A stretch of DNA of 64,000 nucleotides. It comes from Octopus vulgaris. Its lineage: Eukaryota. Position 1 is the stretch's first letter; each line of letters begins with the position of its first letter. The stretch is from contig OX597831.1 of the NCBI GenBank assembly GCA_951406725.2, positions 9,486,001 to 9,550,000 on the forward strand, in the 5' to 3' direction. The notes under the pieces were generated by a model. The model was not told where the DNA came from, did no database searches, and saw only the letters and a list, made by a program, of their open reading frames with translations. The translations under genes were made by a program, and so were the position numbers. Positions 1 to 64,000 of this stretch are shown here, piece by piece.

Positions 1-210
1 AGTCGGGGACAAGAAACAGGAAGAAAGAGTGAGAGAAAGTTGGGACGAAAGAGTACAACAGGGGTCGCCACCCCATCCCCCTGCCGGAGCCTCGTGGAGC
101 TTTAGGTGTTTTCGCTCAATAAACACACACAACGCCCGGTCTGGGAATCGAAACCGCGATCCTCCGACCGCGAGTCCGCTGCCCTAACCATTTGGCCATT
201 GCGCCTCCAC
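1..210 (-). mobile_element. tRNA-derived SINE (family C), 5' part, runs off the window start
   Basis: Reverse complement begins GTGGAGGCGCAATGGCCAAATGGTTAGGGCAGCGGAC...GGTTTCGATTCCC (A and B boxes); near-identical to the copy at 46899-47249. Confidence 0.85.
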
Positions 211-504
211 TTACGGTTGCTGCTTTTATTAATGTTGTTTCTTTTCTTGTTGATATTATCGTTCTTGCTGCTTTCCGCAATTGCAGAAGTCCAATTTTCT
301 GGACTTCCAGTTATGAACGCTTGCAAAATCTGTCCCTACACTTCCAAAAGAAGGATGAAAGGGGTGGCCCCTAGCAAGTGCTGCACCTCCATTTGCGAGT
401 TACATCTTTATTCATCGTTCAGATTGTTGATTGTGGAAAACAATAATACGTTTGAGAAAATTCGTGATTTTTCGAAACATGAATCCTAATACTCAAATGG
501 TGTC

Positions 505-640
505 CATTCTATCGAGGCCGAGATTGGGGAAAGCCAAAGTCGATCACGGTGGTATTTGAACTCAGGCTGTAAAGACAGACGAAACGTTACCAAGCAATGT
601 GGCCGGCGTTTCAACGATTGAACCAGCTCGCAGCCTTAAG
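505..640 (-). mobile_element. Degenerate Meta-domain SINE (family A) fragment
   Basis: AAAGTCGATCACGGTGGTATTTGAACTCAG...GACGAAA...CCAGCTCGCAGCCTT is the reverse complement of the family A head. Confidence 0.6.
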
Positions 641-989
641 CATCAGCTCAAATAATATTATTGTAAAGATTGCTTTGAGTTAATCGGTTGTCATCAAGTG
701 TTTATTTGTTGAGCTTCACACTTGAAATTCACATTTTAAATATTTAAGAAGATTGAAGATTTATTTTAAAACACTTCAGCATTTTTCCCTTCATCATTTT
801 TTATTTCGGTGCAAAAGAAACAAAAACAAGAAAGACAAAAAAAAAAGAAAAGAAGTCTGGTGGGTGGAATTACTGAAGGGTTAAAAATGCTGAACCATCA
901 AATTGTTTGATCTCAAAGATTATTAAAACAAAAAACATTGATTCAGGGACTTATGACATAACGGAGATTGTCTTTATGAAAATTTACGT

Positions 990-1021
990 ATTTATAATAT
1001 ATATATATATATATATTTATG

Positions 1022-1086
<65 letters not shown>

Positions 1087-1096
1087 GGATATATAT

Positions 1097-1136
<40 letters not shown>

Positions 1137-1215
1137 ATATAAGTATATGTAAGTATATATAAATATATATGTATGTATGTGAATATATGTGTGTTTGTGA
1201 GTGTGTGTGTGCGTA
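990..1215. repeat. (TA)n/(TG)n microsatellite block
   Basis: Direct inspection. Confidence 0.95.
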
Positions 1216-1389
1216 TACAGAGAAATTACGTAAGATAGTTAGGTACATAGAATCAATAGGTACTGTATGGATTATTGCTTCGATTTCTGTTTGGGGATTA
1301 AAACTTTTCTCTTATCCTTGTTTCCTTGCGGGCTAAAGTTAAGAATGGAGAGGATTAAATTTTTTTTATTGAATATCATCATCACAGCA

Positions 1390-1393
1390 CTAT

Positions 1394-1435
<42 letters not shown>

Positions 1436-1436
1436 A

Positions 1437-1483
<47 letters not shown>

Positions 1484-1485
1484 CA
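1390..1485. repeat. (CTA)n-(TTA)n compound microsatellite
   Basis: Direct inspection. Confidence 0.95.
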
Positions 1486-2134
1486 TGATTTTGGTTTTTG
1501 TGATAAAGATCAATACATACGTTTGCTAAATTACGAATATAAAGAAACCATAGGAAACCTGCTCGAGAATGCCCACCGCTAGAAAAGTTTCTTCACAACG
1601 ATATAATAAAAAATGACCGAATGGATGCTAACACGATGGCCGAAACTTTAGAAAATGTTCAAAGCGCTGAGTGACTAATGTCCGAACAACGTTTTAAAAT
1701 CATTGTGAGGATATTTTTAAGAATGTGGTTATCTCTATCATTACAGGTGAACTGTGAACGTCTTAACTCCATTCGTACCATTTAATTAAAGGAACATAAA
1801 CAGATATTCATGTTCGCCATATTGCTTTTATTTCGGCAGCCTGCGTGAAATAATTCTTTCGAGTAGCAGCTCTATTATACATCACTTTATAATAACCCCG
1901 TCTTCCTACGTCGATAGTTGGGACTCTATTATCATTGGTGTTATAAGCAATAATTATTCTGTACAAGCAAGTTGTCTGTCTTTATGACACTTTTACAAGA
2001 CAGATGACGATTTAAACGAATAGCTTAGCGCTTGCTCTTGAAGCAGAGAAAAGATGGGCAATAGCTGTCTGGAATTTTATTAATGGTAAGACTGCCAGCT
2101 TGCAGAATCGTTAGTAATTCAGACAAAATTCTTT

Positions 2135-2345
2135 AGACGGCAAGTTAGCGGCAATGTTAGCGTGCCGGATACAATGCTTAGCGGCATTGTGTCCGTCTTT
2201 ACGTTCGGAGTTCAAATGTTTCCGAGGGCGACTTCGCCTTTCCTCTATTCAGGGTCGATACAATAAGTAGTGACTAAACACTGGGGGAGCTCTAATCGAC
2301 TTATCCTCGAAATTGCTGGCCTTGTGCCAAAATTTCAAACCGTTA
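2135..2345 (+). mobile_element. Older family A SINE with the alternative tail (...GAAATTGCTGGCCTTGTGCCAAAATTTCAAACC)
   Basis: GTTAGCGTGCCGG...GAGTTCAAATG...GACTTCGCCTTTCCTCTATTCAGGGTCGATA..TAAGTA is a diverged version of the family A body. Confidence 0.7.
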
Positions 2346-2494
2346 TTATTTTCATGATCATCATCGTCATCATTACAATCATTAAAGGCAAACTAGCAGA
2401 ATTACTAGCAGCCCCAGGAAGCTGATTTATGCCATTTCTTGCAGCCGTTTACATTCTGGGTTCAAATTTCACCGAGGACGACTTTGACGTTTGT

Positions 2495-3165
2495 AAACTA
2501 AGTTTCCTCCAACAAGGTGAAACTGTTTTGGAAAGAATAGTTACACAAGTTCAGACCTGGGTATTCTACTTTAGGCCAGAAGCCAAAATGCAGAGTACGA
2601 AGTGGAAACACCCGGATTCTCTGGCGAAAAGTTCATTGAAGAGTCAAACTTCAGCCGAAAATGTGCTGCTAACTGTTGTTTCGGACACAAAACTGCGGAA
2701 TGAGTTTACAGTTACGAGTGTACTGTATAGTAAAATGTTGGTCAACAAACGGAAACCAGGCGATTTGTATGAAACGTCGATGTCTGTTGTAAAAGCAAGT
2801 GTTATTACAGCACGAAAATGCATGGCAACATACAGCGGAGAACACCACTGACACCAATGAAGAATCGGGTTTTGAAATGCTGGGTCACTCTACACATAGT
2901 CTCGATCGCGTCCCTTTCCACTGTCACCACGTTGGACCACTGAAACATCTTTTATAAGGTTGCCGATTTGCTACGGGCGAAGTACATAGGAAGCGGTGCA
3001 TAACTGGGTGTGCGACGACCCGAAAAACGTCTTTTCTGATGGAATAAGCAAACTTCTACACCGTTGAAGAAATTGCATCGAAATGGACGGGGACCACGAA
3101 GAAAGATGCTTTTGTTAAGGAAATTACACAAAGAAGAATGCGTATAATCTTTAATTTACACTCGT
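2495..3165 (+). pseudogene. Decayed mariner (Tc1/mariner) transposase fragment
   Basis: VLERIVTQVQTWVFYFRPEAKMQSTKWKHPDS..KSQTSAENVLLTV matches the mariner FLxRIVTGDETW...W...SAGKVMLTVFW block; the downstream HSTHSLDRVP..HHVGPLK is a decayed HPPYSPDLAPSD.HLFGPLK. Confidence 0.8.
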
Positions 3166-3244
3166 GTGCTTATACAAAAAGATATGTGTGTATATATATA
3201 TATATTCATATACATATATGTGTGTGTATGTATGTATGTACGTC

Positions 3245-3445
3245 TCAAGCCGTGTTATGTAAAGCTGTCTAGACCCGAATTACCATGCAACAAACTACTA
3301 GTAACTCGCGCGTATATTTATACTATCCGCATTAAGTGGAGCAACGTGAAATGAAATGTTTTGCGCAAGAACACAAGCGTCGCCATGAATCGAACTGACA
3401 ATCTTACGACCGTGAGCTAAGAACTCCAAACACTACGCCGCAGCG
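3245..3445 (-). mobile_element. Degenerate tRNA/CORE-like SINE head
   Basis: GTGGAGCAACGTGAAATGAAATGTTTTGCGCAAGAACACAA...GAATCGAAC...CACTACGCC; the same block is seen at 25230-25270. Confidence 0.6.
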
Positions 3446-3476
3446 GTAGTACGGATCGCGGTATTAAAATTGTTAA

Positions 3477-3898
3477 AAGGCGGCAAGCTGGCAGAATCGT
3501 TAGCACGCCGGGCGAAATGCTAAGCGGTATTTCGTCTGCCGTTACGTTCCGAGTTCAAATTCCGCTGAGGTCGACTTTGCTTTTCATTTTTTCGGGGTCG
3601 ATTAAATAAGTACCAGTTACGCACTGGGGTAAATATGATCGACTTAATCCGTTTGTCTGTCCTTGTTCGTCCACTCTGTGTTTAGCCCTTTGTGGGTAGT
3701 AAAGAAATAGGTATTTCGTCTGCCACTACGTTGTGAGTTCAAATTCCGCCGAGGTCGACTTTGCTTTTCATCCTTTCGGGGTCGATTAAATAAGTACCAG
3801 TTACACACTGTGGTGAGGTCGATATAATAGACTTAATCCGTGTGTCTGTCCTTGTTCGTCCCCTCTGTGTTTAACTCCTTGTGGGTAGTAAAAAAATA
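3477..3898 (+). mobile_element. Young Meta-domain SINE (family A), head plus two tandem body units, 15-bp TSD
   Basis: tRNA-like head (TGGCAGAATCG...GAGTTCAAATTCC); central GTCGACTTTGC.TTTCATCCTTTCGGGGTCGAT..AATAAGTACCAG resembles the MetaSINE domain; TSD GGTATTAAAATTGTT at 3460-3474 and 3899-3913. Confidence 0.9.
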
Positions 3899-4429
3899 GG
3901 TATTAAAATTGTTGAACGTGTGTAGAAACTTCAGAGTAGTTTTAAGTGTTAATACATATAGGAAGAATAACAGATACACCAGTATCAATAAGAACGGAAC
4001 TCATAAAAGAGAAGGAGAAGAAGAGAGCGAGTGAGCGAAAGAAAAAGAGAGAGAGAGAGAAAGCGAGTGATAGAGTGAATGAGGAAAAAGAGTAAAGATG
4101 CAAAGAATGAAAGTGGGTAAAGAATGATATTTTGTTCTCGACAAATGTTTTCAAAGAATAGAAGTACATGTTTTAGTATCGGAACAAATTAACTCCAGTT
4201 CATTGGTTACCCGTTCTGCAGATCGGCGCTTGGTGAAGCCTGTAGCGTTGCCGATTCCCATACGGTCAAAGAGTAGTAATATACTAGTGTTTGCAAAACA
4301 TAGATTAGCTTCTGTGACAAGTATCCTAAAAATATTCGCCCAAAATACACACGGAGACTTACGTACGTAGAGGAAGACGTAAAACATACTAGCGCACAAG
4401 CACAAACACATACGCACACGTACAGCAAT

Positions 4430-4559
<130 letters not shown>

Positions 4560-4648
4560 CAAAGCAAGATAGGGGTTATGGGTGTAACCCACTATATCCG
4601 TAAGTTCATAAACAAACCAAATTTGTTTCTCCATTTTCTTATTTGTAT

Positions 4649-4725
<77 letters not shown>

Positions 4726-4730
<5 letters not shown>

Positions 4731-4915
4731 AATAAATGAAAGAATGGAGTTTAACGACGAATTAACAAAATTCCTTTATTCTCGACATATGTTTCGAAGG
4801 CTGCATATTCCTAATTTCGAAGGAATAAGGGGTGCATTATGCCGCCTTCTCATCAGGAAAAACAAGGAACTTATGTTAATTCGTCGTTCAACTCCATTCT
4901 TTCATTTATTTGTAT
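4726..4915. repeat. Foldback with ~50-bp inverted arms (4726-4776 / 4864-4915), probably Penelope-like element derived
   Basis: ATACAAATAAATGAAAGAATGGAGTTTAACGACGAATTAACAAAATTCCTT versus AAGGAACTTATGTTAATTCGTCGTTCAACTCCATTCTTTCATTTATTTGTAT; it encloses a hammerhead core. Confidence 0.85.
4771..4869 (-). ncRNA. Type I hammerhead ribozyme (minimal palindromic stem III)
   Basis: Minus strand: TTCCTTGTTTTTC-CTGATGA-GAAGGC...GCCTTC-GAAAC-ATAT-GTC-GAGAATAAAGGAA. All core nucleotides are present, stem II has 6 bp plus an extension, and stem I pairs with a 2x2 internal loop. Predicted cleavage between 4784 and 4783. Confidence 0.8.
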
Positions 4916-5334
4916 TAAAAAAACACACAAATTTCCACACGAAAGCACGTGATCTCTGCCCTTGGCATGTAGCTTCAACCGTTTTTCTGACGTTAATTTC
5001 CTACCCAGGTATCGGTTAACCGAATTATCCATACTAAGATAATTCATTCAACTACTCTTATATATATATATATTCATATACACACGCACGTAATTATATA
5101 CATACACACCTGCGTTTTCCAATCAATAGAAATTGGACGTCTCCCGCGTAAACTAAACATATAGAGAATTAATTTTACAGACGCAAAACATTTTTACCGT
5201 TCAACACGAGCAATTCGTACACAATGACCGTTGCCCGTTACCGCCAGCTGATACTAGACCAGTTGATTGCATCGTAGTAATGGGCAGTTTACACGACCTC
5301 TATTATTATTATTATTATTATCTTTTTTTTTTCT

Positions 5335-5400
5335 TCTTTCAAATTTGCTTCCATTTCTTGCCGAGTGTCTTCCCGACTCCTAGGGCAGAGAAACTCATAG
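5335..5400 (-). mobile_element. Short 5'-truncated LINE-type 3' end embedded in (TAA)n
   Basis: Minus strand GCCCTAGGAGTCGGGAAGACACTCGGCAAGAAATGGAAGCAAATTTGAAAGAAGAAAA then (TAA)n; related copy at 6180-6240. Confidence 0.55.
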
Positions 5401-5405
5401 TATAC

Positions 5406-5466
<61 letters not shown>

Positions 5467-5495
5467 TTAATTTTTTAATTTTTTATTATTATTAT

Positions 5496-5982
5496 TGAGT
5501 GAGAGGGCTGTGCATGCCATCAAAATGACACTGGGGTAAAATATACGAAGCCTAGTATACCCATCATTACTACCCGTCTGATAAGGGTTCACTAGGCACA
5601 AGCATCACAACCATATGTGCGCGACATGGTGATCTCATATCAAGTTAAACAGCGCATGACCTTGTGAGTGGGGTTCAGACTTTCCTTCAGGTCGAGTACC
5701 CCAACCGCTCAAATGGTTTCCAAATAAGGGTTGTTTAAGGGTATTGAGCCAAACACTCATGCTTGCAGAGTTTTGTTATTCAAGCCCCAAAGAATTCTTC
5801 TCGATACATATATATGATGATTCCCTACTACCTCTGCTCAACTGGTTATGGTCAAACAATTGACAAGCAAATTTGTGGTATTGAGTAGAAAATTGGCTGT
5901 AACCCATCTTTTATATCAAGGCAAACATTTACATAACACAATCAGCCAGTTAAGATCAAAGGCCATGAGAGTCAGTGCCTTG
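5496..5982 (-). mobile_element. (TAA)n-embedded non-coding interspersed element (family T), internally deleted copy
   Basis: Colinear with 23240-23797; flanked by (TTA)n on both sides. Strand inferred from the (TAA)n tail. Confidence 0.8.
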
Positions 5983-6042
5983 TATTATTATTATTGTTAT
6001 TATTATTATTATTTTCATTATTATTATTATTATTATTATTAA

Positions 6043-6135
<93 letters not shown>

Positions 6136-6175
6136 CATTATCATCATCATCCTCATCATCATTATTATTTTCATT
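5983..6175. repeat. (TTA)n/(TCA)n microsatellite
   Basis: Direct inspection. Confidence 0.95.
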
Positions 6176-6179
6176 AGCA

Positions 6180-6240
6180 TCTTTCAGTTCTGTTTCTATT
6201 TTTTGCCGAGTGTCTTCCTGACACCTAGGGTATAGAAAAG
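6180..6240 (-). mobile_element. Second short LINE-type 3' end next to (TAA)n
   Basis: TTGCCGAGTGTCTTCCTGACACCTAGGG matches 5358-5385. Confidence 0.55.
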
Positions 6241-6558
6241 TACTGTATACATTGGTAGGCCATTAAAACAAGTACACCAGATTTTTCATTTACATAGTCA
6301 TAGAGAAAAGAGGAAGACAGAGAGAAAAAGGAAAAATATATATAATAGAAAAGTAAACAAATAAAATAAAGGTGGCGGACCAGTTAAGACAATCTTTTGC
6401 ACTTCCTGCATGGATGGAAAGTTAAGGATCATGCTTAAATAATTTTCATTTCCTTTCTTCATCATTCCAACTGCTCCAAAAATCAGGTGCATTTGGGGGA
6501 AATTTCGAACTTAGGTTCTCATTTCTAAGGTATTTTTCGATGTTGTCGTTGTTTTCTT

Positions 6559-6595
<37 letters not shown>

Positions 6596-6653
6596 TTGTT
6601 GTTGTTGTTGTTATTATTATTATTATTATTATTGTTATTATTATTATTATTAT

Positions 6654-6730
6654 TCAGGTCACATCCTGGAACGGACCTCGGAATCTTGGGGTCAGTAACC
6701 CGCGCTCTTGACCACTACGCCATATGCCCG
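6654..6730 (-). mobile_element. tRNA-like mini-SINE or tRNA pseudogene with (TAA)n tail
   Basis: Minus strand CGGGCATATGGCGTAGTGGTCAAGAGCGCGGGTTACTGACCCCAAGATTCCGAGGTCCGTTCCAGGATGTGACCTG then (AAT)n; A box good, B box decayed. Confidence 0.55.
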
Positions 6731-7329
6731 TAGAACTGTATTATCCTTCATCTCAGTTGTTCACGTTTCGGAATTCTGGTGGAATAAAACGAAATAACAA
6801 TTGATTCTGATAGGGCCCTACGGTTGAGATGTTTGTGGACCCTACACCCATATCCCGTCTAGGAATATATGGGCACAGAAGATGATTGGATGACGTGGCA
6901 TAAGTCTCGAAATATACGCTCATAACTGCAGACAAAATAGCAGAGAAAAAAAAAATGGTTGATTTATAATGAAATATAAAAACGCAAGATAGCTAAATAC
7001 ATTAGAAATTATATGCTTTATCTCCGGATGCAATATCGAAGATAACAATATAATACAGACGATTAGCTATGAATATAATAGTATGTTATTGGAAACTGTC
7101 AAACTGAATATATAATGCGTGAAAGCTTGCTTAGAACCGTCACTACTACTACCATCATTATCCGAGAAATACGCATGCGCACAAATATAGTCACAAATAT
7201 AAAAACCTACATAAAGAAATAAACAACAACGATATCTGAATGTCTATAATGATCACTAATAATGTTCCTGAAAATGTTTCAGGCAAGCTATTACGAAATT
7301 ATGGTTGTATGTACGTATATGTGTAATGA

Positions 7330-7595
7330 AGGTGCCTGCGTTAGCGGTTAGAGTACTCGGATGACAATCATAAGAGTCTGAGTTCGATTCCTGGCGACGC
7401 GCTGAGTTGCTGTGCCACACATTTTATTTCACGTTGTTCCAGTTCTGTCGGCTGGCAAAAATGAGTTTTACTTATATTTCAAAGGGGCCAACTCAGTCGC
7501 ATTCTGTGTCAGGCTGAAACACACTGAAAACTATGTTCAGAGTATGCATGCATGTGGAGTACTCAGCCACTTGCGCGTTAATTTCACGAGTTGTA
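7330..7595 (+). mobile_element. Degenerate tRNA/CORE-like SINE (family D)
   Basis: Head GGTTAGAG...GAGTTCGATTCC, then TTTATTTCACGTTG.TCCAG...GGCAAAAATGAG; colinear with 29735-30048. Confidence 0.65.
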
Positions 7596-7829
7596 TGTTC
7601 ATTGTCCTTACTGATAATGGTTTTAAAAACTGGTGCTCATCATTCATTTCGCAGTAGGGCTAAATTTCGGGCACACAAAATGAATACTGGTTCAAAAGTG
7701 TTAGTGTAGGACAGAAAAATAACCCCAAGCACCATACCCATGCACAAACTATAAGCACTTTTTCATATATATTATATAGACATATATTTATATATATATA
7801 TGTGTGTGTGTGTGTATAGCTTAGTTTTA

Positions 7830-8015
7830 ATATCACCTTGATCATCTTGACCGACCAGTCCGTCGGGAGTTCATTTGACACCACTGGTCACAACACGCTG
7901 TCCACTCCGCCTTGGATCGCGCCTTTCTCATCCACGTGATCCCAATCGTCCTCCTGAAATCGTAACTCCACCGTCGTGGAGGCCTTCCGGGTGGTCGTTT
8001 TCGCTCGCACGGAAA
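7830..8015 (-). mobile_element. RTE-clade LINE 3' end (5'-truncated)
   Basis: FPCERKRPPGRPPRRWSYDFRRTIGITWMRKARSKAEW is the RTE ORF C-terminal KRxxGRPxxRW...W...A..R..W motif; short tandem tail CAAGATGATCAAGGTGAT. Confidence 0.8.
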
Positions 8016-8152
8016 CAGCACAAAGAACAAAGAGAAATGTTTTAATATAATTTGTTTATTTGTTTCTCCTAACATCTGTGTGGTCATGTTTACAACAACA
8101 ACAGCTACAACACGTTCAGCAACTCTAACTAATAACTATTGTATACAAACTA

Positions 8153-8577
8153 GGCGCAGGAGTGGCTGTGTGGTAAGTAGCTTTCTTACCAACCACATGG
8201 TTCCGGGTTCAGTCCCATTGCGTGGCATCTTGGGCAAGTGTTTTCTGCTATAGCCTTGGGCCGACCAATGCTTTGTGAGTGGATTTTGTAGACGGAAACT
8301 GAAAGAAGCCTGTCGTATATATGTATATATATATATATGTATGTGTGTGTATATGTTTGTGTGTCTGTGTTTCTCCCCCTACCATCGCTTGACAACCGAT
8401 GCTGGTGTGTTTACGTCCCCGTCACTTAGCGATTCGGCAAAAAGAGACCGATAGAATAAGTACTGGGCTTACAAAGAATCCCGTCCCGGGGTCGATTTGC
8501 TCGACTAAAGGTGGTGCTCAAGCATGGCCTCAGTCAAATGACTGAAACACGTAAAAGAGTAAAAGAGTAAAGAGTAA
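8153..8577 (+). mobile_element. Full-length tRNA-derived SINE (family B) with internal (TA/TG)n and (GTAAAAGA)n tail
   Basis: GGCGCAGGAGTGGCTGTGTGGTAAG...GGTTCAGTCCC; more than ten related copies in the window. Confidence 0.9.
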
Positions 8578-8879
8578 ACTGTTTAAAAGTTGCTGAAGAA
8601 AAAACAGAACACATTCGCAGCAGAGGAAACGAAATTAGTAATTATAGACAAGTGACAATTCACATCTATCTATCACAAACAAGAAAATTGCTTCACCCTA
8701 CCAGCAAAAATGAAAACATTAAGGCATTAAATAAAAAGGATATATTTCTCGTCTTCTCATAAATATTTCTGTCGATAAAACGGTGAAGTAATAACTTGTA
8801 ATTGTGACAGACCAAAATTTGTCTTCGTGACCTTCGTCGTCATGTTTATTATATAGGTGTATCCATTTAGGCATTCCTA

Positions 8880-8899
8880 GATACATACATGTATGTATG

Positions 8900-8956
<57 letters not shown>

Positions 8957-9104
8957 TTGTTGTGCAAGATTTATATGTGTATATATATATACATATATAT
9001 ATATATTCATATATATATAAATATATACATATATATATATTTATATATATATGAATATATGTATATGTATATATATATCTATATATGCATATATATGTAT
9101 ATAA

Positions 9105-9140
<36 letters not shown>

Positions 9141-9150
9141 CTGTGTGTTT
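8880..9150. repeat. Degenerate (TA)n block
   Basis: Direct inspection. Confidence 0.95.
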
Positions 9151-9159
9151 TCTTTTTTT

Positions 9160-9500
9160 CTTTTATTTGTTTCAGTCATTTGGCTGAGGCTAATCGACCC
9201 CAGGGCTTATTCTTTGTAAGCCTTGCGATTATTGTATCGGTCTCTTTTTGCCGAACCGTTACGGTACAGGGACGTAAACTCACCAACATCGGTTGTCAAG
9301 CGATGATGGATGGACAAACACAGACACACAGACACACATACATAAATGTATATATACGACGAGCTTCTTTCAGTTTCCGTCTACCAGCGTTTGTTCTGCC
9401 CGAGGCCATAGCAGAACACACTTGCCCAAGTTACCACGCAGTGGGACTGAACCTGGAACCATGCAATTGGGAAGCAAGCCTCTTACCACATAGCCACTCA
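9160..9500 (-). mobile_element. Family B SINE, diverged
   Basis: Reverse complement aligns by eye to 8153-8577. Confidence 0.85.
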
Positions 9501-9698
9501 TATATATATGTATGATTGTATGGATATATAATTTATGATTTAGCTTCACTGGGAGTAGAATATTTGCAGAGTCCATTAAGGAAAAAAACTTGATCAGAAA
9601 ATGAAGATAGCAACCTCCATTTAAATCCCTCATCCTACGCACGTGCTCGCATAACATAAGCACACACGCACGTGCCTGAGTGTGTGAGTGTGCATATA

Positions 9699-9936
9699 GG
9701 GGCGCATGGCTCAGCAGTTAGGGTGCTTCACTCATGATTTTAAGATCGCGTTTTCGATTCGGGGACTGGGTAATGCATTGTGTTCTACTGCAAAATAGTT
9801 TTTTTTTTTTCATTGGCTCCAGTCTACTCAACCGGCGAAGATGAGGAATTCTGCGACGGACAGTATATTCCTCGCTCATCTTGGGGAATATCTATGGCAC
9901 AGAATCGAGGAAACTGGCCTTATGAGCCAATGGCTG
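9699..9936 (+). mobile_element. Degenerate tRNA-derived SINE (family E)
   Basis: GGGGCGCATGGCTCAGCAGTTAGGG...TTTCGATTC head; 3' part CTGCGACGGAC...GAAACTGGCCTTATGAGCC. Confidence 0.55.
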
Positions 9937-9980
9937 TTTTGATCATTTTCCTACACACAGACACGCACACATAGTCACAT

Positions 9981-10016
<36 letters not shown>

Positions 10017-10056
10017 TCCTAAAATACAAAAATTATTTTATGATATCGATCGGATT

Positions 10057-10283
10057 ACTCTCTTTTACTCTTTTACTTGTTTCAGTCATTTGACTGCGGC
10101 CATGTTGGAGCACCGCCTTTAGTCGAGCAAATCGACCCCGGGACTTATTCTTTGTAAGCCCAGTATTTACTCTATTGGTCTCTTTTGCCGAATCGCAAAG
10201 TGACGGGGACGTAAACACACCAGCATCGGTTGTCAAGCAATGCAAGGGGGACAAACACAGACACACAAACATATACACACACA

Positions 10284-10323
<40 letters not shown>

Positions 10324-10488
10324 TACGACGGGCTTCTTTCAGTTTCCGTCTACCAAATCCACTCACAAGGCATTGGTCGGCCCGGGGCTATAGCAAAAGA
10401 CACTTGCCCAAGATGCCACGCAGTCGGACTGAACCCGGAACCATGTGGTTGGTTAGCAAGATACTTACCATACAGCCACTCCTGCGCC
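10057..10488 (-). mobile_element. Family B SINE, full length, young
   Basis: Near-identical to the reverse complement of 8153-8577. Confidence 0.9.
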
Positions 10489-11010
10489 TATGGTATGGAT
10501 ATGCAATGAGCGGAAGACAATATTTCTCCTATTCTTATAGCTATATTTAACAATAAAATACAAGTAACAAAGAGAGACACGAAGGAAGGAAATATTAAAG
10601 GAACTTGGTGCGCCGTCTCCTGAAAATCCGGTAGGAATGGACTTACTTCACATGCATGAAATCTTAGAAGAGCGAAGCATACAGTAGCCGCATAGCGATC
10701 ATATACCATGCTTACATGCCAGACATTGATTCCAGTTTGAACACTGAGATTTCCTGAATTATTCCACATCAATTATTTCTTCATAAAAACAAGATTATCG
10801 AAAGAGGTATATGATGCTTAAGTTATGTGCAGAAATTGCACGACAAGAAAAAAATATAGGTGCCGTATGAAACGGAAGGTATCCATTGAAGTCATAAATC
10901 AAAATAGATCGCTGCAATTTCCATGTTAATGGCATTATGTGAAAAAAGACAGAATGCAAATAATTTGGAATTGGCCTACATCTATATGCAAATGCATGTA
11001 AAAGTCTACA

Positions 11011-11068
<58 letters not shown>

Positions 11069-11236
11069 TGTAGGTATATAACAACAGGTAAAATGGATCA
11101 ATAAATCCAGGTAGATATCTAGAAAGCACTTAGGAATAAGTGAACTTGGTTAAATACATCAGACACCAATAAATGCAAATAGAATTAACATCACCATTGT
11201 TGTGATTTTCTTTATTCTTGTTCCTGTTCATGTTGT

Positions 11237-11286
<50 letters not shown>

Positions 11287-11319
11287 GATAATAAATATGT
11301 GTGTGTGTGTACACACATA

Positions 11320-11482
11320 GGCGCAGGAGTGGCTGTGTGGTAAGTAGCTTGCGAACCAACCACATGGTTCAGGGTTCAGTCCCACTGCGTGGCATCTTGG
11401 GCAAGTGTCTTTTGCTATAGCCCCGGGCCAACCAATGCCTTGTGAGTGGATTTGATAGACGGAAACTGAAAGAATCCTGTCG
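11320..11482 (+). mobile_element. Family B SINE, 5' half
   Basis: GGCGCAGGAGTGGCTGTGTGG...GGAAACTGAAAGAA, ending at the internal microsatellite position. Confidence 0.85.
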
Positions 11483-12609
11483 GATAGAAATATTTATATG
11501 TCAATATGCTGATAACAGACTGTTAAATCGTCAATTTCCACATATTATTATACCCACTACACAAATACGTTATATATATATATATATATAAAGCTCCTTT
11601 ATATTCACGGCCACGACTAAGGGATGCAGTTAGTAGTTTATAGTACTCCCTGCGTCCTTTGTAGATAAATTTAAATCACGGAGAAGCAATATTATAAGAT
11701 AAAGCAAAATGGAAAGAAGAGACGGGGAAAGAAAATGCGGGTGTTTGCACAGAAAAACCTGTTCCAGTAAATAGTAATTAGGGATATTACAGGAGGATTA
11801 GACAAAGATTTATCCGGAAGAATTCCGGGGGAAAAATTACGGTGTTGATGAAGGAATATTATTCGTTGGTTTATCGGATATGGTGGTTCCACCCTTTCTG
11901 CATATTTTGTGCATTAAAGCAATTAAAATCCGGAAGTTGCCTGCTGGGCAGGAATTTATCTCAAAGGATGTTGCCTTGAAGGGAGGTTTCCTAGATGCAG
12001 TAGGTTGCCTGGAAGACAGGGATTCGACTTGTTGTTCTTCTAACCCCCATTCATTAATTTTTTTATTTTGTATTAGCGTATTGTTTGCAGTAACTAACTT
12101 CCACAATAATTAACGAGGTACAATAATTTTTCAGTAATGAAATATTGTAATGAAGAATTGCCCATTAGAAAGCATTAGATGAAATCGAATAACGACAGAA
12201 AAACCGGAAATATTACTTCAGCTGGAATAAAATCGAGTTCAGCGTATTAAATTGTTTTATTTTTCGGTTGAATAAACAACACTGAGAATGATTAAAATAT
12301 GACATACGTACAACATTGCTTTCAATCTGAAAATTAAAGTTGATTTAGATAAGTGTTCTAAAGACTCATTCCAAATATAAAAATGAAAACAAATAGAAAT
12401 ATTAAATCGTATATAATCTTATCTATTTAATAAGCAGGCTTTTATCCTGAGTGTTTATGACCACGTATATACATACACACGCACAATCACACAGTCGGTC
12501 ACAATCGCACACATATACAAAGCACACACACATACATTATGCGTATGTATACATATATAAATACATATCCACACACACATGTGTACTATGTATTCATATA
12601 TACGTAAAT

Positions 12610-12656
<47 letters not shown>

Positions 12657-12699
12657 TGCATATATATATTACACACGTATATTATGCATTCATGTATTC

Positions 12700-12768
<69 letters not shown>

Positions 12769-13039
12769 TATATTACACACACATACACACGCACATAGAC
12801 ACACGCATACACACACATTCAAATCTCAAAGAGAAATTCTTCAGAATATCTTTTCCGTGTAGTAGTCTTCGGAAGAGATAGACTTATAAAACTCTGCGTG
12901 TGTTTCCAAGATCAAACCCGTGATGGAAAGAATAAAGATGGATGATTTTACCGTGAGATGCTGGACAAAGCCACGATGAGTTTCCAGATGTCTTTTATCG
13001 TCTTGCTCTTATCCTAGACCCATTTCACCAACAAAGTAT

Positions 13040-13510
13040 GCTAAACCCCGTTGAACGTCTTGTATCTTTATATAACCATGATCTTATATAAGCCGCAAAA
13101 CCAGAAATCTCTTTGGGACTGGGGGAGGTCGAGAATATTGATCCCAGAGCTCTGTTGGTGGTTATTTTATTGATCTCGAAAAGGATGAAAAGTAAAGTCG
13201 ACCTCCCTGTCATTAGAACTCAGAACATAGAGAACCGAATTAAATGCTGTGATGCATTTTGTCCGGTGTGTTAACGAATGTGCAGTTTGCATACCTTGTA
13301 ACAATAAAAAATGACTACCATATTGTATATGATATTGGTTTCCAGTTTTGGCCCAAGACCAGCAATTGTGACGTCATCGATGTCGGTGCTCTCTTGGTAA
13401 TTGTTTTATCGACTCTCAAAGGATGAAAGTCGATCTCGACGGAATTTGAACTCAGAACGTAAAAAAATGGACGAAATTTAGCTCAGAATTGTATTCGGCG
13501 TGCTAACGAC
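13040..13510 (-). mobile_element. Cluster of old family A SINE remnants
   Basis: Two occurrences of AAAGGATGAAA..AAAGTCGA..CTC..GG(A)ATTTGAACTCAGAAC. Confidence 0.6.
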
Positions 13511-13558
13511 ACTAGCAACTCACCGCTGTCGTACTGTTTATTATATTAATACGAAAGA

Positions 13559-13968
13559 AAGGCGGCGAACTGGCAGAATCGTTAGCATGCCGGGCGAAGT
13601 GCTTAGCGGTATTTCGTCTTCCGTTACGTCCTGAGTTAAAATTCCGCCGAGGTCGACTTTGCCTTTTATCCTCTCGGGGTCGATTAAATAAGTACCAGTT
13701 AAGCACTGGGGCGGATATAATCGACTTAATCCGTTTGTCTGTCCTTGTTTGTACTCTCTGTGTTTAGCCCCCCCCCCCCTTGTGGGTAGTAAAAAATAGG
13801 TATTTCGTCTGCCGCTACGTTGTGAGTTCAAATTCCGCCGAGGTCGACTTTGCCTGTCATCCTTTCGAGGTCGATAAATCAAGTACCAGTTGCGTACTGT
13901 GGTAGATCTAATCAACTGGCCCCCTCCCCCAAAGTTTCAGGCAATGTGCCTAGAATAGAAAAGAATAT
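13559..13968 (+). mobile_element. Family A SINE dimer with two different tails
   Basis: Head plus unit 1 (Tx1-like tail) to ~13798; unit 2 starts GGTATTTCG at 13799 and ends CCCTCCCCCAAAGTTTCAGGCAATGTGCCTAGAATAGAAAAGAATA. Confidence 0.85.
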
Positions 13969-14654
13969 TAATACGAGAGAGTTTGTCTTTCTTGCTTCAG
14001 GGCCACTTTTACTCTGTACGGTTATGTTCAGCACGGCGAGACCGAAGGCCTTCATTGATGTTTGTTTGATGTTCTCCCAATAATTGCTGGACTGAAACAA
14101 AGAACACATTGGATAGGTAGACTCATTCTGAAAAACAAAGAGGGTATCCATGGGCCCGACGTCCGTAGACACAGTTCACTTCTATAATGACTGGTATATG
14201 AACAAAAGAAAAAAAACATTATGCCAGTTTGCAATTTTGTTTGTAAGTTCAGTTTGTGATTATTAGGCTGAACGTTCGAATTCCGGACCAGCACCATGTT
14301 GTGATCTTGAACCAGATATTTCATTTCACGTTGCTCTGACTTTGGCGTAAAAGATTTAAGATCTCAGAATATGAAGAAAGTCTAATATTAGTTACAATTC
14401 TGTTGACTTCAAAAATCATTCCGGCTCCGTTCCACCTGTACTTATCATTTCGCTTTCAGTATATGTCCGAACGGCTTGGAATGAGTAGCAATACTGCTTT
14501 ATCGTTTATTTGAAAAAAAATGGAAGATCGAAACATCCAGTGTATTGTAACGTAATGCAAAATATTTGTTTGTGTGTGTGTATGTATGTGTGTGTTTGTG
14601 TGTGTATGTGTGGCTATGTGTATACATATACAATCATATATAAATAAGTAGATG

Positions 14655-15790
14655 GATTGGGTTGACCAAAACATCCCTTCGATTTTCGTTGACTGTAAAC
14701 TTCAAAATCTCAAATAAGTAGCTAATTTCATTTTACTCCTTGCACTTGAAACGTCAAAGTATTTGAAAGCGAATTGGAGACAAAATAGGTTGTTTCTTTT
14801 GTGTTTGTGGTCACTCTGAATATGAAGAACCAAACTGAAATTTATAGATTCCACATGTTTTTATTTTATATATTTTCAAAAAGGCAAGAAAGTTACACAA
14901 AACTGGAGGAAGATACGAAGTGTGCTCGCACATGTTGTGCTTATAAATCGGGTGTGCAAGAAGTCCTTCCAAGATTTCTTTCAGGAAGTTTTTCGGTTGA
15001 AGTTGCATGTCACTTTAGCCGGCTAATTGAGATTAACTGCGTTAACAATTCCTGTTATAAAAGCAAGATGATTGCAGATAATCTCCAAATATCCTACTTG
15101 AATGTTGAAATCTATCGGCATTAACTTGGTTACCTCAGCAGGCTTAGTATTTGAGTCTCATATCAACTTAATTAGACTAACCTCGCGTAACGGATTTCCG
15201 TCTGCGATTGGCTGCAGAAACATAAAGAAAACCATACTTTTTTTAATAGAATTATGGAAAGGGACAAAATATGGCTATCTACAACAATGTGAAGGCAGTC
15301 GATTGTGAAGAATACGCAGCGAACGATCACTAACAATCTCCAAAACAGGATTTTCTTCTGAAGAAGGTAATGATTTGGTGGGATTGCGAGAGCGTTACCT
15401 TTTACGAGTTTCTTCTCGCAGACCGGACCATCTGGCCCTTATTAAAAGCAGCGATCCCCCAGAAGCGTCTCGCAGTTGCTAATCATAATGATGTTATCTT
15501 TTATCCTGATATTGTCAGACCGCACACTTCTTTGCAGACTCAGCAACAGTCACTTCTGTTTGACTAGATGGTTTTTTTGCACCCGCCATATTTCCTCCTG
15601 TTTTGTTATCATCAAAATTCATTGAATGGAAGGACCCTCGACTCCTAGGAGGATCTAAAAATTCACCTGGGAGAGGTATATGTCTGTAAAGACAGGAAAT
15701 TCCTTAAGTAGGGGAAATGAATGTGCCTAGAAGATATTGGAACAAATTATATTATTTTTAAATTAAATCGCTTTGTGTTTTAAAGCACCT
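14655..15790 (+). pseudogene. Decayed mariner transposon (Mos1-like transposase relic)
   Basis: N-terminal LFYFQKGK; KKVMIWWDCESVTFYEFL, IFYPDIVRPHTS (HDNARPH) and LHPPY motifs; TIR-like ATTGGGTTGACCAAAA at the left end; many stops. Confidence 0.8.
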
Positions 15791-15794
15791 TCTT

Positions 15795-15851
<57 letters not shown>

Positions 15852-16387
15852 CTTTATCACCAAGCTATCATCCGGTCACTTCTATTATTTCAAGGCACTC
15901 TATTCATTATTGCCATATGCAATATTCTACGTTTTATCTTCGCCCCGCCCCTCCTACCCTATCAGATTAATAGCAAAGTACCCTCTCCCATTTCTTCTCT
16001 GGCCCTTCTTTCTCCGTCCTACTCTCTTCCTCTTTATTTATTAGATTTTAATTCCTTACATATTGTTATCTCAAATATAATTTTTACTGTTTAATTTTCA
16101 GTTTAAATACTAGGCTTGTTTCTATTATATTCTATTGTAATTAATATTCTATTTTAATTACATTCAATTACTTATTCATGTCACAGTCCATCTTATTCTG
16201 TATGTATTTTTCTATTGTACCTCTCACATACTTTTACATAAAATTTTGATGAAACTATTGTCTTTATATAGTTTTTTTTTTCGCTTTGGTCAAATCCTCT
16301 TTTCAGCCTCGTTTATACTATTATTTTAAAATACCAGCTTAATCAGATTCAAATACCAAATCCTTGAATTGCTATCTAAATACATAT

Positions 16388-16464
<77 letters not shown>

Positions 16465-16468
<4 letters not shown>

Positions 16469-16591
16469 AGGGAATATTTTAACTACTATGTGGAAACCCT
16501 GGAGCTGGAGAACAATTCTTAGTGGTTGAGACCATAGCGGATCTTCTTCTAGCATAAGGGTTTCCAAATAGTGGTAAAAAAATCCCTCTTA
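16465..16591. repeat. Imperfect inverted repeat (~35-bp arms) adjoining (TA)n
   Basis: AGAGGGAATATTTTAACTACTATGTGGAAACCCT ... AGGGTTTCCAAATAGTGGTAAAAAAATCCCTCT. Confidence 0.75.
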
Positions 16592-16791
16592 TATTTATGT
16601 ATTTACCGGATCTCAGTTTTTATATGCTGGACCACTGGTGTTAAAATTGATGTTATCAAATTAATATCCAATTTTTCACCCTCATTTTGATTTTAATTGC
16701 TATGGCCATATATATTATAATGTCTGACGAATGATTACAAGAAACGCTGACTAACCGCTTTTATTGGTCAAGTGTGGTTCAATACCTTAGC

Positions 16792-16806
16792 CTATCTATC
16801 TATCTG

Positions 16807-16887
<81 letters not shown>
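16792..16887. repeat. (TATC)n microsatellite
   Basis: Direct inspection. Confidence 0.95.
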
Positions 16888-17997
16888 AAGGGCGAATGGC
16901 ACCGCGAGTGTCGCGTTGCTCTCAAGCAACTCTGACGTCCCGGATCGACCGTCATTGACTCCAACACAACCCAAGCATTCTATAGGGGATTAGTGGAGGG
17001 GAGGTACGACGACGAGCTCGAGGCGAACCTGGACGTCGACGAGGAATACCTGACCCGCCTGTTCAGGACGACTTTCGGGCCAGGGCCCATGGACAACTTC
17101 TAGAGACCCCTGTCCCGGCAGTACTACCGAGAAGCGCTACCCGTTCGGGATAAGCTCTACAGACACGGCTCAAGAAACACGGGGCCGTCTTGCCCGAGAT
17201 ACGGTCAGAGCGACGAAACCGTTCTGCATTTACTCGTGCAGTGTCCAACGATTTCTGACCTGTGGGCTTATGTTGAACAACTAGTGTCACGTGTGGGACG
17301 AGTCGGTTTATCAGCCGAGTCTATCGTCTATATTGTCACGCCTCCTTCCTTCAAACGGGAAGGAAGAGCTATTTTCATCATCCTTGTGGCTATGGCGAAA
17401 AAATGTATCTGGTGGACGCGTCTGAAAGGATTGGAGACAAACACTTTGCTCTCTGGTCAATCTCTCATCAACTTCTTCAAGTATCACTTGAAAAGGAAAG
17501 TGAGAGTAGAGAGGCAAGTTTTGTCTAGCGAATGTTTTTAAAAAAGATGGGTGAATGTATCAAGGATGGCATGTATGAATGACGAGACCACCTTGAGCAT
17601 AATCCTATGAACCCGGATTTTGAAAACAGAGGATTACCCACTTGCAAACAAATGTGGTAACATGTAACAATATTGACCGAGGTTACCGTGGTCATTTCCG
17701 TAGGCTTTTCTTCCCACGGATAAACCTTATCTGCTTCCCCCTTTACACCGTACATCATGACACTGTGATACACGATCCCTATTGATCGTTTTTTTTCTTT
17801 TTCCCCTTTTTCATTGTTTTTCCTTTTTTCTTTTTTCTCTTCTTTTGATTCTTTTCCTTTTCTTTCTTATTTTATTCTTTCTCTTTTACGATCCCTTTTG
17901 ATCGAAAACCTACCCCACTTTTTTTTTCCAAAAAAAGAAAGGCTCTACTTTGTAATCTGTCCCGTCTGTGTGCAGCCCTGTGTGGCTAATAAAGAAA
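16888..17997 (+). mobile_element. 5'-truncated L1/Tx1-clade LINE: ORF2 C-terminus plus 3'UTR, inserted in (TATC)n
   Basis: ALPVRDKLYRHG...CPRxG..DETVLHLLVQCPTISDLW (L1-type C-terminal CCHC region) ...AKKCIWWTR; in-frame stops; pyrimidine-rich 3'UTR ending GGCTAATAAAGAAA. Confidence 0.85.
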
Positions 17998-18001
17998 CAT
18001 A

Positions 18002-18002
18002 C

Positions 18003-18085
<83 letters not shown>

Positions 18086-18198
18086 CCTACCTACCTACAT
18101 ACATACATACATAGCAAAATACATAAGTATCTATCTGTAAAATCTACCTACCTACCTACCTCCTACCTACCTACTTACCAACCTACCTACCTACCTAC

Positions 18199-18282
<84 letters not shown>

Positions 18283-18300
18283 CTGTCTGTCTGTCTGTCC

Positions 18301-18381
<81 letters not shown>
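18002..18381. repeat. (TATC)n-(TACC)n-(TGTC)n compound tetranucleotide array
   Basis: Direct inspection. Confidence 0.95.
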
Positions 18382-18812
18382 GATATTTAATACTTCCATT
18401 TTTGTCCCTAATGTAAAATATTCTTTATAATTTAATTCGTTTTTAGAAGCTAAGTTGACAGTTATTCTAAGAGGTTACCTGAAAATTTAGAATCTGGCTC
18501 ATAACCAAATACCGGTACCTTATGAAGTGTGATGGAGAGTGTTGTGAAAAGTGTAATTATTACAGAATGCATGGAATACAAGAGGAAAAGTAGAGATTTA
18601 AGAAAGCTCTTAATACGATAGGTACGAAATGATGAAATATATTTCAGAAAAGAAGAGGTGTCTAAAATATGGACCTGCTGCTGTTGTTGGTGCTGTTGCT
18701 GTGTGATGATAATAGTGATAATGATGATAATGATGATAAACGTATATGCATAAAGACGTAGAAATCCAGATACGACCACATAATGTATATGTCTATGCAT
18801 GGAAGGAAGGAT

Positions 18813-18847
<35 letters not shown>

Positions 18848-19094
18848 TATACCATATCGTGTAACATATATTACATTGTAATATACGTATATATATATTC
18901 AAGCATTTGTGTAAACATATATGAAACGTGTATCTCTAAGAACTTGTTGCTGAAGTACCTTGAGCTGTTAAATACATAACTCTAATGCATTTTTAATAGT
19001 TTTCTCTCAAGTGGTTCTAGATTAAAAATTGAGAAAATAGATAACTTTTCTCATGTACATGTGTATAAGCAAATACGATACACAATCATAGGTA

Positions 19095-19189
19095 CGTATG
19101 TATGTATGTATGTATGTATGTATGTATAATTGTATATGTATGTATGTATATCCATCTATCTATCTATCTATATATTATATTTATACATG

Positions 19190-19242
<53 letters not shown>

Positions 19243-19300
19243 CATATATATATATATATATATATATATGAATGTATGGAAACATTTCTATCAATATATT

Positions 19301-19335
<35 letters not shown>

Positions 19336-19515
19336 ACATATATATATATATGTATATATATGTATATATGTCTATATATATATATATATATATATGTATA
19401 CATACATATATATATGTATATATACATATATATATATATGTATATATATATACATATATATATATATATGTTTGTGTGTGCATATATATGTATATATTTG
19501 AATTGTGTGTATCTG

Positions 19516-19550
<35 letters not shown>

Positions 19551-19570
19551 ATATATAGACATATATGTAG
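19095..19570. repeat. Long degenerate (TA)n block
   Basis: Direct inspection. Confidence 0.95.
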
Positions 19571-20191
19571 ATAGAGAGATAAACCTACGAGCATGTGCGC
19601 ATCTGTGCCTTTATATATGATACAAAGTATGCATCTCTAGTTTTTCTCCCATTTTCTTTATTGTTGTTATAATGTTCTCTGGAATGATTTTGTGGAACCC
19701 TTGCTTATTTCCTTATCAATGTTGCAGATTGTGTTTGGAAAATATCATTATTTATAGAACATTGTATCTCCGTTATCTGCAGGTTGAAATATTTTCAGAT
19801 TCGTTTCCCGTAATTTTATTATCATATTGATTCGTAAGTCAGCGAAGCGGTAGAATCGTTTGTACGCCGTTGAAATGCTTAGCGACAAATATGTCCGTTT
19901 TTACGATTTGTGTTTAAATGCCACCGAGGCCGACCTTGTCTACGAACCTCCCTGGGTAGATGAATCAAGTACCAATCATATACTGTGGTCGCTATGATGA
20001 GCTAGACCGAAGAAATCCAGGTATATTGTGGAAAATATATGACAGGAATTCGTGTAGTTCTTAAAATTCAGATATTTTCTTTAAAAACTGGTCATGAAAT
20101 TTTCTAAATTTAGCCATCATACGTACTTTCTACAGGTGTATACTTTATGCAGATTTAGCCATTTTGTTGAATTTAATATTTGCAAATTGCC

Positions 20192-20410
20192 AAGGCAGGG
20201 AGCTGACACAATCGTTAGCACACCGGACGCAATACTTAGCGACACTTCGTCCGTATTTATGTTCTGTGTTCAAATTTCGCCGAGATCAGCTCTCCTTTGC
20301 ATAATTTCGAGGTCAATAAAAGAAATATTAATTGAGCAATGGAATCGGTGTAATCGACTCGACCTTCCCCTCTAAATTGCTGGCCTTGCGCCAAAATTTG
20401 AAATCAATAT
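20192..20410 (+). mobile_element. Old family A SINE with alternative tail
   Basis: AAGGCAGGGAGCTG...AATCGTTAGCAC...GTTCAAATT...GTAATCGAC...AAATTGCTGGCCTTGCGCCAAAATTTGAAATC. Confidence 0.7.
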
Positions 20411-21629
20411 GTATACAATATATTTTCCGTTTGCGGACGTTGATCGTATGTAAAAGAGTTTTCAAATAATGAATATATGCCTTAGGATGACTTCTTTTTG
20501 AAAGTATTATGGCTAACTACTCAAAGAATTTACAAAGCACTGTTAAGGACATGTCTATGTTAGTGATAGATATGAAGTAATTAAAGTTAGTCGGGGAGGA
20601 GTGGAGCCTTAAATCGATCCCTCTGTTGGATTGGTACTTTATTTTAACGATACTCCCAACGTTAACGGCGGCGAGATTTTTAACCACGACGCCAAAGGAC
20701 GCTTACAACAGTATTGATCTATGCCATGGAACAACAATATTGATCTCTGGCATAGACTCAATCACTGAGATTTGGATGAATGTTAAATTTGATTACAATT
20801 AAAAGCCTAATCCTCCGATAAATTCTTTATCAACCCAAGAATGATGAAAGATAAATATGGCCTCAGCGGTATTCCAACTGAGGACGTAAAATGCGTTCTA
20901 ATAATATTAATAGCAAATGGTCTGATCTAACCAATTCCTCATGGCTGAAAGACAGCTAAAACCAATATCATATACACTTCTCATCTATTGCTCCACCAAA
21001 ATACGTTTTGAGAGAACCTTACAGTTGAACGATTTTCACGGATACCATTATCTAGGATTTCAAAAACAATGAGCAAATTCTTTGACAACATGCTTCCGCC
21101 CATATAATATAAAATAAAATAAAAAAATCAATCAAAGACGGGTAGAAATATGATAATAGATATCGGCAGTGTCTTCATGGTTAGGAATCATAGCATTTTA
21201 TATTGGTCCATAAAAATGGAATTGATTATGTTGATGAAGGATAGAATTAATTATGTTAATGATAACATATTTCTTTTTTTCATTTCTACTACACCGCTAT
21301 TGTGATGTAAATATTTACATTCTGTGACATATTTATATTAGTTACAATAATAGAGAGCCACCGAATTTATCTGAATAGATCAAAATATATCTTTAAAAAT
21401 GTTCCAAAGTTGGTAATTATTTCATCACAAAATTTTACAAGTGATTCAATATATATTCTCAAACACTGGAAGATAGAATATGGAGGCAGTGTTACAGAAT
21501 ATATTTTTCACGTGATTATGATGGAGCCTTACTCAGTAAAGCTCGGATGATTTTAGCAGTGCATACTTGAAGTAATTCACATAGGAAATAGCCGAGTAAT
21601 TAGATGTTCCGATTGACATAGCATTTCCC

Positions 21630-21742
<113 letters not shown>

Positions 21743-22433
21743 ACATATTTCTAGACATTGTTATTAAACCATTCAATGTTAAATATTTAACATGGGATTG
21801 AGAAAATATATCTATTGATTGATTAAGTGGTTTTAAAGCGTCAAGAAAACCCAGCAAAACTTCATTGCTTGTCGTGATGTGTCAGTCTTGTGAATCACTT
21901 CCAAGAATTGGATAACTTCCAGTTCGCCAGTTCCATTACTGATTTGATTAATACAAGTTACAATGAACTTTACCCGATACTTCGGCACGCAGTTATCTTG
22001 CTGAGAGTACGGTGTTAGCAGAGCAGTAAAACTTGTAATTAAAATATAACTAGTATGAATATTGATTGGATTTCGCAAGGCATAACGTCAGTTTCGAAGA
22101 TCGGAAGAAGGCCAAATATATTTTAAATAATCTTCAGAATGTCATTGATAAATATTTAAGGAAACTAAAATGTGTTACACACAGAATGTTAATGATGAAT
22201 ACTACCTACCATTCATCTTCTTGGCTTCTCTGAACCTATAATAACAACAGCAACAACAGCAACAACAACAACAACAACAACAACTATAACAACAACAAGA
22301 ACAACAACAACAGCAGTAGCAGCAACAACAACAACAATAATGATAATAGCAGAAAATAGCGCAGCTTGGAGCCGCATGAATATTCCGGAAGGGGCTCGAA
22401 AAAGCGTGCTAACAATTCTGCCACTTCACCACT

Positions 22434-22434
<1 letters not shown>

Positions 22435-22502
<68 letters not shown>

Positions 22503-22520
22503 GTAATAGTAATAATAGTA

Positions 22521-22575
<55 letters not shown>

Positions 22576-22576
22576 A

Positions 22577-22645
<69 letters not shown>
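22435..22645. repeat. (TAA)n microsatellite
   Basis: Direct inspection. Confidence 0.95.
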
Positions 22646-22647
<2 letters not shown>

Positions 22648-22654
22648 TATTAAA

Positions 22655-22730
22655 AAGCTAAGCGCATGAAAACCCGTGCTAAAACTGCTGCCTTAGATAT
22701 CCTGAATGATAAATGGCAAGAAAAACCTCT
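22655..22730 (+). mobile_element. Tiny R4/Dong-like LINE ORF fragment after (TAA)n
   Basis: KAKRMKTRAKTAALDILNDKWQEKPL parallels KQAKQIKQTAKNNGKKQVEEQWSQKPLHGQY in the LINE at 34741-35136. Confidence 0.55.
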
Positions 22731-22740
22731 CTTCCAAATA

Positions 22741-23105
22741 CTGAATTTACCTCAGGTCGAGCAGCCCTTCCTACTGAAAATGTCCTTGGATAACGATTGT
22801 TCAAGAATGATGAACGAAACAATCTTATTTCAAGGAGTGAACCAAACTCCCACAAATCCTTCTCGACACATGGCTACGCTGCTCCTCCTATATTCCTGCT
22901 CGGGATCAGAGATACACATATCATCAGCCACCGAGGGACATGCTGAACCGCTTAAGGTCAAGTAATTGACAGACGAATCTGCTGTATCGGGCAGAAAATC
23001 TGTTGGAGCAGAGCTTTGAGACAAAGACAAAACATACACATGTTAGAACTTCCAAACAGCTAAGAACAGAAGCCAATGAGAACCACTGATTGGTATTTCA
23101 GGGCA
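22741..23105 (-). mobile_element. Family T element, older partial copy
   Basis: Colinear with 23425-23797 (e.g. GATCAGAGAT.CACATATCATCAGCCAC). Confidence 0.75.
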
Positions 23106-23200
23106 ATTATCATCATCATCATCATCATCATTAATATTATTATTATCTTCATCATTATTAATATCATCATCATCATCATCATCATCATTATTATTATCAC

Positions 23201-23234
<34 letters not shown>

Positions 23235-23239
23235 ATTAT

Positions 23240-23794
23240 TGAGTGAGAGAGCAGTGCATGCCATCATAGTAACACTGGGGTAAAATTTACGAAGCCCAAT
23301 ATACCCATCATGACTACCTGTCTGATAAGGGTACACCAGGCACATGCATCACAACCATATGTGTGCGACATCGTGATCTAATGTCAAGATAAACAGCACA
23401 TGACCTTGCAGGTGGGGCCCACTTAGAATTTTCTTCAGGTCGGGTAATCCATCCTGCTCAAAAGGTCCCTGAATAAGGGTTGTTTAAGGATGTTGAACAA
23501 AACACCCATGTTTCCAGAGGTGAATTATTCAAACCCCAAAGAATCCCTCTCAACACGTGGCTATGATGCTCCCCCACTACTTCTGCTCGTGATCAGAGAT
23601 GCACATATCATCAGCCACTAAGGGATATGCTCAACTGGTTAAGGTCAAACAACTGACAAGCAAATCTGTGATATTGAACAGCATATTTGCTGTAGCCCAT
23701 CTTTTATACCAAGACAAAACAACGTACATGATAACACTTCCAACCAGTTAAGATCAGAAGCCATGAGAGCCACTGCCTGGTACTGCATCAGGGC

Positions 23795-23797
<3 letters not shown>
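23240..23797 (-). mobile_element. Family T element, apparently full length (~560 bp), between (TTA)n arrays
   Basis: Three copies in the window, same left boundary TGAGTGAGAG as 5496; no tRNA head and no credible ORF. Confidence 0.85.
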
Positions 23798-23860
<63 letters not shown>

Positions 23861-23874
23861 CAACATCGTCATCA

Positions 23875-23926
<52 letters not shown>

Positions 23927-25009
23927 CAACATCGTTGTTGTTGTTGTTGTTTGCTATTATTATTTGTTGTTGTTGTTATTATCTTGTTCGTCATGAAATT
24001 AAATAATTTATTTTGTCTTGCAAGAGATGCGATAATGCAAATGCCAAAGGGCTCATAGTATTCTTGTTCCTTTACATTCTGACTTGATACCATAATAGGG
24101 AGAGTAACTGTTGAATCCCGGTATCACCAATATCATCTGCACTTGTAGCAGTTTCCCTGTTTTTTTTTGTTTTTTTTCCAGCAATCAAAATAATTGCTCC
24201 GATAAATGCAAACATTATTTATCCTTTCGAAGCTAGTATGGTGAAATTGATGTAAAATAGGAAATATAAAAAAATAGATAAAATAAATATATCGATAAAT
24301 GCATAAAATCGTTATTCTTACGTAAGTTATTTTGCTATTTTGTATCTGGGCAACGCTAAATGCGTTGAACGAGTGTGGAATTTTGCAGGTGATGCTGTGA
24401 TAAGAAAGAATTTCTGATAATGTAGTTATGAAACGGAACAATCCATTCCGGGTCATGCAAACCTGAACGCATTGTGTGGGTGTAGGTAATTGAATACTTT
24501 ATCGGAACAAGAAAAACAAAATGTCAGCATTATTGAGTAAAACTGCATTTACGAATACCATGTTGATTTCAAATAATATTGTGTATAGCAATTTCGCATT
24601 CACACCGTGTTAAATATGAGCTTTATAAAAATGTCCTGAAGCTCACCGCCAGCGATTGTGCTATTAAACATAACAAATAGTTATCTACTTTTGAGCTGAG
24701 AGAAACCTAGAGATAAAATTTTCATCAGATACACTAGATTATTTAACATAGAGATGCACAAATCTGCAAGGGAACTTCTCTACGACTACTACTGGGCATG
24801 CCAGAAACGCCAGAAAATTCCTTCAAATCGTAACCGATTGAGTGTAAACAAAGGAATAAACACAAGGTATATAAAAGACAAAATATGCACCTATGTTAAA
24901 TGCATTTGATCATAGATTCGCTCAACTAAGTATGACATGGGGTGTAATCAAAATAATGCAACGATGCGAAGCACAAATTAACGAAGCCTTTACGTTGTCG
25001 ACCACAGTA

Positions 25010-25275
25010 AAGTAAAGACCCCATTTGGTCCTGAATAGCTATGGGATTGCACCTAGAAAGTTCCCCCACCTAGGTACAAGTCCAGGCAGTGTTGTTTATA
25101 GACGCCCAGCAGTCGCCCATGCATACAATCCTTTCCCTCTCCATGCCACTGATGTTATGCAAGGGAAAGGCAAAGAGGTCGATACAGCTTGGCACCAGTG
25201 ACGTCGCAAGTCATTTCAACAGTTTAATGAACTGGAGCAACATGAAGTAAAGTTTCTTGCTCAAGAACAGAACTC
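25010..25275 (-). mobile_element. SINE family F (CORE-like body), partial
   Basis: Reverse complement matches 49480-49775 (ATGCATGGGCGACTGCTGG; CTAGGTGCAATCCCAT). Confidence 0.75.
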
Positions 25276-25334
25276 AGAAAAAAAGGTAAAATTACCTGGA
25301 GCTCACATCTTACCCTATTATCTTGGCCTGCATT

Positions 25335-25468
25335 ATTTACATCATTTACATTGGACGGATATGTGTCCTCATCTTGTTTGTTGTTACCACAACGTTTCGG
25401 CTGATTTACTCTGTGGTAACAACAAACAAGATGAGGACGCATATCCGTTCAATGTAAATAATGTAAAT
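25335..25468. repeat. Near-perfect palindrome, 57-bp arms, 20-nt loop
   Basis: 25335-25391 versus 25412-25468, 3 mismatches. Confidence 0.9.
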
Positions 25469-26783
25469 GATTTACAGAATTCCTCATCTCTAAAAATAGA
25501 ACAGTATTATCTTACCGTATTATCTAGTCTGATATTACTGTTGTACTTATAATCTTTCAAGCTTTATGTATGCACCTATATTCATCACTGATCCATTCAT
25601 TCCTGATCGAAACGGGTTACGGCTATCACGAACTAATTATTATAATACGGATCGGTGATCAGTCGAAGATTCTGCTTGGAGCGTAAAGCACTGGCCAACG
25701 ACCATCCAAAATGGTTCCAGACGGCAATCATTATCACTGTGCTACGAGTCTGTGTATTTTTTATACGGATTTACGTACCCATACCCATCAACATAGGTTT
25801 TACTATTCATTTATCAGTGATTCATTTAACATATGACCTTAGTACTTATATGTTTTAAAGTCTGGTTCTTATTCTATCGATATATTTTGCCGCACAACTT
25901 TAATACGAGAAGTATAAAATAAAACATCACCAATTGGCAAGCAAGTGTCGGGTGCAAACTGAACCAGAAAGACGCGCGCCTGGACACACGCACACAAAAA
26001 TACAAACGTGCGCGCACACGCGCACACATAGAGAAATAGATGGATATAGGTATAAAAAGATAGATACATCGATAGATAGATAAATACATTAGATACATAC
26101 ATTCATACAAGCATACATACATGCATGAATTCATACACACACACACATACTCACAAATATATGTATCTATAACGGATTTCCACTCAGTTTCTGTCAACCA
26201 GATTCGCTCATGAGCCATTGTCCGGCCCAGGAATATAGTAGAAGACACTAGATTCCGCGGAGTGGAACAGAAATCGGAAATACCTGCTTGTAAACTGAGT
26301 TCGTTAGACACGAAACCATATTGCTAAATATCTATGAAATTATTATTATGTTTTTCATGTATTTAGAAAGACGTATTTGGTAGTTAGATTATTGAAAAAG
26401 AAATAAAGTGAAAAATAAAAGTGTTTTGCATACCATGTAAGGAAATGTTCCAAAAAAGCTTCAGAAAATTTCAATGGCTTTCACTGCTTTCTTGAATGCA
26501 AAGAAATAATGGCTGCTTAAAGAAAATTGACGATTCAAAATTATCCTTACTCTATAATTAAATTTATTTATTAAAATCCATATAACTCTAACAATGTTGC
26601 CAAGAAAATATATTCTGAAGCTGCTAAAAGCAATTTGTTAATTCGCTGGATTTCAATTGAAAAGGAAAAGGCAACAGGAAAGGATTTTCGTCCTTATTAT
26701 TTTAGGTAGCCAAAGGCGTTTGCAATCCGATTTCCATGTTAGAAAAGGGTTTCAATATGTACTTAGTTGTTAATTAACTGTAC

Positions 26784-27230
26784 AGGCGCCTGTATGGTTG
26801 TGTGGTTTAGAAGTTCTCTTTGTGATCATGCTGGTTCCCAATTCAATCCAAGTGCGCCGCTCCTTAGTCAAGTGTTTCGTACAATGACCCAAAATCAAAC
26901 AATGCCTTGTGAGTGAGTTTATGAGACGGAAACTATGTGGAATAGCGAATGTATATACAAATAAATATACACCATGTATATATGTATGTATATACACATA
27001 TGTGTGTGTGCGTGTTTCTTCGTATTTATGTTTGTCCTTTCTCCACTTGACAGCTGGTATTTGTTTGTTTACGTTCCAGTAAATTAGTGGTTTGTCAAAA
27101 AGACCGGCAGAATAAGTACCATACTTGGCAAAAAAGCAAAATTGGAACTGGGGTCAGTTTATTCCAGTACAGTCTTCAAAGAATCATCCCAGCACGGCCA
27201 GAGTCTAGTCACTGAAACAAGCAGGAGATA
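26784..27230 (+). mobile_element. Old family B-related SINE
   Basis: GGCGCCTGTATGGTTGTGTGG...TGCCTTGTGAGTG...GACGGAAACT...AGAATAAGTAC...ACTGAAACAAG. Confidence 0.7.
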
Positions 27231-27603
27231 AACAGTAAACGATGCCATTTTTAATAACAATTGCTAATTCTTTGCTTAGTGTCGACAATTCTAATCTGCC
27301 CATGACCTACACCTTATTTAGGAAAACACGTGACAAGGTTGTTCATAAAAGAAAACACATTGTATGCTGGATCGTAGGATCGATTCCCAGACCGCACCAC
27401 GCTTTGTGCTCTTCATTTCACGTTGCTCTGGCGTCCCTTTCGATCAAGGGGAACGTTGACCTACCCGCCTGGCCAGCCGGGTGGCCAGGCGAACAAATAG
27501 TATCGTGACCAGTAATGTGTAAGAGCGTCTGATAGTCTCATCGGTCACGGGTCCACATGATACATATATGCGTGTATGAGTGTGTGTATATGTATACGTA
27601 TAT

Positions 27604-27726
27604 GTCTTTGTAAGCCTGGTACTTATTCTATCGTTATCTTTGCCGAACTGCTAGGTTACGAGGACGTAAACACACCAGCATTGGTTGTCAAGCGATGTTG
27701 GGGGGCAAACTAAGATACGCAAACAT

Positions 27727-27784
<58 letters not shown>

Positions 27785-27945
27785 GACGGGTTTCTTTCAG
27801 TTTCCGTCAACTCAATGCACTCACAAGGCTTTAGTCAACCCGAGGCTATAGTAGAAGAAACTTGTTCAAGGTGCCACGCAGTGGGACTGAAACCAGACCC
27901 ATATGGTTGGTAAGCAAGCTACTTACAACACAGCCATGCCTGTGT
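27604..27945 (-). mobile_element. Family B SINE, diverged
   Basis: GTACTTATTCTATCG...TTTCAGTTTCCGTC...GTGGGACTGAA. Confidence 0.8.
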
Positions 27946-27975
27946 CTAAATATATATACATACATGCATATACAC

Positions 27976-28016
<41 letters not shown>

Positions 28017-28299
28017 CATACACATGTGTATATATACATATGTAGTTGTAGCTGGAATGGGCGCCTCGACAAAATCGATATGGCCCGATGAATGTGCAAA
28101 AGATCCGACTCTTGACAGTCTTTATATACCTTTGTCATCACGCTCCTCTATGTTTGCTCAGTATCACCTTTAACATATTTGCTCTCTAAGCTCGGCCTCA
28201 TATAAAACGAAACATTATGAGAAATGAAGAACTGCAGAAGTGAATCACACACACACAGACCTCCCCCCCCCCCCCCACACAATACTGTGACTGTCCTAA

Positions 28300-29060
28300 T
28301 ACCAAAATTACGTTTCTTTGCACTGAGAGAAAACCAGAAATGTGGGGCGGATGGATGGAAAGTATAAATTAATCTGGTCTCAATATTCCACTCGTACTTA
28401 ATTCATCGAACTCGGCCTCAGGTGGATTTGAACACACAACAGCAACGGCCAGATCTAAATACTGCGAAACATCTTGACTGACGATCTATAGATGCTGCTA
28501 ATGGGCCACTATCATAAAGGATGTAATTTGCTTTACATTTAGGCTGCAGGTTAGGAATATTAAGGGTTGGGTGTCAGACGATATCATTTAACTTCTTGAC
28601 TGGTACTCTCTTCTATCAATCTCGTAGAGACGACAGGAAAAATTCTCTTTCATATTTCCGGGATGGATAAAATCAGGACGGGATCTCAGAATCTGAAACG
28701 GTCGTAAGAATTACTGTAAGGCAATGTTAGTCATTGTTATCGACACTTTAACTATTCTGTTTATTCACAAACCCCAACTCTCTTATATTTAAACAAATAT
28801 GTATTTGCCTCAAATTTTAGCAGGAGTACTGCAATTTGTAATGGGAGAGAGATTGTTGATTATATCACCCCTCGTACTTGAAGAGTAGTTTATTTTATCG
28901 ATACTGAAATGACGAGAGGTAAAGTTGACCTTGGCGGGATTTCAAACTAGAACGTAAAGAATCGAGGCGAATATTGGAAATCACGCTTTCGATGCTCTAA
29001 CCATTCTGGTAACTCGCAGTCTTTCTCATTTATAACAATAAAGATTTCTTACATAGGCAC
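28300..29060 (-). mobile_element. Cluster of old family A SINE remnants
   Basis: Repeated TTTTATCGA...AAAGTTGACC..GGCGGGATTT.AA.C..GAACGTAAA motifs. Confidence 0.5.
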
Positions 29061-29734
29061 GAAGCCATTCCTTTTTAGGAGAAGCATACTAATTTGAGTC
29101 AATCCAAATATATTGTCGACTGATAAACGTCAGATAAACGAATTAATTTCCTCTAACACTATGATTGGTGGCTTTGACAAATGTTAGACTTCAGCACAAA
29201 ATGAAATATTATCGAAACCAAACTGACAAATTATTTTATGTATTTACATGCATGATAATTTTCTAGATTGTTACCGATACATATAATTTTCATGTTTTGG
29301 GTGGATTGGATTATTATAATTTTATTATCTTAGTGACAGAATGGAAAGCAATGGTTGTGGGAGCGTGGAAGAAAAGTATCGCGATGTCCAAAACTTCGCC
29401 AGAATTCTTATAACAGTATAGAATCAGCTGGAGACACATACTTTATTTGATTGCATTGACAGGGAGGATTCCGGACCAGTTTACCAGTCAAGTAAGCCAT
29501 ACTGGGATTTGAACTCAAAAAGCATATAGCTGAAATGTATACGTCATGGCATCTGGCCCGATGTACTTAGAGTACCACCAGTCTAATGCCCTGAATGGTC
29601 TTTTTTATTTTACCCTGGAATACTGAAATGCAACGTTGATTTTCTGGCAAACTTTATCCCTGATTTGCTCTCCTTCGTTCTTGACAGCTGTTTCTCGATG
29701 AGACACAAATGTCTTAATACTCGTTTGTGTGAAA

Positions 29735-30048
29735 ACGTGTCGCTTAGTTGTTCGGGCATTCGGCTCACGATCATAAGGTCTTATAATCGGTGGTATGTTG
29801 TGTCTTTGAGCAAGGCACTTTATTTCAAGTTACCCCAGTCCACTCGGCCGGCAAAAATGAGGAGTACCTGTATTCCAAAGGGCCAGCCTTGTCGCATTCT
29901 GTGTCCCACTGAATCTTTCTAAGAATCATGTTAAAGACACATGTATTTGTCGAGTGCTGAGTCACTCACACATTACTTTCACGAACAGGCTGGTTCGTTG
30001 ATCGAATCAACTGAAACATTCGTCGTCGTAAGCGACGGAGTGCCAACC
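29735..30048 (+). mobile_element. Family D SINE (CORE-like)
   Basis: TGTGTCTTTGAGCAAGGCACTTTATTTC...GGCAAAAATGAG...tail CGTCGTCGTAAGCGACGGAGTGCCAAC. Confidence 0.7.
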
Positions 30049-31679
30049 GTCTTAAATATACTTTTCACTACTGTTTCATAAGGCAATTGGTGGAATCGTT
30101 TCTTGTTTATGATGAGTTGGACTGAAATACGTGGAGGCTGCATCTTCTTTTAACGTCGTCGAAATAAAATTGCATCATCTACGTTTCTTCATCCGGCTTC
30201 AGGTTTCATTGTTTTACTTTGAAGTACAATGTTGTCGAAATATTCCGTGAAAAATGTTAGTCAAAGCTGATAAAAATAACAAAACAAAATACCGTAATAA
30301 ATGTTTACAAGTGTCTGCATCTGTCGTGTTCGGTCTGGAAGTTAGCTGTTCTTTTTGTTCTAATGTTAACATCACCCTGATGTTATTTAGCCTGTATATT
30401 CGTCAGCTTATGAAGACTTTGATCATTCGCCAGTCTGACACTGACAAACTGATCAGGTAAATATTCAGGAATATTGTAGAACAAAGCCAAAAGAAAAAAA
30501 AAAATAGAAAGAAAATAATCAATAATTTGTCTCGCAGAATATTAGATCTTTAAGAAATTTAATCTCGAGATGTTGATTAATACAAACTGTTTTTGACCGT
30601 TCAATAGGAAAACAGACTCTAAGTGATTATTACTAAAACCACTGCCTGTGGGTACTGAAGACCACTTTCATATTATTGTTTCCACTGGCACAGCTACGAG
30701 CTACTGATGCCCCCCCCCCCCAGTGGTCTCTAGATCTGTTAGAAATAGCTGCCAAATCTCCCTTAAATCACATCAGTTCAACTCTGAAAAGCATGAATCA
30801 TTGGCTAATGTAGAACCAGATAAGCGATACAATAAATCTCTGTTAATTTAGGACAAGCCTGAAGCTAAATAACGACAACAATCTAATAAAGATGGCATGA
30901 ACTGAATGAATGACTCAATAAATATTCCTTTCGTCATGGTCGATGTTCGAGGGCCTCAGATATAAACAATTTCTTGCATCTTCATACTCTTTTCTGGATG
31001 AGTATGGTCGGTAAGCGCTGAGTGCATTTCCAAAAAGATCTACCGTGAGAATTGGTTCTCTAAACATTCGCGTCTTTGGAGACTCTGTAGATACTGTCAG
31101 GGTGTGAAAATCAAGGCTTGGAGTTGTTCTGTTCCGTTAGTCTAGCTGCGAAGATACTGGCGCTTCTCAAAAATGAGAGGCTAACTAAAACTGCCGGCTT
31201 TACAGACGCTAGCAGACACATTGGGTTCATCAGTTCTTGCAACTGTTTTCACTGTTTGAACCTGCATCGCCAGCATCAAAGTTTACGATATATATTATGA
31301 TAATTAGATAGGAATCTTAATGAATTAGACAACCTATAATTAGCTGTAATCATATCCTTTGCCTGGGTGGCAACTCAAGGTATAGGATCTAGTTGAGCAT
31401 TGAGATATGTTAAAACTATTCTGAATAGATCATTGCTTAACAAACGAAACATTTCCCAGTGTTATGCGAAGTGAAATAATACGGAATAGAAAGTTTTGTG
31501 TTTTATCCATCTTTCTATCTCACCTCAACAATAGCGAAATTGGTGAAATTTGTACATTAAAACATTTGAAAGATGAAAGACGGCATGCATACTTATGGAA
31601 ATCAGAGGCAAATGGTCGATGAGTGGTCTGTGAAAACCTACAATACTTTCTTCAACAATAAACAGATGGGTGAATCCAT

Positions 31680-31741
<62 letters not shown>

Positions 31742-32479
31742 TTCTCTCTTTCTCTCTCCTTCTCTCTTTCTCTCTCTAGACAAAATGTTTCACAATCATA
31801 AGCAATTACAGAAACGTCTGTTACTTACTGACGAAAATTAATTTCACAATACGTAGCTAACTTATTACAAGACAGTAGGTTCGCCTCTGGTTGTGCTAGA
31901 GTTAGCAGCCAAAAAACTCCCACTTCCAAAACTAATTTTTCCAAAATAAAGGATACGTTTGACAACGTAGTTCATAAGAAACAAAAATAAATACATAAAT
32001 AAACTGGCTAAATGTTGAGTGGCTTTGATCATTTGTATCCCGAATCTTCAGACCCTGGGTTAAACAACAATTGTATCAGTATATCAAACATATTTTACAG
32101 ATCCTGCTAAGTGTTTGAACAAATTTATTCGATAAGTGGCTGTTGTAGGGGCAGTTTGTAATGGAGGGTGCGGTAGCATAATTGTAGCGGGGAACGTTGC
32201 TTGTCATTAAAGAGATTAAGCTTAGAAGACAAATGGCTGCAACCGAATTCAAATGTGGGATGATTACAGGATGAAAAATTGCACTGAGAGGTTACGGGAT
32301 AATTACACTTGGAAGAACAGCGAGGAAAGGAACGGGAATTTAATTCTCAGGGAGGTTAATTCTCAGCAATATGAATCAAATGTTTCTCGATGATTGTTAA
32401 TGATTCGTTTGTACAGTGTGTTGGAAATGTATCTGACCCGTTCGATTGTAGAAAAAAAAAATGGAGTCGCTATTCTGTT

Positions 32480-32493
32480 GTGACGATGATGAC

Positions 32494-32525
<32 letters not shown>

Positions 32526-33345
32526 GGAGGAGGAGGAGGAAGAGGAGGAAGAGGGGGATGAGGAGGATTAGGACGATGATTATGACAATTCTGTTTGTGA
32601 TGCAGTTGACCATTATTATGATCGTTGTTATGAAGAGGATGACGAAAAATGAGGATGATGGTGAAGATCGCGGAAATCATGATGATGATGATTATGATGA
32701 TGATGGTGGTAAGGGTTTTGGTGGTGGTGGTGGTGGTGGTGATGCTAGTGGTGGTGAGGATGGTAATGGTTTTGGTGGTGGCGAGGGTTGTGGTGGTTGC
32801 TACTGGAGATGGTGATAACGACATCAACGATGAGATGTCGATGATAACAATATCGACGATTCCAATTACGACGACGATCATTAACATCACAATGCCGATG
32901 ATGACGATGATAAAGATAACGATGATGAAGTCGATAATCATGACGAAGGCGATGATGATGATGATGATTAAGATGGTGGTGATGACGACGATGGTGATGA
33001 CGATGATGATGAAGACGAAGATAGTGATGAAAAATTATGATAATAATGATGATGATGAGGATAGTGATGGTGATGATGATGAGGAGGACGAGGAGGAGGT
33101 GGAAGATAAGTGTAGGACGTGGGATTTGAGAATGAAGATGATGATGATGATGATGATAATGATGACGATGATGATGGCGATGATGTTGATGATGATATTC
33201 ATGACGATGTCCATGATGATGATGATGATGTGGTGGAGGAGGAGAAGGATGATGATGATTACGATGATGATGATTACGATGGTGGTGATGACAATGATGA
33301 TGATGAGGACAGCGATGGTGATGACGATGATGATGATGATGAGCA
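32480..33345. repeat. Long degenerate (GAT/GGT/GAG)n trinucleotide array
   Basis: Direct inspection; explains the poly-M/D/H ORFs. Confidence 0.95.
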
Positions 33346-33734
33346 TTATTTTGATTTAAACATTCTGTTTCTCCTGACGTTTGCAATCCAGATGGTTTGA
33401 CATTACGCAAATTCCTATTTAGGGAATTCTTTAATCAGATCACCTAAATGATTTGTTAGCGAAAATTATTAAGTTAGCTGTCATAAATATCCAGTATAGA
33501 GGCATGACTGGCATTTTCATAATGAACAAAACATTTAATTGTTGCATTAATCACTGTTTATTTATGCATATTTGGTCACACTGCTATCGGACTACGATAT
33601 TAAACATTTGTTATTTATGGAGTTTAATTTCACGTAAACATTGTAAAGTTTCAGTCCTACACTTCGCGCTAACATTTGTCTTCGCTTCTCTTAGCGCCAC
33701 GTTCATGCGTTTTATACTTATCGTAGTAATAGCA

Positions 33735-33891
33735 GATGTAGCTTGAGTGGTAAGAAGCTTGCTTACAAATAACAAGGCTGCGAGTTCAGTCCTATTGCGT
33801 GACACAGTAGGCGAGTGGTTTCTACTGTAGCCTCGTGCCGACCAATTCCTTGTCAGTGGCATTTGGTAGACGGAATAGAAGCAAGCCCGTC

Positions 33892-33893
<2 letters not shown>
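33735..33893 (+). mobile_element. Family B SINE, 5' half
   Basis: GTGGTAAGAAGCTTGCTT...GAGTTCAGTCC...GGTAGACGGAA. Confidence 0.75.
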
Positions 33894-33953
<60 letters not shown>

Positions 33954-34114
33954 TGTATATTTAAACACATAAGCGATATCCTTCATAGGATTCCTTTCGC
34001 GCTAGAAGGAACAGAAAAAGTCCAAAACACTATTTGAGATACAAAAATCGAAGGGAATGAAAGATAAAACATTTACCATATATCTCCTGGACCATGGTTT
34101 CTGACATTTTTTAG

Positions 34115-35725
34115 CAAATAAAATAATTTGCTAGGCGAAGTCTTCATCAACAGGTACACCTAGACCAAACATATAAGTACTAGGCAAATCCACCATGTGC
34201 CTCTTGCTTAAACATTAAAATTGTAATTTTTCTAAGGATGTGAGCATTACTTGTCAGCACAATTTTGGGGATTTCTCTGAGACATGGTTCTCCTGGGATA
34301 TTATCTAAATGTTTCAGACATCCCTTTCTTATCATACCTAGGACACCTACAATAACAAGAACAGTTCTCGTCTTAAGATTCCATATCTTTTGTACTTCAA
34401 TTTCCAGATTCTCATTTTTAATTTGTCAGATTCCTTTACAGATATATATTTATCCGTGGGAACACTTACATTTATTAGTCTACAAGTATTTTTTCTCTGC
34501 CTTTTTATGATTAGGTCTGGTTGATTTGCCTGGATCGTTCTGTCGATGTTGACTGGAAAATTCCAGATTTTTGTATTACCTTCAACGACTGGCTCAGTAA
34601 GCAAGAGTGCTGATTTTGTAGTGTTTACATATTTTCCAATGTAAGTACTCTCCTACCATATCGTGGCGATTTTTGTAGTCCTTTGGTGCCAGCACAGGAC
34701 ATCCATAGACGAAATAGTCTATTGTTTCATCAAATGTATTTCAGAATCTGCATGTAGAGTCAGAACCGTTTTGAAGAATGTTAGCCTGGTAGTTTTTGGT
34801 AAGTAAGCCTTGATCTTGTACCGCTGATATGAAACCTTCAGTCTCTGCTTTCAATCCTGAGCTCCCCAGCCCCTGATAGGATGTTGTCTTGTCTACATCA
34901 GCACTTTTGCTTTGAAGTATATACTGTCCATGCAGAGGCTTCTGGCTCCACTGTTCCTCAACTTGTTTCTTCCCGTTATTTTTTGCAGTCTGTTTGATCT
35001 GTTTTGCTTGTTTGGTGGCAATGGTATCGGGTACATAATCTAATTCAAGGTTTATAACCGAGTTCCCGAATTCACAAGCCTCCTTGACAGTTGAATAACT
35101 CCTGCTGCTTTCGTGTTTGCACACAAGTCGCAACATCCAGTTCTCTGTACTAGATAAGTATTTGTTGAGGAGGTCTTATAGCACAGTTCTACCTGCAACA
35201 TTCCTCTTCCCCCATTACTTCTAGGGCTAGAGTTAGGGTTTTGGATGGTCCATGATCTTAGATGTTAGCAGTTTTGTTTCGTCTTCCTGTTCAGGTGTTG
35301 GAGCTCTGTCAGATTCCAGTTAATGATGTTAAAACTGGATTGGATTACTGGAAGTGTCAAGATGCCAATGGCTTCGATGCGATTTTTTGAGTTGAGTTCA
35401 GCTTTTAGTATGAGTCTCACTCTCCTGTAATACTCCTCTCTTATTGTTTTCCCTCATTTCAGCATGTTGTATACCATCCCCTTCGTTTATTTATAGCTTC
35501 CTTGTGGGTGAAGCTCCTTGATGGTAGTGTCAGAATTTAATTTAAAGGAAGCTGTTTGCCTGAGCTTTCCTCTTACAAAATTTGCTTTAGCACACTTATC
35601 AAGGCCAAAATCCATCCTGATCTCACTACTGAAATCTTTAACAGTTGTTAACAGCCCTACTAGATCTTCGTCACTTCTAGCAAACAGCTTCATATCGTCC
35701 ATACAAAATAGATGGTTTACTGTAA
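34115..35725 (-). mobile_element. 5'-truncated, decayed R4/Dong-clade LINE (RT C-terminus, Zn finger, restriction-like endonuclease)
   Basis: VNHLFCMDDMKLF...MDFGLDKCA (RT); KPLHGQY...LKAETEGFISAVQDQ; CRF..ETIDY...GC...RHD; IDRTIQANQPDLII...INVSVP (PD-D/ExK RLE); frameshifts and stops throughout. Confidence 0.88.
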
Positions 35726-35737
35726 TATTATACACGT

Positions 35738-36250
35738 TACTTCTTCTTCTTCTTCTTTTTCTCCTCCTCCTCCTCCTTCTTTTTCTTTTTTTCTTCTTTT
35801 TCTTCTTTTTTTTCTTCTTCCTCTTCTACTTCCTCTTATCCTCCTCCTCCACTTCCTCCTCCTCCTCCCCTCCTCCTCCTCCTCCTCATCCTTGTTGTTG
35901 TTGTTTTTCTTCTTCCTCCCCTTCCTCTTCTCCTCCTCCTCCTATCCTCCTCCTCCTTCTCCTCTTCTTGTTCTTGTTCTTCTCCTTCTTCTCCTCCTCC
36001 TTCTTCTTCTTCTTCTCCTCCTCCTTCTTCTTCTCCTCCTCCTGCTCCTGCTCCTCCTCCTTCTTCTTCTTCTTCTCATTATTACTATTAGTAGTAGTAG
36101 TCGTAGGTGTTGTTGCTGCTGAGTTGTTCTATGTCAACAAACTTTTCGTCCGCATCATTCGAATCAATGATGACGATGATGGCGACGGAGGCAACGACGA
36201 TGACAAAGACGATGATGATGATGAAAATGATGATGATGACGACGACACAC
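35738..36250. repeat. (CTT/CCT)n tract followed by (GAT)n
   Basis: Direct inspection. Confidence 0.95.
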
Positions 36251-37496
36251 GACGGCAGCGATTGCAACGGCAATGGTGGAGATGTTCGGAATGATTATGC
36301 AGCAATCCAGCTTCCGAATTATCCTCAGCTGTAACAATTACAATGGATTTGAAGTGATAGTGAAAAATATGCCCTACTGAGTTAATTAGTCACTAATTAG
36401 TGTTATGTAATTCTCCTCTTTCAATTATGTCAGTTAATTATCTGAGCTCGGTGTAGAGTGGAAACGATAGAGTTCAATGTAGATTTGCAACGCACACTTT
36501 TCTTTCGTGTTCGGAGCCGAAAAGAAAGGGGGAAAAAATTAAGACGATGTAATACTGGTAACATAGTTTGAACCTTTGATTCTCTGATGCTCAATGCGAA
36601 TTGCCGTTGGCCCAGCCAGCTGCTCGTTCTTTGTCTAAATGATTAAGAGTCAAAAGCAGCGTCTGAAGTGATGTATTTAATTTCGGAATAATAGAATAAT
36701 ATTTTTCAATTATCTGATCTTGTGACATTTTCTGTAAACAAAGACATAATTTAATTTCTTTCAAAATCAATTATAAAACAAAATGAATAGATTTAAATTC
36801 TGGACACATTGAATAACTTTGTTTCTATTATTCCTAATAACACATCTAGATCTTAGTTGTTCATTTTATCGCACTTAAATGTGCAGTTACACATTAATTG
36901 CCGTTTTCCTCTTAGTATTTCCCAAGGGTATTTTTCCAGTCTAAAAATTTAATAAATGACATATTTTGAATGCAATACTGATCAAAGATTCCTCCGAAAT
37001 GTCCTGCAAATTAATTCACTTTAAACAGTCATCTAAATTTCACAATTACAAAGACTCACTCATCCCAGACAATTCTTTATTTTATTTTTCCACTGTGACT
37101 ACAATATTTAAATTAAAATCTCACTCTTCTTTTCACTAAAAGGACACTTAACACTCTTATCGATTATTCTCTTGATGTCATTCGAAAGTATTTGTGGTGG
37201 ATATATTTAAACTCTTAAAAACAATCAACTGTGAATATTAGTAACGTAAACGAAATATATAAGTTCAATTCTTCTTGATGGTCAGTTAAAATCACATCGC
37301 TTACGCTAGAACGAAATGTTTGGTGGAGAACCGCAAGAGAAATAGCTTTTAAATTTCCGTGATGTTTGAACGAATAATTTGATACATACGAAGTGCTAGA
37401 AACTGGACACTGGTCATGTTGTTTTTTATGTTTAACGTCAGGACAATCATGATTAGGCAGACCTAATCCCGCCAGTTGTCGCAGAAACGATTAAAA

Positions 37497-37547
<51 letters not shown>

Positions 37548-37878
37548 AGTGATGGTGATGGTGATGGTGATGATGATGGTGGTGGTGGTGGTGGTGATGA
37601 TGGTGATGATGATGATGATGGTGATGATGATGAGGATGATGATGATGATGATGGTGATGGTGATGGTGATGGTGGTGGTGGTGGTGGTGGTTGTGATGAT
37701 GATGGTGATGATGATGATGACGATGATGATGAGGATGATGGTGATGATGATGGTGATGGTGATGGTGATGGTGGTGGTGGTGGTGGTGGTTGTGATGATG
37801 ATGGTGATGATGATGATGGTGATGATGACGACGACGACGATGATCAGGATGATGATAATGATGGTGATGATGATGATG
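37497..37878. repeat. (GAT/GGT)n array with a ~99-bp internal duplication
   Basis: The marker GGTTGT recurs ~99 bp apart (near 37689 and 37788) in the same context. Confidence 0.9.
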
Positions 37879-39651
37879 TTACCAGTAAGAAAGGAAATTC
37901 CGGATTCAATAAAGCAACTTTTGAATCTTAGACGATTGGTAAAGATCTTCGCGGCAGAGCTGGAGGAAGTGGTGGAATTGTAACTGGTCAACGGTGGGAG
38001 AATGTAACAATGAAAACATCTGCACATGACACTGTGTCTATATTGTGCTCAAAGGATTATATCGAGTGGACAGCGTTTGAAATGCTTCAAAAAGGAAAGT
38101 GGGACATGGGGAGGGGGGTAAATGTTCAATGTATTGATTACAAAATTTGAGACATTTAAATTGGTGATTTTACTCTGGCAGCGGAAATGTTCGTGAATTC
38201 TTCATGTCAATCAATCTGATGACCCTCGAGGTAAGTGGCGGTCCACGACATTTGAGGTTTCACTTGCAACACCGACCCAAATGAAACTACTCAGGAAATC
38301 TATCACGTGATATGGCTATTCTGAGAGTTTCTGATGCTGTTTATTATAGTATAAAATAATTTTCTTATTGGTTTGTGGCTTATATTGGATAAAAACATTC
38401 GTCAGTTTTCCAGCTTTCTCTCGTTGGTCTGTGTTCGAATTTATTTGTTTATTTGAAGCTAACTTTCTTTCCAGTTTCATGTAGTGTTAGCCTACGGGGA
38501 CGTGCACAAACGAACGCCGGTTGTATAGGGATGGGGGAAGCATTGGCACAAAAACTCACACATGCTCACACATCCACAGAATCACACACCCATTAAATAA
38601 ATATATATATATGTGTGTGTGTGTGTCTGCGTGTATACTAGCAAACGGAACCGTTATTTGGACAGTGTAATTTATTATAATGCCACACTCTTATGAACGG
38701 TTTAATTTGAATTAGTCCGCAGTTAGAAATCGTTTCAAATTGATAAAGTAAAATGTATAATTATCAATTTCATTAGCAGTTTATTAAATGCTATAAAGCA
38801 ACCTAGGTAATGAATAAAGTTTTTTGAAGACAAATTTGTCGGTTAGTAATAAATGAAAGTCCATGAAATAAGAACGCAATTTCAGTAGGCATTAGGGATC
38901 CTGTGTATTATCTGAAGCGTTTTGTATGTCTCAAGTATGATAAAAAGCCCACCGACTGACAGTCAACCACAGTTGAAACACTCCTGTCACAACCTGGGAC
39001 CTTGAAGACTGTTATAATGCAAGAAAGTATACTAATCCCTTAATGTTTTATATTTTATATTCAATATTTCATCTGTTCAATAAGGTAATTAATACTTCAT
39101 TTCATTTTACTATATATATATATTATTTATACTATATATTTTATATTCTACATGAATATTATAAAGAATATAAATAAAACATGAAAAACAGAGTTGGAAT
39201 TTCTTTGAATAATATATATATATTATATTTAGATATATCTGGGGTACTCATATGTACTCATGATTTCTGCTTCGGCTTTTTTCCATAGGCGCTTGTAAGT
39301 ATTTCATTTATGTCTTTGCGTATTTTCTACTGAAGAGGAAAAAATCTATTATGAGATTAATTCCGAAATTGATTCAATATAAAAATGACGACCTTTTTAA
39401 AAAAAATTCTGTTGACCAGCTTTCCTCGATTTCAGCTCTACGTGTTTTCTGTAGCGAGTAAATAATATGTGGAAACTGACGATTTAAAAGTCTTTTATCA
39501 GCATATTGGCATAGAAATAATTTTCTTTAGCCCTTGTTTATAAGTCGTTTATAATTTTAACCATAAAGATATTTTAATATGCTGCCACATTTTCTGATGA
39601 AATTCTTTTCTGTAAAAAAGCTTCATCCTATATTAGTAGTAGTATATATAC

Positions 39652-39731
<80 letters not shown>

Positions 39732-39739
39732 TATATATA

Positions 39740-39962
39740 GGCGCTGGAGTGGGGTGTGTTAATACGCTTCCTTACCAAACACATGGTCCCGGATTTAGTG
39801 TCACTAGATGGCACTTTGGGCAACTGTCTTCTACTATAGCCTCGGGCCGGCCAAAGCCTTGTGAGTAGACGTGGTAGACGGAAACTGAAGGAAGCCCGTC
39901 AGCAAAAGAGACTTCGACTAATGGTGGTGCTACTGCATGGCCGCATCATATGCCTGAAATAA
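39740..39962 (+). mobile_element. Family B SINE with large internal deletions
   Basis: Head to GAAGCCCGTC joined directly to GCAAAAGAGAC and TCGACTAA.GG.GGTGCT..GCATGGCCGC. Confidence 0.75.
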
Positions 39963-39987
39963 ATAAATATATACACATATGCATACA

Positions 39988-40067
<80 letters not shown>

Positions 40068-40197
40068 AAATTAGAAAAACCACCTTTTATCATTTCAAAA
40101 TGAACAATTAAATTACGCCATCTAGAAAATTAATATAATAGAATATTAAAATTAAAATGATAATATTCCGATGATTAAAGGTGTTTTTTTCTAATTT
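40068..40197. repeat. Short foldback (~26-bp arms) between (TA)n tracts
   Basis: AAATTAGAAAAACCACCTTTTATCAT ... ATGATTAAAGGTGTTTTTTTCTAATTT. Confidence 0.7.
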
Positions 40198-40231
40198 ATA
40201 TATATATATCTTTCTTTCTTTCTTTTTCTTT

Positions 40232-40602
40232 TTTTCTTGTTTCAGTCATTTGACTGCGGCCATGCTGGAGCACCGCCTTTAGTCGAGCAAATCGACCCCG
40301 GAACATATTCTTTGTAAGCCCAGTACTTATTCTATCGGTCTCTTTTGCCGAACCGCTAAGTGACGGGGACGTAAACACACCAGCATCGGTTGTCAGGCAA
40401 TGCTAGGGGGACAAACACAGACACACAAACACACACACACATACATATATATACATATATACGACAGGCTTCTTTCAGTTTCCGTCTACCAAATCCACTC
40501 ACAAGGCATTGGTCGGCCCGGGGCTATAGCAGAAGACACTTGCCCAAGATGCCACGCAGTGGGACTGAACCCGGAACCATGTGGTTGGTTAGCAAGCTAC
40601 TT
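40232..40602 (-). mobile_element. Family B SINE, 3' portion (split by the ORF1 element; 5' end at 42850-42888)
   Basis: Runs to ...TGGTTAGCAAGCTACTT and resumes at 42850 as TGGTTAGCAAGCTACTT-ACCACACAGCCACTCCTGCGCC. Confidence 0.92.
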
Positions 40603-41156
40603 TATTTCAAAACATTTGCCATAAAGGCAGTACACAGATTAAGTTAGCTTTGCGGGCTGGACGAGGACATTAATGAGGTGAATGATAATGAAAGAAAGAT
40701 GATAAGGATGGGAGAAGACAGAAAGCGCCCGCCGACTTTTGCTTCTCTAAAACATTGTTCTTTTTAAAAAGATTAACACAAAACGAGGTATTAAACCTCT
40801 TACAATTTTTCCAATTTTGTGCTTAGCAGTCCATTATTAATACAAAACGAGGTATTAATCCTCTTACAATTTTTCAATTTTTGGACTTAAGTCCATTACT
40901 AATAATACATATCGTCCTCGAAATAGCTTGTGCCCGCGCCCTCCACCATCAACCACGCCTCCCTCAGAACGTAGTCAAGTTCCGAGTTCGCGTCGCCCGG
41001 GACCAAGTTATAATCTTCATTGAGCTCTTTAGCCCTAGCGTCACGTCGAACGCCACGGCCTCCACAGCTACCTGCGGAGGCCATTCGGGGTCCTGTGTGA
41101 AGGCTAAAGGTGCTCCCTTGTAGTGCTCTTCCATCACTTTTTCAATATCTCCTCCT

Positions 41157-42143
41157 CTATAGAAGAGGACCAATACATTCAGTTCTTTCGTTGGCGGCAC
41201 AGTTTCCGCCAACGGTATTCCTTCTCTTGTCGGTGGCACAACCCCAACCGACGTAGTTCCGCGACATTCCGGTGCCACACTGACAGCCGGCAACGTCCCG
41301 TTTTTCTTCCTCTTTTTCTTTTTTTTTTCCCTTTTCAACTGAGGGAGGGTGCGTCTCCTCCGTGGCTGGAAGATTCGCCCTCCTCTCCTCATCCCTATTA
41401 TCCTTTGGTGAGCACCCATTGTTGCTCACCTTCCTCTTTCGGCCTCTGCTTGAGGAGTCCTCTGCTTTCTCGGCCGTTATCGTTCCCTCTTCTAGAGGGG
41501 TTTTACTTAACTGTTCCGGGATCCTATTTTGTTCCCGAGGACAGTTCTTCTTTATGTGGCCGGACTCCAAGCACCGATGACACTTAGGGGGGCGACCCTC
41601 AAGCATCACCGGGTACCTGCACCCGGCCATTTTCAAAAAATCTGGAAAAACCAGATTGGCTGATTGGGTCCACAGGGTCAAAATTGCTTTCGAGCCAACC
41701 CAAGCAGCCGCAGGAAGAACTTTTACATTGAGGAGCTTAGTTTCGCTGTCACCCAGACCCCGGCGGATAGTCTCCTCTATCCACTCGGGTTCTATGTCGG
41801 GTGGCAGTCCGCAGATCCAAGCTTTCATCAATTTCTTTTTTTTGTACGTGGGCAGGAATAAGATTTCCTTACCCTCCAAGGGTTCGCTAGCAAATTTGCA
41901 AGCCTCTTCAGGTGTGTCAAACAGCAACCACACCGTTGCATATTTGACACCCCTGGAAATGAATTTAATTGTTGGCAAATACTCCTCCAACTCCTCCTCA
42001 ATTGCCGTCTTTTCGAATAGGGCGATGGTGTCAAGTGCCTTGGAGTAGGTTCTCAACACCACCGTCCTATCTTCACGGTCCTTCAACCACTTTTTGGGTG
42101 GTATGATTTCCCACTCCAAAACTTTGTTATTTTTCATTGCCAT
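41157..42143 (-). CDS. LINE ORF1/gag-like nucleic-acid-binding protein with CCHC zinc knuckle (328 aa; C-terminus possibly frameshifted)
   Basis: Only long high-complexity ORF in the window. ICGLPPDI...GCRYPVMLEGRPPKCHRCLESGHIKKNCP (Cx2Cx4Hx4C) is the layout of L1/Tx1 ORF1 proteins; charged low-complexity tail. Confidence 0.85.
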   Translation of the reverse strand: MAMKNNKVLEWEIIPPKKWLKDREDRTVVLRTYSKALDTIALFEKTAIEEELEEYLPTIKFISRGVKYATVWLLFDTPEEACKFASEPLEGKEILFLPTYKKKKLMKAWICGLPPDIEPEWIEETIRRGLGDSETKLLNVKVLPAAAWVGSKAILTLWTQSANLVFPDFLKMAGCRYPVMLEGRPPKCHRCLESGHIKKNCPREQNRIPEQLSKTPLEEGTITAEKAEDSSSRGRKRKVSNNGCSPKDNRDEERRANLPATEETHPPSVEKGKKKEKEEEKRDVAGCQCGTGMSRNYVGWGCATDKRRNTVGGNCAANERTECIGPLL

Positions 42144-42801
42144 GTTTTTTTTTAAATATATTCAAATTAAACTCAAAAGCAGGAAGAAAAAAGTTCAAAA
42201 GTCTAAATAAATTTGATAGATTTTTGAAAAAACAAAAAGGAGAAAGCACAACAGAAGGGAAGAAATTAACGGAAAGTCGCAATAAAGAAAAAACAAAAGG
42301 GGGGGGGGGTTAAATGAAGTTCAAAAGAAAGTTAATAAACAGAAAAAACACAGCAAAAATATTCTGGCCTTGCGGTACTCCCGGCCTGGGTTGAACCTGG
42401 AACGCCGCAACTGCAACACAACCTACACAAAAATGGGTCCGAAAGGTAATCCAATAGTGGCTTATTTTTATACTTTTCTTGCGAAGTACTCTGACAAGGG
42501 AATAAATTCAACAAATCCAAACACAGCACTGGCTACCGCCAACGGTGATTTTAACAGTAACTGTATTGAATTCTGAGGATACGCCCCTCCACTGTTTTTT
42601 CTTTTTTTTTTTTTTTTTTTCAATGAACACAAAAACGGCAGCCGCCTAGCGCAGGCGAAATTGTCTCAGAGTTGGACACAACCTACTGAAATAATAATTG
42701 GCACGCAATAAATTATGCCCAACTCACAATAAACAAAATCACTTACCTCGACAACTTTCCGTTTTTGGTCTTTTTTCTTTAGTTGGAAGGATCTTGTTAC
42801 T

Positions 42802-42840
42802 CACGTCCACTCTAGCTCAACAGGAAGCAACCGACTAACT
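42802..42840 (-). promoter_or_regulatory. Putative internal Pol II promoter (Inr + DPE-like)
   Basis: Minus strand CAGTTAGTC (Inr-like, A at 42836) followed by GGACGTG at about +29, right at the element 5' end. Confidence 0.45.
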
Positions 42841-42849
42841 GCGCATGTG

Positions 42850-42888
42850 TGGTTAGCAAGCTACTTACCACACAGCCACTCCTGCGCC
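42850..42888 (-). mobile_element. 5' end of the split family B SINE (includes the second TSD copy)
   Basis: Reverse complement GGCGCAGGAGTGGCTGTGTGGTAAGTAGCTTGCTAACCA. Confidence 0.9.
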
Positions 42889-42976
42889 TATATATATATA
42901 TTATATATTGTGAAATTTGATTTAGTATTTCTAAATTGAATTTTTCCCTGTAAGTTAGGACTAATATTCCCTCAAA

Positions 42977-43045
<69 letters not shown>

Positions 43046-43318
43046 ACACTTGTATATGTTTATGTCTGGCTAATACTATTTGCAGCAGAATAAAGTCGTG
43101 CATACGAGTGATGATTGATATGACTAGAAACAATGCATAAGTATCGTGATTGATGAAATGTGTAATTGAAGTGATTAGGAGAAGATTGGCCTGGATGAGG
43201 ACTTGCTGACTGGTCATAAAGTTGAACGCGTAGAGAATATAAGCATTGGGCATCAGGAAGCATACATATATACACTATTATTATACACAGATGCAGACGT
43301 ACATGTATTCGTATAACA

Positions 43319-43355
<37 letters not shown>

Positions 43356-43356
43356 G

Positions 43357-43398
<42 letters not shown>

Positions 43399-43708
43399 GG
43401 AGGTGGCGAACACGTACATCGCGTCCCGCATCTGCTATCGCCTAACCGTTGTGCCTTGTTCTGACCTTTCCATCACCAAACTGGAATGCATTCTCTTCCG
43501 CTTCCCGTGGAAAGGAAGCGCTACGATGGTCAGGCGATCCGTTTGCTGCCAACACCTGTTAAAAGGAGGGATGGGCATGCCGTGGTCGATGATGCACAGA
43601 CACGCGCTGAGACTGCGACATCTCCGGCTCTACGTAGACGACGGTGAACAACTGTGGTCGCCGTTTGTGAAGCGCGCTCTTCCGCACCTCGTCTCCATGA
43701 CCGAACTG
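43399..43708 (+). mobile_element. L1/Tx1-clade ORF2 internal fragment directly after (TATC)n
   Basis: ITKLECILFRFPWKGSATMVRRSVCCQHLLKGGMGMP matches the post-RT F.F.W.G...V....C......GGLG.P motif of L1/Tx1 ORF2. Confidence 0.75.
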
Positions 43709-43779
43709 TGTATGTCTATATGTGTGTGAGTGAATTGGAAGCTTGAATTAAACTAAAGTATTAGTATGATAAGAAGGTA

Positions 43780-44095
43780 GGAGCTGGTGTGGATATGTGG
43801 TAAGAAGATTTCCTCGGCTGACCAAAACCTTGTGATTGGATTTGGTAGACGGAAACTGAAAGAAGCTCGTCGTATATATACATATGTATATGTATGTATA
43901 TGTCTATCTATGTTTGTCCCCCGCCATCCCTTGACACCTGATATTGGGGTGTTTACGTATGCGTAACCTATCGGTTCGGCAAAGAGACCGATAGAATAAG
44001 TACTGGACTTACAAAGAATAAGTCATGGGGTCTATTTGCTCGACTAAAGGCTGTGCTCCAGTATGGCCACAATCAAATGACTGACACAAGTAAAA
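43780..44095 (+). mobile_element. Family B SINE, diverged
   Basis: GGTAGACGGAAACTGAAAGAAGC...AAAGAGACCGATAGAATAAGTACT...TCGACTAAAGGC. Confidence 0.85.
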
Positions 44096-44103
44096 CACTT
44101 TTT

Positions 44104-44143
<40 letters not shown>

Positions 44144-45094
44144 ACGGTACTAAACTAGTCCTCATCGAGAAGACAGACCTGATCATCATGCGTTTATGGA
44201 TGTTGATTACTCGATCTGCTGGAAATAACAACCACCTGTCCCTCATCTCACAACTTGTTATTACAAAATGTAAATCTTGTATGATATCATGTACACATCA
44301 TCTTAATTAAAGAGCGGGTGTAGTCTTATCTGGAACGTTTTTGTGAACAGTAGCTCGCCATTAAGACCTAGCAGCCTCTTTATGGTAGATTACACTGAGT
44401 GAAAAATAGAATGGGATGGCCACGTTTGGAACATATTTCAACTCTATCTCTTCTCCATCAAGACTGAATAATACAGCTAGAAAAATGACGATATCACCAG
44501 ATCACCATCGTCATCATGATCATCATCATTATCACCATCATCATCATCATTGTGTAACTCCACCTCCTCTACCACCTCCAGTACCACCTGTTCCTTATCG
44601 TCCTTATCATCATCCACTTCCACCTCCACCACGTCCTCCTCCTCGTTCGCATCATCATCATCATCATCATCATCTTCACTAATATCATAGCTGAACACTT
44701 ACATCATATTGATGATCAATATACTTCACAGTTCTGCCAAGATATTTTCAAAAACGGCAAAAAAAAAAATTAACAACAACACACAAAAAATAAAATAAAA
44801 TAAAATTGAAATGAATTAGGAAAAAAAAAATTGAAAGTAAAGCAACGAAAACCGTATAAAATAAATACGATAAATATGAAACTTCTCTCTCTTTTATAGT
44901 ATTTTTATCTTAGTAAACTGCTATAATCGCATTAGCTAACACAAAATTTTTAAAAAATGGATATACATATTTGAGGAGTACAGCTGGAAGATTGCCATCT
45001 CACTTGGTACATATGGAATAATAATGCATGCGTACATGTGTGCATGGAGATTTATATCTTCTATGTATAATTATGTAATGATGGTTATATACAC

Positions 45095-45142
<48 letters not shown>

Positions 45143-45189
45143 TATACAATGTATATAAACCTTATTATATAATTATACATGAAGATATA

Positions 45190-45231
<42 letters not shown>

Positions 45232-45295
45232 CATATATATACATATATATATATGTGTATGTGTGAATGTAGGTAGGTATATAGAGAAAAACAGT

Positions 45296-45392
<97 letters not shown>

Positions 45393-45455
45393 ATATATCT
45401 TGAGTTCGCGTGCTTTAAAATTTTATATCCTTGTGTGTGTTTTTGTCTGTGTGTG

Positions 45456-45538
<83 letters not shown>

Positions 45539-45749
45539 ATAGATGGCTGTAGTTGTATATATCTCCTGGCCTACCTGTGTGTGTAAAGATAAGTAAACGG
45601 ATATATTTTACACTTGTCTATTCGTTTTGTTATATTTTACTTTCACTTTTTAACAAATTTCTTTTGCGGTTCCTTGCCTTTTCTTCTTCTCCGTCTTCTG
45701 AACAATCCTACTTACCATCACCACCGACACGAAAAAAACATACAGCTAT

Positions 45750-45824
45750 AACCACCAGTAGCAGCACCACCACCACAACCACCATCACCACAGCAGCAGC
45801 AGCACCACCACCACCACCACCACC

Positions 45825-45874
<50 letters not shown>

Positions 45875-46095
45875 AACTACAACAACAACAACAACTACTA
45901 CTACTACTACTGCTATACTACTACTACTACAACTACAACAACAACAACAACTACTACTACTACTACTAATACTGCTGCTGCTGCTACTACTACTACTACT
46001 GCTACTACAACTACTACTACTACAACTACAACTACATCAACTACTACTACTACTACTACTACTACCACTACTACTACTGCTGCTGCTGCTGCAAT
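45750..46095. repeat. (CAC/CTA/CAA/CTG)n compound trinucleotide array
   Basis: Direct inspection. Confidence 0.95.
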
Positions 46096-46898
46096 TTTTA
46101 CAATCACCAACATCACCACTACGAATATGATGCAGGAAAGCACCAACGATGTCCCTAACATCAACCTCCGCAATCACTATGAAACAGGAGAACCTCTTCG
46201 ATATCACTTCATCTCAACGAAACTGTAACTAATTCTCCCTCAAACCTGGTAGAAATAGAAAAAATGCCTTAGATAGAGTAGTTCTGGTAATATTAAGACA
46301 TAGGGATGGTCACAACAGGACGTCTTGTCCTGGCATTGGGTTAAATAACAACAACAACAATATGCCTTGAGGGAGTGAGACACCCTCGGTGCGATTGTCC
46401 GAGCAATCTGAAGAATCAGTGGAATGGCTTTCCAATCAGAATCTACAGATATTTATATAATTCATTTATTGCGTAATATGTATTGCGGTTATAACAAATC
46501 TGAATAGGAGGGATGGTCCAAATTGGAATCACTTTGTTTGTGTACGATCCCGGTTGGTGTGCCGTGGGTAAAAGCTATAATAAAGAAAATATGTCATACC
46601 AATAAGATTCATGAGAGCTAATATTAATCGCAAGGACGATGATGATGATAAAGATAATAATAATGATGCTGGTGATGATGGTGTCGATGATGGTGAGAAG
46701 AAGGAGTAGGAAGACGAAGACATCTTCGCCATCAACATAAGCGTCTCAAATGACAACGTCACAACCTTGAAGATGAAGTTTATAGCCTGTTGCCAACGCT
46801 TCCCACACCACATCGCCAACATGTCATCGAACCACCATTCCCACTTCGTCACACCAACACCCTCACTATTACAACCACCACCTCCAGCAGCAACAGCA

Positions 46899-47249
46899 GT
46901 GGAGGCGCAATGGCCAAATGGTTAGGGTAGCGGACTCGCGGTTTCGATTCCCAGACCGAGCGTTGTGTGTGTTTATTGAGCGAAAACACCTAAAGCTCCA
47001 CGATGTTCTGGCAGGGGGTGGTAGCGACCCCTGTTGTACTCTTTCGCCCCAACTTTCTCTCACTCTTCCTTCCTGTTTCTTGTCCCCGAATTCCTAGGCA
47101 ACTGCTGAGCCTGGATGCACATTCATCCATCTGTCGATGCTCTCGGTGTCGGGTGTTGACCTGCTTTCTCCACTGCGGGTCTTACGAATAGCAAAGGACC
47201 ATGTTTCAGACTTCTCTCACTACAGTGGGACGAAGACCGTTTCGCTCAA
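46899..47249 (+). mobile_element. Family C SINE, full length
   Basis: Matches the reverse complement of 1-210; flanked by CAGCAGCAACAGCA / CAGCAGCAATAGCA (TSD-like). Confidence 0.85.
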
Positions 47250-48095
47250 CAGCAGCAATAGCAGCAACAGCAACAGAACGACTACAATAGCAATAGCTAC
47301 AACAACCTGGCACTCAACGAGGAAGTCTGTTACGAGGTCGACAATCTCGTCCAAGGAAATCGCAAGGAAATGTGGCGGAGAAATTCTTGCATTTATTACA
47401 ATTAATTAACTTGCAAACAGGAAGGGCACGTAGATATTGTTCAGTCCTAATTGCACAAAATATACATGATGGTCACGGCTGGAATGCCTTCCGACATAAA
47501 GATGATTGATTAGAATTGATCCCTGAACAAAAGTATGACACCAGCAACGTTCCAACGAACGTCTCTGCCAACACATGGGCTACAAGTTTCATCATCATTA
47601 TCATCACCATCATCTCCATCATCACCGTCACCACCACCACCACCATCACCACTGCCACAACTACCACCACCCCCATAATCATCGCTGTTGGCGTTATCGT
47701 GGGCATCATAGTTAGCAACACTATTTCCTTCAGACACAACCGCCAGCACCGCAACACCACCATGTCAAAGAACGACATTTCTTCCTCGACCCCTACAGAC
47801 ATCACCACCACCACCACCACCACCACCACCACCGCCAGTGAAAGAAAAGAACTCTACCAACAACAACACTGTCACTATAAATAACAAACATAGCAACCAA
47901 TTTTCACCAGCGTAAACATCGACATCGATATCATGTCATCATCATCATCATCGCTATTGCCATCATTATCATCGTCAACGTGATCGGCTTCTTCCTCTTC
48001 GTTGTCGTCTTCCTCCTACTCCTCACCCTCATCACCACCGTCATCATCATCATCATCATCACCATCACAATTGCCATCATCACCATCACCATCAC

Positions 48096-48137
<42 letters not shown>

Positions 48138-48264
48138 TATCAACACCTTACTACACCAATCAATAAACAGTTAACCATAACCAGGGATAACCTTTTCAAT
48201 CAAACTTGGTTGGCTTCTACCCAGATATATGCAAATACATCAATCATATATATTCACACTCCGG

Positions 48265-48349
48265 GTATTATTATCATTATTATTATTATTATGACTATTA
48301 TTTTTATTATTACTGTTATTATTATTATTATTTATTATTAATCTTATTA

Positions 48350-48380
<31 letters not shown>

Positions 48381-48503
48381 GACTATTATTATTATTATTA
48401 ATCTTATTATTATTATTATTATTAATTATTATTATTAATCTTATTATTATTATTATTATTAATCTTATTATCATTATTATTATTATTATTAATCTTATTA
48501 TTA

Positions 48504-48537
<34 letters not shown>

Positions 48538-48569
48538 CATTACTATTATAATTATTATTATTATTATTA

Positions 48570-48616
<47 letters not shown>

Positions 48617-48673
48617 CATTAATTATTATTATCATTATTATTATTATTATTATTATTATTAATCTTATTATCC

Positions 48674-48704
<31 letters not shown>

Positions 48705-48784
48705 GACTATTATTATTATTATTATTAATCTTATTATTATTATTATTATTATTATTATGACTATTATTATTATTATTATTAATC

Positions 48785-48819
<35 letters not shown>

Positions 48820-48984
48820 CTTATTATTATTATTATTATTATTAATCTTATTATCATTATTATTATTATTATTATTAATCTTATTATTATTGTTATTATT
48901 ATTATTATTATTATTATAATTATTATTATTATCTTAATTATTATTATTATTATTATTATTATTATCATTATTATTATTATCTTA

Positions 48985-49016
<32 letters not shown>

Positions 49017-49040
49017 CATTATTATTATTATTATTATCAT
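48265..49040. repeat. ~780-bp (TTA)n array with recurrent AATCTT and ATGACT interruptions
   Basis: Direct inspection. Confidence 0.95.
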
Positions 49041-49479
49041 TTTTTTTTTTGGCCGAAATAATGACAGTAGTTGTTTCATAGACGTCACCCTCGTCACCGT
49101 CCTCGTCGACTTCGTCCTCATCCTCGTCGTTGTTGTTGTTCTTGTTGTTCTTGCTGCTTTTTTATTGATCTTCCTCGTAGGCGTTGTTGCCGTTATTGTG
49201 ACGTTTCTCTTTTCAACTTCGGTCAGCCTTGTTTCTACAGACGAACGATCAAAGATACGCCGGCCCTTGTTCCCACACATATTTCTCTTGTCCTGCTCAG
49301 GGCCACAGTGTTATTTTGATTCACTAAGAGAAAATTCCACACATTGTCTGGAGATGGTTTCTACTATTTTTAGCAAGCGTGTCGACCACTAAGAAGCTCT
49401 ACCGTCGTTTAGTGTCCCTTTTTTTTCCTTAAAATAGTAGCGCTCTCTTTGATAGAGAGCCTCCTACTCTAACCACTGT

Positions 49480-49775
49480 GCATGGCTCAGTGGTTAGAGC
49501 GTCGAGCTTACGATCATGAGTTTGTGAGCTCGAATTGCGGACCGGGCTGCGTGTTGAGTTCACTCAGCTGCAGAAATGAGTTGCAGCGTCATCGGTTCCA
49601 AGCTGTATCGGTCCCTTTGCCTTTCCCTTGGATAACACTGGTAGCGTGGAGAGGGGAGGTCGGTATGCATGGGCGACTGCTGGTCTTCCATAAACAACCT
49701 TGCCCGGATTTGTTTCTGGGAGGGCAACTTCCTAGGTGCAATCCCATGGTCAGTTATGACCGAAGAGGGTCTCCG
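49480..49775 (+). mobile_element. Family F SINE
   Basis: GCATGGCTCAGTGGTTAGAGC A box; GTTCACTCAGCTG.AGAAATGAGTT; shares its 3' half with 25010-25275. Confidence 0.8.
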
Positions 49776-50190
49776 CAACTACGTTGTGTGACCGGAACAA
49801 GTTGATTTTCGGTTCCATTGAAACTATCTTCTTGGATGTCGGAGATGTAATGTTAAGTAAACTATCCCATTTATTTGTTTCAGAGGTTGGGTTGTGGCCA
49901 ACTGGGGCAACACCTTTGGGAGTTTAGTCGAAAGAATTGACCCTGTTTAAAATTCTTATGCTTGGCACATACATTTTTGGTCACGTATGCCAAACTTCTA
50001 GGTTACGTAAACTTAAAGACTTGTGGTGGTGGCGATACAAACACAAAGGGACACAAATACACACATACGCACACGCACGCACACACACACACACACACAC
50101 ACACAAAGGCATACACACAAAGGCATGATGGTCTTCTGCACAGTTTCCCAGGGTATATGTCCTGGAAGCTGGAGAGTGCCGACATCATTG

Positions 50191-50237
<47 letters not shown>

Positions 50238-50593
50238 TCTCCGTTCAGCCCCACTGCATGGCACATGGTTCTGGGTTCAGTGTGGCACCTTGGGCAAGTG
50301 TTTTATACTAAACCCTCTGATATTGGCCGAAATCTTGAGAGTGGATTCAGTAGACGGAAACTGAAGAATGCTCTCCGTTTATATATATGTATTTTCTCTT
50401 TTTTTCTTTACTTTTTTTTCTCTCCATTTTTTTCTGTCCTTGTTTCTCTCCTTGTTTTTTCTGTGTCCCTTTTTGTAGAAGAACGTAGGCTCGAAACGTA
50501 AAAGACTTTTTCTATTCCTGAGCGTTATACTAATACATCTGTTTGTTTTGTACACCACCTGTCTTTGTCTTTTTTTTTTTTTTCGCAAAATCT

Positions 50594-50649
<56 letters not shown>

Positions 50650-51182
50650 CTATGTGTGTGTGTTTAGTGTGTGTTCACGTGCTCGTAACTTAGTGGTTTC
50701 GATAGAATGAGTTACTGAGTTTCCAAAAACACGAAAGGTCCCGGATTGATTTGTTCGGCTAACATTCCTCACGACTGTGTCCCAGTATGGTCGCAATCTG
50801 ATGACTGAAATAAGTAACAAAAAGATGCAAGTGACGCGTTCCAGTAAAACCACCTTAGTCATCGACTAAGTCACCTTAGTCATAACGGAAGCCACTTACT
50901 CAAGTTGCCGCGTAGAAGTATTGAACCCTAACCGCAGTGATTGCAAGTCGATCCTCTGAACTACGCACACACAAGCTCCCTCCCACACACACAAACCTGT
51001 AACATATTGTCCAACCTTGGACCTGCTAGCATCCATCTTCCCTCGCCATGGATTAGTATCTAACTATTTTCCCTGATTTCGGATTTACCTAATGAATACC
51101 CTTTTTATCAGGTTTTAACTGCTTTTATTTGGAGCTTTCCCCGCATTCTAGGCATAATGAACAACAGAATTATCCATTACAT

Positions 51183-51298
51183 ATGTTTAACCTATCTCTC
51201 TCCGACGATGGAATAATCCGTGTATGGAATCTTCGTTCGACACGATGTTTCTATAGCTGGGATATCTTAGAAACGGCTGCCAGGGACTATCTAAACAT
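51183..51298 (+). ncRNA. Degenerate (probably inactive) type I hammerhead ribozyme
   Basis: TCTCT-CCGACGA-TGGAATA...TATCTTA-GAAAC-GGCT-GCC-AGGGA with outer ATGTTTA/TAAACAT pairing; two core T>C changes. Confidence 0.45.
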
Positions 51299-51858
51299 TT
51301 TATTATATATCTAAATTAGATGTCCTTGTTAAGCGTTGACAAACTTTTTGTCTTTACTTTTCTGCTTTAATATGTGTGTATGTGTGAACATGTATGAGTG
51401 TGTATATGTGTAAACATACATGTGAGCTGATGAAAATGTTATATATATTAATTATAGCAAGGTGTATGGTACCTCTTATCCGCGCAAACTTCCTACAACG
51501 AGGGTCTAAAAATTGAGAGATAAAAACTTGATAAAGAATATCTAATGACATAAAAATATGACTTATGATACTTCAATAATTATTTTGCCGTTTGATTTTT
51601 TTTTTTAAATTTCGCTTCAATTTTCACTTGATTTTCATGTAGAAGCGAGAGAAAATTAACATATGATATATCAAAGCGTGCATTATAGAGCTAAAGAAAA
51701 TAATTTAAGTCTATATAGGAGTTGATAGAAAATTTTGATAAAAGTCTTTTGTCCATAAGATGGTATCAAAAATCTCAACATTACACAAAAATGTGAATTC
51801 AATAAATAAAATATTATGAACTAAATATAGTTTAATATTAAGAAAAATAATTATCGTG

Positions 51859-51921
<63 letters not shown>

Positions 51922-52214
51922 TGATTAATGTTAAGAATATTAATAATGATAATAATAATTATTCTAACAAGATAATGACAATAAAAATAATAATGATACT
52001 AATAACATCATCATCAACAACAACAACAACAACAGAAGAGGACGAGAAGTAAAATAGAAAGAAAGAATAAAGTAGAAAAATATCACAAAAAAAAAGAGAA
52101 AGAGAAGGTTGATGAAGAGGAAGGAGAAGAGGAGGCTGAAGAGTTGAAAGAAATTATATAGGAAAAGAAAAATAAGTAGAAACACTTGTGCAAGAAGAAA
52201 TCTTTAAATTCTAT

Positions 52215-52258
<44 letters not shown>

Positions 52259-52307
52259 TATATATATATACATATGTATATACATATATATATATGCATA
52301 TATATAC

Positions 52308-52358
<51 letters not shown>

Positions 52359-52434
52359 CATACACGGTGAATTGAATTTGCATGTATAAATATACATATG
52401 TTAATTGCTCAAATATGTATGTACATATGTGTGT

Positions 52435-52522
<88 letters not shown>

Positions 52523-52551
52523 ACAGTGATATATATATGTGTATATATATG

Positions 52552-52594
<43 letters not shown>

Positions 52595-52718
52595 CATGCC
52601 GCATGAAGTTATGAATACACATAAGACTTACACATGAAGGATTGTTAAGTGTATGTCTTCATTGATTCATATGTGCAATTATATCTCTGAGTATATGAAA
52701 AAACATACGCATATATAC

Positions 52719-52755
<37 letters not shown>

Positions 52756-52765
52756 TATATGTATG

Positions 52766-52807
<42 letters not shown>

Positions 52808-52845
52808 CTATATGCACATATATATATATTTGTGTGTACATACAT

Positions 52846-52885
<40 letters not shown>

Positions 52886-52900
52886 ACTCACACACACATT
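52215..52900. repeat. (CA)n/(TA)n/(TACA)n microsatellite cluster
   Basis: Direct inspection. Confidence 0.95.
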
Positions 52901-53171
52901 TTAATGCGTTTATATATCTATATATAACTGATTCTTCGTAACCGTATACATTGACTAATGAATAAAAACTTGTCAATAAAAGTATATATGATTGCATTTC
53001 ATTCATACTTCCCGAAATTTACGTATACATATGTGTGTGTGCGCACGTGTGTGTGTATGTGTGTGTGGATCGTTGAGAAATATTTATATCTTCATAATAT
53101 TTCTTACTATTTATTGGGATTCTGAAAAGGAGATATATATTTTACATTGTGTGTCTTCATATTCACATCCT

Positions 53172-53322
<151 letters not shown>

Positions 53323-54279
53323 TTATATATAATTATATATATTCATATATATACATGTATTATAGACTAGTAGATAGAGACGAATGTATGTTGACATATA
53401 CATATATATACGTATATATATATGCGTGGGTGCATGAATCTATATACACGCATACATATGTAGGCATCTGCTCTGCATTCAGTAACTGTTCTTTGATATT
53501 CCACGAATCCCATTGTATTAGTTTGAATGATGGGAAATGCAAAGTGAAAATGAAAATTATTATATTGTGGAGTTGAAGAAAATAAATACCGTATATTAGA
53601 AAATCTCATTCCATTCGCTACGGGGGTGTTTGAACATAGAAATTATTTGAATTAGATGCCTAGATGCCATCTAATACATAATATACGATTATGCTTGTAA
53701 GCGTGTATAATGTGTAAGTTAATGCATGAATGTATGTATACGCTTAGCACTATGTATATTCTGATATATATATATATGTGTGTTTGTGTGTGTGTGAATT
53801 TTTATGTGTAATTTTATTTGTATACTTGTATATGTATATTTACTTAGATGTGGTGTGTGTGTGTTTGTGTATCTCTGTGTATCTCTGTGTATCTATGTAT
53901 TCATATATATCAAATAGGGAGTAAAAGCATAACTTAAGTAACGGCATAGGTTCTCATCGGATTAAATGTAATTATGCTCCAGTTTCTATGCTAAGAATAC
54001 TTTCGTCGTCACTTACACACACACACATACACACACAGACACGCATACACACATGCACACACACAACACACACATGTGCACACAAACATACAAGGACACA
54101 AACACATACACACGCTCACTCACACACACATGCACACACCACACACACATCACAATGTCTCAGAGTTTTGGTAACACCAGCAAAAAAAAAAAATCCACGT
54201 TCCATATTTTTATTGAATTTTGATTTCTCTTTATAAGACTGGTGACATTTTACTTTTTTTCTGACCAGTGACTCGTACG

Positions 54280-54472
54280 TACATACATACATACATACAT
54301 ACATATATTCATACATACATATATTCATACATACATATATACATACATACATACATACATACATACATACATACATACATACATACACACATACATACAG
54401 ACATACATACATACATACATACATACATACATACATACATACATACATACATACATACATACATACATACAT
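54280..54472. repeat. (TACA)n microsatellite
   Basis: Direct inspection. Confidence 0.95.
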
Positions 54473-54566
54473 AACAAAAATACACTGTTGTTGATGTTGA
54501 AATTCCAATGGCTAGATATTGGCTCTTTCTCTATAGGCAAGACATTTTGAAATAGAATTGAATAAT

Positions 54567-54606
<40 letters not shown>

Positions 54607-54867
54607 TACTTACATATAGATACATATGTATATACATACATACACATATATCGACATCAACTAGTGTCCACTTCTCACTCCTTCTCTCCAAATATATATA
54701 TATCTGTGTGTGTGTGTGTGTGTATATTTGTTGAATATGCATTTTGGAGTCCTATCATCAGTGTCGTCCAAGCATGCCGACCTAGGCTGGGGAAGCGTCG
54801 ACTGGTGTTAATGCAGCAATCTATTAACCCTTACTGATTTCCACTATTCAACCAGATCTGTCTATAT

Positions 54868-55197
54868 CAAGGGTTCTCAACCATATTTTTACCTAAGGAC
54901 CCCTTTAATTACTCCCAAAGCCATTCGATGTTTAAAAACTAGTTTTATGGAAACAGCTTTGGGAATTCTTATATTGTCTTTTCACACATTCACTTGTGTA
55001 GGTTGAACTGTGCAAAATGTTAAAGAAAGAAAACTAGCTCTTTCTTGCAATATATACCAATGCAAACGTCGAAAGTAAAATGTTTTAAAGAACTCTTAAA
55101 ATCCTATTGCAGATCACGAATTTAACATTTTGTTATGTGGATTCTCAATCTCATATGGACCCTCAGGGGCCATAAGGTCCCCGGCCGAGAACCACTC
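54868..55197. mobile_element. hAT-superfamily MITE (~330 bp)
   Basis: Ends CAAGGGTTCTCAACC / GGCCGAGAACCACTC (decayed CAGGGGTTCTCAACC TIR); 8-bp TSD GTCTATAT / ATCTATAT. Confidence 0.7.
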
Positions 55198-56523
55198 ATC
55201 TATATTCCACCTCAGTATCTTCTACGCACTTCTTATTCGCTCATATGGTCGTTTCTCTAACGCCAAACTTTGCTTAATCCTTATCCTGTTTACGACCTAC
55301 GAAGAATCTCTTACTGTTCATCTGTTGTATATTAGTATCGCTCTTTCTCTCCCTCCGTCCCTCTCTCTCTTTCTCTATCATATATCTATCTATCTATGTG
55401 TTTGTCTGTTGGTGTGTGTGTGTGTATGTGTGTGTTTGTGTGTATATGTGTCTGCGTGTATGTGTGTGTGTGTGTATACATCTATGCATGTGTAAGGATA
55501 CACTGGTCTTTGTAATGCAACTTACGATCTTGAACACATAAAGCCATAAACCTGGAGCTTTATAATTCTGATTATTCTTTTCTGAGGAAAGAACCTACTC
55601 GTTATCTTGTATGCACATCGTCTCTACTTACCCGCACATCCTAATTAATAATCTTGCTTTGAAATGTTCCCTGGCAATCTCAAATCTAACCGTTAACATA
55701 CACATCTGTAATAACCAAGCAACCTCCAACACCGGAGCTCTTGCTAGGGGGATTTCGAGAGGTGAAAGAGTATTTACAACCCACCAATCAGATACAAGTT
55801 ATCCTGCAGTGAGGAGTAGGAACCATAATTGAAGAAACATCATATAATAACCCTCCATTTAGAGTTAATCAGCTAGTTTAAACTTTCTTCCGTCTTCTTT
55901 TGAAACACTTTCATCAACAGCATAAATATACCGTTGGCTATATTGAATAAAACTTTAGAATTAGGTTGATTCTCTCAACTTTATTTGTCAAAAGCATTAG
56001 CCACCCTCTTCTCACATTCTTAGGATAACATATACAGAAATACCAACTAGAGCAATATTATCTTGATTACCTGACTTTTAGACTATAAATGTAAATACAG
56101 GCATTTAATCAGTTTCCAAGCCAGGGATTGTATGGCCCCCATCCATGGCATGGCAAACTGCTGTTAAGTCACAGAAAATTTCTAGAATCAGAGCGACCAC
56201 AGTCTAATTGAAAGAGGCCAAACAACTACAAATTAATTTCTCCCTAAAATAGTCTATCATTAGTCTATACATTGATTTTCATTCAGAGAAACATGTACAC
56301 ATACACAAAAAAAACACATTCACACGCCCCCCATACACATTCATACACACGCTCACACGGACACACATATACACAGGCACATGCTCACACAGACACACAT
56401 ACATATAAGTGTAAAATATATGTCGAGTAAATAATTCAATCGGTAGGACGTATTCAGCGTCTCTTTGCAGCATATAGGCATGATAGCCTTTGTGCCCTTA
56501 AGTGTAATTGTACCCTACACAGC

Positions 56524-56525
56524 TA

Positions 56526-56620
<95 letters not shown>
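56524..56620. repeat. (TATC)n microsatellite (unoccupied)
   Basis: Direct inspection. Confidence 0.95.
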
Positions 56621-58136
56621 ATATATATACAAATCATTGCTTTTGTCTTAGGTTTCATAATGACCGAACGTTGTGACACCATTAGAAAGCCTTGCATGAA
56701 TTAAATGTTATTGCTTTGAAGTCCAACATTTGGTAAAACCGTCTAAAAGCAATTGTTTATATTTGTCTGTTAACCTTCTGTGCAATGTTGAAACGTTTCT
56801 GGTGGGTAAGAAACTTGACCAAGTCGAAGCTGTTACATGCGACGCATTCTACTTTCCAGAGAAGCAAAATTTGCAGAACAAACAGCAGCTAAAAGTTTCG
56901 AATACACTCACCAATTACAAATATTTCATTGTGCTTTCCTTGAAAAACTTATTATGTATACAGGATAAATATTGAGCGGTACACCATTTGTTGGGCGGTA
57001 CACCATTTGTTGACAATACAGCTGATGGTGTTAGACTAGCAGTGAGTTTTATTGCGTTACAAAGAAATTAAACTGCTCAAGATCTTCTCTACTATAGAAC
57101 TCGGCTTGAAATCTTGGAGGAGGAGGTCTCGTTGATTTCCTCGATTCCAGTATTTGACTGGCACTTATTTTATCGACTCCCGAAAATATAAACCACAAAA
57201 TCGATATCAGCGGACAAAATGTCGCTATGCATGTCGTCCGGCGTCCTAATGATTAATCCAGCTCACTGCCTTCAGGATAGATTTAATAAGTAACTGAATT
57301 GCTTAAAGAGAAGAAGTGAAATCGCTATGAGGTTCCAATTGTTTTGCCACGATTTAAAATCATATTCCGATGACATTCTTACTTCTTAACGAGTTAGAGT
57401 AAAGTTTTAATCGAGAATCTATCCTGCTAACCAAAGAAATAACGATCCTTTACAAATCACAAGTAGAGACGACCTATCTTTATCTCTAACAAGTACTGAT
57501 GCTGAGATTGGATAAAAACAAAAAAAAAAATTGCAAAATAGCATGGAAGATCTCACAGAAAAAGGTAATAGAGTAAACAGGAAATACGAAATATTAATTT
57601 TTATTTTACTAAACGATCTTGTATTCAAAAGAAATAATTTCTTCAGAAGTTATAAAATTTGTAGGTGTCAATGGAAACATTTTATGCGTGTTATATTAGA
57701 AAAATAGCGTATGATTATAAACCATAAAACATTCCTGTTTTTGTGGAGTAGAATAAATGTGAAATTAATAGGCGCTGATATATCTCTGTTTTAGTTTTTT
57801 CATTAATGGCGGAAAACATTACACCATTGGAAAAAATGAAAATTTTAAATAATTAGTATAAATGTTCGTTAAAACATTGTTTCTATTGTAATTATCAGTA
57901 TTCATAGAAATAAAATTTATGATAAAATAACTAATTTAGAACAATTAATATTCAAATTTCGTTATTACTTAATAAATTTTACTGGTTATATTTATGTTAC
58001 AGGAATGACTAGGGAACCATAGCATGAAATTAACGATTCTATGTATTGGGATGTGCATGAGGTAGAACGGTTGCGAAAACTCTGATTCGATTCACTTATA
58101 CAATTTTACCATTAATAATTCGACACATGCACATAT

Positions 58137-58177
<41 letters not shown>

Positions 58178-58183
58178 TAGATC

Positions 58184-58214
<31 letters not shown>

Positions 58215-60213
58215 TGAATGGGGGTATATGTGTGGATATGCATATTAATGTGCATATATCCATATAAATGCATATAGATTCATACACATGCATATATATA
58301 TATATGTGTGTATATGTAAATGTATATATATATATATATTTTACATGTGTGAGCGCGTGTGCATGTGTACATATATATGTAGTCAAATCTTTGTATGTAT
58401 GTATGTATGTATGTATGTATGTACGTATGTAAGTATGTGTGTATCTATGCATGTGTAAGTGTCTATGTATGTATCTATCCATGTATATATGCACAGATGT
58501 GTGTGTATGTGTCTGTGTGTGTGTGTGTGCATGTATGTGCGTCTGTATTTGTGTGTATTTCTGTGTGCGTTTCTGAGTGTGTCCCTTGTACACTACTAAA
58601 GCGCGCAACAACATTTTTCGAAAGCTGAAAAGCAAAGAACGTATCTTCACAATCGGATGATATTTGTGAGTCAAATGAGATGAATATCAACTACACACTC
58701 GAATGGCCAATAACATGTTGCGCGAAATGTTTTACCAGTAATAAAAGGAGTTGCACTGTACGACCTAATGGATGTATAACAACATTATTTGCAAATGGCA
58801 ATCAACAAAATAGATACAGAAAATTACAGAAGACCTCATAATCTCTTAGCAACTTCAGTTGAACCTGAAGATGACCAAAATCATGGTTTGCGGTCAATGT
58901 ATTCAAATAAACACGCCAAGGCGGTGCACCAGCATGGCCGCAGTCCAATGACTGAATCAAACGAATGAAGGTGAAATATGTCCATTCGCTAACATTCAGC
59001 CAAAGTGTAGAGACTCAAATTGTGCTCAGTAAGGACACTAAGTTTTAGTAGTTGAGGACAACTCACTGAACTCAGTTATTGAACTGATCATAACTTGTTT
59101 TTTACTCCCTTCTTTCTTTCGTCGTAACACCTTTGTATCTGAGGTTTGCGGTTTTGCTTTTTTTTTTTTTCCTACCAACATTAATTAGCGTAAAAACATA
59201 ACTCATATTCTGTCTCCATTAACAGTATCGAAAATTAGAAAGGTTAGCCCATCGGGTAAAACCCATTGCGTCATTCCTGACTGCTTTTCAGATTTTACGT
59301 TCAATTTCCGCTGGGGTCAACTGTGTATTCTCATTTTTCCAGTTCGTTAAAATAAATTCATGTCGAGAAGTAGCATCGATCGAACCTATAATCCCACGTC
59401 TCTAGAATTATTTGCATTGAACGTTCACAGTTTATTTTCTGATATTCAGTTGATGTCTTACACACAGTTATCGTTGTTCATACAGTAATTTTTCTTCTTT
59501 TTTTTTCTTTTAATCATTATATCTCGGACTGTCATGCATACAGGCACGTCCACGTACGCACATATTCACAGGTATTTATATACACACACGAATACACACG
59601 GATAACGAAAGAGCATTCTCTTTTCCAGTTAACTCTAGATTTATTTAAGTAACACACACGCACTCACATATATACATATACATTTATGCATATACATATG
59701 TATGGGTATTTTCATCCAAAATATACACCACTACCACACCTCCATGTGACACGCTTGAAAAATTGTGAAGGTCTTCCATATGAAACCATTGGTTGCTAAG
59801 TTAAGAATACCCGCCACTCCCGGTATTCAACACTCATTCCTAGTCTTCGATATTAGCATTATATGGTGTGTATGTGTGTGTACGTGTGTATGTGTGTGTC
59901 TGTGTGTTTGTGTGTGTGCGTGCGTGGGTGTACCACGTGCTTCCACGCGGTTTTCGTGTACGAAACTCAGTCAAAAAGTATTGAGCGATCCGTATCTTGC
60001 CCAAGAAGTTGATACGGGCCTAAGTTTCCATGCGGTGGGACTGAACCCGAAACTACATGATTGCAATGTCAGTCACTTTACCGTAGAACCATGCCAGCAT
60101 GTAATTATCTAAAAATTTATTGAGGCTTTCTTTCTGCATATTTTTGCATGGAAAATATATTTTGTAACATAAAACATTTTTGATAGAAAACTAATTTAAT
60201 AAACATTCGCTAA

Positions 60214-60755
60214 AAGGCGGTGAGCTGGCAGAAACGTTAGCCCGCCGGGCGAAATGCGTAGACGTATTTCGTCTGTCGTTACGTTGTGAGTTCAAATTCC
60301 GCCGAGGTCGACTTTGCCTTTCATCCTTTCGGGGTCGATAAGTTAAGTACCAGTTACGCACTGGGGTCGATGTAATCGACTTAATACCTATGTCTGTCCT
60401 TGTTTGTCCCCCTCTGTGTTTAGCCCCTTGTGGGTAGTAAAGAAATACGTATTTCGTCTGCCGTTACGATTTGAGTTCAAATTCCACCGAGGTTGAGTTT
60501 GCCTTCGGGGTCAATTAAATAAGTACCAGTTACGCACTGAAGCCGATATAATCGACTTAATCCGTTTGTCTGTCCTTGTTTGTCCTCTCTGTGTTTAGCC
60601 TCTTGTGGGTGGTAAAGAAATAGGTATTTCGTCTGCCGCTACGTTCTGAGTTCAAATTCCGCCGAGGTCGACTTTTGCCTTTCATCCTTTCGGGGTCGTT
60701 TGTCTGTCCTTGTTTGTCTCTTCTACGTTTAACCCCTTGTTGACAGTAAAGTAAT
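60214..60755 (+). mobile_element. Family A SINE, head plus three tandem body units
   Basis: GTATTTCGTCTG restarts at ~60263, ~60448 and ~60623; units 2 and 3 carry internal deletions. Confidence 0.9.
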
Positions 60756-61595
60756 ATATAAGAATTCCGTTCCTGCTTTATACTGTTATCTCCATCTCCT
60801 TCCTCACTCCTCTCATCCCGTCCGGAGTTCTCTCTTCACTGAATTTCTTTATTAAGCATATTCATTCTTAACACTCCTGAGTAAATTCAGACGCAACGTA
60901 TCCTGGTCACTGTAGAGTATGCCATAAGGGAATTAATAGAATTAGTACACTAGATACAATATTTATGAAACGAGAAATATTTTATAGAGACTGATCAATT
61001 GATTTAACAAATTGAAAACTTATCGACGAAGATAACGTATTTTTAATCTCACATTTTGCCAGTTAGAGTATATACGTCTGACTAGTTAGTGTGTGTTTTA
61101 CTAAGTTCAGCACAACTGAGTAACTAATTTGAACAAAACGTCAGTGGTTGCACATATTTTCCTCAGAACTGATGCTCGATGTCAATGCTTGTAAGCAGAT
61201 GTAGTTCTAGACAGACTAATTCAGTTTTATGCGAGTTTGTCTATTCAACAAATAATTAGATGACAGCTGTGAGTTACTTGCCTTACAGATGACGTGCGTG
61301 TACACGGCTGTAATCGTCTTATATTTATTGAAATAATATTTTATGTATGATATTGGAAACTGAACAACTATCAGTGGTTACCAAAGCACAGAAACAACTG
61401 TTGTAGTTTGTGATTGAATACTACTCGTTCTATGTTCTTGTTTTATAAATGTTTATAAACATTCTGCGTACACTATCGGATTCGCACATGTATATCCAGT
61501 ATGATGACATATGATAGCCAATAAACGCATAGGAGCTTTGAAATGCACGTTGTAAGGTTATTTCCTAGATGATATATTATATGCATACATACTAT

Positions 61596-61816
61596 AAGGC
61601 GGCGAGCTGGCAGAAACGTTAGCACGCTTAGCAGTATTTCGTCTGCTGCTTCATTCTGAGATGAAATTCCGCCGAGGTCGACTGTGTCTTTCATCCTTTC
61701 GGGGTCGATAAATAAAGTACCAGTTACGCACTGGGGTCGATGTAATCGACTTAATTCCTTTGTCTGTCCTTGTTTGTCCCCTCTATGTTTAGCCCCTTGT
61801 GGCCAATAAAGAAATA
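61596..61816 (+). mobile_element. Family A SINE monomer with Tx1-like tail
   Basis: AAGGCGGCGAGCTGGCAGAAACGTTAGC...GTGGCCAATAAAGAAAT; possible 14-bp TSD TATATGCATACATA (61578-61591 / 61817-61830). Confidence 0.9.
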
Positions 61817-63064
61817 TATATGCATACATATACATATACAGTAAGAGAGAGAGAGAGAAAGAGAAAGAGAGAGCGAGAGAAAGAGAGAGGGAGAGAAAGA
61901 AGGAGGGAGAGAAAGAGAAAGCGAGAGGGAGAGAAAGGGAGAGAAAGAGAGAGGGAGAGAACGAGTTACAGTTTGTATAGTTTGCGTGAAATTTTGCGGA
62001 CATATGCCAAATGATTCAGAAATCCTCGACAATGCATTTGGGAAATGATACACAATTGACAAAAACAGAAAATAAAAAGAGAAAGAATGAACAAAAGAAT
62101 GAAATAAGTGATATTTTGAAAATTATTTCGCGATATTAACATATTTCGCGAAAAAAATAAGGCAAAAAGATAAACAAAGACAAGTTATCGAAGTGTGAAC
62201 ATAATATAAGAATGTCTGCGACTGTTGGTTATTTCAGTGGGTCATCAATTGTGTTGGTTTTGCGTGAAAATCGAAGCTGAAAATTGTGTTTCACTCTCTA
62301 CTTATGTCGGTATTTAGAAATCATATTTCTGAAAAGAGAAAAATGTGTGTAAGGAATTCTTTTCCATATTGGTTGGTCGGGGGGGAGGTGAATGTATGGA
62401 GCACTCTTACGATTGAAACTGCGCAATCGAGACACACTTATTTTAGATGGTTTTCATCCAATGAGGCGCGAATCGAGAGGTGTTATTTGATAACATTATG
62501 ACAATGCAAAAATGTTCATTTGTGAAGATATCGCCTGGACTTTTGTGCCACGAAGCACATGCAAGATGAGGTTAGAAGAAGAGAGAGAGAGAGAGGAAGA
62601 TAGAGAGAAAGAGGAGAAATAAGAAAACGCACACATGTATATGTAATGCGTATATGTGTATTTGTGTGTGTGTATGTGAATATGGTTATATCCATCAATG
62701 TACGTATTATACATATATAAATTGATATATGCATTCATATATACATACATGATATTTGTCACCTATACTTACATATATACACAATGCCCACGCCCTATGC
62801 GCAGAGACACCTCCGCGCGCGCGTGCACACATGCGCACGCATATATATGCATATCAATCCTCGGGTCACGGCTCCGCTGCGACAGAACTATTTCCCCTTA
62901 GCTGCCCCCTCTATTTTGAACTTCATGCTTGGAGGCGTAAGAGAAGAGAAGTACCTCATGACATTCAAGCGGTTCCCTGGCGAATATCCCCAGCAAAATT
63001 CCAGATAAACCACCTACACCCGGATATATCTCTGGAAACAATAAATCTTTATTCGAACGGACTC

Positions 63065-63297
63065 CGAGCTGGCAGAAACGTTAGCACGCCGGGCGAAATG
63101 CTTAGCAGTATTTCGTCTGCCGTTACGTTCTGAGTTCAAATTCCGCCGAGATCGACTTTGCCTTTCATCCTTTCGGGGTCGATAAGTTAAGTACCAGTTA
63201 CGCACTGGGGTCGATATAATCGACTTAATCCCTTTGTCTATCCTTATTTGTCTTCTCTGTGTTTAGCCTCTTGTGAGTAGTAAAGAAATAGGTATTT
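63065..63297 (+). mobile_element. Family A SINE monomer ending in the first bases of a second unit (GGTATTT)
   Basis: Near-identical to unit 1 of the copy at 60214. Confidence 0.9.
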
Positions 63298-63921
63298 AAA
63301 GAATGACTGTAATATGAAGTGTCATTAAATGTCTTTTCCAGGTAGGGATATTTAGTTAGACATGAACTGGACCAATTCAGGCCTAAACCTTTCTAGAAAC
63401 AAAGAGAGTACGACGTTTCGATATAAAAAATCCCCATAGATAAGCCAATTTCAGGGTTTTTTGTTAATATATATATATATGCCTAAGTGGAAAATATTCC
63501 ATCGATTCAAAAAGAGTTTGAGGACTGCGAATCTATCATAAGTCCATGACAATCGATATGGATTTTATATCTTTAGCACATGTGTAATTATAGTGTTGTA
63601 TTGAAAAGAAACAGATTTCACGTTTAGAAAAGAACCCTGTCTGGAGCAGGGCAACCATCGACGAAAATAAGACGAAGTGACGAACGGGATTGGGGTTGGC
63701 AAATATTTAAGAGGAAGGACAAAATATGAGGGAGGAATATCATCTGCATATAACACAAAAAAAAGCATTGGGATTAACAGTAATACTATTTATCCTTTCT
63801 ACTAAAGGCACAAGGCCTGAAATTTCAGGGGAGGGAGATAGTCGATTACAGAGACTGAAGTACTTAACTAGCACTTATTATATCAGTTGACCCCGGCGGA
63901 ATTTCCACTCACAACGAAACC

Positions 63922-63981
<60 letters not shown>

Positions 63982-64000
63982 TTTAATAATTTTAATAATT
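63922..64000. repeat. (TAA)n microsatellite
   Basis: Direct inspection. Confidence 0.95.

What the first reader, a model, noticed from the sequence alone, without database searches (positions are those of the whole stretch)
17956..18001. Young SINE shares its 3' tail with the Tx1-clade LINE
Seen: LINE end TCTGTCCCGTCTGTGTGCAGCCCTGTGTGGCTAATAAAGAAACATA versus SINE end (61773-61818) TTTGTCCCCTCTATGTTTAGCCCCTTGTGGCCAATAAAGAAATATA, 37/46 identical without gaps. Both keep a GCC-N-GGC mini-hairpin just before AATAAAGAAA. Established: shared 3' tails mark SINE/LINE partnerships, mostly for L2, CR1 and RTE, whereas mammalian L1 recognises poly(A). Inference: a stringent, tail-recognising L1/Tx1 partner for a MetaSINE. 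The 14-15-bp TSDs of the SINE fit APE-type LINE insertion.
Basis: partly seen in the sequence, partly recalled or inferred. Interest (0 to 1): 0.72.

Follow-up and report, generated by a model that had tools for sequence, protein, structure and literature searches.

The report
Octopus SINE borrows an L1/Tx1 tail
A short, abundant jumping element in an octopus-type genome ends in nearly the same 44 bases as a Tx1-like long element, which suggests it is copied by that kind of element, a pairing so far described mainly in plants and algae, but only one long-element end could be examined.

Summary
The match is real: 37/46 (35/44 without two target-site bases), at the 3' end of both elements and above every shuffle. 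The LINE is a 1.1-kb 5'-truncated L1-group copy in an octopod genome, flanked on both sides by (TATC)n. A second fragment of the same clade also abuts (TATC)n, which points to a site-specific Tx1-type family; no named Tx1 reference could be tested. The tail (A) is shared by 8 SINE monomers. It is closer to the LINE end than to the older tails (B1, B2) on the same SINE head and body, as expected from a tail swap. A 4-bp hairpin covaries across all tail types, the LINE and an ORF1-only element.

Corrections: the GCC-N6-GGC register occurs in only 1 of 8 A tails. The MetaSINE label is not supported. TSD length does not separate tail A from tail B2. None of 4 A-ended SINEs sits in (TATC)n, so this exact family may not be the mobiliser. 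No second LINE end was available, so a chimera is not excluded. Verdict: probable tail-sharing SINE and Tx1-group pair; new variant of a known kind.

The parts
16889..18001 (+). 5'-truncated L1-group (probably Tx1-type) LINE copy
   Evidence: ORF2 homology starts right after the 5' (TATC)n run and the element ends at the 3' run
16891..17610 (+). ORF2 C-terminal remnant with zf-RVT; 3 premature in-frame stops (16933, 17101, 17539), no frameshift, natural stop at 17608
   Evidence: PF13966, E 6e-6, 27.2 bits against cut-off 27.5; 57-63% identity to RT + zf-RVT proteins
17611..17999 (+). LINE 3' UTR, 389 nt, with a 90% pyrimidine tract at 17784-17890
17956..17999 (+). Shared 3' tail on the LINE: hairpin AGCC-CTGTGT-GGCT at 17974-17987, AATAAA at 17988-17993, no poly(A)
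16793..16888 (.). (TATC)n microsatellite at the LINE 5' junction
18002..18083 (.). (TATC)n microsatellite at the LINE 3' junction
61596..61816 (+). tRNA-headed SINE monomer with tail A (61773-61816); TSD copies at 61578-61591 and 61817-61830
3478..3898 (+). SINE quasi-dimer, two A tails (3666-3709, 3855-3898); 15-bp TSD at 3460-3474 and 3899-3913
13560..13964 (+). SINE quasi-dimer with internal tail A and terminal tail B2; 16-bp TSD with 1 mismatch (13543-13558, 13965-13980)
60215..60756 (+). SINE quasi-trimer, three A tails; no TSD found
63065..63290 (+). 5'-clipped SINE monomer with tail A; no TSD found
43397..43709 (+). Second ORF2 fragment of the same LINE clade; 5' end abuts (TATC)n at 43319-43398, 3' end lost
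   Evidence: (67% identity to P0004 aa 564-666)
40601..42843 (-). ORF1-only element (RRM-like + CCHC ORF at 41157-42143) inserted into the head of another SINE; 15-bp exact TSD, about 21-23 bp allowing a 2-nt indel; ends in hairpin TGCC-TTTAT-GGCA (40617-40629) and AATAAA
2135..2345 (+). Older copy of the same SINE head and body with tail B1 (also 20192-20405 + and 13320-13530 -)
63790..63920 (-). Partial copy of the same SINE body with tail B2

Best explanation
An octopod tRNA-headed SINE family replaced its 3' end with the last ~45 nt of an L1-group, probably Tx1-type, LINE. This was probably by template switching during reverse transcription (inferred). The resulting tail-A subfamily is copied in trans by ORF2 protein of that LINE group, which recognises a small hairpin (4-bp GC-rich stem, 5-6-nt CUUGU-like loop) near the RNA 3' end rather than poly(A). 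ORF2 then primes reverse transcription at a nicked target and leaves a 14-15-bp TSD (inferred from known SINE/LINE pairs). The mobiliser is more likely a sister family with loose target choice than the (TATC)n-bound family seen here. Alternatively the same enzyme picks targets by pairing of the RNA 3' end with the DNA. Shown: the shared, co-terminal sequence; three tail types on one SINE body; L1-group identity; (TATC)n adjacency; TSDs. Inferred: direction of transfer, Tx1 clade, hairpin function, trans-mobilisation.
For: Co-terminal 35/44 match above all shuffles. The LINE tail differs at 5 of 25 columns invariant in all 8 SINE A tails, while left-out SINE tails differ at 0-1 (7 of 8) or 4 (1 of 8), so it does not behave like a typical SINE copy. 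Tail A scores 24-26 against the LINE end but only 5-12 against the five B tails of its own family; B tails score 5-9 against the LINE. A-type bodies are 85-93% identical to each other, B-type bodies 54-68%, so tail A is the newer acquisition. The LINE is one uninterrupted insert between two (TATC)n runs, with the tail 345 nt after the natural ORF2 stop. The LINE and SINE 61596 tails fold into the same interrupted hairpin (9 of 10 pairs shared), and only 1 of 9 differences falls on the 20 paired positions (p=0.023). Across 15 tails the 4-bp stem is 88% paired against 61% in shuffles, with two-sided changes in 3 of 4 pairs. An independent ORF1-only element ends in a weakly similar hairpin that is closer to the LINE than to the SINE. 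TSDs of 14 and 15 bp sit in the modal range for L1-clade elements (13-15 bp; RTE 10-12 bp; PMC6007223 passages). No poly(A) follows the LINE or any of 4 A-ended SINEs.
Against: Only one LINE 3' end was available: two scans of genome contigs and one plasmid search found no other copy. 0 of 4 A-ended SINE elements lie in (TATC)n, whereas 2 of 2 LINE fragments abut it; SINEU shares its Tx1 partner's target (PMC4494074). The hairpin is also in tails B1 and B2, which do not match the LINE, so it is not diagnostic of this LINE. No tail folds better than shuffles (z from -0.58 to +0.42 for 9 of 9), and there is no two-sided change between the LINE and SINE 61596. The B2-ended dimer has an equally long TSD, 16 bp. 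The ORF1-element similarity is weak: 19-63 of 2000 shuffles reach it and 104 of 2000. The most decayed SINE tail (60713) is as far from the SINE consensus as the LINE tail is, 11 differences each. The covariation test uses about five independent lineages, segments I anchored on the loop, and a structure derived from these same sequences.
Confidence: 0.62

Rival explanations
1. The tail came from the SINE. A short SINE 3' fragment was fused to this one LINE copy, or was captured by the LINE family through template switching or 3' transduction, so the LINE end says nothing about what mobilises the SINE.
For: Tail-A monomers outnumber the LINE end 8 to 1 in the window, and the family readily forms chimeras: dimers, a trimer, and an A + B2 hybrid. 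One decayed SINE tail is as divergent as the LINE tail. No second LINE end could be examined.
Against: No SINE body, TSD or residual LINE terminus is seen at the junction. The LINE tail breaks 5 of 25 SINE-invariant columns. Tail A is not a sequence derivative of the older SINE tails, so it needs an outside source. An ORF1-only element ends in a similar motif that is closer to the LINE than to the SINE (weak).
Confidence: 0.17
2. Tail A is Tx1-derived but is a passenger. The SINE is mobilised by another LINE (RTE or Dong/R4) or by relaxed recognition, through the generic hairpin or an A/T-rich end that the B tails also have.
For: The hairpin is common to A, B1 and B2. The B2-ended dimer carries tail A internally and has a similar TSD. 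SINE targets do not share the LINE's (TATC)n preference. RTE and Dong-R4 families are recently active in O. vulgaris (PMC13282606 Table 1).
Against: 4 of 5 A-type elements end in tail A. TSDs of 14-15 bp are above the RTE mode of 10-12 bp. The 3' end of the one other LINE remnant in the window (34.1-34.2 kb, minus strand) matches none of the 10 tails tested (p>=0.12). L1-Tx1 is also recently active in O. vulgaris: 13 families, 421 insertions.
Confidence: 0.19
3. Chance or low-complexity similarity between two (TGTC)/(TG)-rich ends that both carry AATAAA.
For: Both tails are TG-rich and the window is rich in microsatellites (12,100 of 64,000 bases masked).
Against: 0 of 500 and 0 of 2000 dinucleotide-preserving shuffles reach the score, and the match is at the exact end of both elements.
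Confidence: 0.02

Closest known systems
Maize/sorghum ZmSINE2 and ZmSINE3 with LINE1-1_ZM, and Chlamydomonas SINEX-3_CR with L1-1_CR (PMC3472496, part 1 of 3 read; PMC3747384 passages and Table 1 extracts)
   Same: tRNA-headed SINE sharing about 50 nt of 3' end with an L1-clade LINE, with a hairpin that shows compensatory changes; read as stringent recognition.
   Different: Those are plant and algal L1 lineages ending in (A)n or (T)n. This is an animal, probably Tx1-type LINE with no homopolymer tail. The 2012 survey found only 3 L1-tailed SINEs among 58 pairs; the Table 1 rows I saw list no Tx1 partner and no cephalopod.
Crocodilian SINEU with Tx1-Mar (PMC4494074, parts 1-4 of 5 read)
   Same: SINE inferred to be mobilised by Tx1-clade LINEs.
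   Different: SINEU has U1/U2 heads and poly(A) tails, no LINE sharing the SINEU-1 3' end was found, and the link rests on a shared target. Here the tail is shared and the target is not.
Kibi (TC)n, Koshi (TTC)n and crocodilian (TTCC)n/(TTTC)n Tx1 families (PMC4494074; PMC3812793 passages)
   Same: L1-group LINE found inside microsatellites.
   Different: The target here is (TATC)n, which is not in the lists I saw. The evidence is two fragments only, and relatedness to Kibi or Koshi could not be tested.
MetaSINEs, including cuttlefish SepiaSINE2 (PMC4824008 section 9 and supplement parts 1 and 3)
   Same: tRNA head, conserved body and exchangeable tails; survival by tail swapping as proposed there.
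   Different: The body here does not resemble the bivalve Meta domain. The Meta consensus and SepiaSINE2 are in a figure that could not be read.
HAL1 (half-L1) ORF1-only elements (PMC5753468 passage)
   Same: The 40601-42843 element encodes only an ORF1-like protein and has a TSD.
   Different: It is in an octopod, is inserted into a SINE head, and ends in a hairpin and AATAAA without poly(A). Its parent LINE was not identified.

Membership tests
SINE/LINE shared-tail pair | 3' ends of SINE and LINE homologous and co-terminal | tested here: met
   35/44 (37/46), best alignment of the whole elements, 0 of 2000 shuffles
SINE/LINE shared-tail pair | Tail present in the LINE family consensus, not in one copy only | not testable with these tools
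   No eukaryotic genome on hand; genome-contig scans and plasmid search empty; second fragment lacks its 3' end
SINE/LINE shared-tail pair | Conserved stem-loop with compensatory changes | tested here: inconclusive
   Covariation across 15 tails and substitutions avoiding pairs, but no two-sided change between LINE and SINE 61596, no significant folding z-score, and the hairpin is shared with B tails
SINE/LINE shared-tail pair | Shared insertion signature (target, TSD) | tested here: inconclusive
   Target differs: 0 of 4 SINEs against 2 of 2 LINE fragments in (TATC)n. The LINE TSD cannot be resolved inside the repeat; SINE TSDs are 14-16 bp
SINE/LINE shared-tail pair | Trans-mobilisation depends on the tail | not testable with these tools
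   Needs a retrotransposition assay
L1 group (L1 + Tx1) LINE | ORF2 with APE endonuclease, RT and C-terminal zf-RVT; RT closest to L1 | tested here: met
   zf-RVT in the copy; relatives carry PF03372 + PF00078 + PF13966; PDB best hit for relative P0004 is L1 ORF2 at 174 bits against R2 at 88. The endonuclease and RT themselves are not in the truncated copy
Tx1 clade | RT phylogeny groups with named Tx1, Kibi, Koshi or Keno | not testable with these tools
   Hits were almost all unnamed. The tree shows only that both fragments group with an Argonauta protein, 100/100
Tx1 clade | Sequence-specific insertion (among APE LINEs only Tx1 and R1, PMC6007223) | tested here: inconclusive
   2 of 2 fragments abut (TATC)n in the same orientation; such runs are 0.59% of the window and 2 of 3 loci are occupied; n is small
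MetaSINE | 66-bp Meta domain directly after the tRNA head | tested here: not met
   By eye against BivaMeta-SINE1 and BivaMD-SINE1; motif search gave 3 hits, none in SINE copies, chance 2.8. The published consensus and SepiaSINE2 could not be read
tRNA-derived SINE (SINE2) | tRNA-like head with A and B boxes, interspersed copies, TSDs | tested here: inconclusive
   A- and B-box-like motifs by eye (box consensus recalled), 11 head-bearing copies aligned, TSDs in 3 of 6; ARAGORN found no tRNA and none of the 150 listed of 168 Rfam matches was a tRNA
CORE-SINE | CORE domain (CCTTGGG-type block after the head) | tested here: not met
   By eye against BivaCORE-SINE1 and 2: absent from this family, though a CTTGGGCAAG block is present in the window's other SINE family

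The most novel reading that the evidence does not exclude
A major octopus SINE family has survived by serially borrowing 3' ends from Tx1-group LINEs while keeping one 4-bp CUUGU-loop hairpin as the ORF2 recognition signal. This would be an animal case of stringent, poly(A)-independent RNA recognition in the L1 group. One partner is a (TATC)n-targeting Tx1 family whose specificity comes partly from pairing of the RNA 3' end with the target, so the SINE it carries lands elsewhere: the 3478-3898 TSD begins with the same GGTATT that follows internal A tails.
Probability: 0.3. Interest if true: 0.72.

Novelty: new variant of a known kind. Interest (0 to 1): 0.5.

Why it matters
Shared SINE/LINE tails are textbook, but L1-group examples are rare: 3 of 58 pairs in a 2012 survey, all in plants or algae. 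The one Tx1-linked SINE I found in print has poly(A) and no shared tail. An animal pair would bear on the proposal that stringent RNA recognition is ancestral in the L1 group and was relaxed in mammals, and it gives a 44-nt element with natural variants to test. It would also name a candidate engine for part of the octopus SINE expansion. SINEs are 11.6% of the O. vulgaris genome, and 893 of 900 recently active SINE families are unclassified in the 2026 annotation. The claim is cheap to settle with a public octopus assembly.

Tried and rejected
Independent LINE 3' ends: a protein-based scan of genome contigs gave 16 pattern matches and none confirmed; a tail-pattern scan gave 0; plasmids gave no match. 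Folding stability as evidence: rejected, no significant z-score in 9 of 9 tails. The hairpin-motif scan (10 hits at 9 loci, 8 at element ends, shuffle mean 2.6 and maximum 6) was designed after seeing the tails and is not counted as a test. Tail A as an evolved tail B: considered because both have a CTTGT loop, but alignment scores are far below A versus LINE. The other LINE remnant at 34.2-35.6 kb as partner: its end matches no tail. ARAGORN and Rfam gave nothing relevant (the listed Rfam hits are microsatellite-driven miRNA matches below cut-off). Pfam on 58 of 72 screened open frames found no further RT. Literature: searches found no report of a SINE sharing a tail with a Tx1 LINE and none of a (TATC)n-targeting LINE (one search listed 25 of 43, one search listed 25 of 32). 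Not available: Repbase, Dfam, SINEBase sequences, the SINEU supplement, Albertin 2015. Ohshima and Okada 1994 and 2005 and Kojima and Fujiwara 2004 were seen only as citations. The octopus SINE, and possibly this pairing, may be recorded there.

Full report
Observation. The two 46-mers are present as quoted and are 37/46 identical. The last two SINE bases belong to the downstream TSD copy, so the element-level match is 35/44. Slid without gaps over both strands of the window, the LINE 46-mer's best non-self matches are seven SINE tails (30-37/46); the best unrelated site scores 27, and 500 shuffles never exceed 30. An eighth tail with a C-run expansion is recovered by alignment. The best local alignment between the whole LINE fragment and the whole SINE lies at both 3' ends, score 48 against a shuffle maximum of 34 in 2000.

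Host. Named relatives of window proteins come from Argonauta hians (through relative P0004), Octopus sinensis and O. bimaculoides (a partial match). The window is therefore octopod.

The LINE. It is a 1.1-kb 5'-truncated copy (16889-18001). It holds the last 239 codons of ORF2 with three premature stops and no frameshift, a zf-RVT domain just under the Pfam cut-off, a 389-nt 3' UTR with a pyrimidine tract, and the tail, with no poly(A). Relatives at 57-63% identity carry RT and zf-RVT. More distant full-length ones add an APE endonuclease and are 1143-1161 aa for the 18 checked. The nearest solved structure to P0004 is human L1 ORF2, 174 bits against 88 for R2. The copy is flanked by (TATC)n on both sides. 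A second ORF2 fragment (43397-43709) falls in the same clade (100/100) and also starts directly after (TATC)n in the same orientation. Such runs cover 0.59% of the window, at three loci, two of them occupied. Among APE-type LINEs only Tx1 and R1 are site-specific (PMC6007223 passage), and Tx1 families target (TC)n, (TTC)n, (TTCC)n and (TTTC)n (PMC4494074). Tx1 is therefore the likely clade, but this is inference: no named Tx1 sequence could be put in the tree.

The SINE. One head and body carry three tail types. Tail A occurs in 8 monomers of 5 elements, often as quasi-dimers whose second unit starts inside the head. A-type bodies are 85-93% identical to each other (10 pairs); B-type bodies are 54-68% identical (15 pairs). 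Four of the 5 A-type elements end in tail A and one ends in B2. TSDs were found in 3 of 6 elements examined (14 exact, 15 exact, 16 with one mismatch). A match of 14 or more arises in 1.1% of 3000 random flank pairs, and in 0.1% outside tandem repeats. These lengths fit the L1-clade mode of 13-15 bp better than the RTE mode of 10-12 bp, but the B2-ended element has one too. The body does not resemble the Meta domain of the bivalve MetaSINEs printed in the supplement of PMC4824008 (by eye; motif test) or their CORE domains. The published Meta consensus could not be read. The MetaSINE label should be dropped until it is tested against that consensus.

Direction of transfer. Tail A scores 24-26 against the LINE end and 5-12 against five B tails; B tails score 5-9 against the LINE. 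A younger subfamily with a tail unlike its ancestors' and like a LINE end is what a tail swap predicts (PMC4824008 section 9). The LINE tail breaks 5 of 25 columns invariant in all eight SINE tails, against 0-1 for seven left-out SINE tails and 4 for the most decayed one. This leans against a SINE fragment stuck to the LINE but does not exclude it. A 2.2-kb ORF1-only element (40601-42843, minus) has a TSD and an RRM-like + CCHC protein (that this is the L1/Tx1 ORF1 type is recalled, not tested). It ends in a related hairpin and AATAAA. Its similarity to the LINE end is weak (19-63 of 2000 shuffles, 104 of 2000) and its similarity to the SINE is not significant.

The hairpin. The GCC-N6-GGC register is limited to the LINE and SINE 61596. 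These two fold alike (9 of 10 pairs), and their differences avoid paired sites (1 of 9 on 20 of 44 positions, p=0.023), but they show no two-sided change, and no tail beats shuffles in folding energy. Across 15 tails of all types, a 4-bp stem around a CTTGT-like loop is 88% paired (shuffles 61%, 0 of 500; slid controls 27-47%), with two-sided changes in 3 of 4 pairs. In that 5-nt-loop register the LINE and SINE 61596 each have one mismatch. The caveats are about five independent lineages, loop-anchored segments and a structure taken from the same sequences. The hairpin looks conserved but is not specific to this LINE.

Main tension. None of the 4 A-ended SINEs is in (TATC)n, whereas SINEU shares its Tx1 partner's target. 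One reading is that a sister family is the mobiliser; O. vulgaris has 80 L1-Tx1 families, 13 of them recently active. The other is that target choice depends on pairing of the RNA 3' end: the TSD of the 3478-3898 dimer starts with the GGTATT that follows internal A tails. Both readings are inference.

Comparison and novelty. L1-clade tail pairs are known from maize/sorghum and Chlamydomonas, 3 of 58 pairs. Tx1 mobilisation of a SINE is known from SINEU, without a shared tail. Ten searches found no tail-sharing Tx1 pair and no (TATC)n-targeting LINE, but Repbase, Dfam, SINEBase sequences and the older octopus SINE papers could not be consulted. What I saw of each paper: PMC4494074 parts 1-4 of 5; PMC13282606 parts 1-2 of 3 and supplement hits; PMC3472496 part 1 of 3; PMC5786205 part 2 of 5, passages and supplement hits; PMC4824008 passages, section 9 and supplement parts 1 and 3 of 4; passages only for PMC11481361, PMC4758252, PMC3531059, PMC3747384, PMC11203168, PMC8967140, PMC3812793, PMC5753468 and PMC6007223.

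Verdict. Observation confirmed; interpretation partly supported. Probable tail-sharing pair between a SINE and a Tx1-group LINE (0.62). New variant of a known kind; interest 0.5, limited by a single LINE end and an untested clade assignment.

Noticed in passing
window 16793-18083 and 43319-43709: Both L1/Tx1 ORF2 fragments start directly after (TATC)n in the same orientation; 2 of 3 (TATC)n loci in the window are occupied. Possibly an undescribed (TATC)n-targeting Tx1 family. The two fragments also cover adjacent, non-overlapping parts of ORF2 (P0004 aa 564-666 and 677-912).
   Followed up: partly
window 40601-42843 (-): ORF1-only (HAL1-like) element with an intact 328-aa RRM-like + CCHC ORF, 74% identical to O. 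sinensis LOC115225585 over residues 20-215. It is inserted into the head of another SINE with a TSD of about 21-23 bp and ends in a hairpin and AATAAA without poly(A).
   Followed up: partly
window 3478-3898, 13560-13964, 60215-60756: The SINE forms quasi-dimers and a trimer whose later units start at GGTATTTCGTC inside the head, the 3' arm of a long hairpin between the A- and B-box-like motifs. Two elements end exactly at that junction.
   Followed up: partly
window 2135-2345, 20192-20405, 13320-13530 (-), 13917-13964, 63790-63920 (-), 57095-57272 (-): Older copies of the same SINE carry tails B1 and B2, related to each other and keeping the CTTGT-loop hairpin with different stems; source LINE unknown.
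   Followed up: partly
window 8140-8549, 10078-10492, 11318-11481, 27606-27948, 40239-40602, 43812-44088: A second abundant SINE family with a CORE-like block and an internal (CA/TA) microsatellite. By eye, its 3' half shares a block with the body of the first family.
   Followed up: no
window 34100-35600 (-): Decayed 3' part of another LINE. The protein motifs recall the R4/Dong clade (recalled; no Pfam hit). Its end matches none of the SINE tails.
   Followed up: partly
window 15175-15700 (+) and 2426-2851 (+): Mariner transposase remnants: Pfam Transposase_1 below cut-off at 15334-15564; the second by recalled motif only.
   Followed up: no
window 51096-51311 (+): Short frame with weak WD40/beta-propeller Pfam matches below cut-off; possibly a host exon.
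   Followed up: no
protein P0005: A close relative of the octopod LINE ORF2 is labelled as a Herbaspirillum MAG protein, probably animal DNA in a bacterial bin.
   Followed up: no
window 5497-5980 with 23241-23778; 22743-23105 with 23426-23795; 3-224 with 46886-47089; 25016-25233 with 49557-49772: Other two-copy repeats of unknown class.
   Followed up: no

Follow-up and report, generated by a model that had tools for sequence, protein, structure and literature searches.

A multi-copy ORF1-only retroelement family inserted at a fixed base of an octopus SINE, with a full-length LINE of the same target as its likely helper in trans

In mammals, HAL1 (half-L1) is a non-autonomous LINE derivative that encodes only ORF1p and has several origins (PMC5753468); the ORF1 of mammalian-type L1 consists of a coiled coil, an RRM, and a CTD (type II, PMC4120745). 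In Drosophila, HeT-A and other ORF1-only telomeric Jockey elements rely on the ORF2 of a partner, lie head to tail with that partner, and give rise to new ORF1-only lineages (PMC13534243). Target-specific LINEs of the Tx1 clade include Xenopus Tx1, found in Tx1D, crocodilian Tx1-Mar, found in Mariner-N4 and accompanied by SINEU passengers, and Keno, Kibi, and Koshi; non-autonomous passengers in this clade use the same target, and tandem insertions sandwich a target site duplication (TSD) (PMC4494074). An octopus repeat annotation gives, in the text searched, L1-Tx1 counts only (PMC13282606). Half elements and repeat-targeting Tx1 elements are each known. In the literature searched, which did not extend to Repbase, Dfam, or most subscription papers, where such families may be recorded, we found neither the combination nor any cephalopod Tx1 element that is ORF1-only or targets a SINE.

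We use "the window" for the whole 64,000-nucleotide stretch of Octopus vulgaris DNA analyzed here. Its minus strand carries, at 40603-42849, a 2247-bp insert flanked at both ends by a perfect 17-bp direct repeat, with the 5′ copy at 42850-42866 and the 3′ copy at 40586-40602 (spacing 2264). The insert interrupts a minus-strand SINE in the same orientation, and a BLAST alignment with another SINE copy of the window places the SINE head at 42890-42867 and the body at 40585-40221. The upstream part of the head (42867-42890) contains what we take to be an A-box-like motif, and the segment comprising the remaining head and body (40221-40585) contains a presumed B-box-like motif, both matched by eye to a consensus. 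ARAGORN found no tRNA gene in four loci, and an Rfam scan over three SINE copies returned no tRNA family.

The insert consists of a 706-nt 5′UTR (42144-42849), ORF1 (40899-42143, with the ATG at 42143 and the stop at 40899), and a 296-nt 3′UTR (40603-40898), which contains a 64-bp tandem duplication at 40772-40904. Neither of the two ORF pieces in the insert has a Pfam match to an endonuclease (EN) or reverse transcriptase (RT) family, and tblastn matches in the window to the ORF2 of the candidate helper LINE described below fall only outside the insert. A first-pass annotation of this DNA had described the same insert splitting a SINE head, the perfect repeat, UTRs of about 700 and 300 nt, and the lack of EN and RT, and all of these descriptions stand. 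It had also noted an AATAAA end; this motif, read from the sequence at 40601-40606, is present but straddles the junction, with four bases from the element and two supplied by the target. No poly(A) is present at the 3′ end of the element.

ORF1 encodes 414 aa in open copies and is broken in the window copy. Compared with an open copy (L003), the window copy has one base too many near 41328 and lacks one near 41028, resulting in a 328-aa product with a foreign tail. Both indels are in or next to homopolymer runs, and they may be real or may be assembly errors. The earlier description of ORF1 as protein coding holds for other members of the family, in which 12 of 30 copies keep an open ORF of 414 to 416 aa (18 of 30 are without a full open ORF).

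We scored 40 of the 3311 candidates returned by a genome search with the insert. Of these, 27 were full length in one piece, with 96 to 100% identity and the same ends, two were full length with an internal change, and one was cut at 2141. The other 10 have bases 362 to 2247 in common with the insert and a different 5′ end in place of part of the 5′UTR, and we treat them as a sister subfamily. Across the genome, we detected 67 exact 5′ ends and 213 exact 31-nt 3′ ends, the latter including sister and mosaic subfamilies that have the same 3′ end; at least 150 places match the N-terminal part of ORF1 at 80 to 100%. The insert is therefore a complete copy of a multi-copy, non-autonomous, ORF1-only non-LTR family with fixed ends, which we call family A, and because its copies are 96 to 100% alike, they are recent. 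Copies continuing into an APE-RT ORF2 had been named in advance as evidence against such a family. In a sample of 48 of the 793 exact filled junctions, all of one pattern, 26 carried ORF1 only, 9 carried ORF2, 13 carried neither, and none carried both; ORF2 was likewise absent from all 31 half-type tails and from the region downstream of ORF1 at 20 further loci picked for a diverged or mosaic ORF1. The single exception seen (L097), in which a 3′-cut family A copy is joined to the end of a helper ORF1 and an ORF2, looks like a deletion within an array.

Variants within the family were also recorded. At one SINE site (L103, G000:C1:39263492-39263579), we observed a roughly 90-bp non-coding derivative in which 46 bases from the start of family A are joined to 43 from its end. 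Seven copies share a frameshift from a shortened C-run; we suspected a spreading frameshifted subfamily and dropped the idea, as these copies are scattered over haplotypes and form no spreading clade.

Family A is site specific, occupying one fixed base of one SINE family in a fixed orientation. The sequence AAGTAG follows 208 of the 213 exact 3′ ends, that is, they abut the same SINE base, and all 30 of the 3′ ends taken in order of position were at the SINE site. The genome contains 53,949 exact empty sites. The first-pass annotation had expected different TSDs among copies; the TSDs are instead identical among copies because all insert at one SINE base, and insertion there is the rule of the family and no chance event of this locus. 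Over 1176 pairs of copies, median divergence was 7.5% for the SINE flanks and 1.7% for the inserts, making the flanks 4.5 times more diverged, which indicates separate insertions into pre-existing SINEs rather than hitchhiking as one unit.

The 17-bp repeat is perfect, as had been stated, but it is only partly a target duplication. Base 13 of the repeat is A in the 5′ copy of all 36 full-length copies and T in the 3′ copy of 11 of the 36 (Fisher p 0.0004), and SINE variants with A and with T at this base are both occupied. The sister 5′ end always comes with a repeat one base shorter, regardless of the 3′ copy. Because the base is fixed in the 5′ repeat while the 3′ repeat varies, we infer that some target bases arrive with the element and that fewer than 17 bp are truly duplicated; the last bases of the 5′ copy (42850-42866) would be element-borne, and the 3′ copy is SINE sequence. 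Around the target is an imperfect palindrome (TGGTAAG...CTTACCA, window 42850-42877, minus strand), and only SINEs of the T variant have it in full.

A candidate helper occupies the same site. At one locus (L061), a 5.4-kb LINE lies between the same repeats and has an open ORF1 of 467 aa and an ORF2 of 1133 aa with EN, RT, and zf-RVT domains. ORF2 was found at 3 of the first 30 junctions, and a full open ORF2 frame (1133 aa or more) was found in 14 among the 150 EN matches listed, of 8626 candidates. All six intact helper copies that we fetched end at the SINE site, five of the six also begin there, and the genome contains 108 exact helper 3′ ends. Older autonomous relatives (L087 and L089, 72 to 80%) also end at the SINE site. 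Among solved structures, human L1 ORF2p lies closest to the helper ORF2 (E 8e-67), and the helper protein has the L1-group features of an APE endonuclease, an RT, and a C-terminal zinc motif. The label Tx1 is a probable one; no named Tx1 reference was among the 11 matches returned for the helper RT, all of which are without names.

At the DNA level, the half element and the helper are similar only in the last 36 to 37 nt (78%), a match that is weak by itself (E 0.036). This common tail holds a hairpin with a 4-bp stem (−5.7 kcal/mol; window 40617-40629, minus strand), the predicted RT recognition signal. Of 73 distinct tails, 66 fit the hairpin, some with two-sided changes, in counts that favor pairing, as the search pattern demanded a near match. 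Shared 3′ ends are regarded as a mark of stringent LINE recognition (PMC3747384). Because the target and the tail are shared, this intact LINE is likely the helper of the half elements in trans, and the L1/Tx1-group RT proposed in the first pass is the most likely source of mobilization. In four helper copies (L091-L094), ORF2 is intact and ORF1 is frameshifted (homopolymer errors are possible); ORF1s from elsewhere could make up for the defect. The same 5′ end opens both a half element and an autonomous subfamily (L076 and L201-L202), which suggests promoter exchange between helper and parasite. The window also contains Tx1-like, 5′-truncated ORF2 fragments at 16894-17990 and 43397-43710, placed after (TATC)n, with (TATC)n on both sides of the former. 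Their ORF2 is 51 to 54% identical to that of the SINE-site LINE and their tail is different; they belong to a different, (TATC)n-associated, microsatellite-targeting family, and the three-tier system that had been proposed from them, the insert, and a Tx1-tailed SINE is not supported.

The ORF1 proteins of the half element and the helper are homologous, with 29% identity over 196 aa (E 1e-24), and the closest matches among publicly available proteins come from species of Octopus and Argonauta. In the window copy, a single CCHC zinc knuckle lies at 41541-41582 (minus strand, about aa 187 to 202), with a Pfam zf-CCHC match (E 0.005) that falls short of the curated cut-off. This knuckle bears out one part of the earlier description of ORF1 as gag-like with a CCHC motif; gag-likeness rests on the knuckle only. 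In 15 of 16 ORF1s, zf-CCHC was the only Pfam match, with RRM_3 matched once (E 0.013) and Transposase_22 in none of the 16, and a PDB profile search with ORF1 did not find L1 ORF1p. Look-alikes in the atlas score 0.89 to 0.90 and include ZCCHC3-type RNA-binding proteins (0.90). In type I non-LTR ORF1s, a CCHC knuckle immediately follows one or more RRMs; here, these look-alikes and the RRM_3 match may hint at an RRM, and the knuckle would lie downstream of a predicted two-RRM-like region.

ORF1 is under purifying selection across several ORF1-only families, as the dN/dS analysis proposed in the first pass revealed. Two further families of this ORF1-only kind, B and C, share about 50% identity with A, and dS between them and A is 1.4 to 1.6. 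For aa 1 to 205, dN/dS was 0.13 to 0.28 in the 10 pairs whose N-domains are collinear, and a recombinant pair gave 0.28; for the N-domain, values were 0.13 to 0.22 between A and B or C and 0.20 to 0.28 within the A lineage. Over the whole ORF, subfamilies consisting entirely of ORF1-only elements gave dN/dS of 0.19 to 0.37, and the linker and C-terminal domain are under weaker constraint (dN/dS up to 0.9). Because dS between families is about 1.5, the ORF1-only lineage is old, and the earlier description of the family as young applies to its copies and not to the lineage. Action of ORF1 in cis on its own RNA is established LINE biology, and since selection persists without a linked ORF2, we infer that ORF1 acts in this way here. 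In an unrooted tree with six autonomous ORF1s drawn from 150 of the 8626 EN candidates (L087 was left out for want of a long alignment, and six rows are less than half filled), families A, B, and C cluster with old relatives and with an Octopus sinensis protein in a single clade (100/100) that is separate from the autonomous ORF1s, and the same separation holds among 63 proteins. Because the tree has only six autonomous ORF1s, a closer autonomous parent, so far unseen, could exist. Two more ORF1-only families lie outside the A/B/C clade, G at the same site and E in tandem at another site; ORF2 may therefore have been lost more than once.

Elements at the SINE site are often stacked in head-to-tail chains inside single SINEs, with units separated by the target repeat. 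Examples are seven B units and a helper, six B units and an A, helper-B-helper, and G-B-G-helper. An element lies directly upstream of 9 of 30 A copies and after 17 of 30 B/C-type tails, compared to an expectation of 1.4% from occupancy. This excess could arise via serial insertion into open chromatin or via template jumping through the terminal repeat. The median number of differences was 12 between units within arrays and 26 between arrays. Several units nevertheless have their nearest relative in another array rather than in a neighbor, which favors insertion over local duplication as the probable source of part of the array growth. Mosaic families with a B-type N-terminus and an A-type end, and others with swapped 5′ ends, have spread. 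Beyond these, one locus (L212/L200, G000:C4:80137001-80147000) has six tandem copies of family E, each about 1.7 kb, off the SINE site and 1.3 kb from a SINE array, and another (L211, G000:C7:13488001-13498000) has a full-length LINE of family F within the ORF of a family C half element in an array.

None of the listed holders of the element is recorded as RNA. In run X1, which we guess to be RNA, one 2083-nt contig spans 40775-42859, and 7 of 30 bins of the helper have coverage; runs X2 and X5 cover both the half element and the helper. Because contigs show no starts, ends, or strand, this coverage is only a hint that the half element is transcribed. A perfect splice-donor-like GAGGTAAGT is located at window 42741-42749 (minus strand), about 100 nt into the 5′UTR, and a similar motif is in the alternative 5′ end of L030. 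Splicing of the 5′UTR is unsupported, as the X1 contig has no skip at this motif and the contigs show no splicing there.

Considering these data together, we regard it as very probable that the insert belongs to an ORF1-only family that occupies a fixed base of the SINE head and probably depends on the full-length APE-RT LINE with the same target for copying in trans. Under the proposed mechanism, an internal promoter would give an RNA that starts with a few target bases and extends past AATAAA into the target repeat, and ORF1 protein would coat its own RNA in cis. The helper ORF2 would bind the 3′ hairpin, nick the SINE, and prime reverse transcription; target bases at the 5′ end of the RNA would restore the site, so that reusable sites remain and arrays grow. 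A wider reading, which we put forward tentatively and consider rather doubtful, is that the tens of thousands of SINE heads form a dispersed landing pad for a consortium like that of HeT-A and TART, consisting of a single active LINE together with several ORF1-only parasites that are old and under selection. RNAs with the target repeat at both ends would let the RT leave one RNA at its 5′ end and continue at the 3′ end of another, laying down mixed arrays and swapping promoters and ORF1 domains.

Alternatively, each ORF1-only family might have arisen recently, when its own full-length parent underwent an internal deletion, in which case selection acted in the parents and ORF1 is now a passenger. 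The helper search, which covered 150 of 8626 candidates, leaves room for such parents, and the 90-bp non-coding derivative with both ends (L103) implies that ORF1 in cis is not absolutely needed. We nonetheless consider recent deletion improbable, given the separation of A, B, C, and their old relatives from the autonomous ORF1s in both trees, the whole-ORF dN/dS of 0.19 to 0.37 that persists in ORF1-only subfamilies, the failure of the seven scattered C-run frameshift copies to form a spreading clade, and the lack of ORF2 in 31 of 31 half-type tails.

Passive spread without targeted insertion, whether by segmental or tandem duplication or within a composite SINE, is largely refuted by the 4.5-fold greater divergence of the SINE flanks. 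It also fits poorly with the occupation of both base-13 variants, the array units whose nearest relative is in another array, and the presence of several unrelated families and a LINE at the same base, so that we consider it very unlikely despite a weak correlation of insert and SINE divergence (rho 0.15) and the closer similarity of units within arrays, some of which may have grown by local duplication. We give similarly little credence to the idea that a different LINE moves the half elements, for example the Tx1-like family of the window that targets (TATC)n. Its fragments do exist in the window, and L087 and L089 show that older autonomous relatives end at the SINE site; however, the fragments are in microsatellite, with another tail and 51 to 54% ORF2 identity, and target choice is dictated by the endonuclease (PMC4494074). 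That the insert is a retrocopy of a host gene, a possibility raised in the first-pass annotation, has in its favor the lack of RT and poly(A) and the ZCCHC3-type look-alikes at 0.90, yet it is hardly credible for a protein homologous to the ORF1 of an autonomous LINE, in an element with a LINE-type tail and over 200 copies at one site.

Under our preferred reading, trans-copying by the SINE-site LINE, the question of why ORF1 is kept in cis although ORF2 can be borrowed can be approached in a system that is recently active and exact in sequence. The system combines an intact helper with several parasites whose ORF1s have diverged, a candidate recognition signal of 36 nt, and a defined site of 17 bp. 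It includes a LINE that exploits the SINE of another element as a high-copy target, and arrays that resemble those of Drosophila telomeres but arise elsewhere on the chromosome. For targeted-insertion work, a site-specific endonuclease of the L1 group is also of interest.

Compared with HAL1, the octopus element is likewise ORF1-only, multi-copy, and without ORF2, with its own fixed 5′ and 3′ ends. Its ORF1 has a CCHC knuckle and is not of the mammalian L1 type, and the family has a strict SINE target, a hairpin tail, and arrays, and no poly(A). It works like HAL1 and is not a member, since its ORF1 has no Transposase_22 or L1 ORF1p match. As with HeT-A, the ORF1-only elements lie in head-to-tail arrays with ORF2-bearing partners; in contrast to HeT-A, the arrays are interstitial, within SINE copies on many chromosomes rather than telomeric, the target is a sequence cut by an endonuclease rather than a chromosome end, and the helper, judged from its closest solved structure (human L1 ORF2p), is of the L1/Tx1 group rather than Jockey. 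Target specificity in the Tx1 clade has been defined by over 20% of flanks falling in one repeat (PMC4494074); here, the SINE site accounts for 6 of 6 fetched intact helper copies and 208 of 213 half-element ends. As in that clade, an APE-RT LINE aims at another repeat, non-autonomous passengers have the same target, and a TSD is sandwiched between tandem insertions. The octopus system differs in that the target is a SINE head used with single-base precision (208/213), the copies are 96 to 100% alike and recent, and the passengers are protein-coding ORF1-only elements rather than snRNA-headed SINEs.
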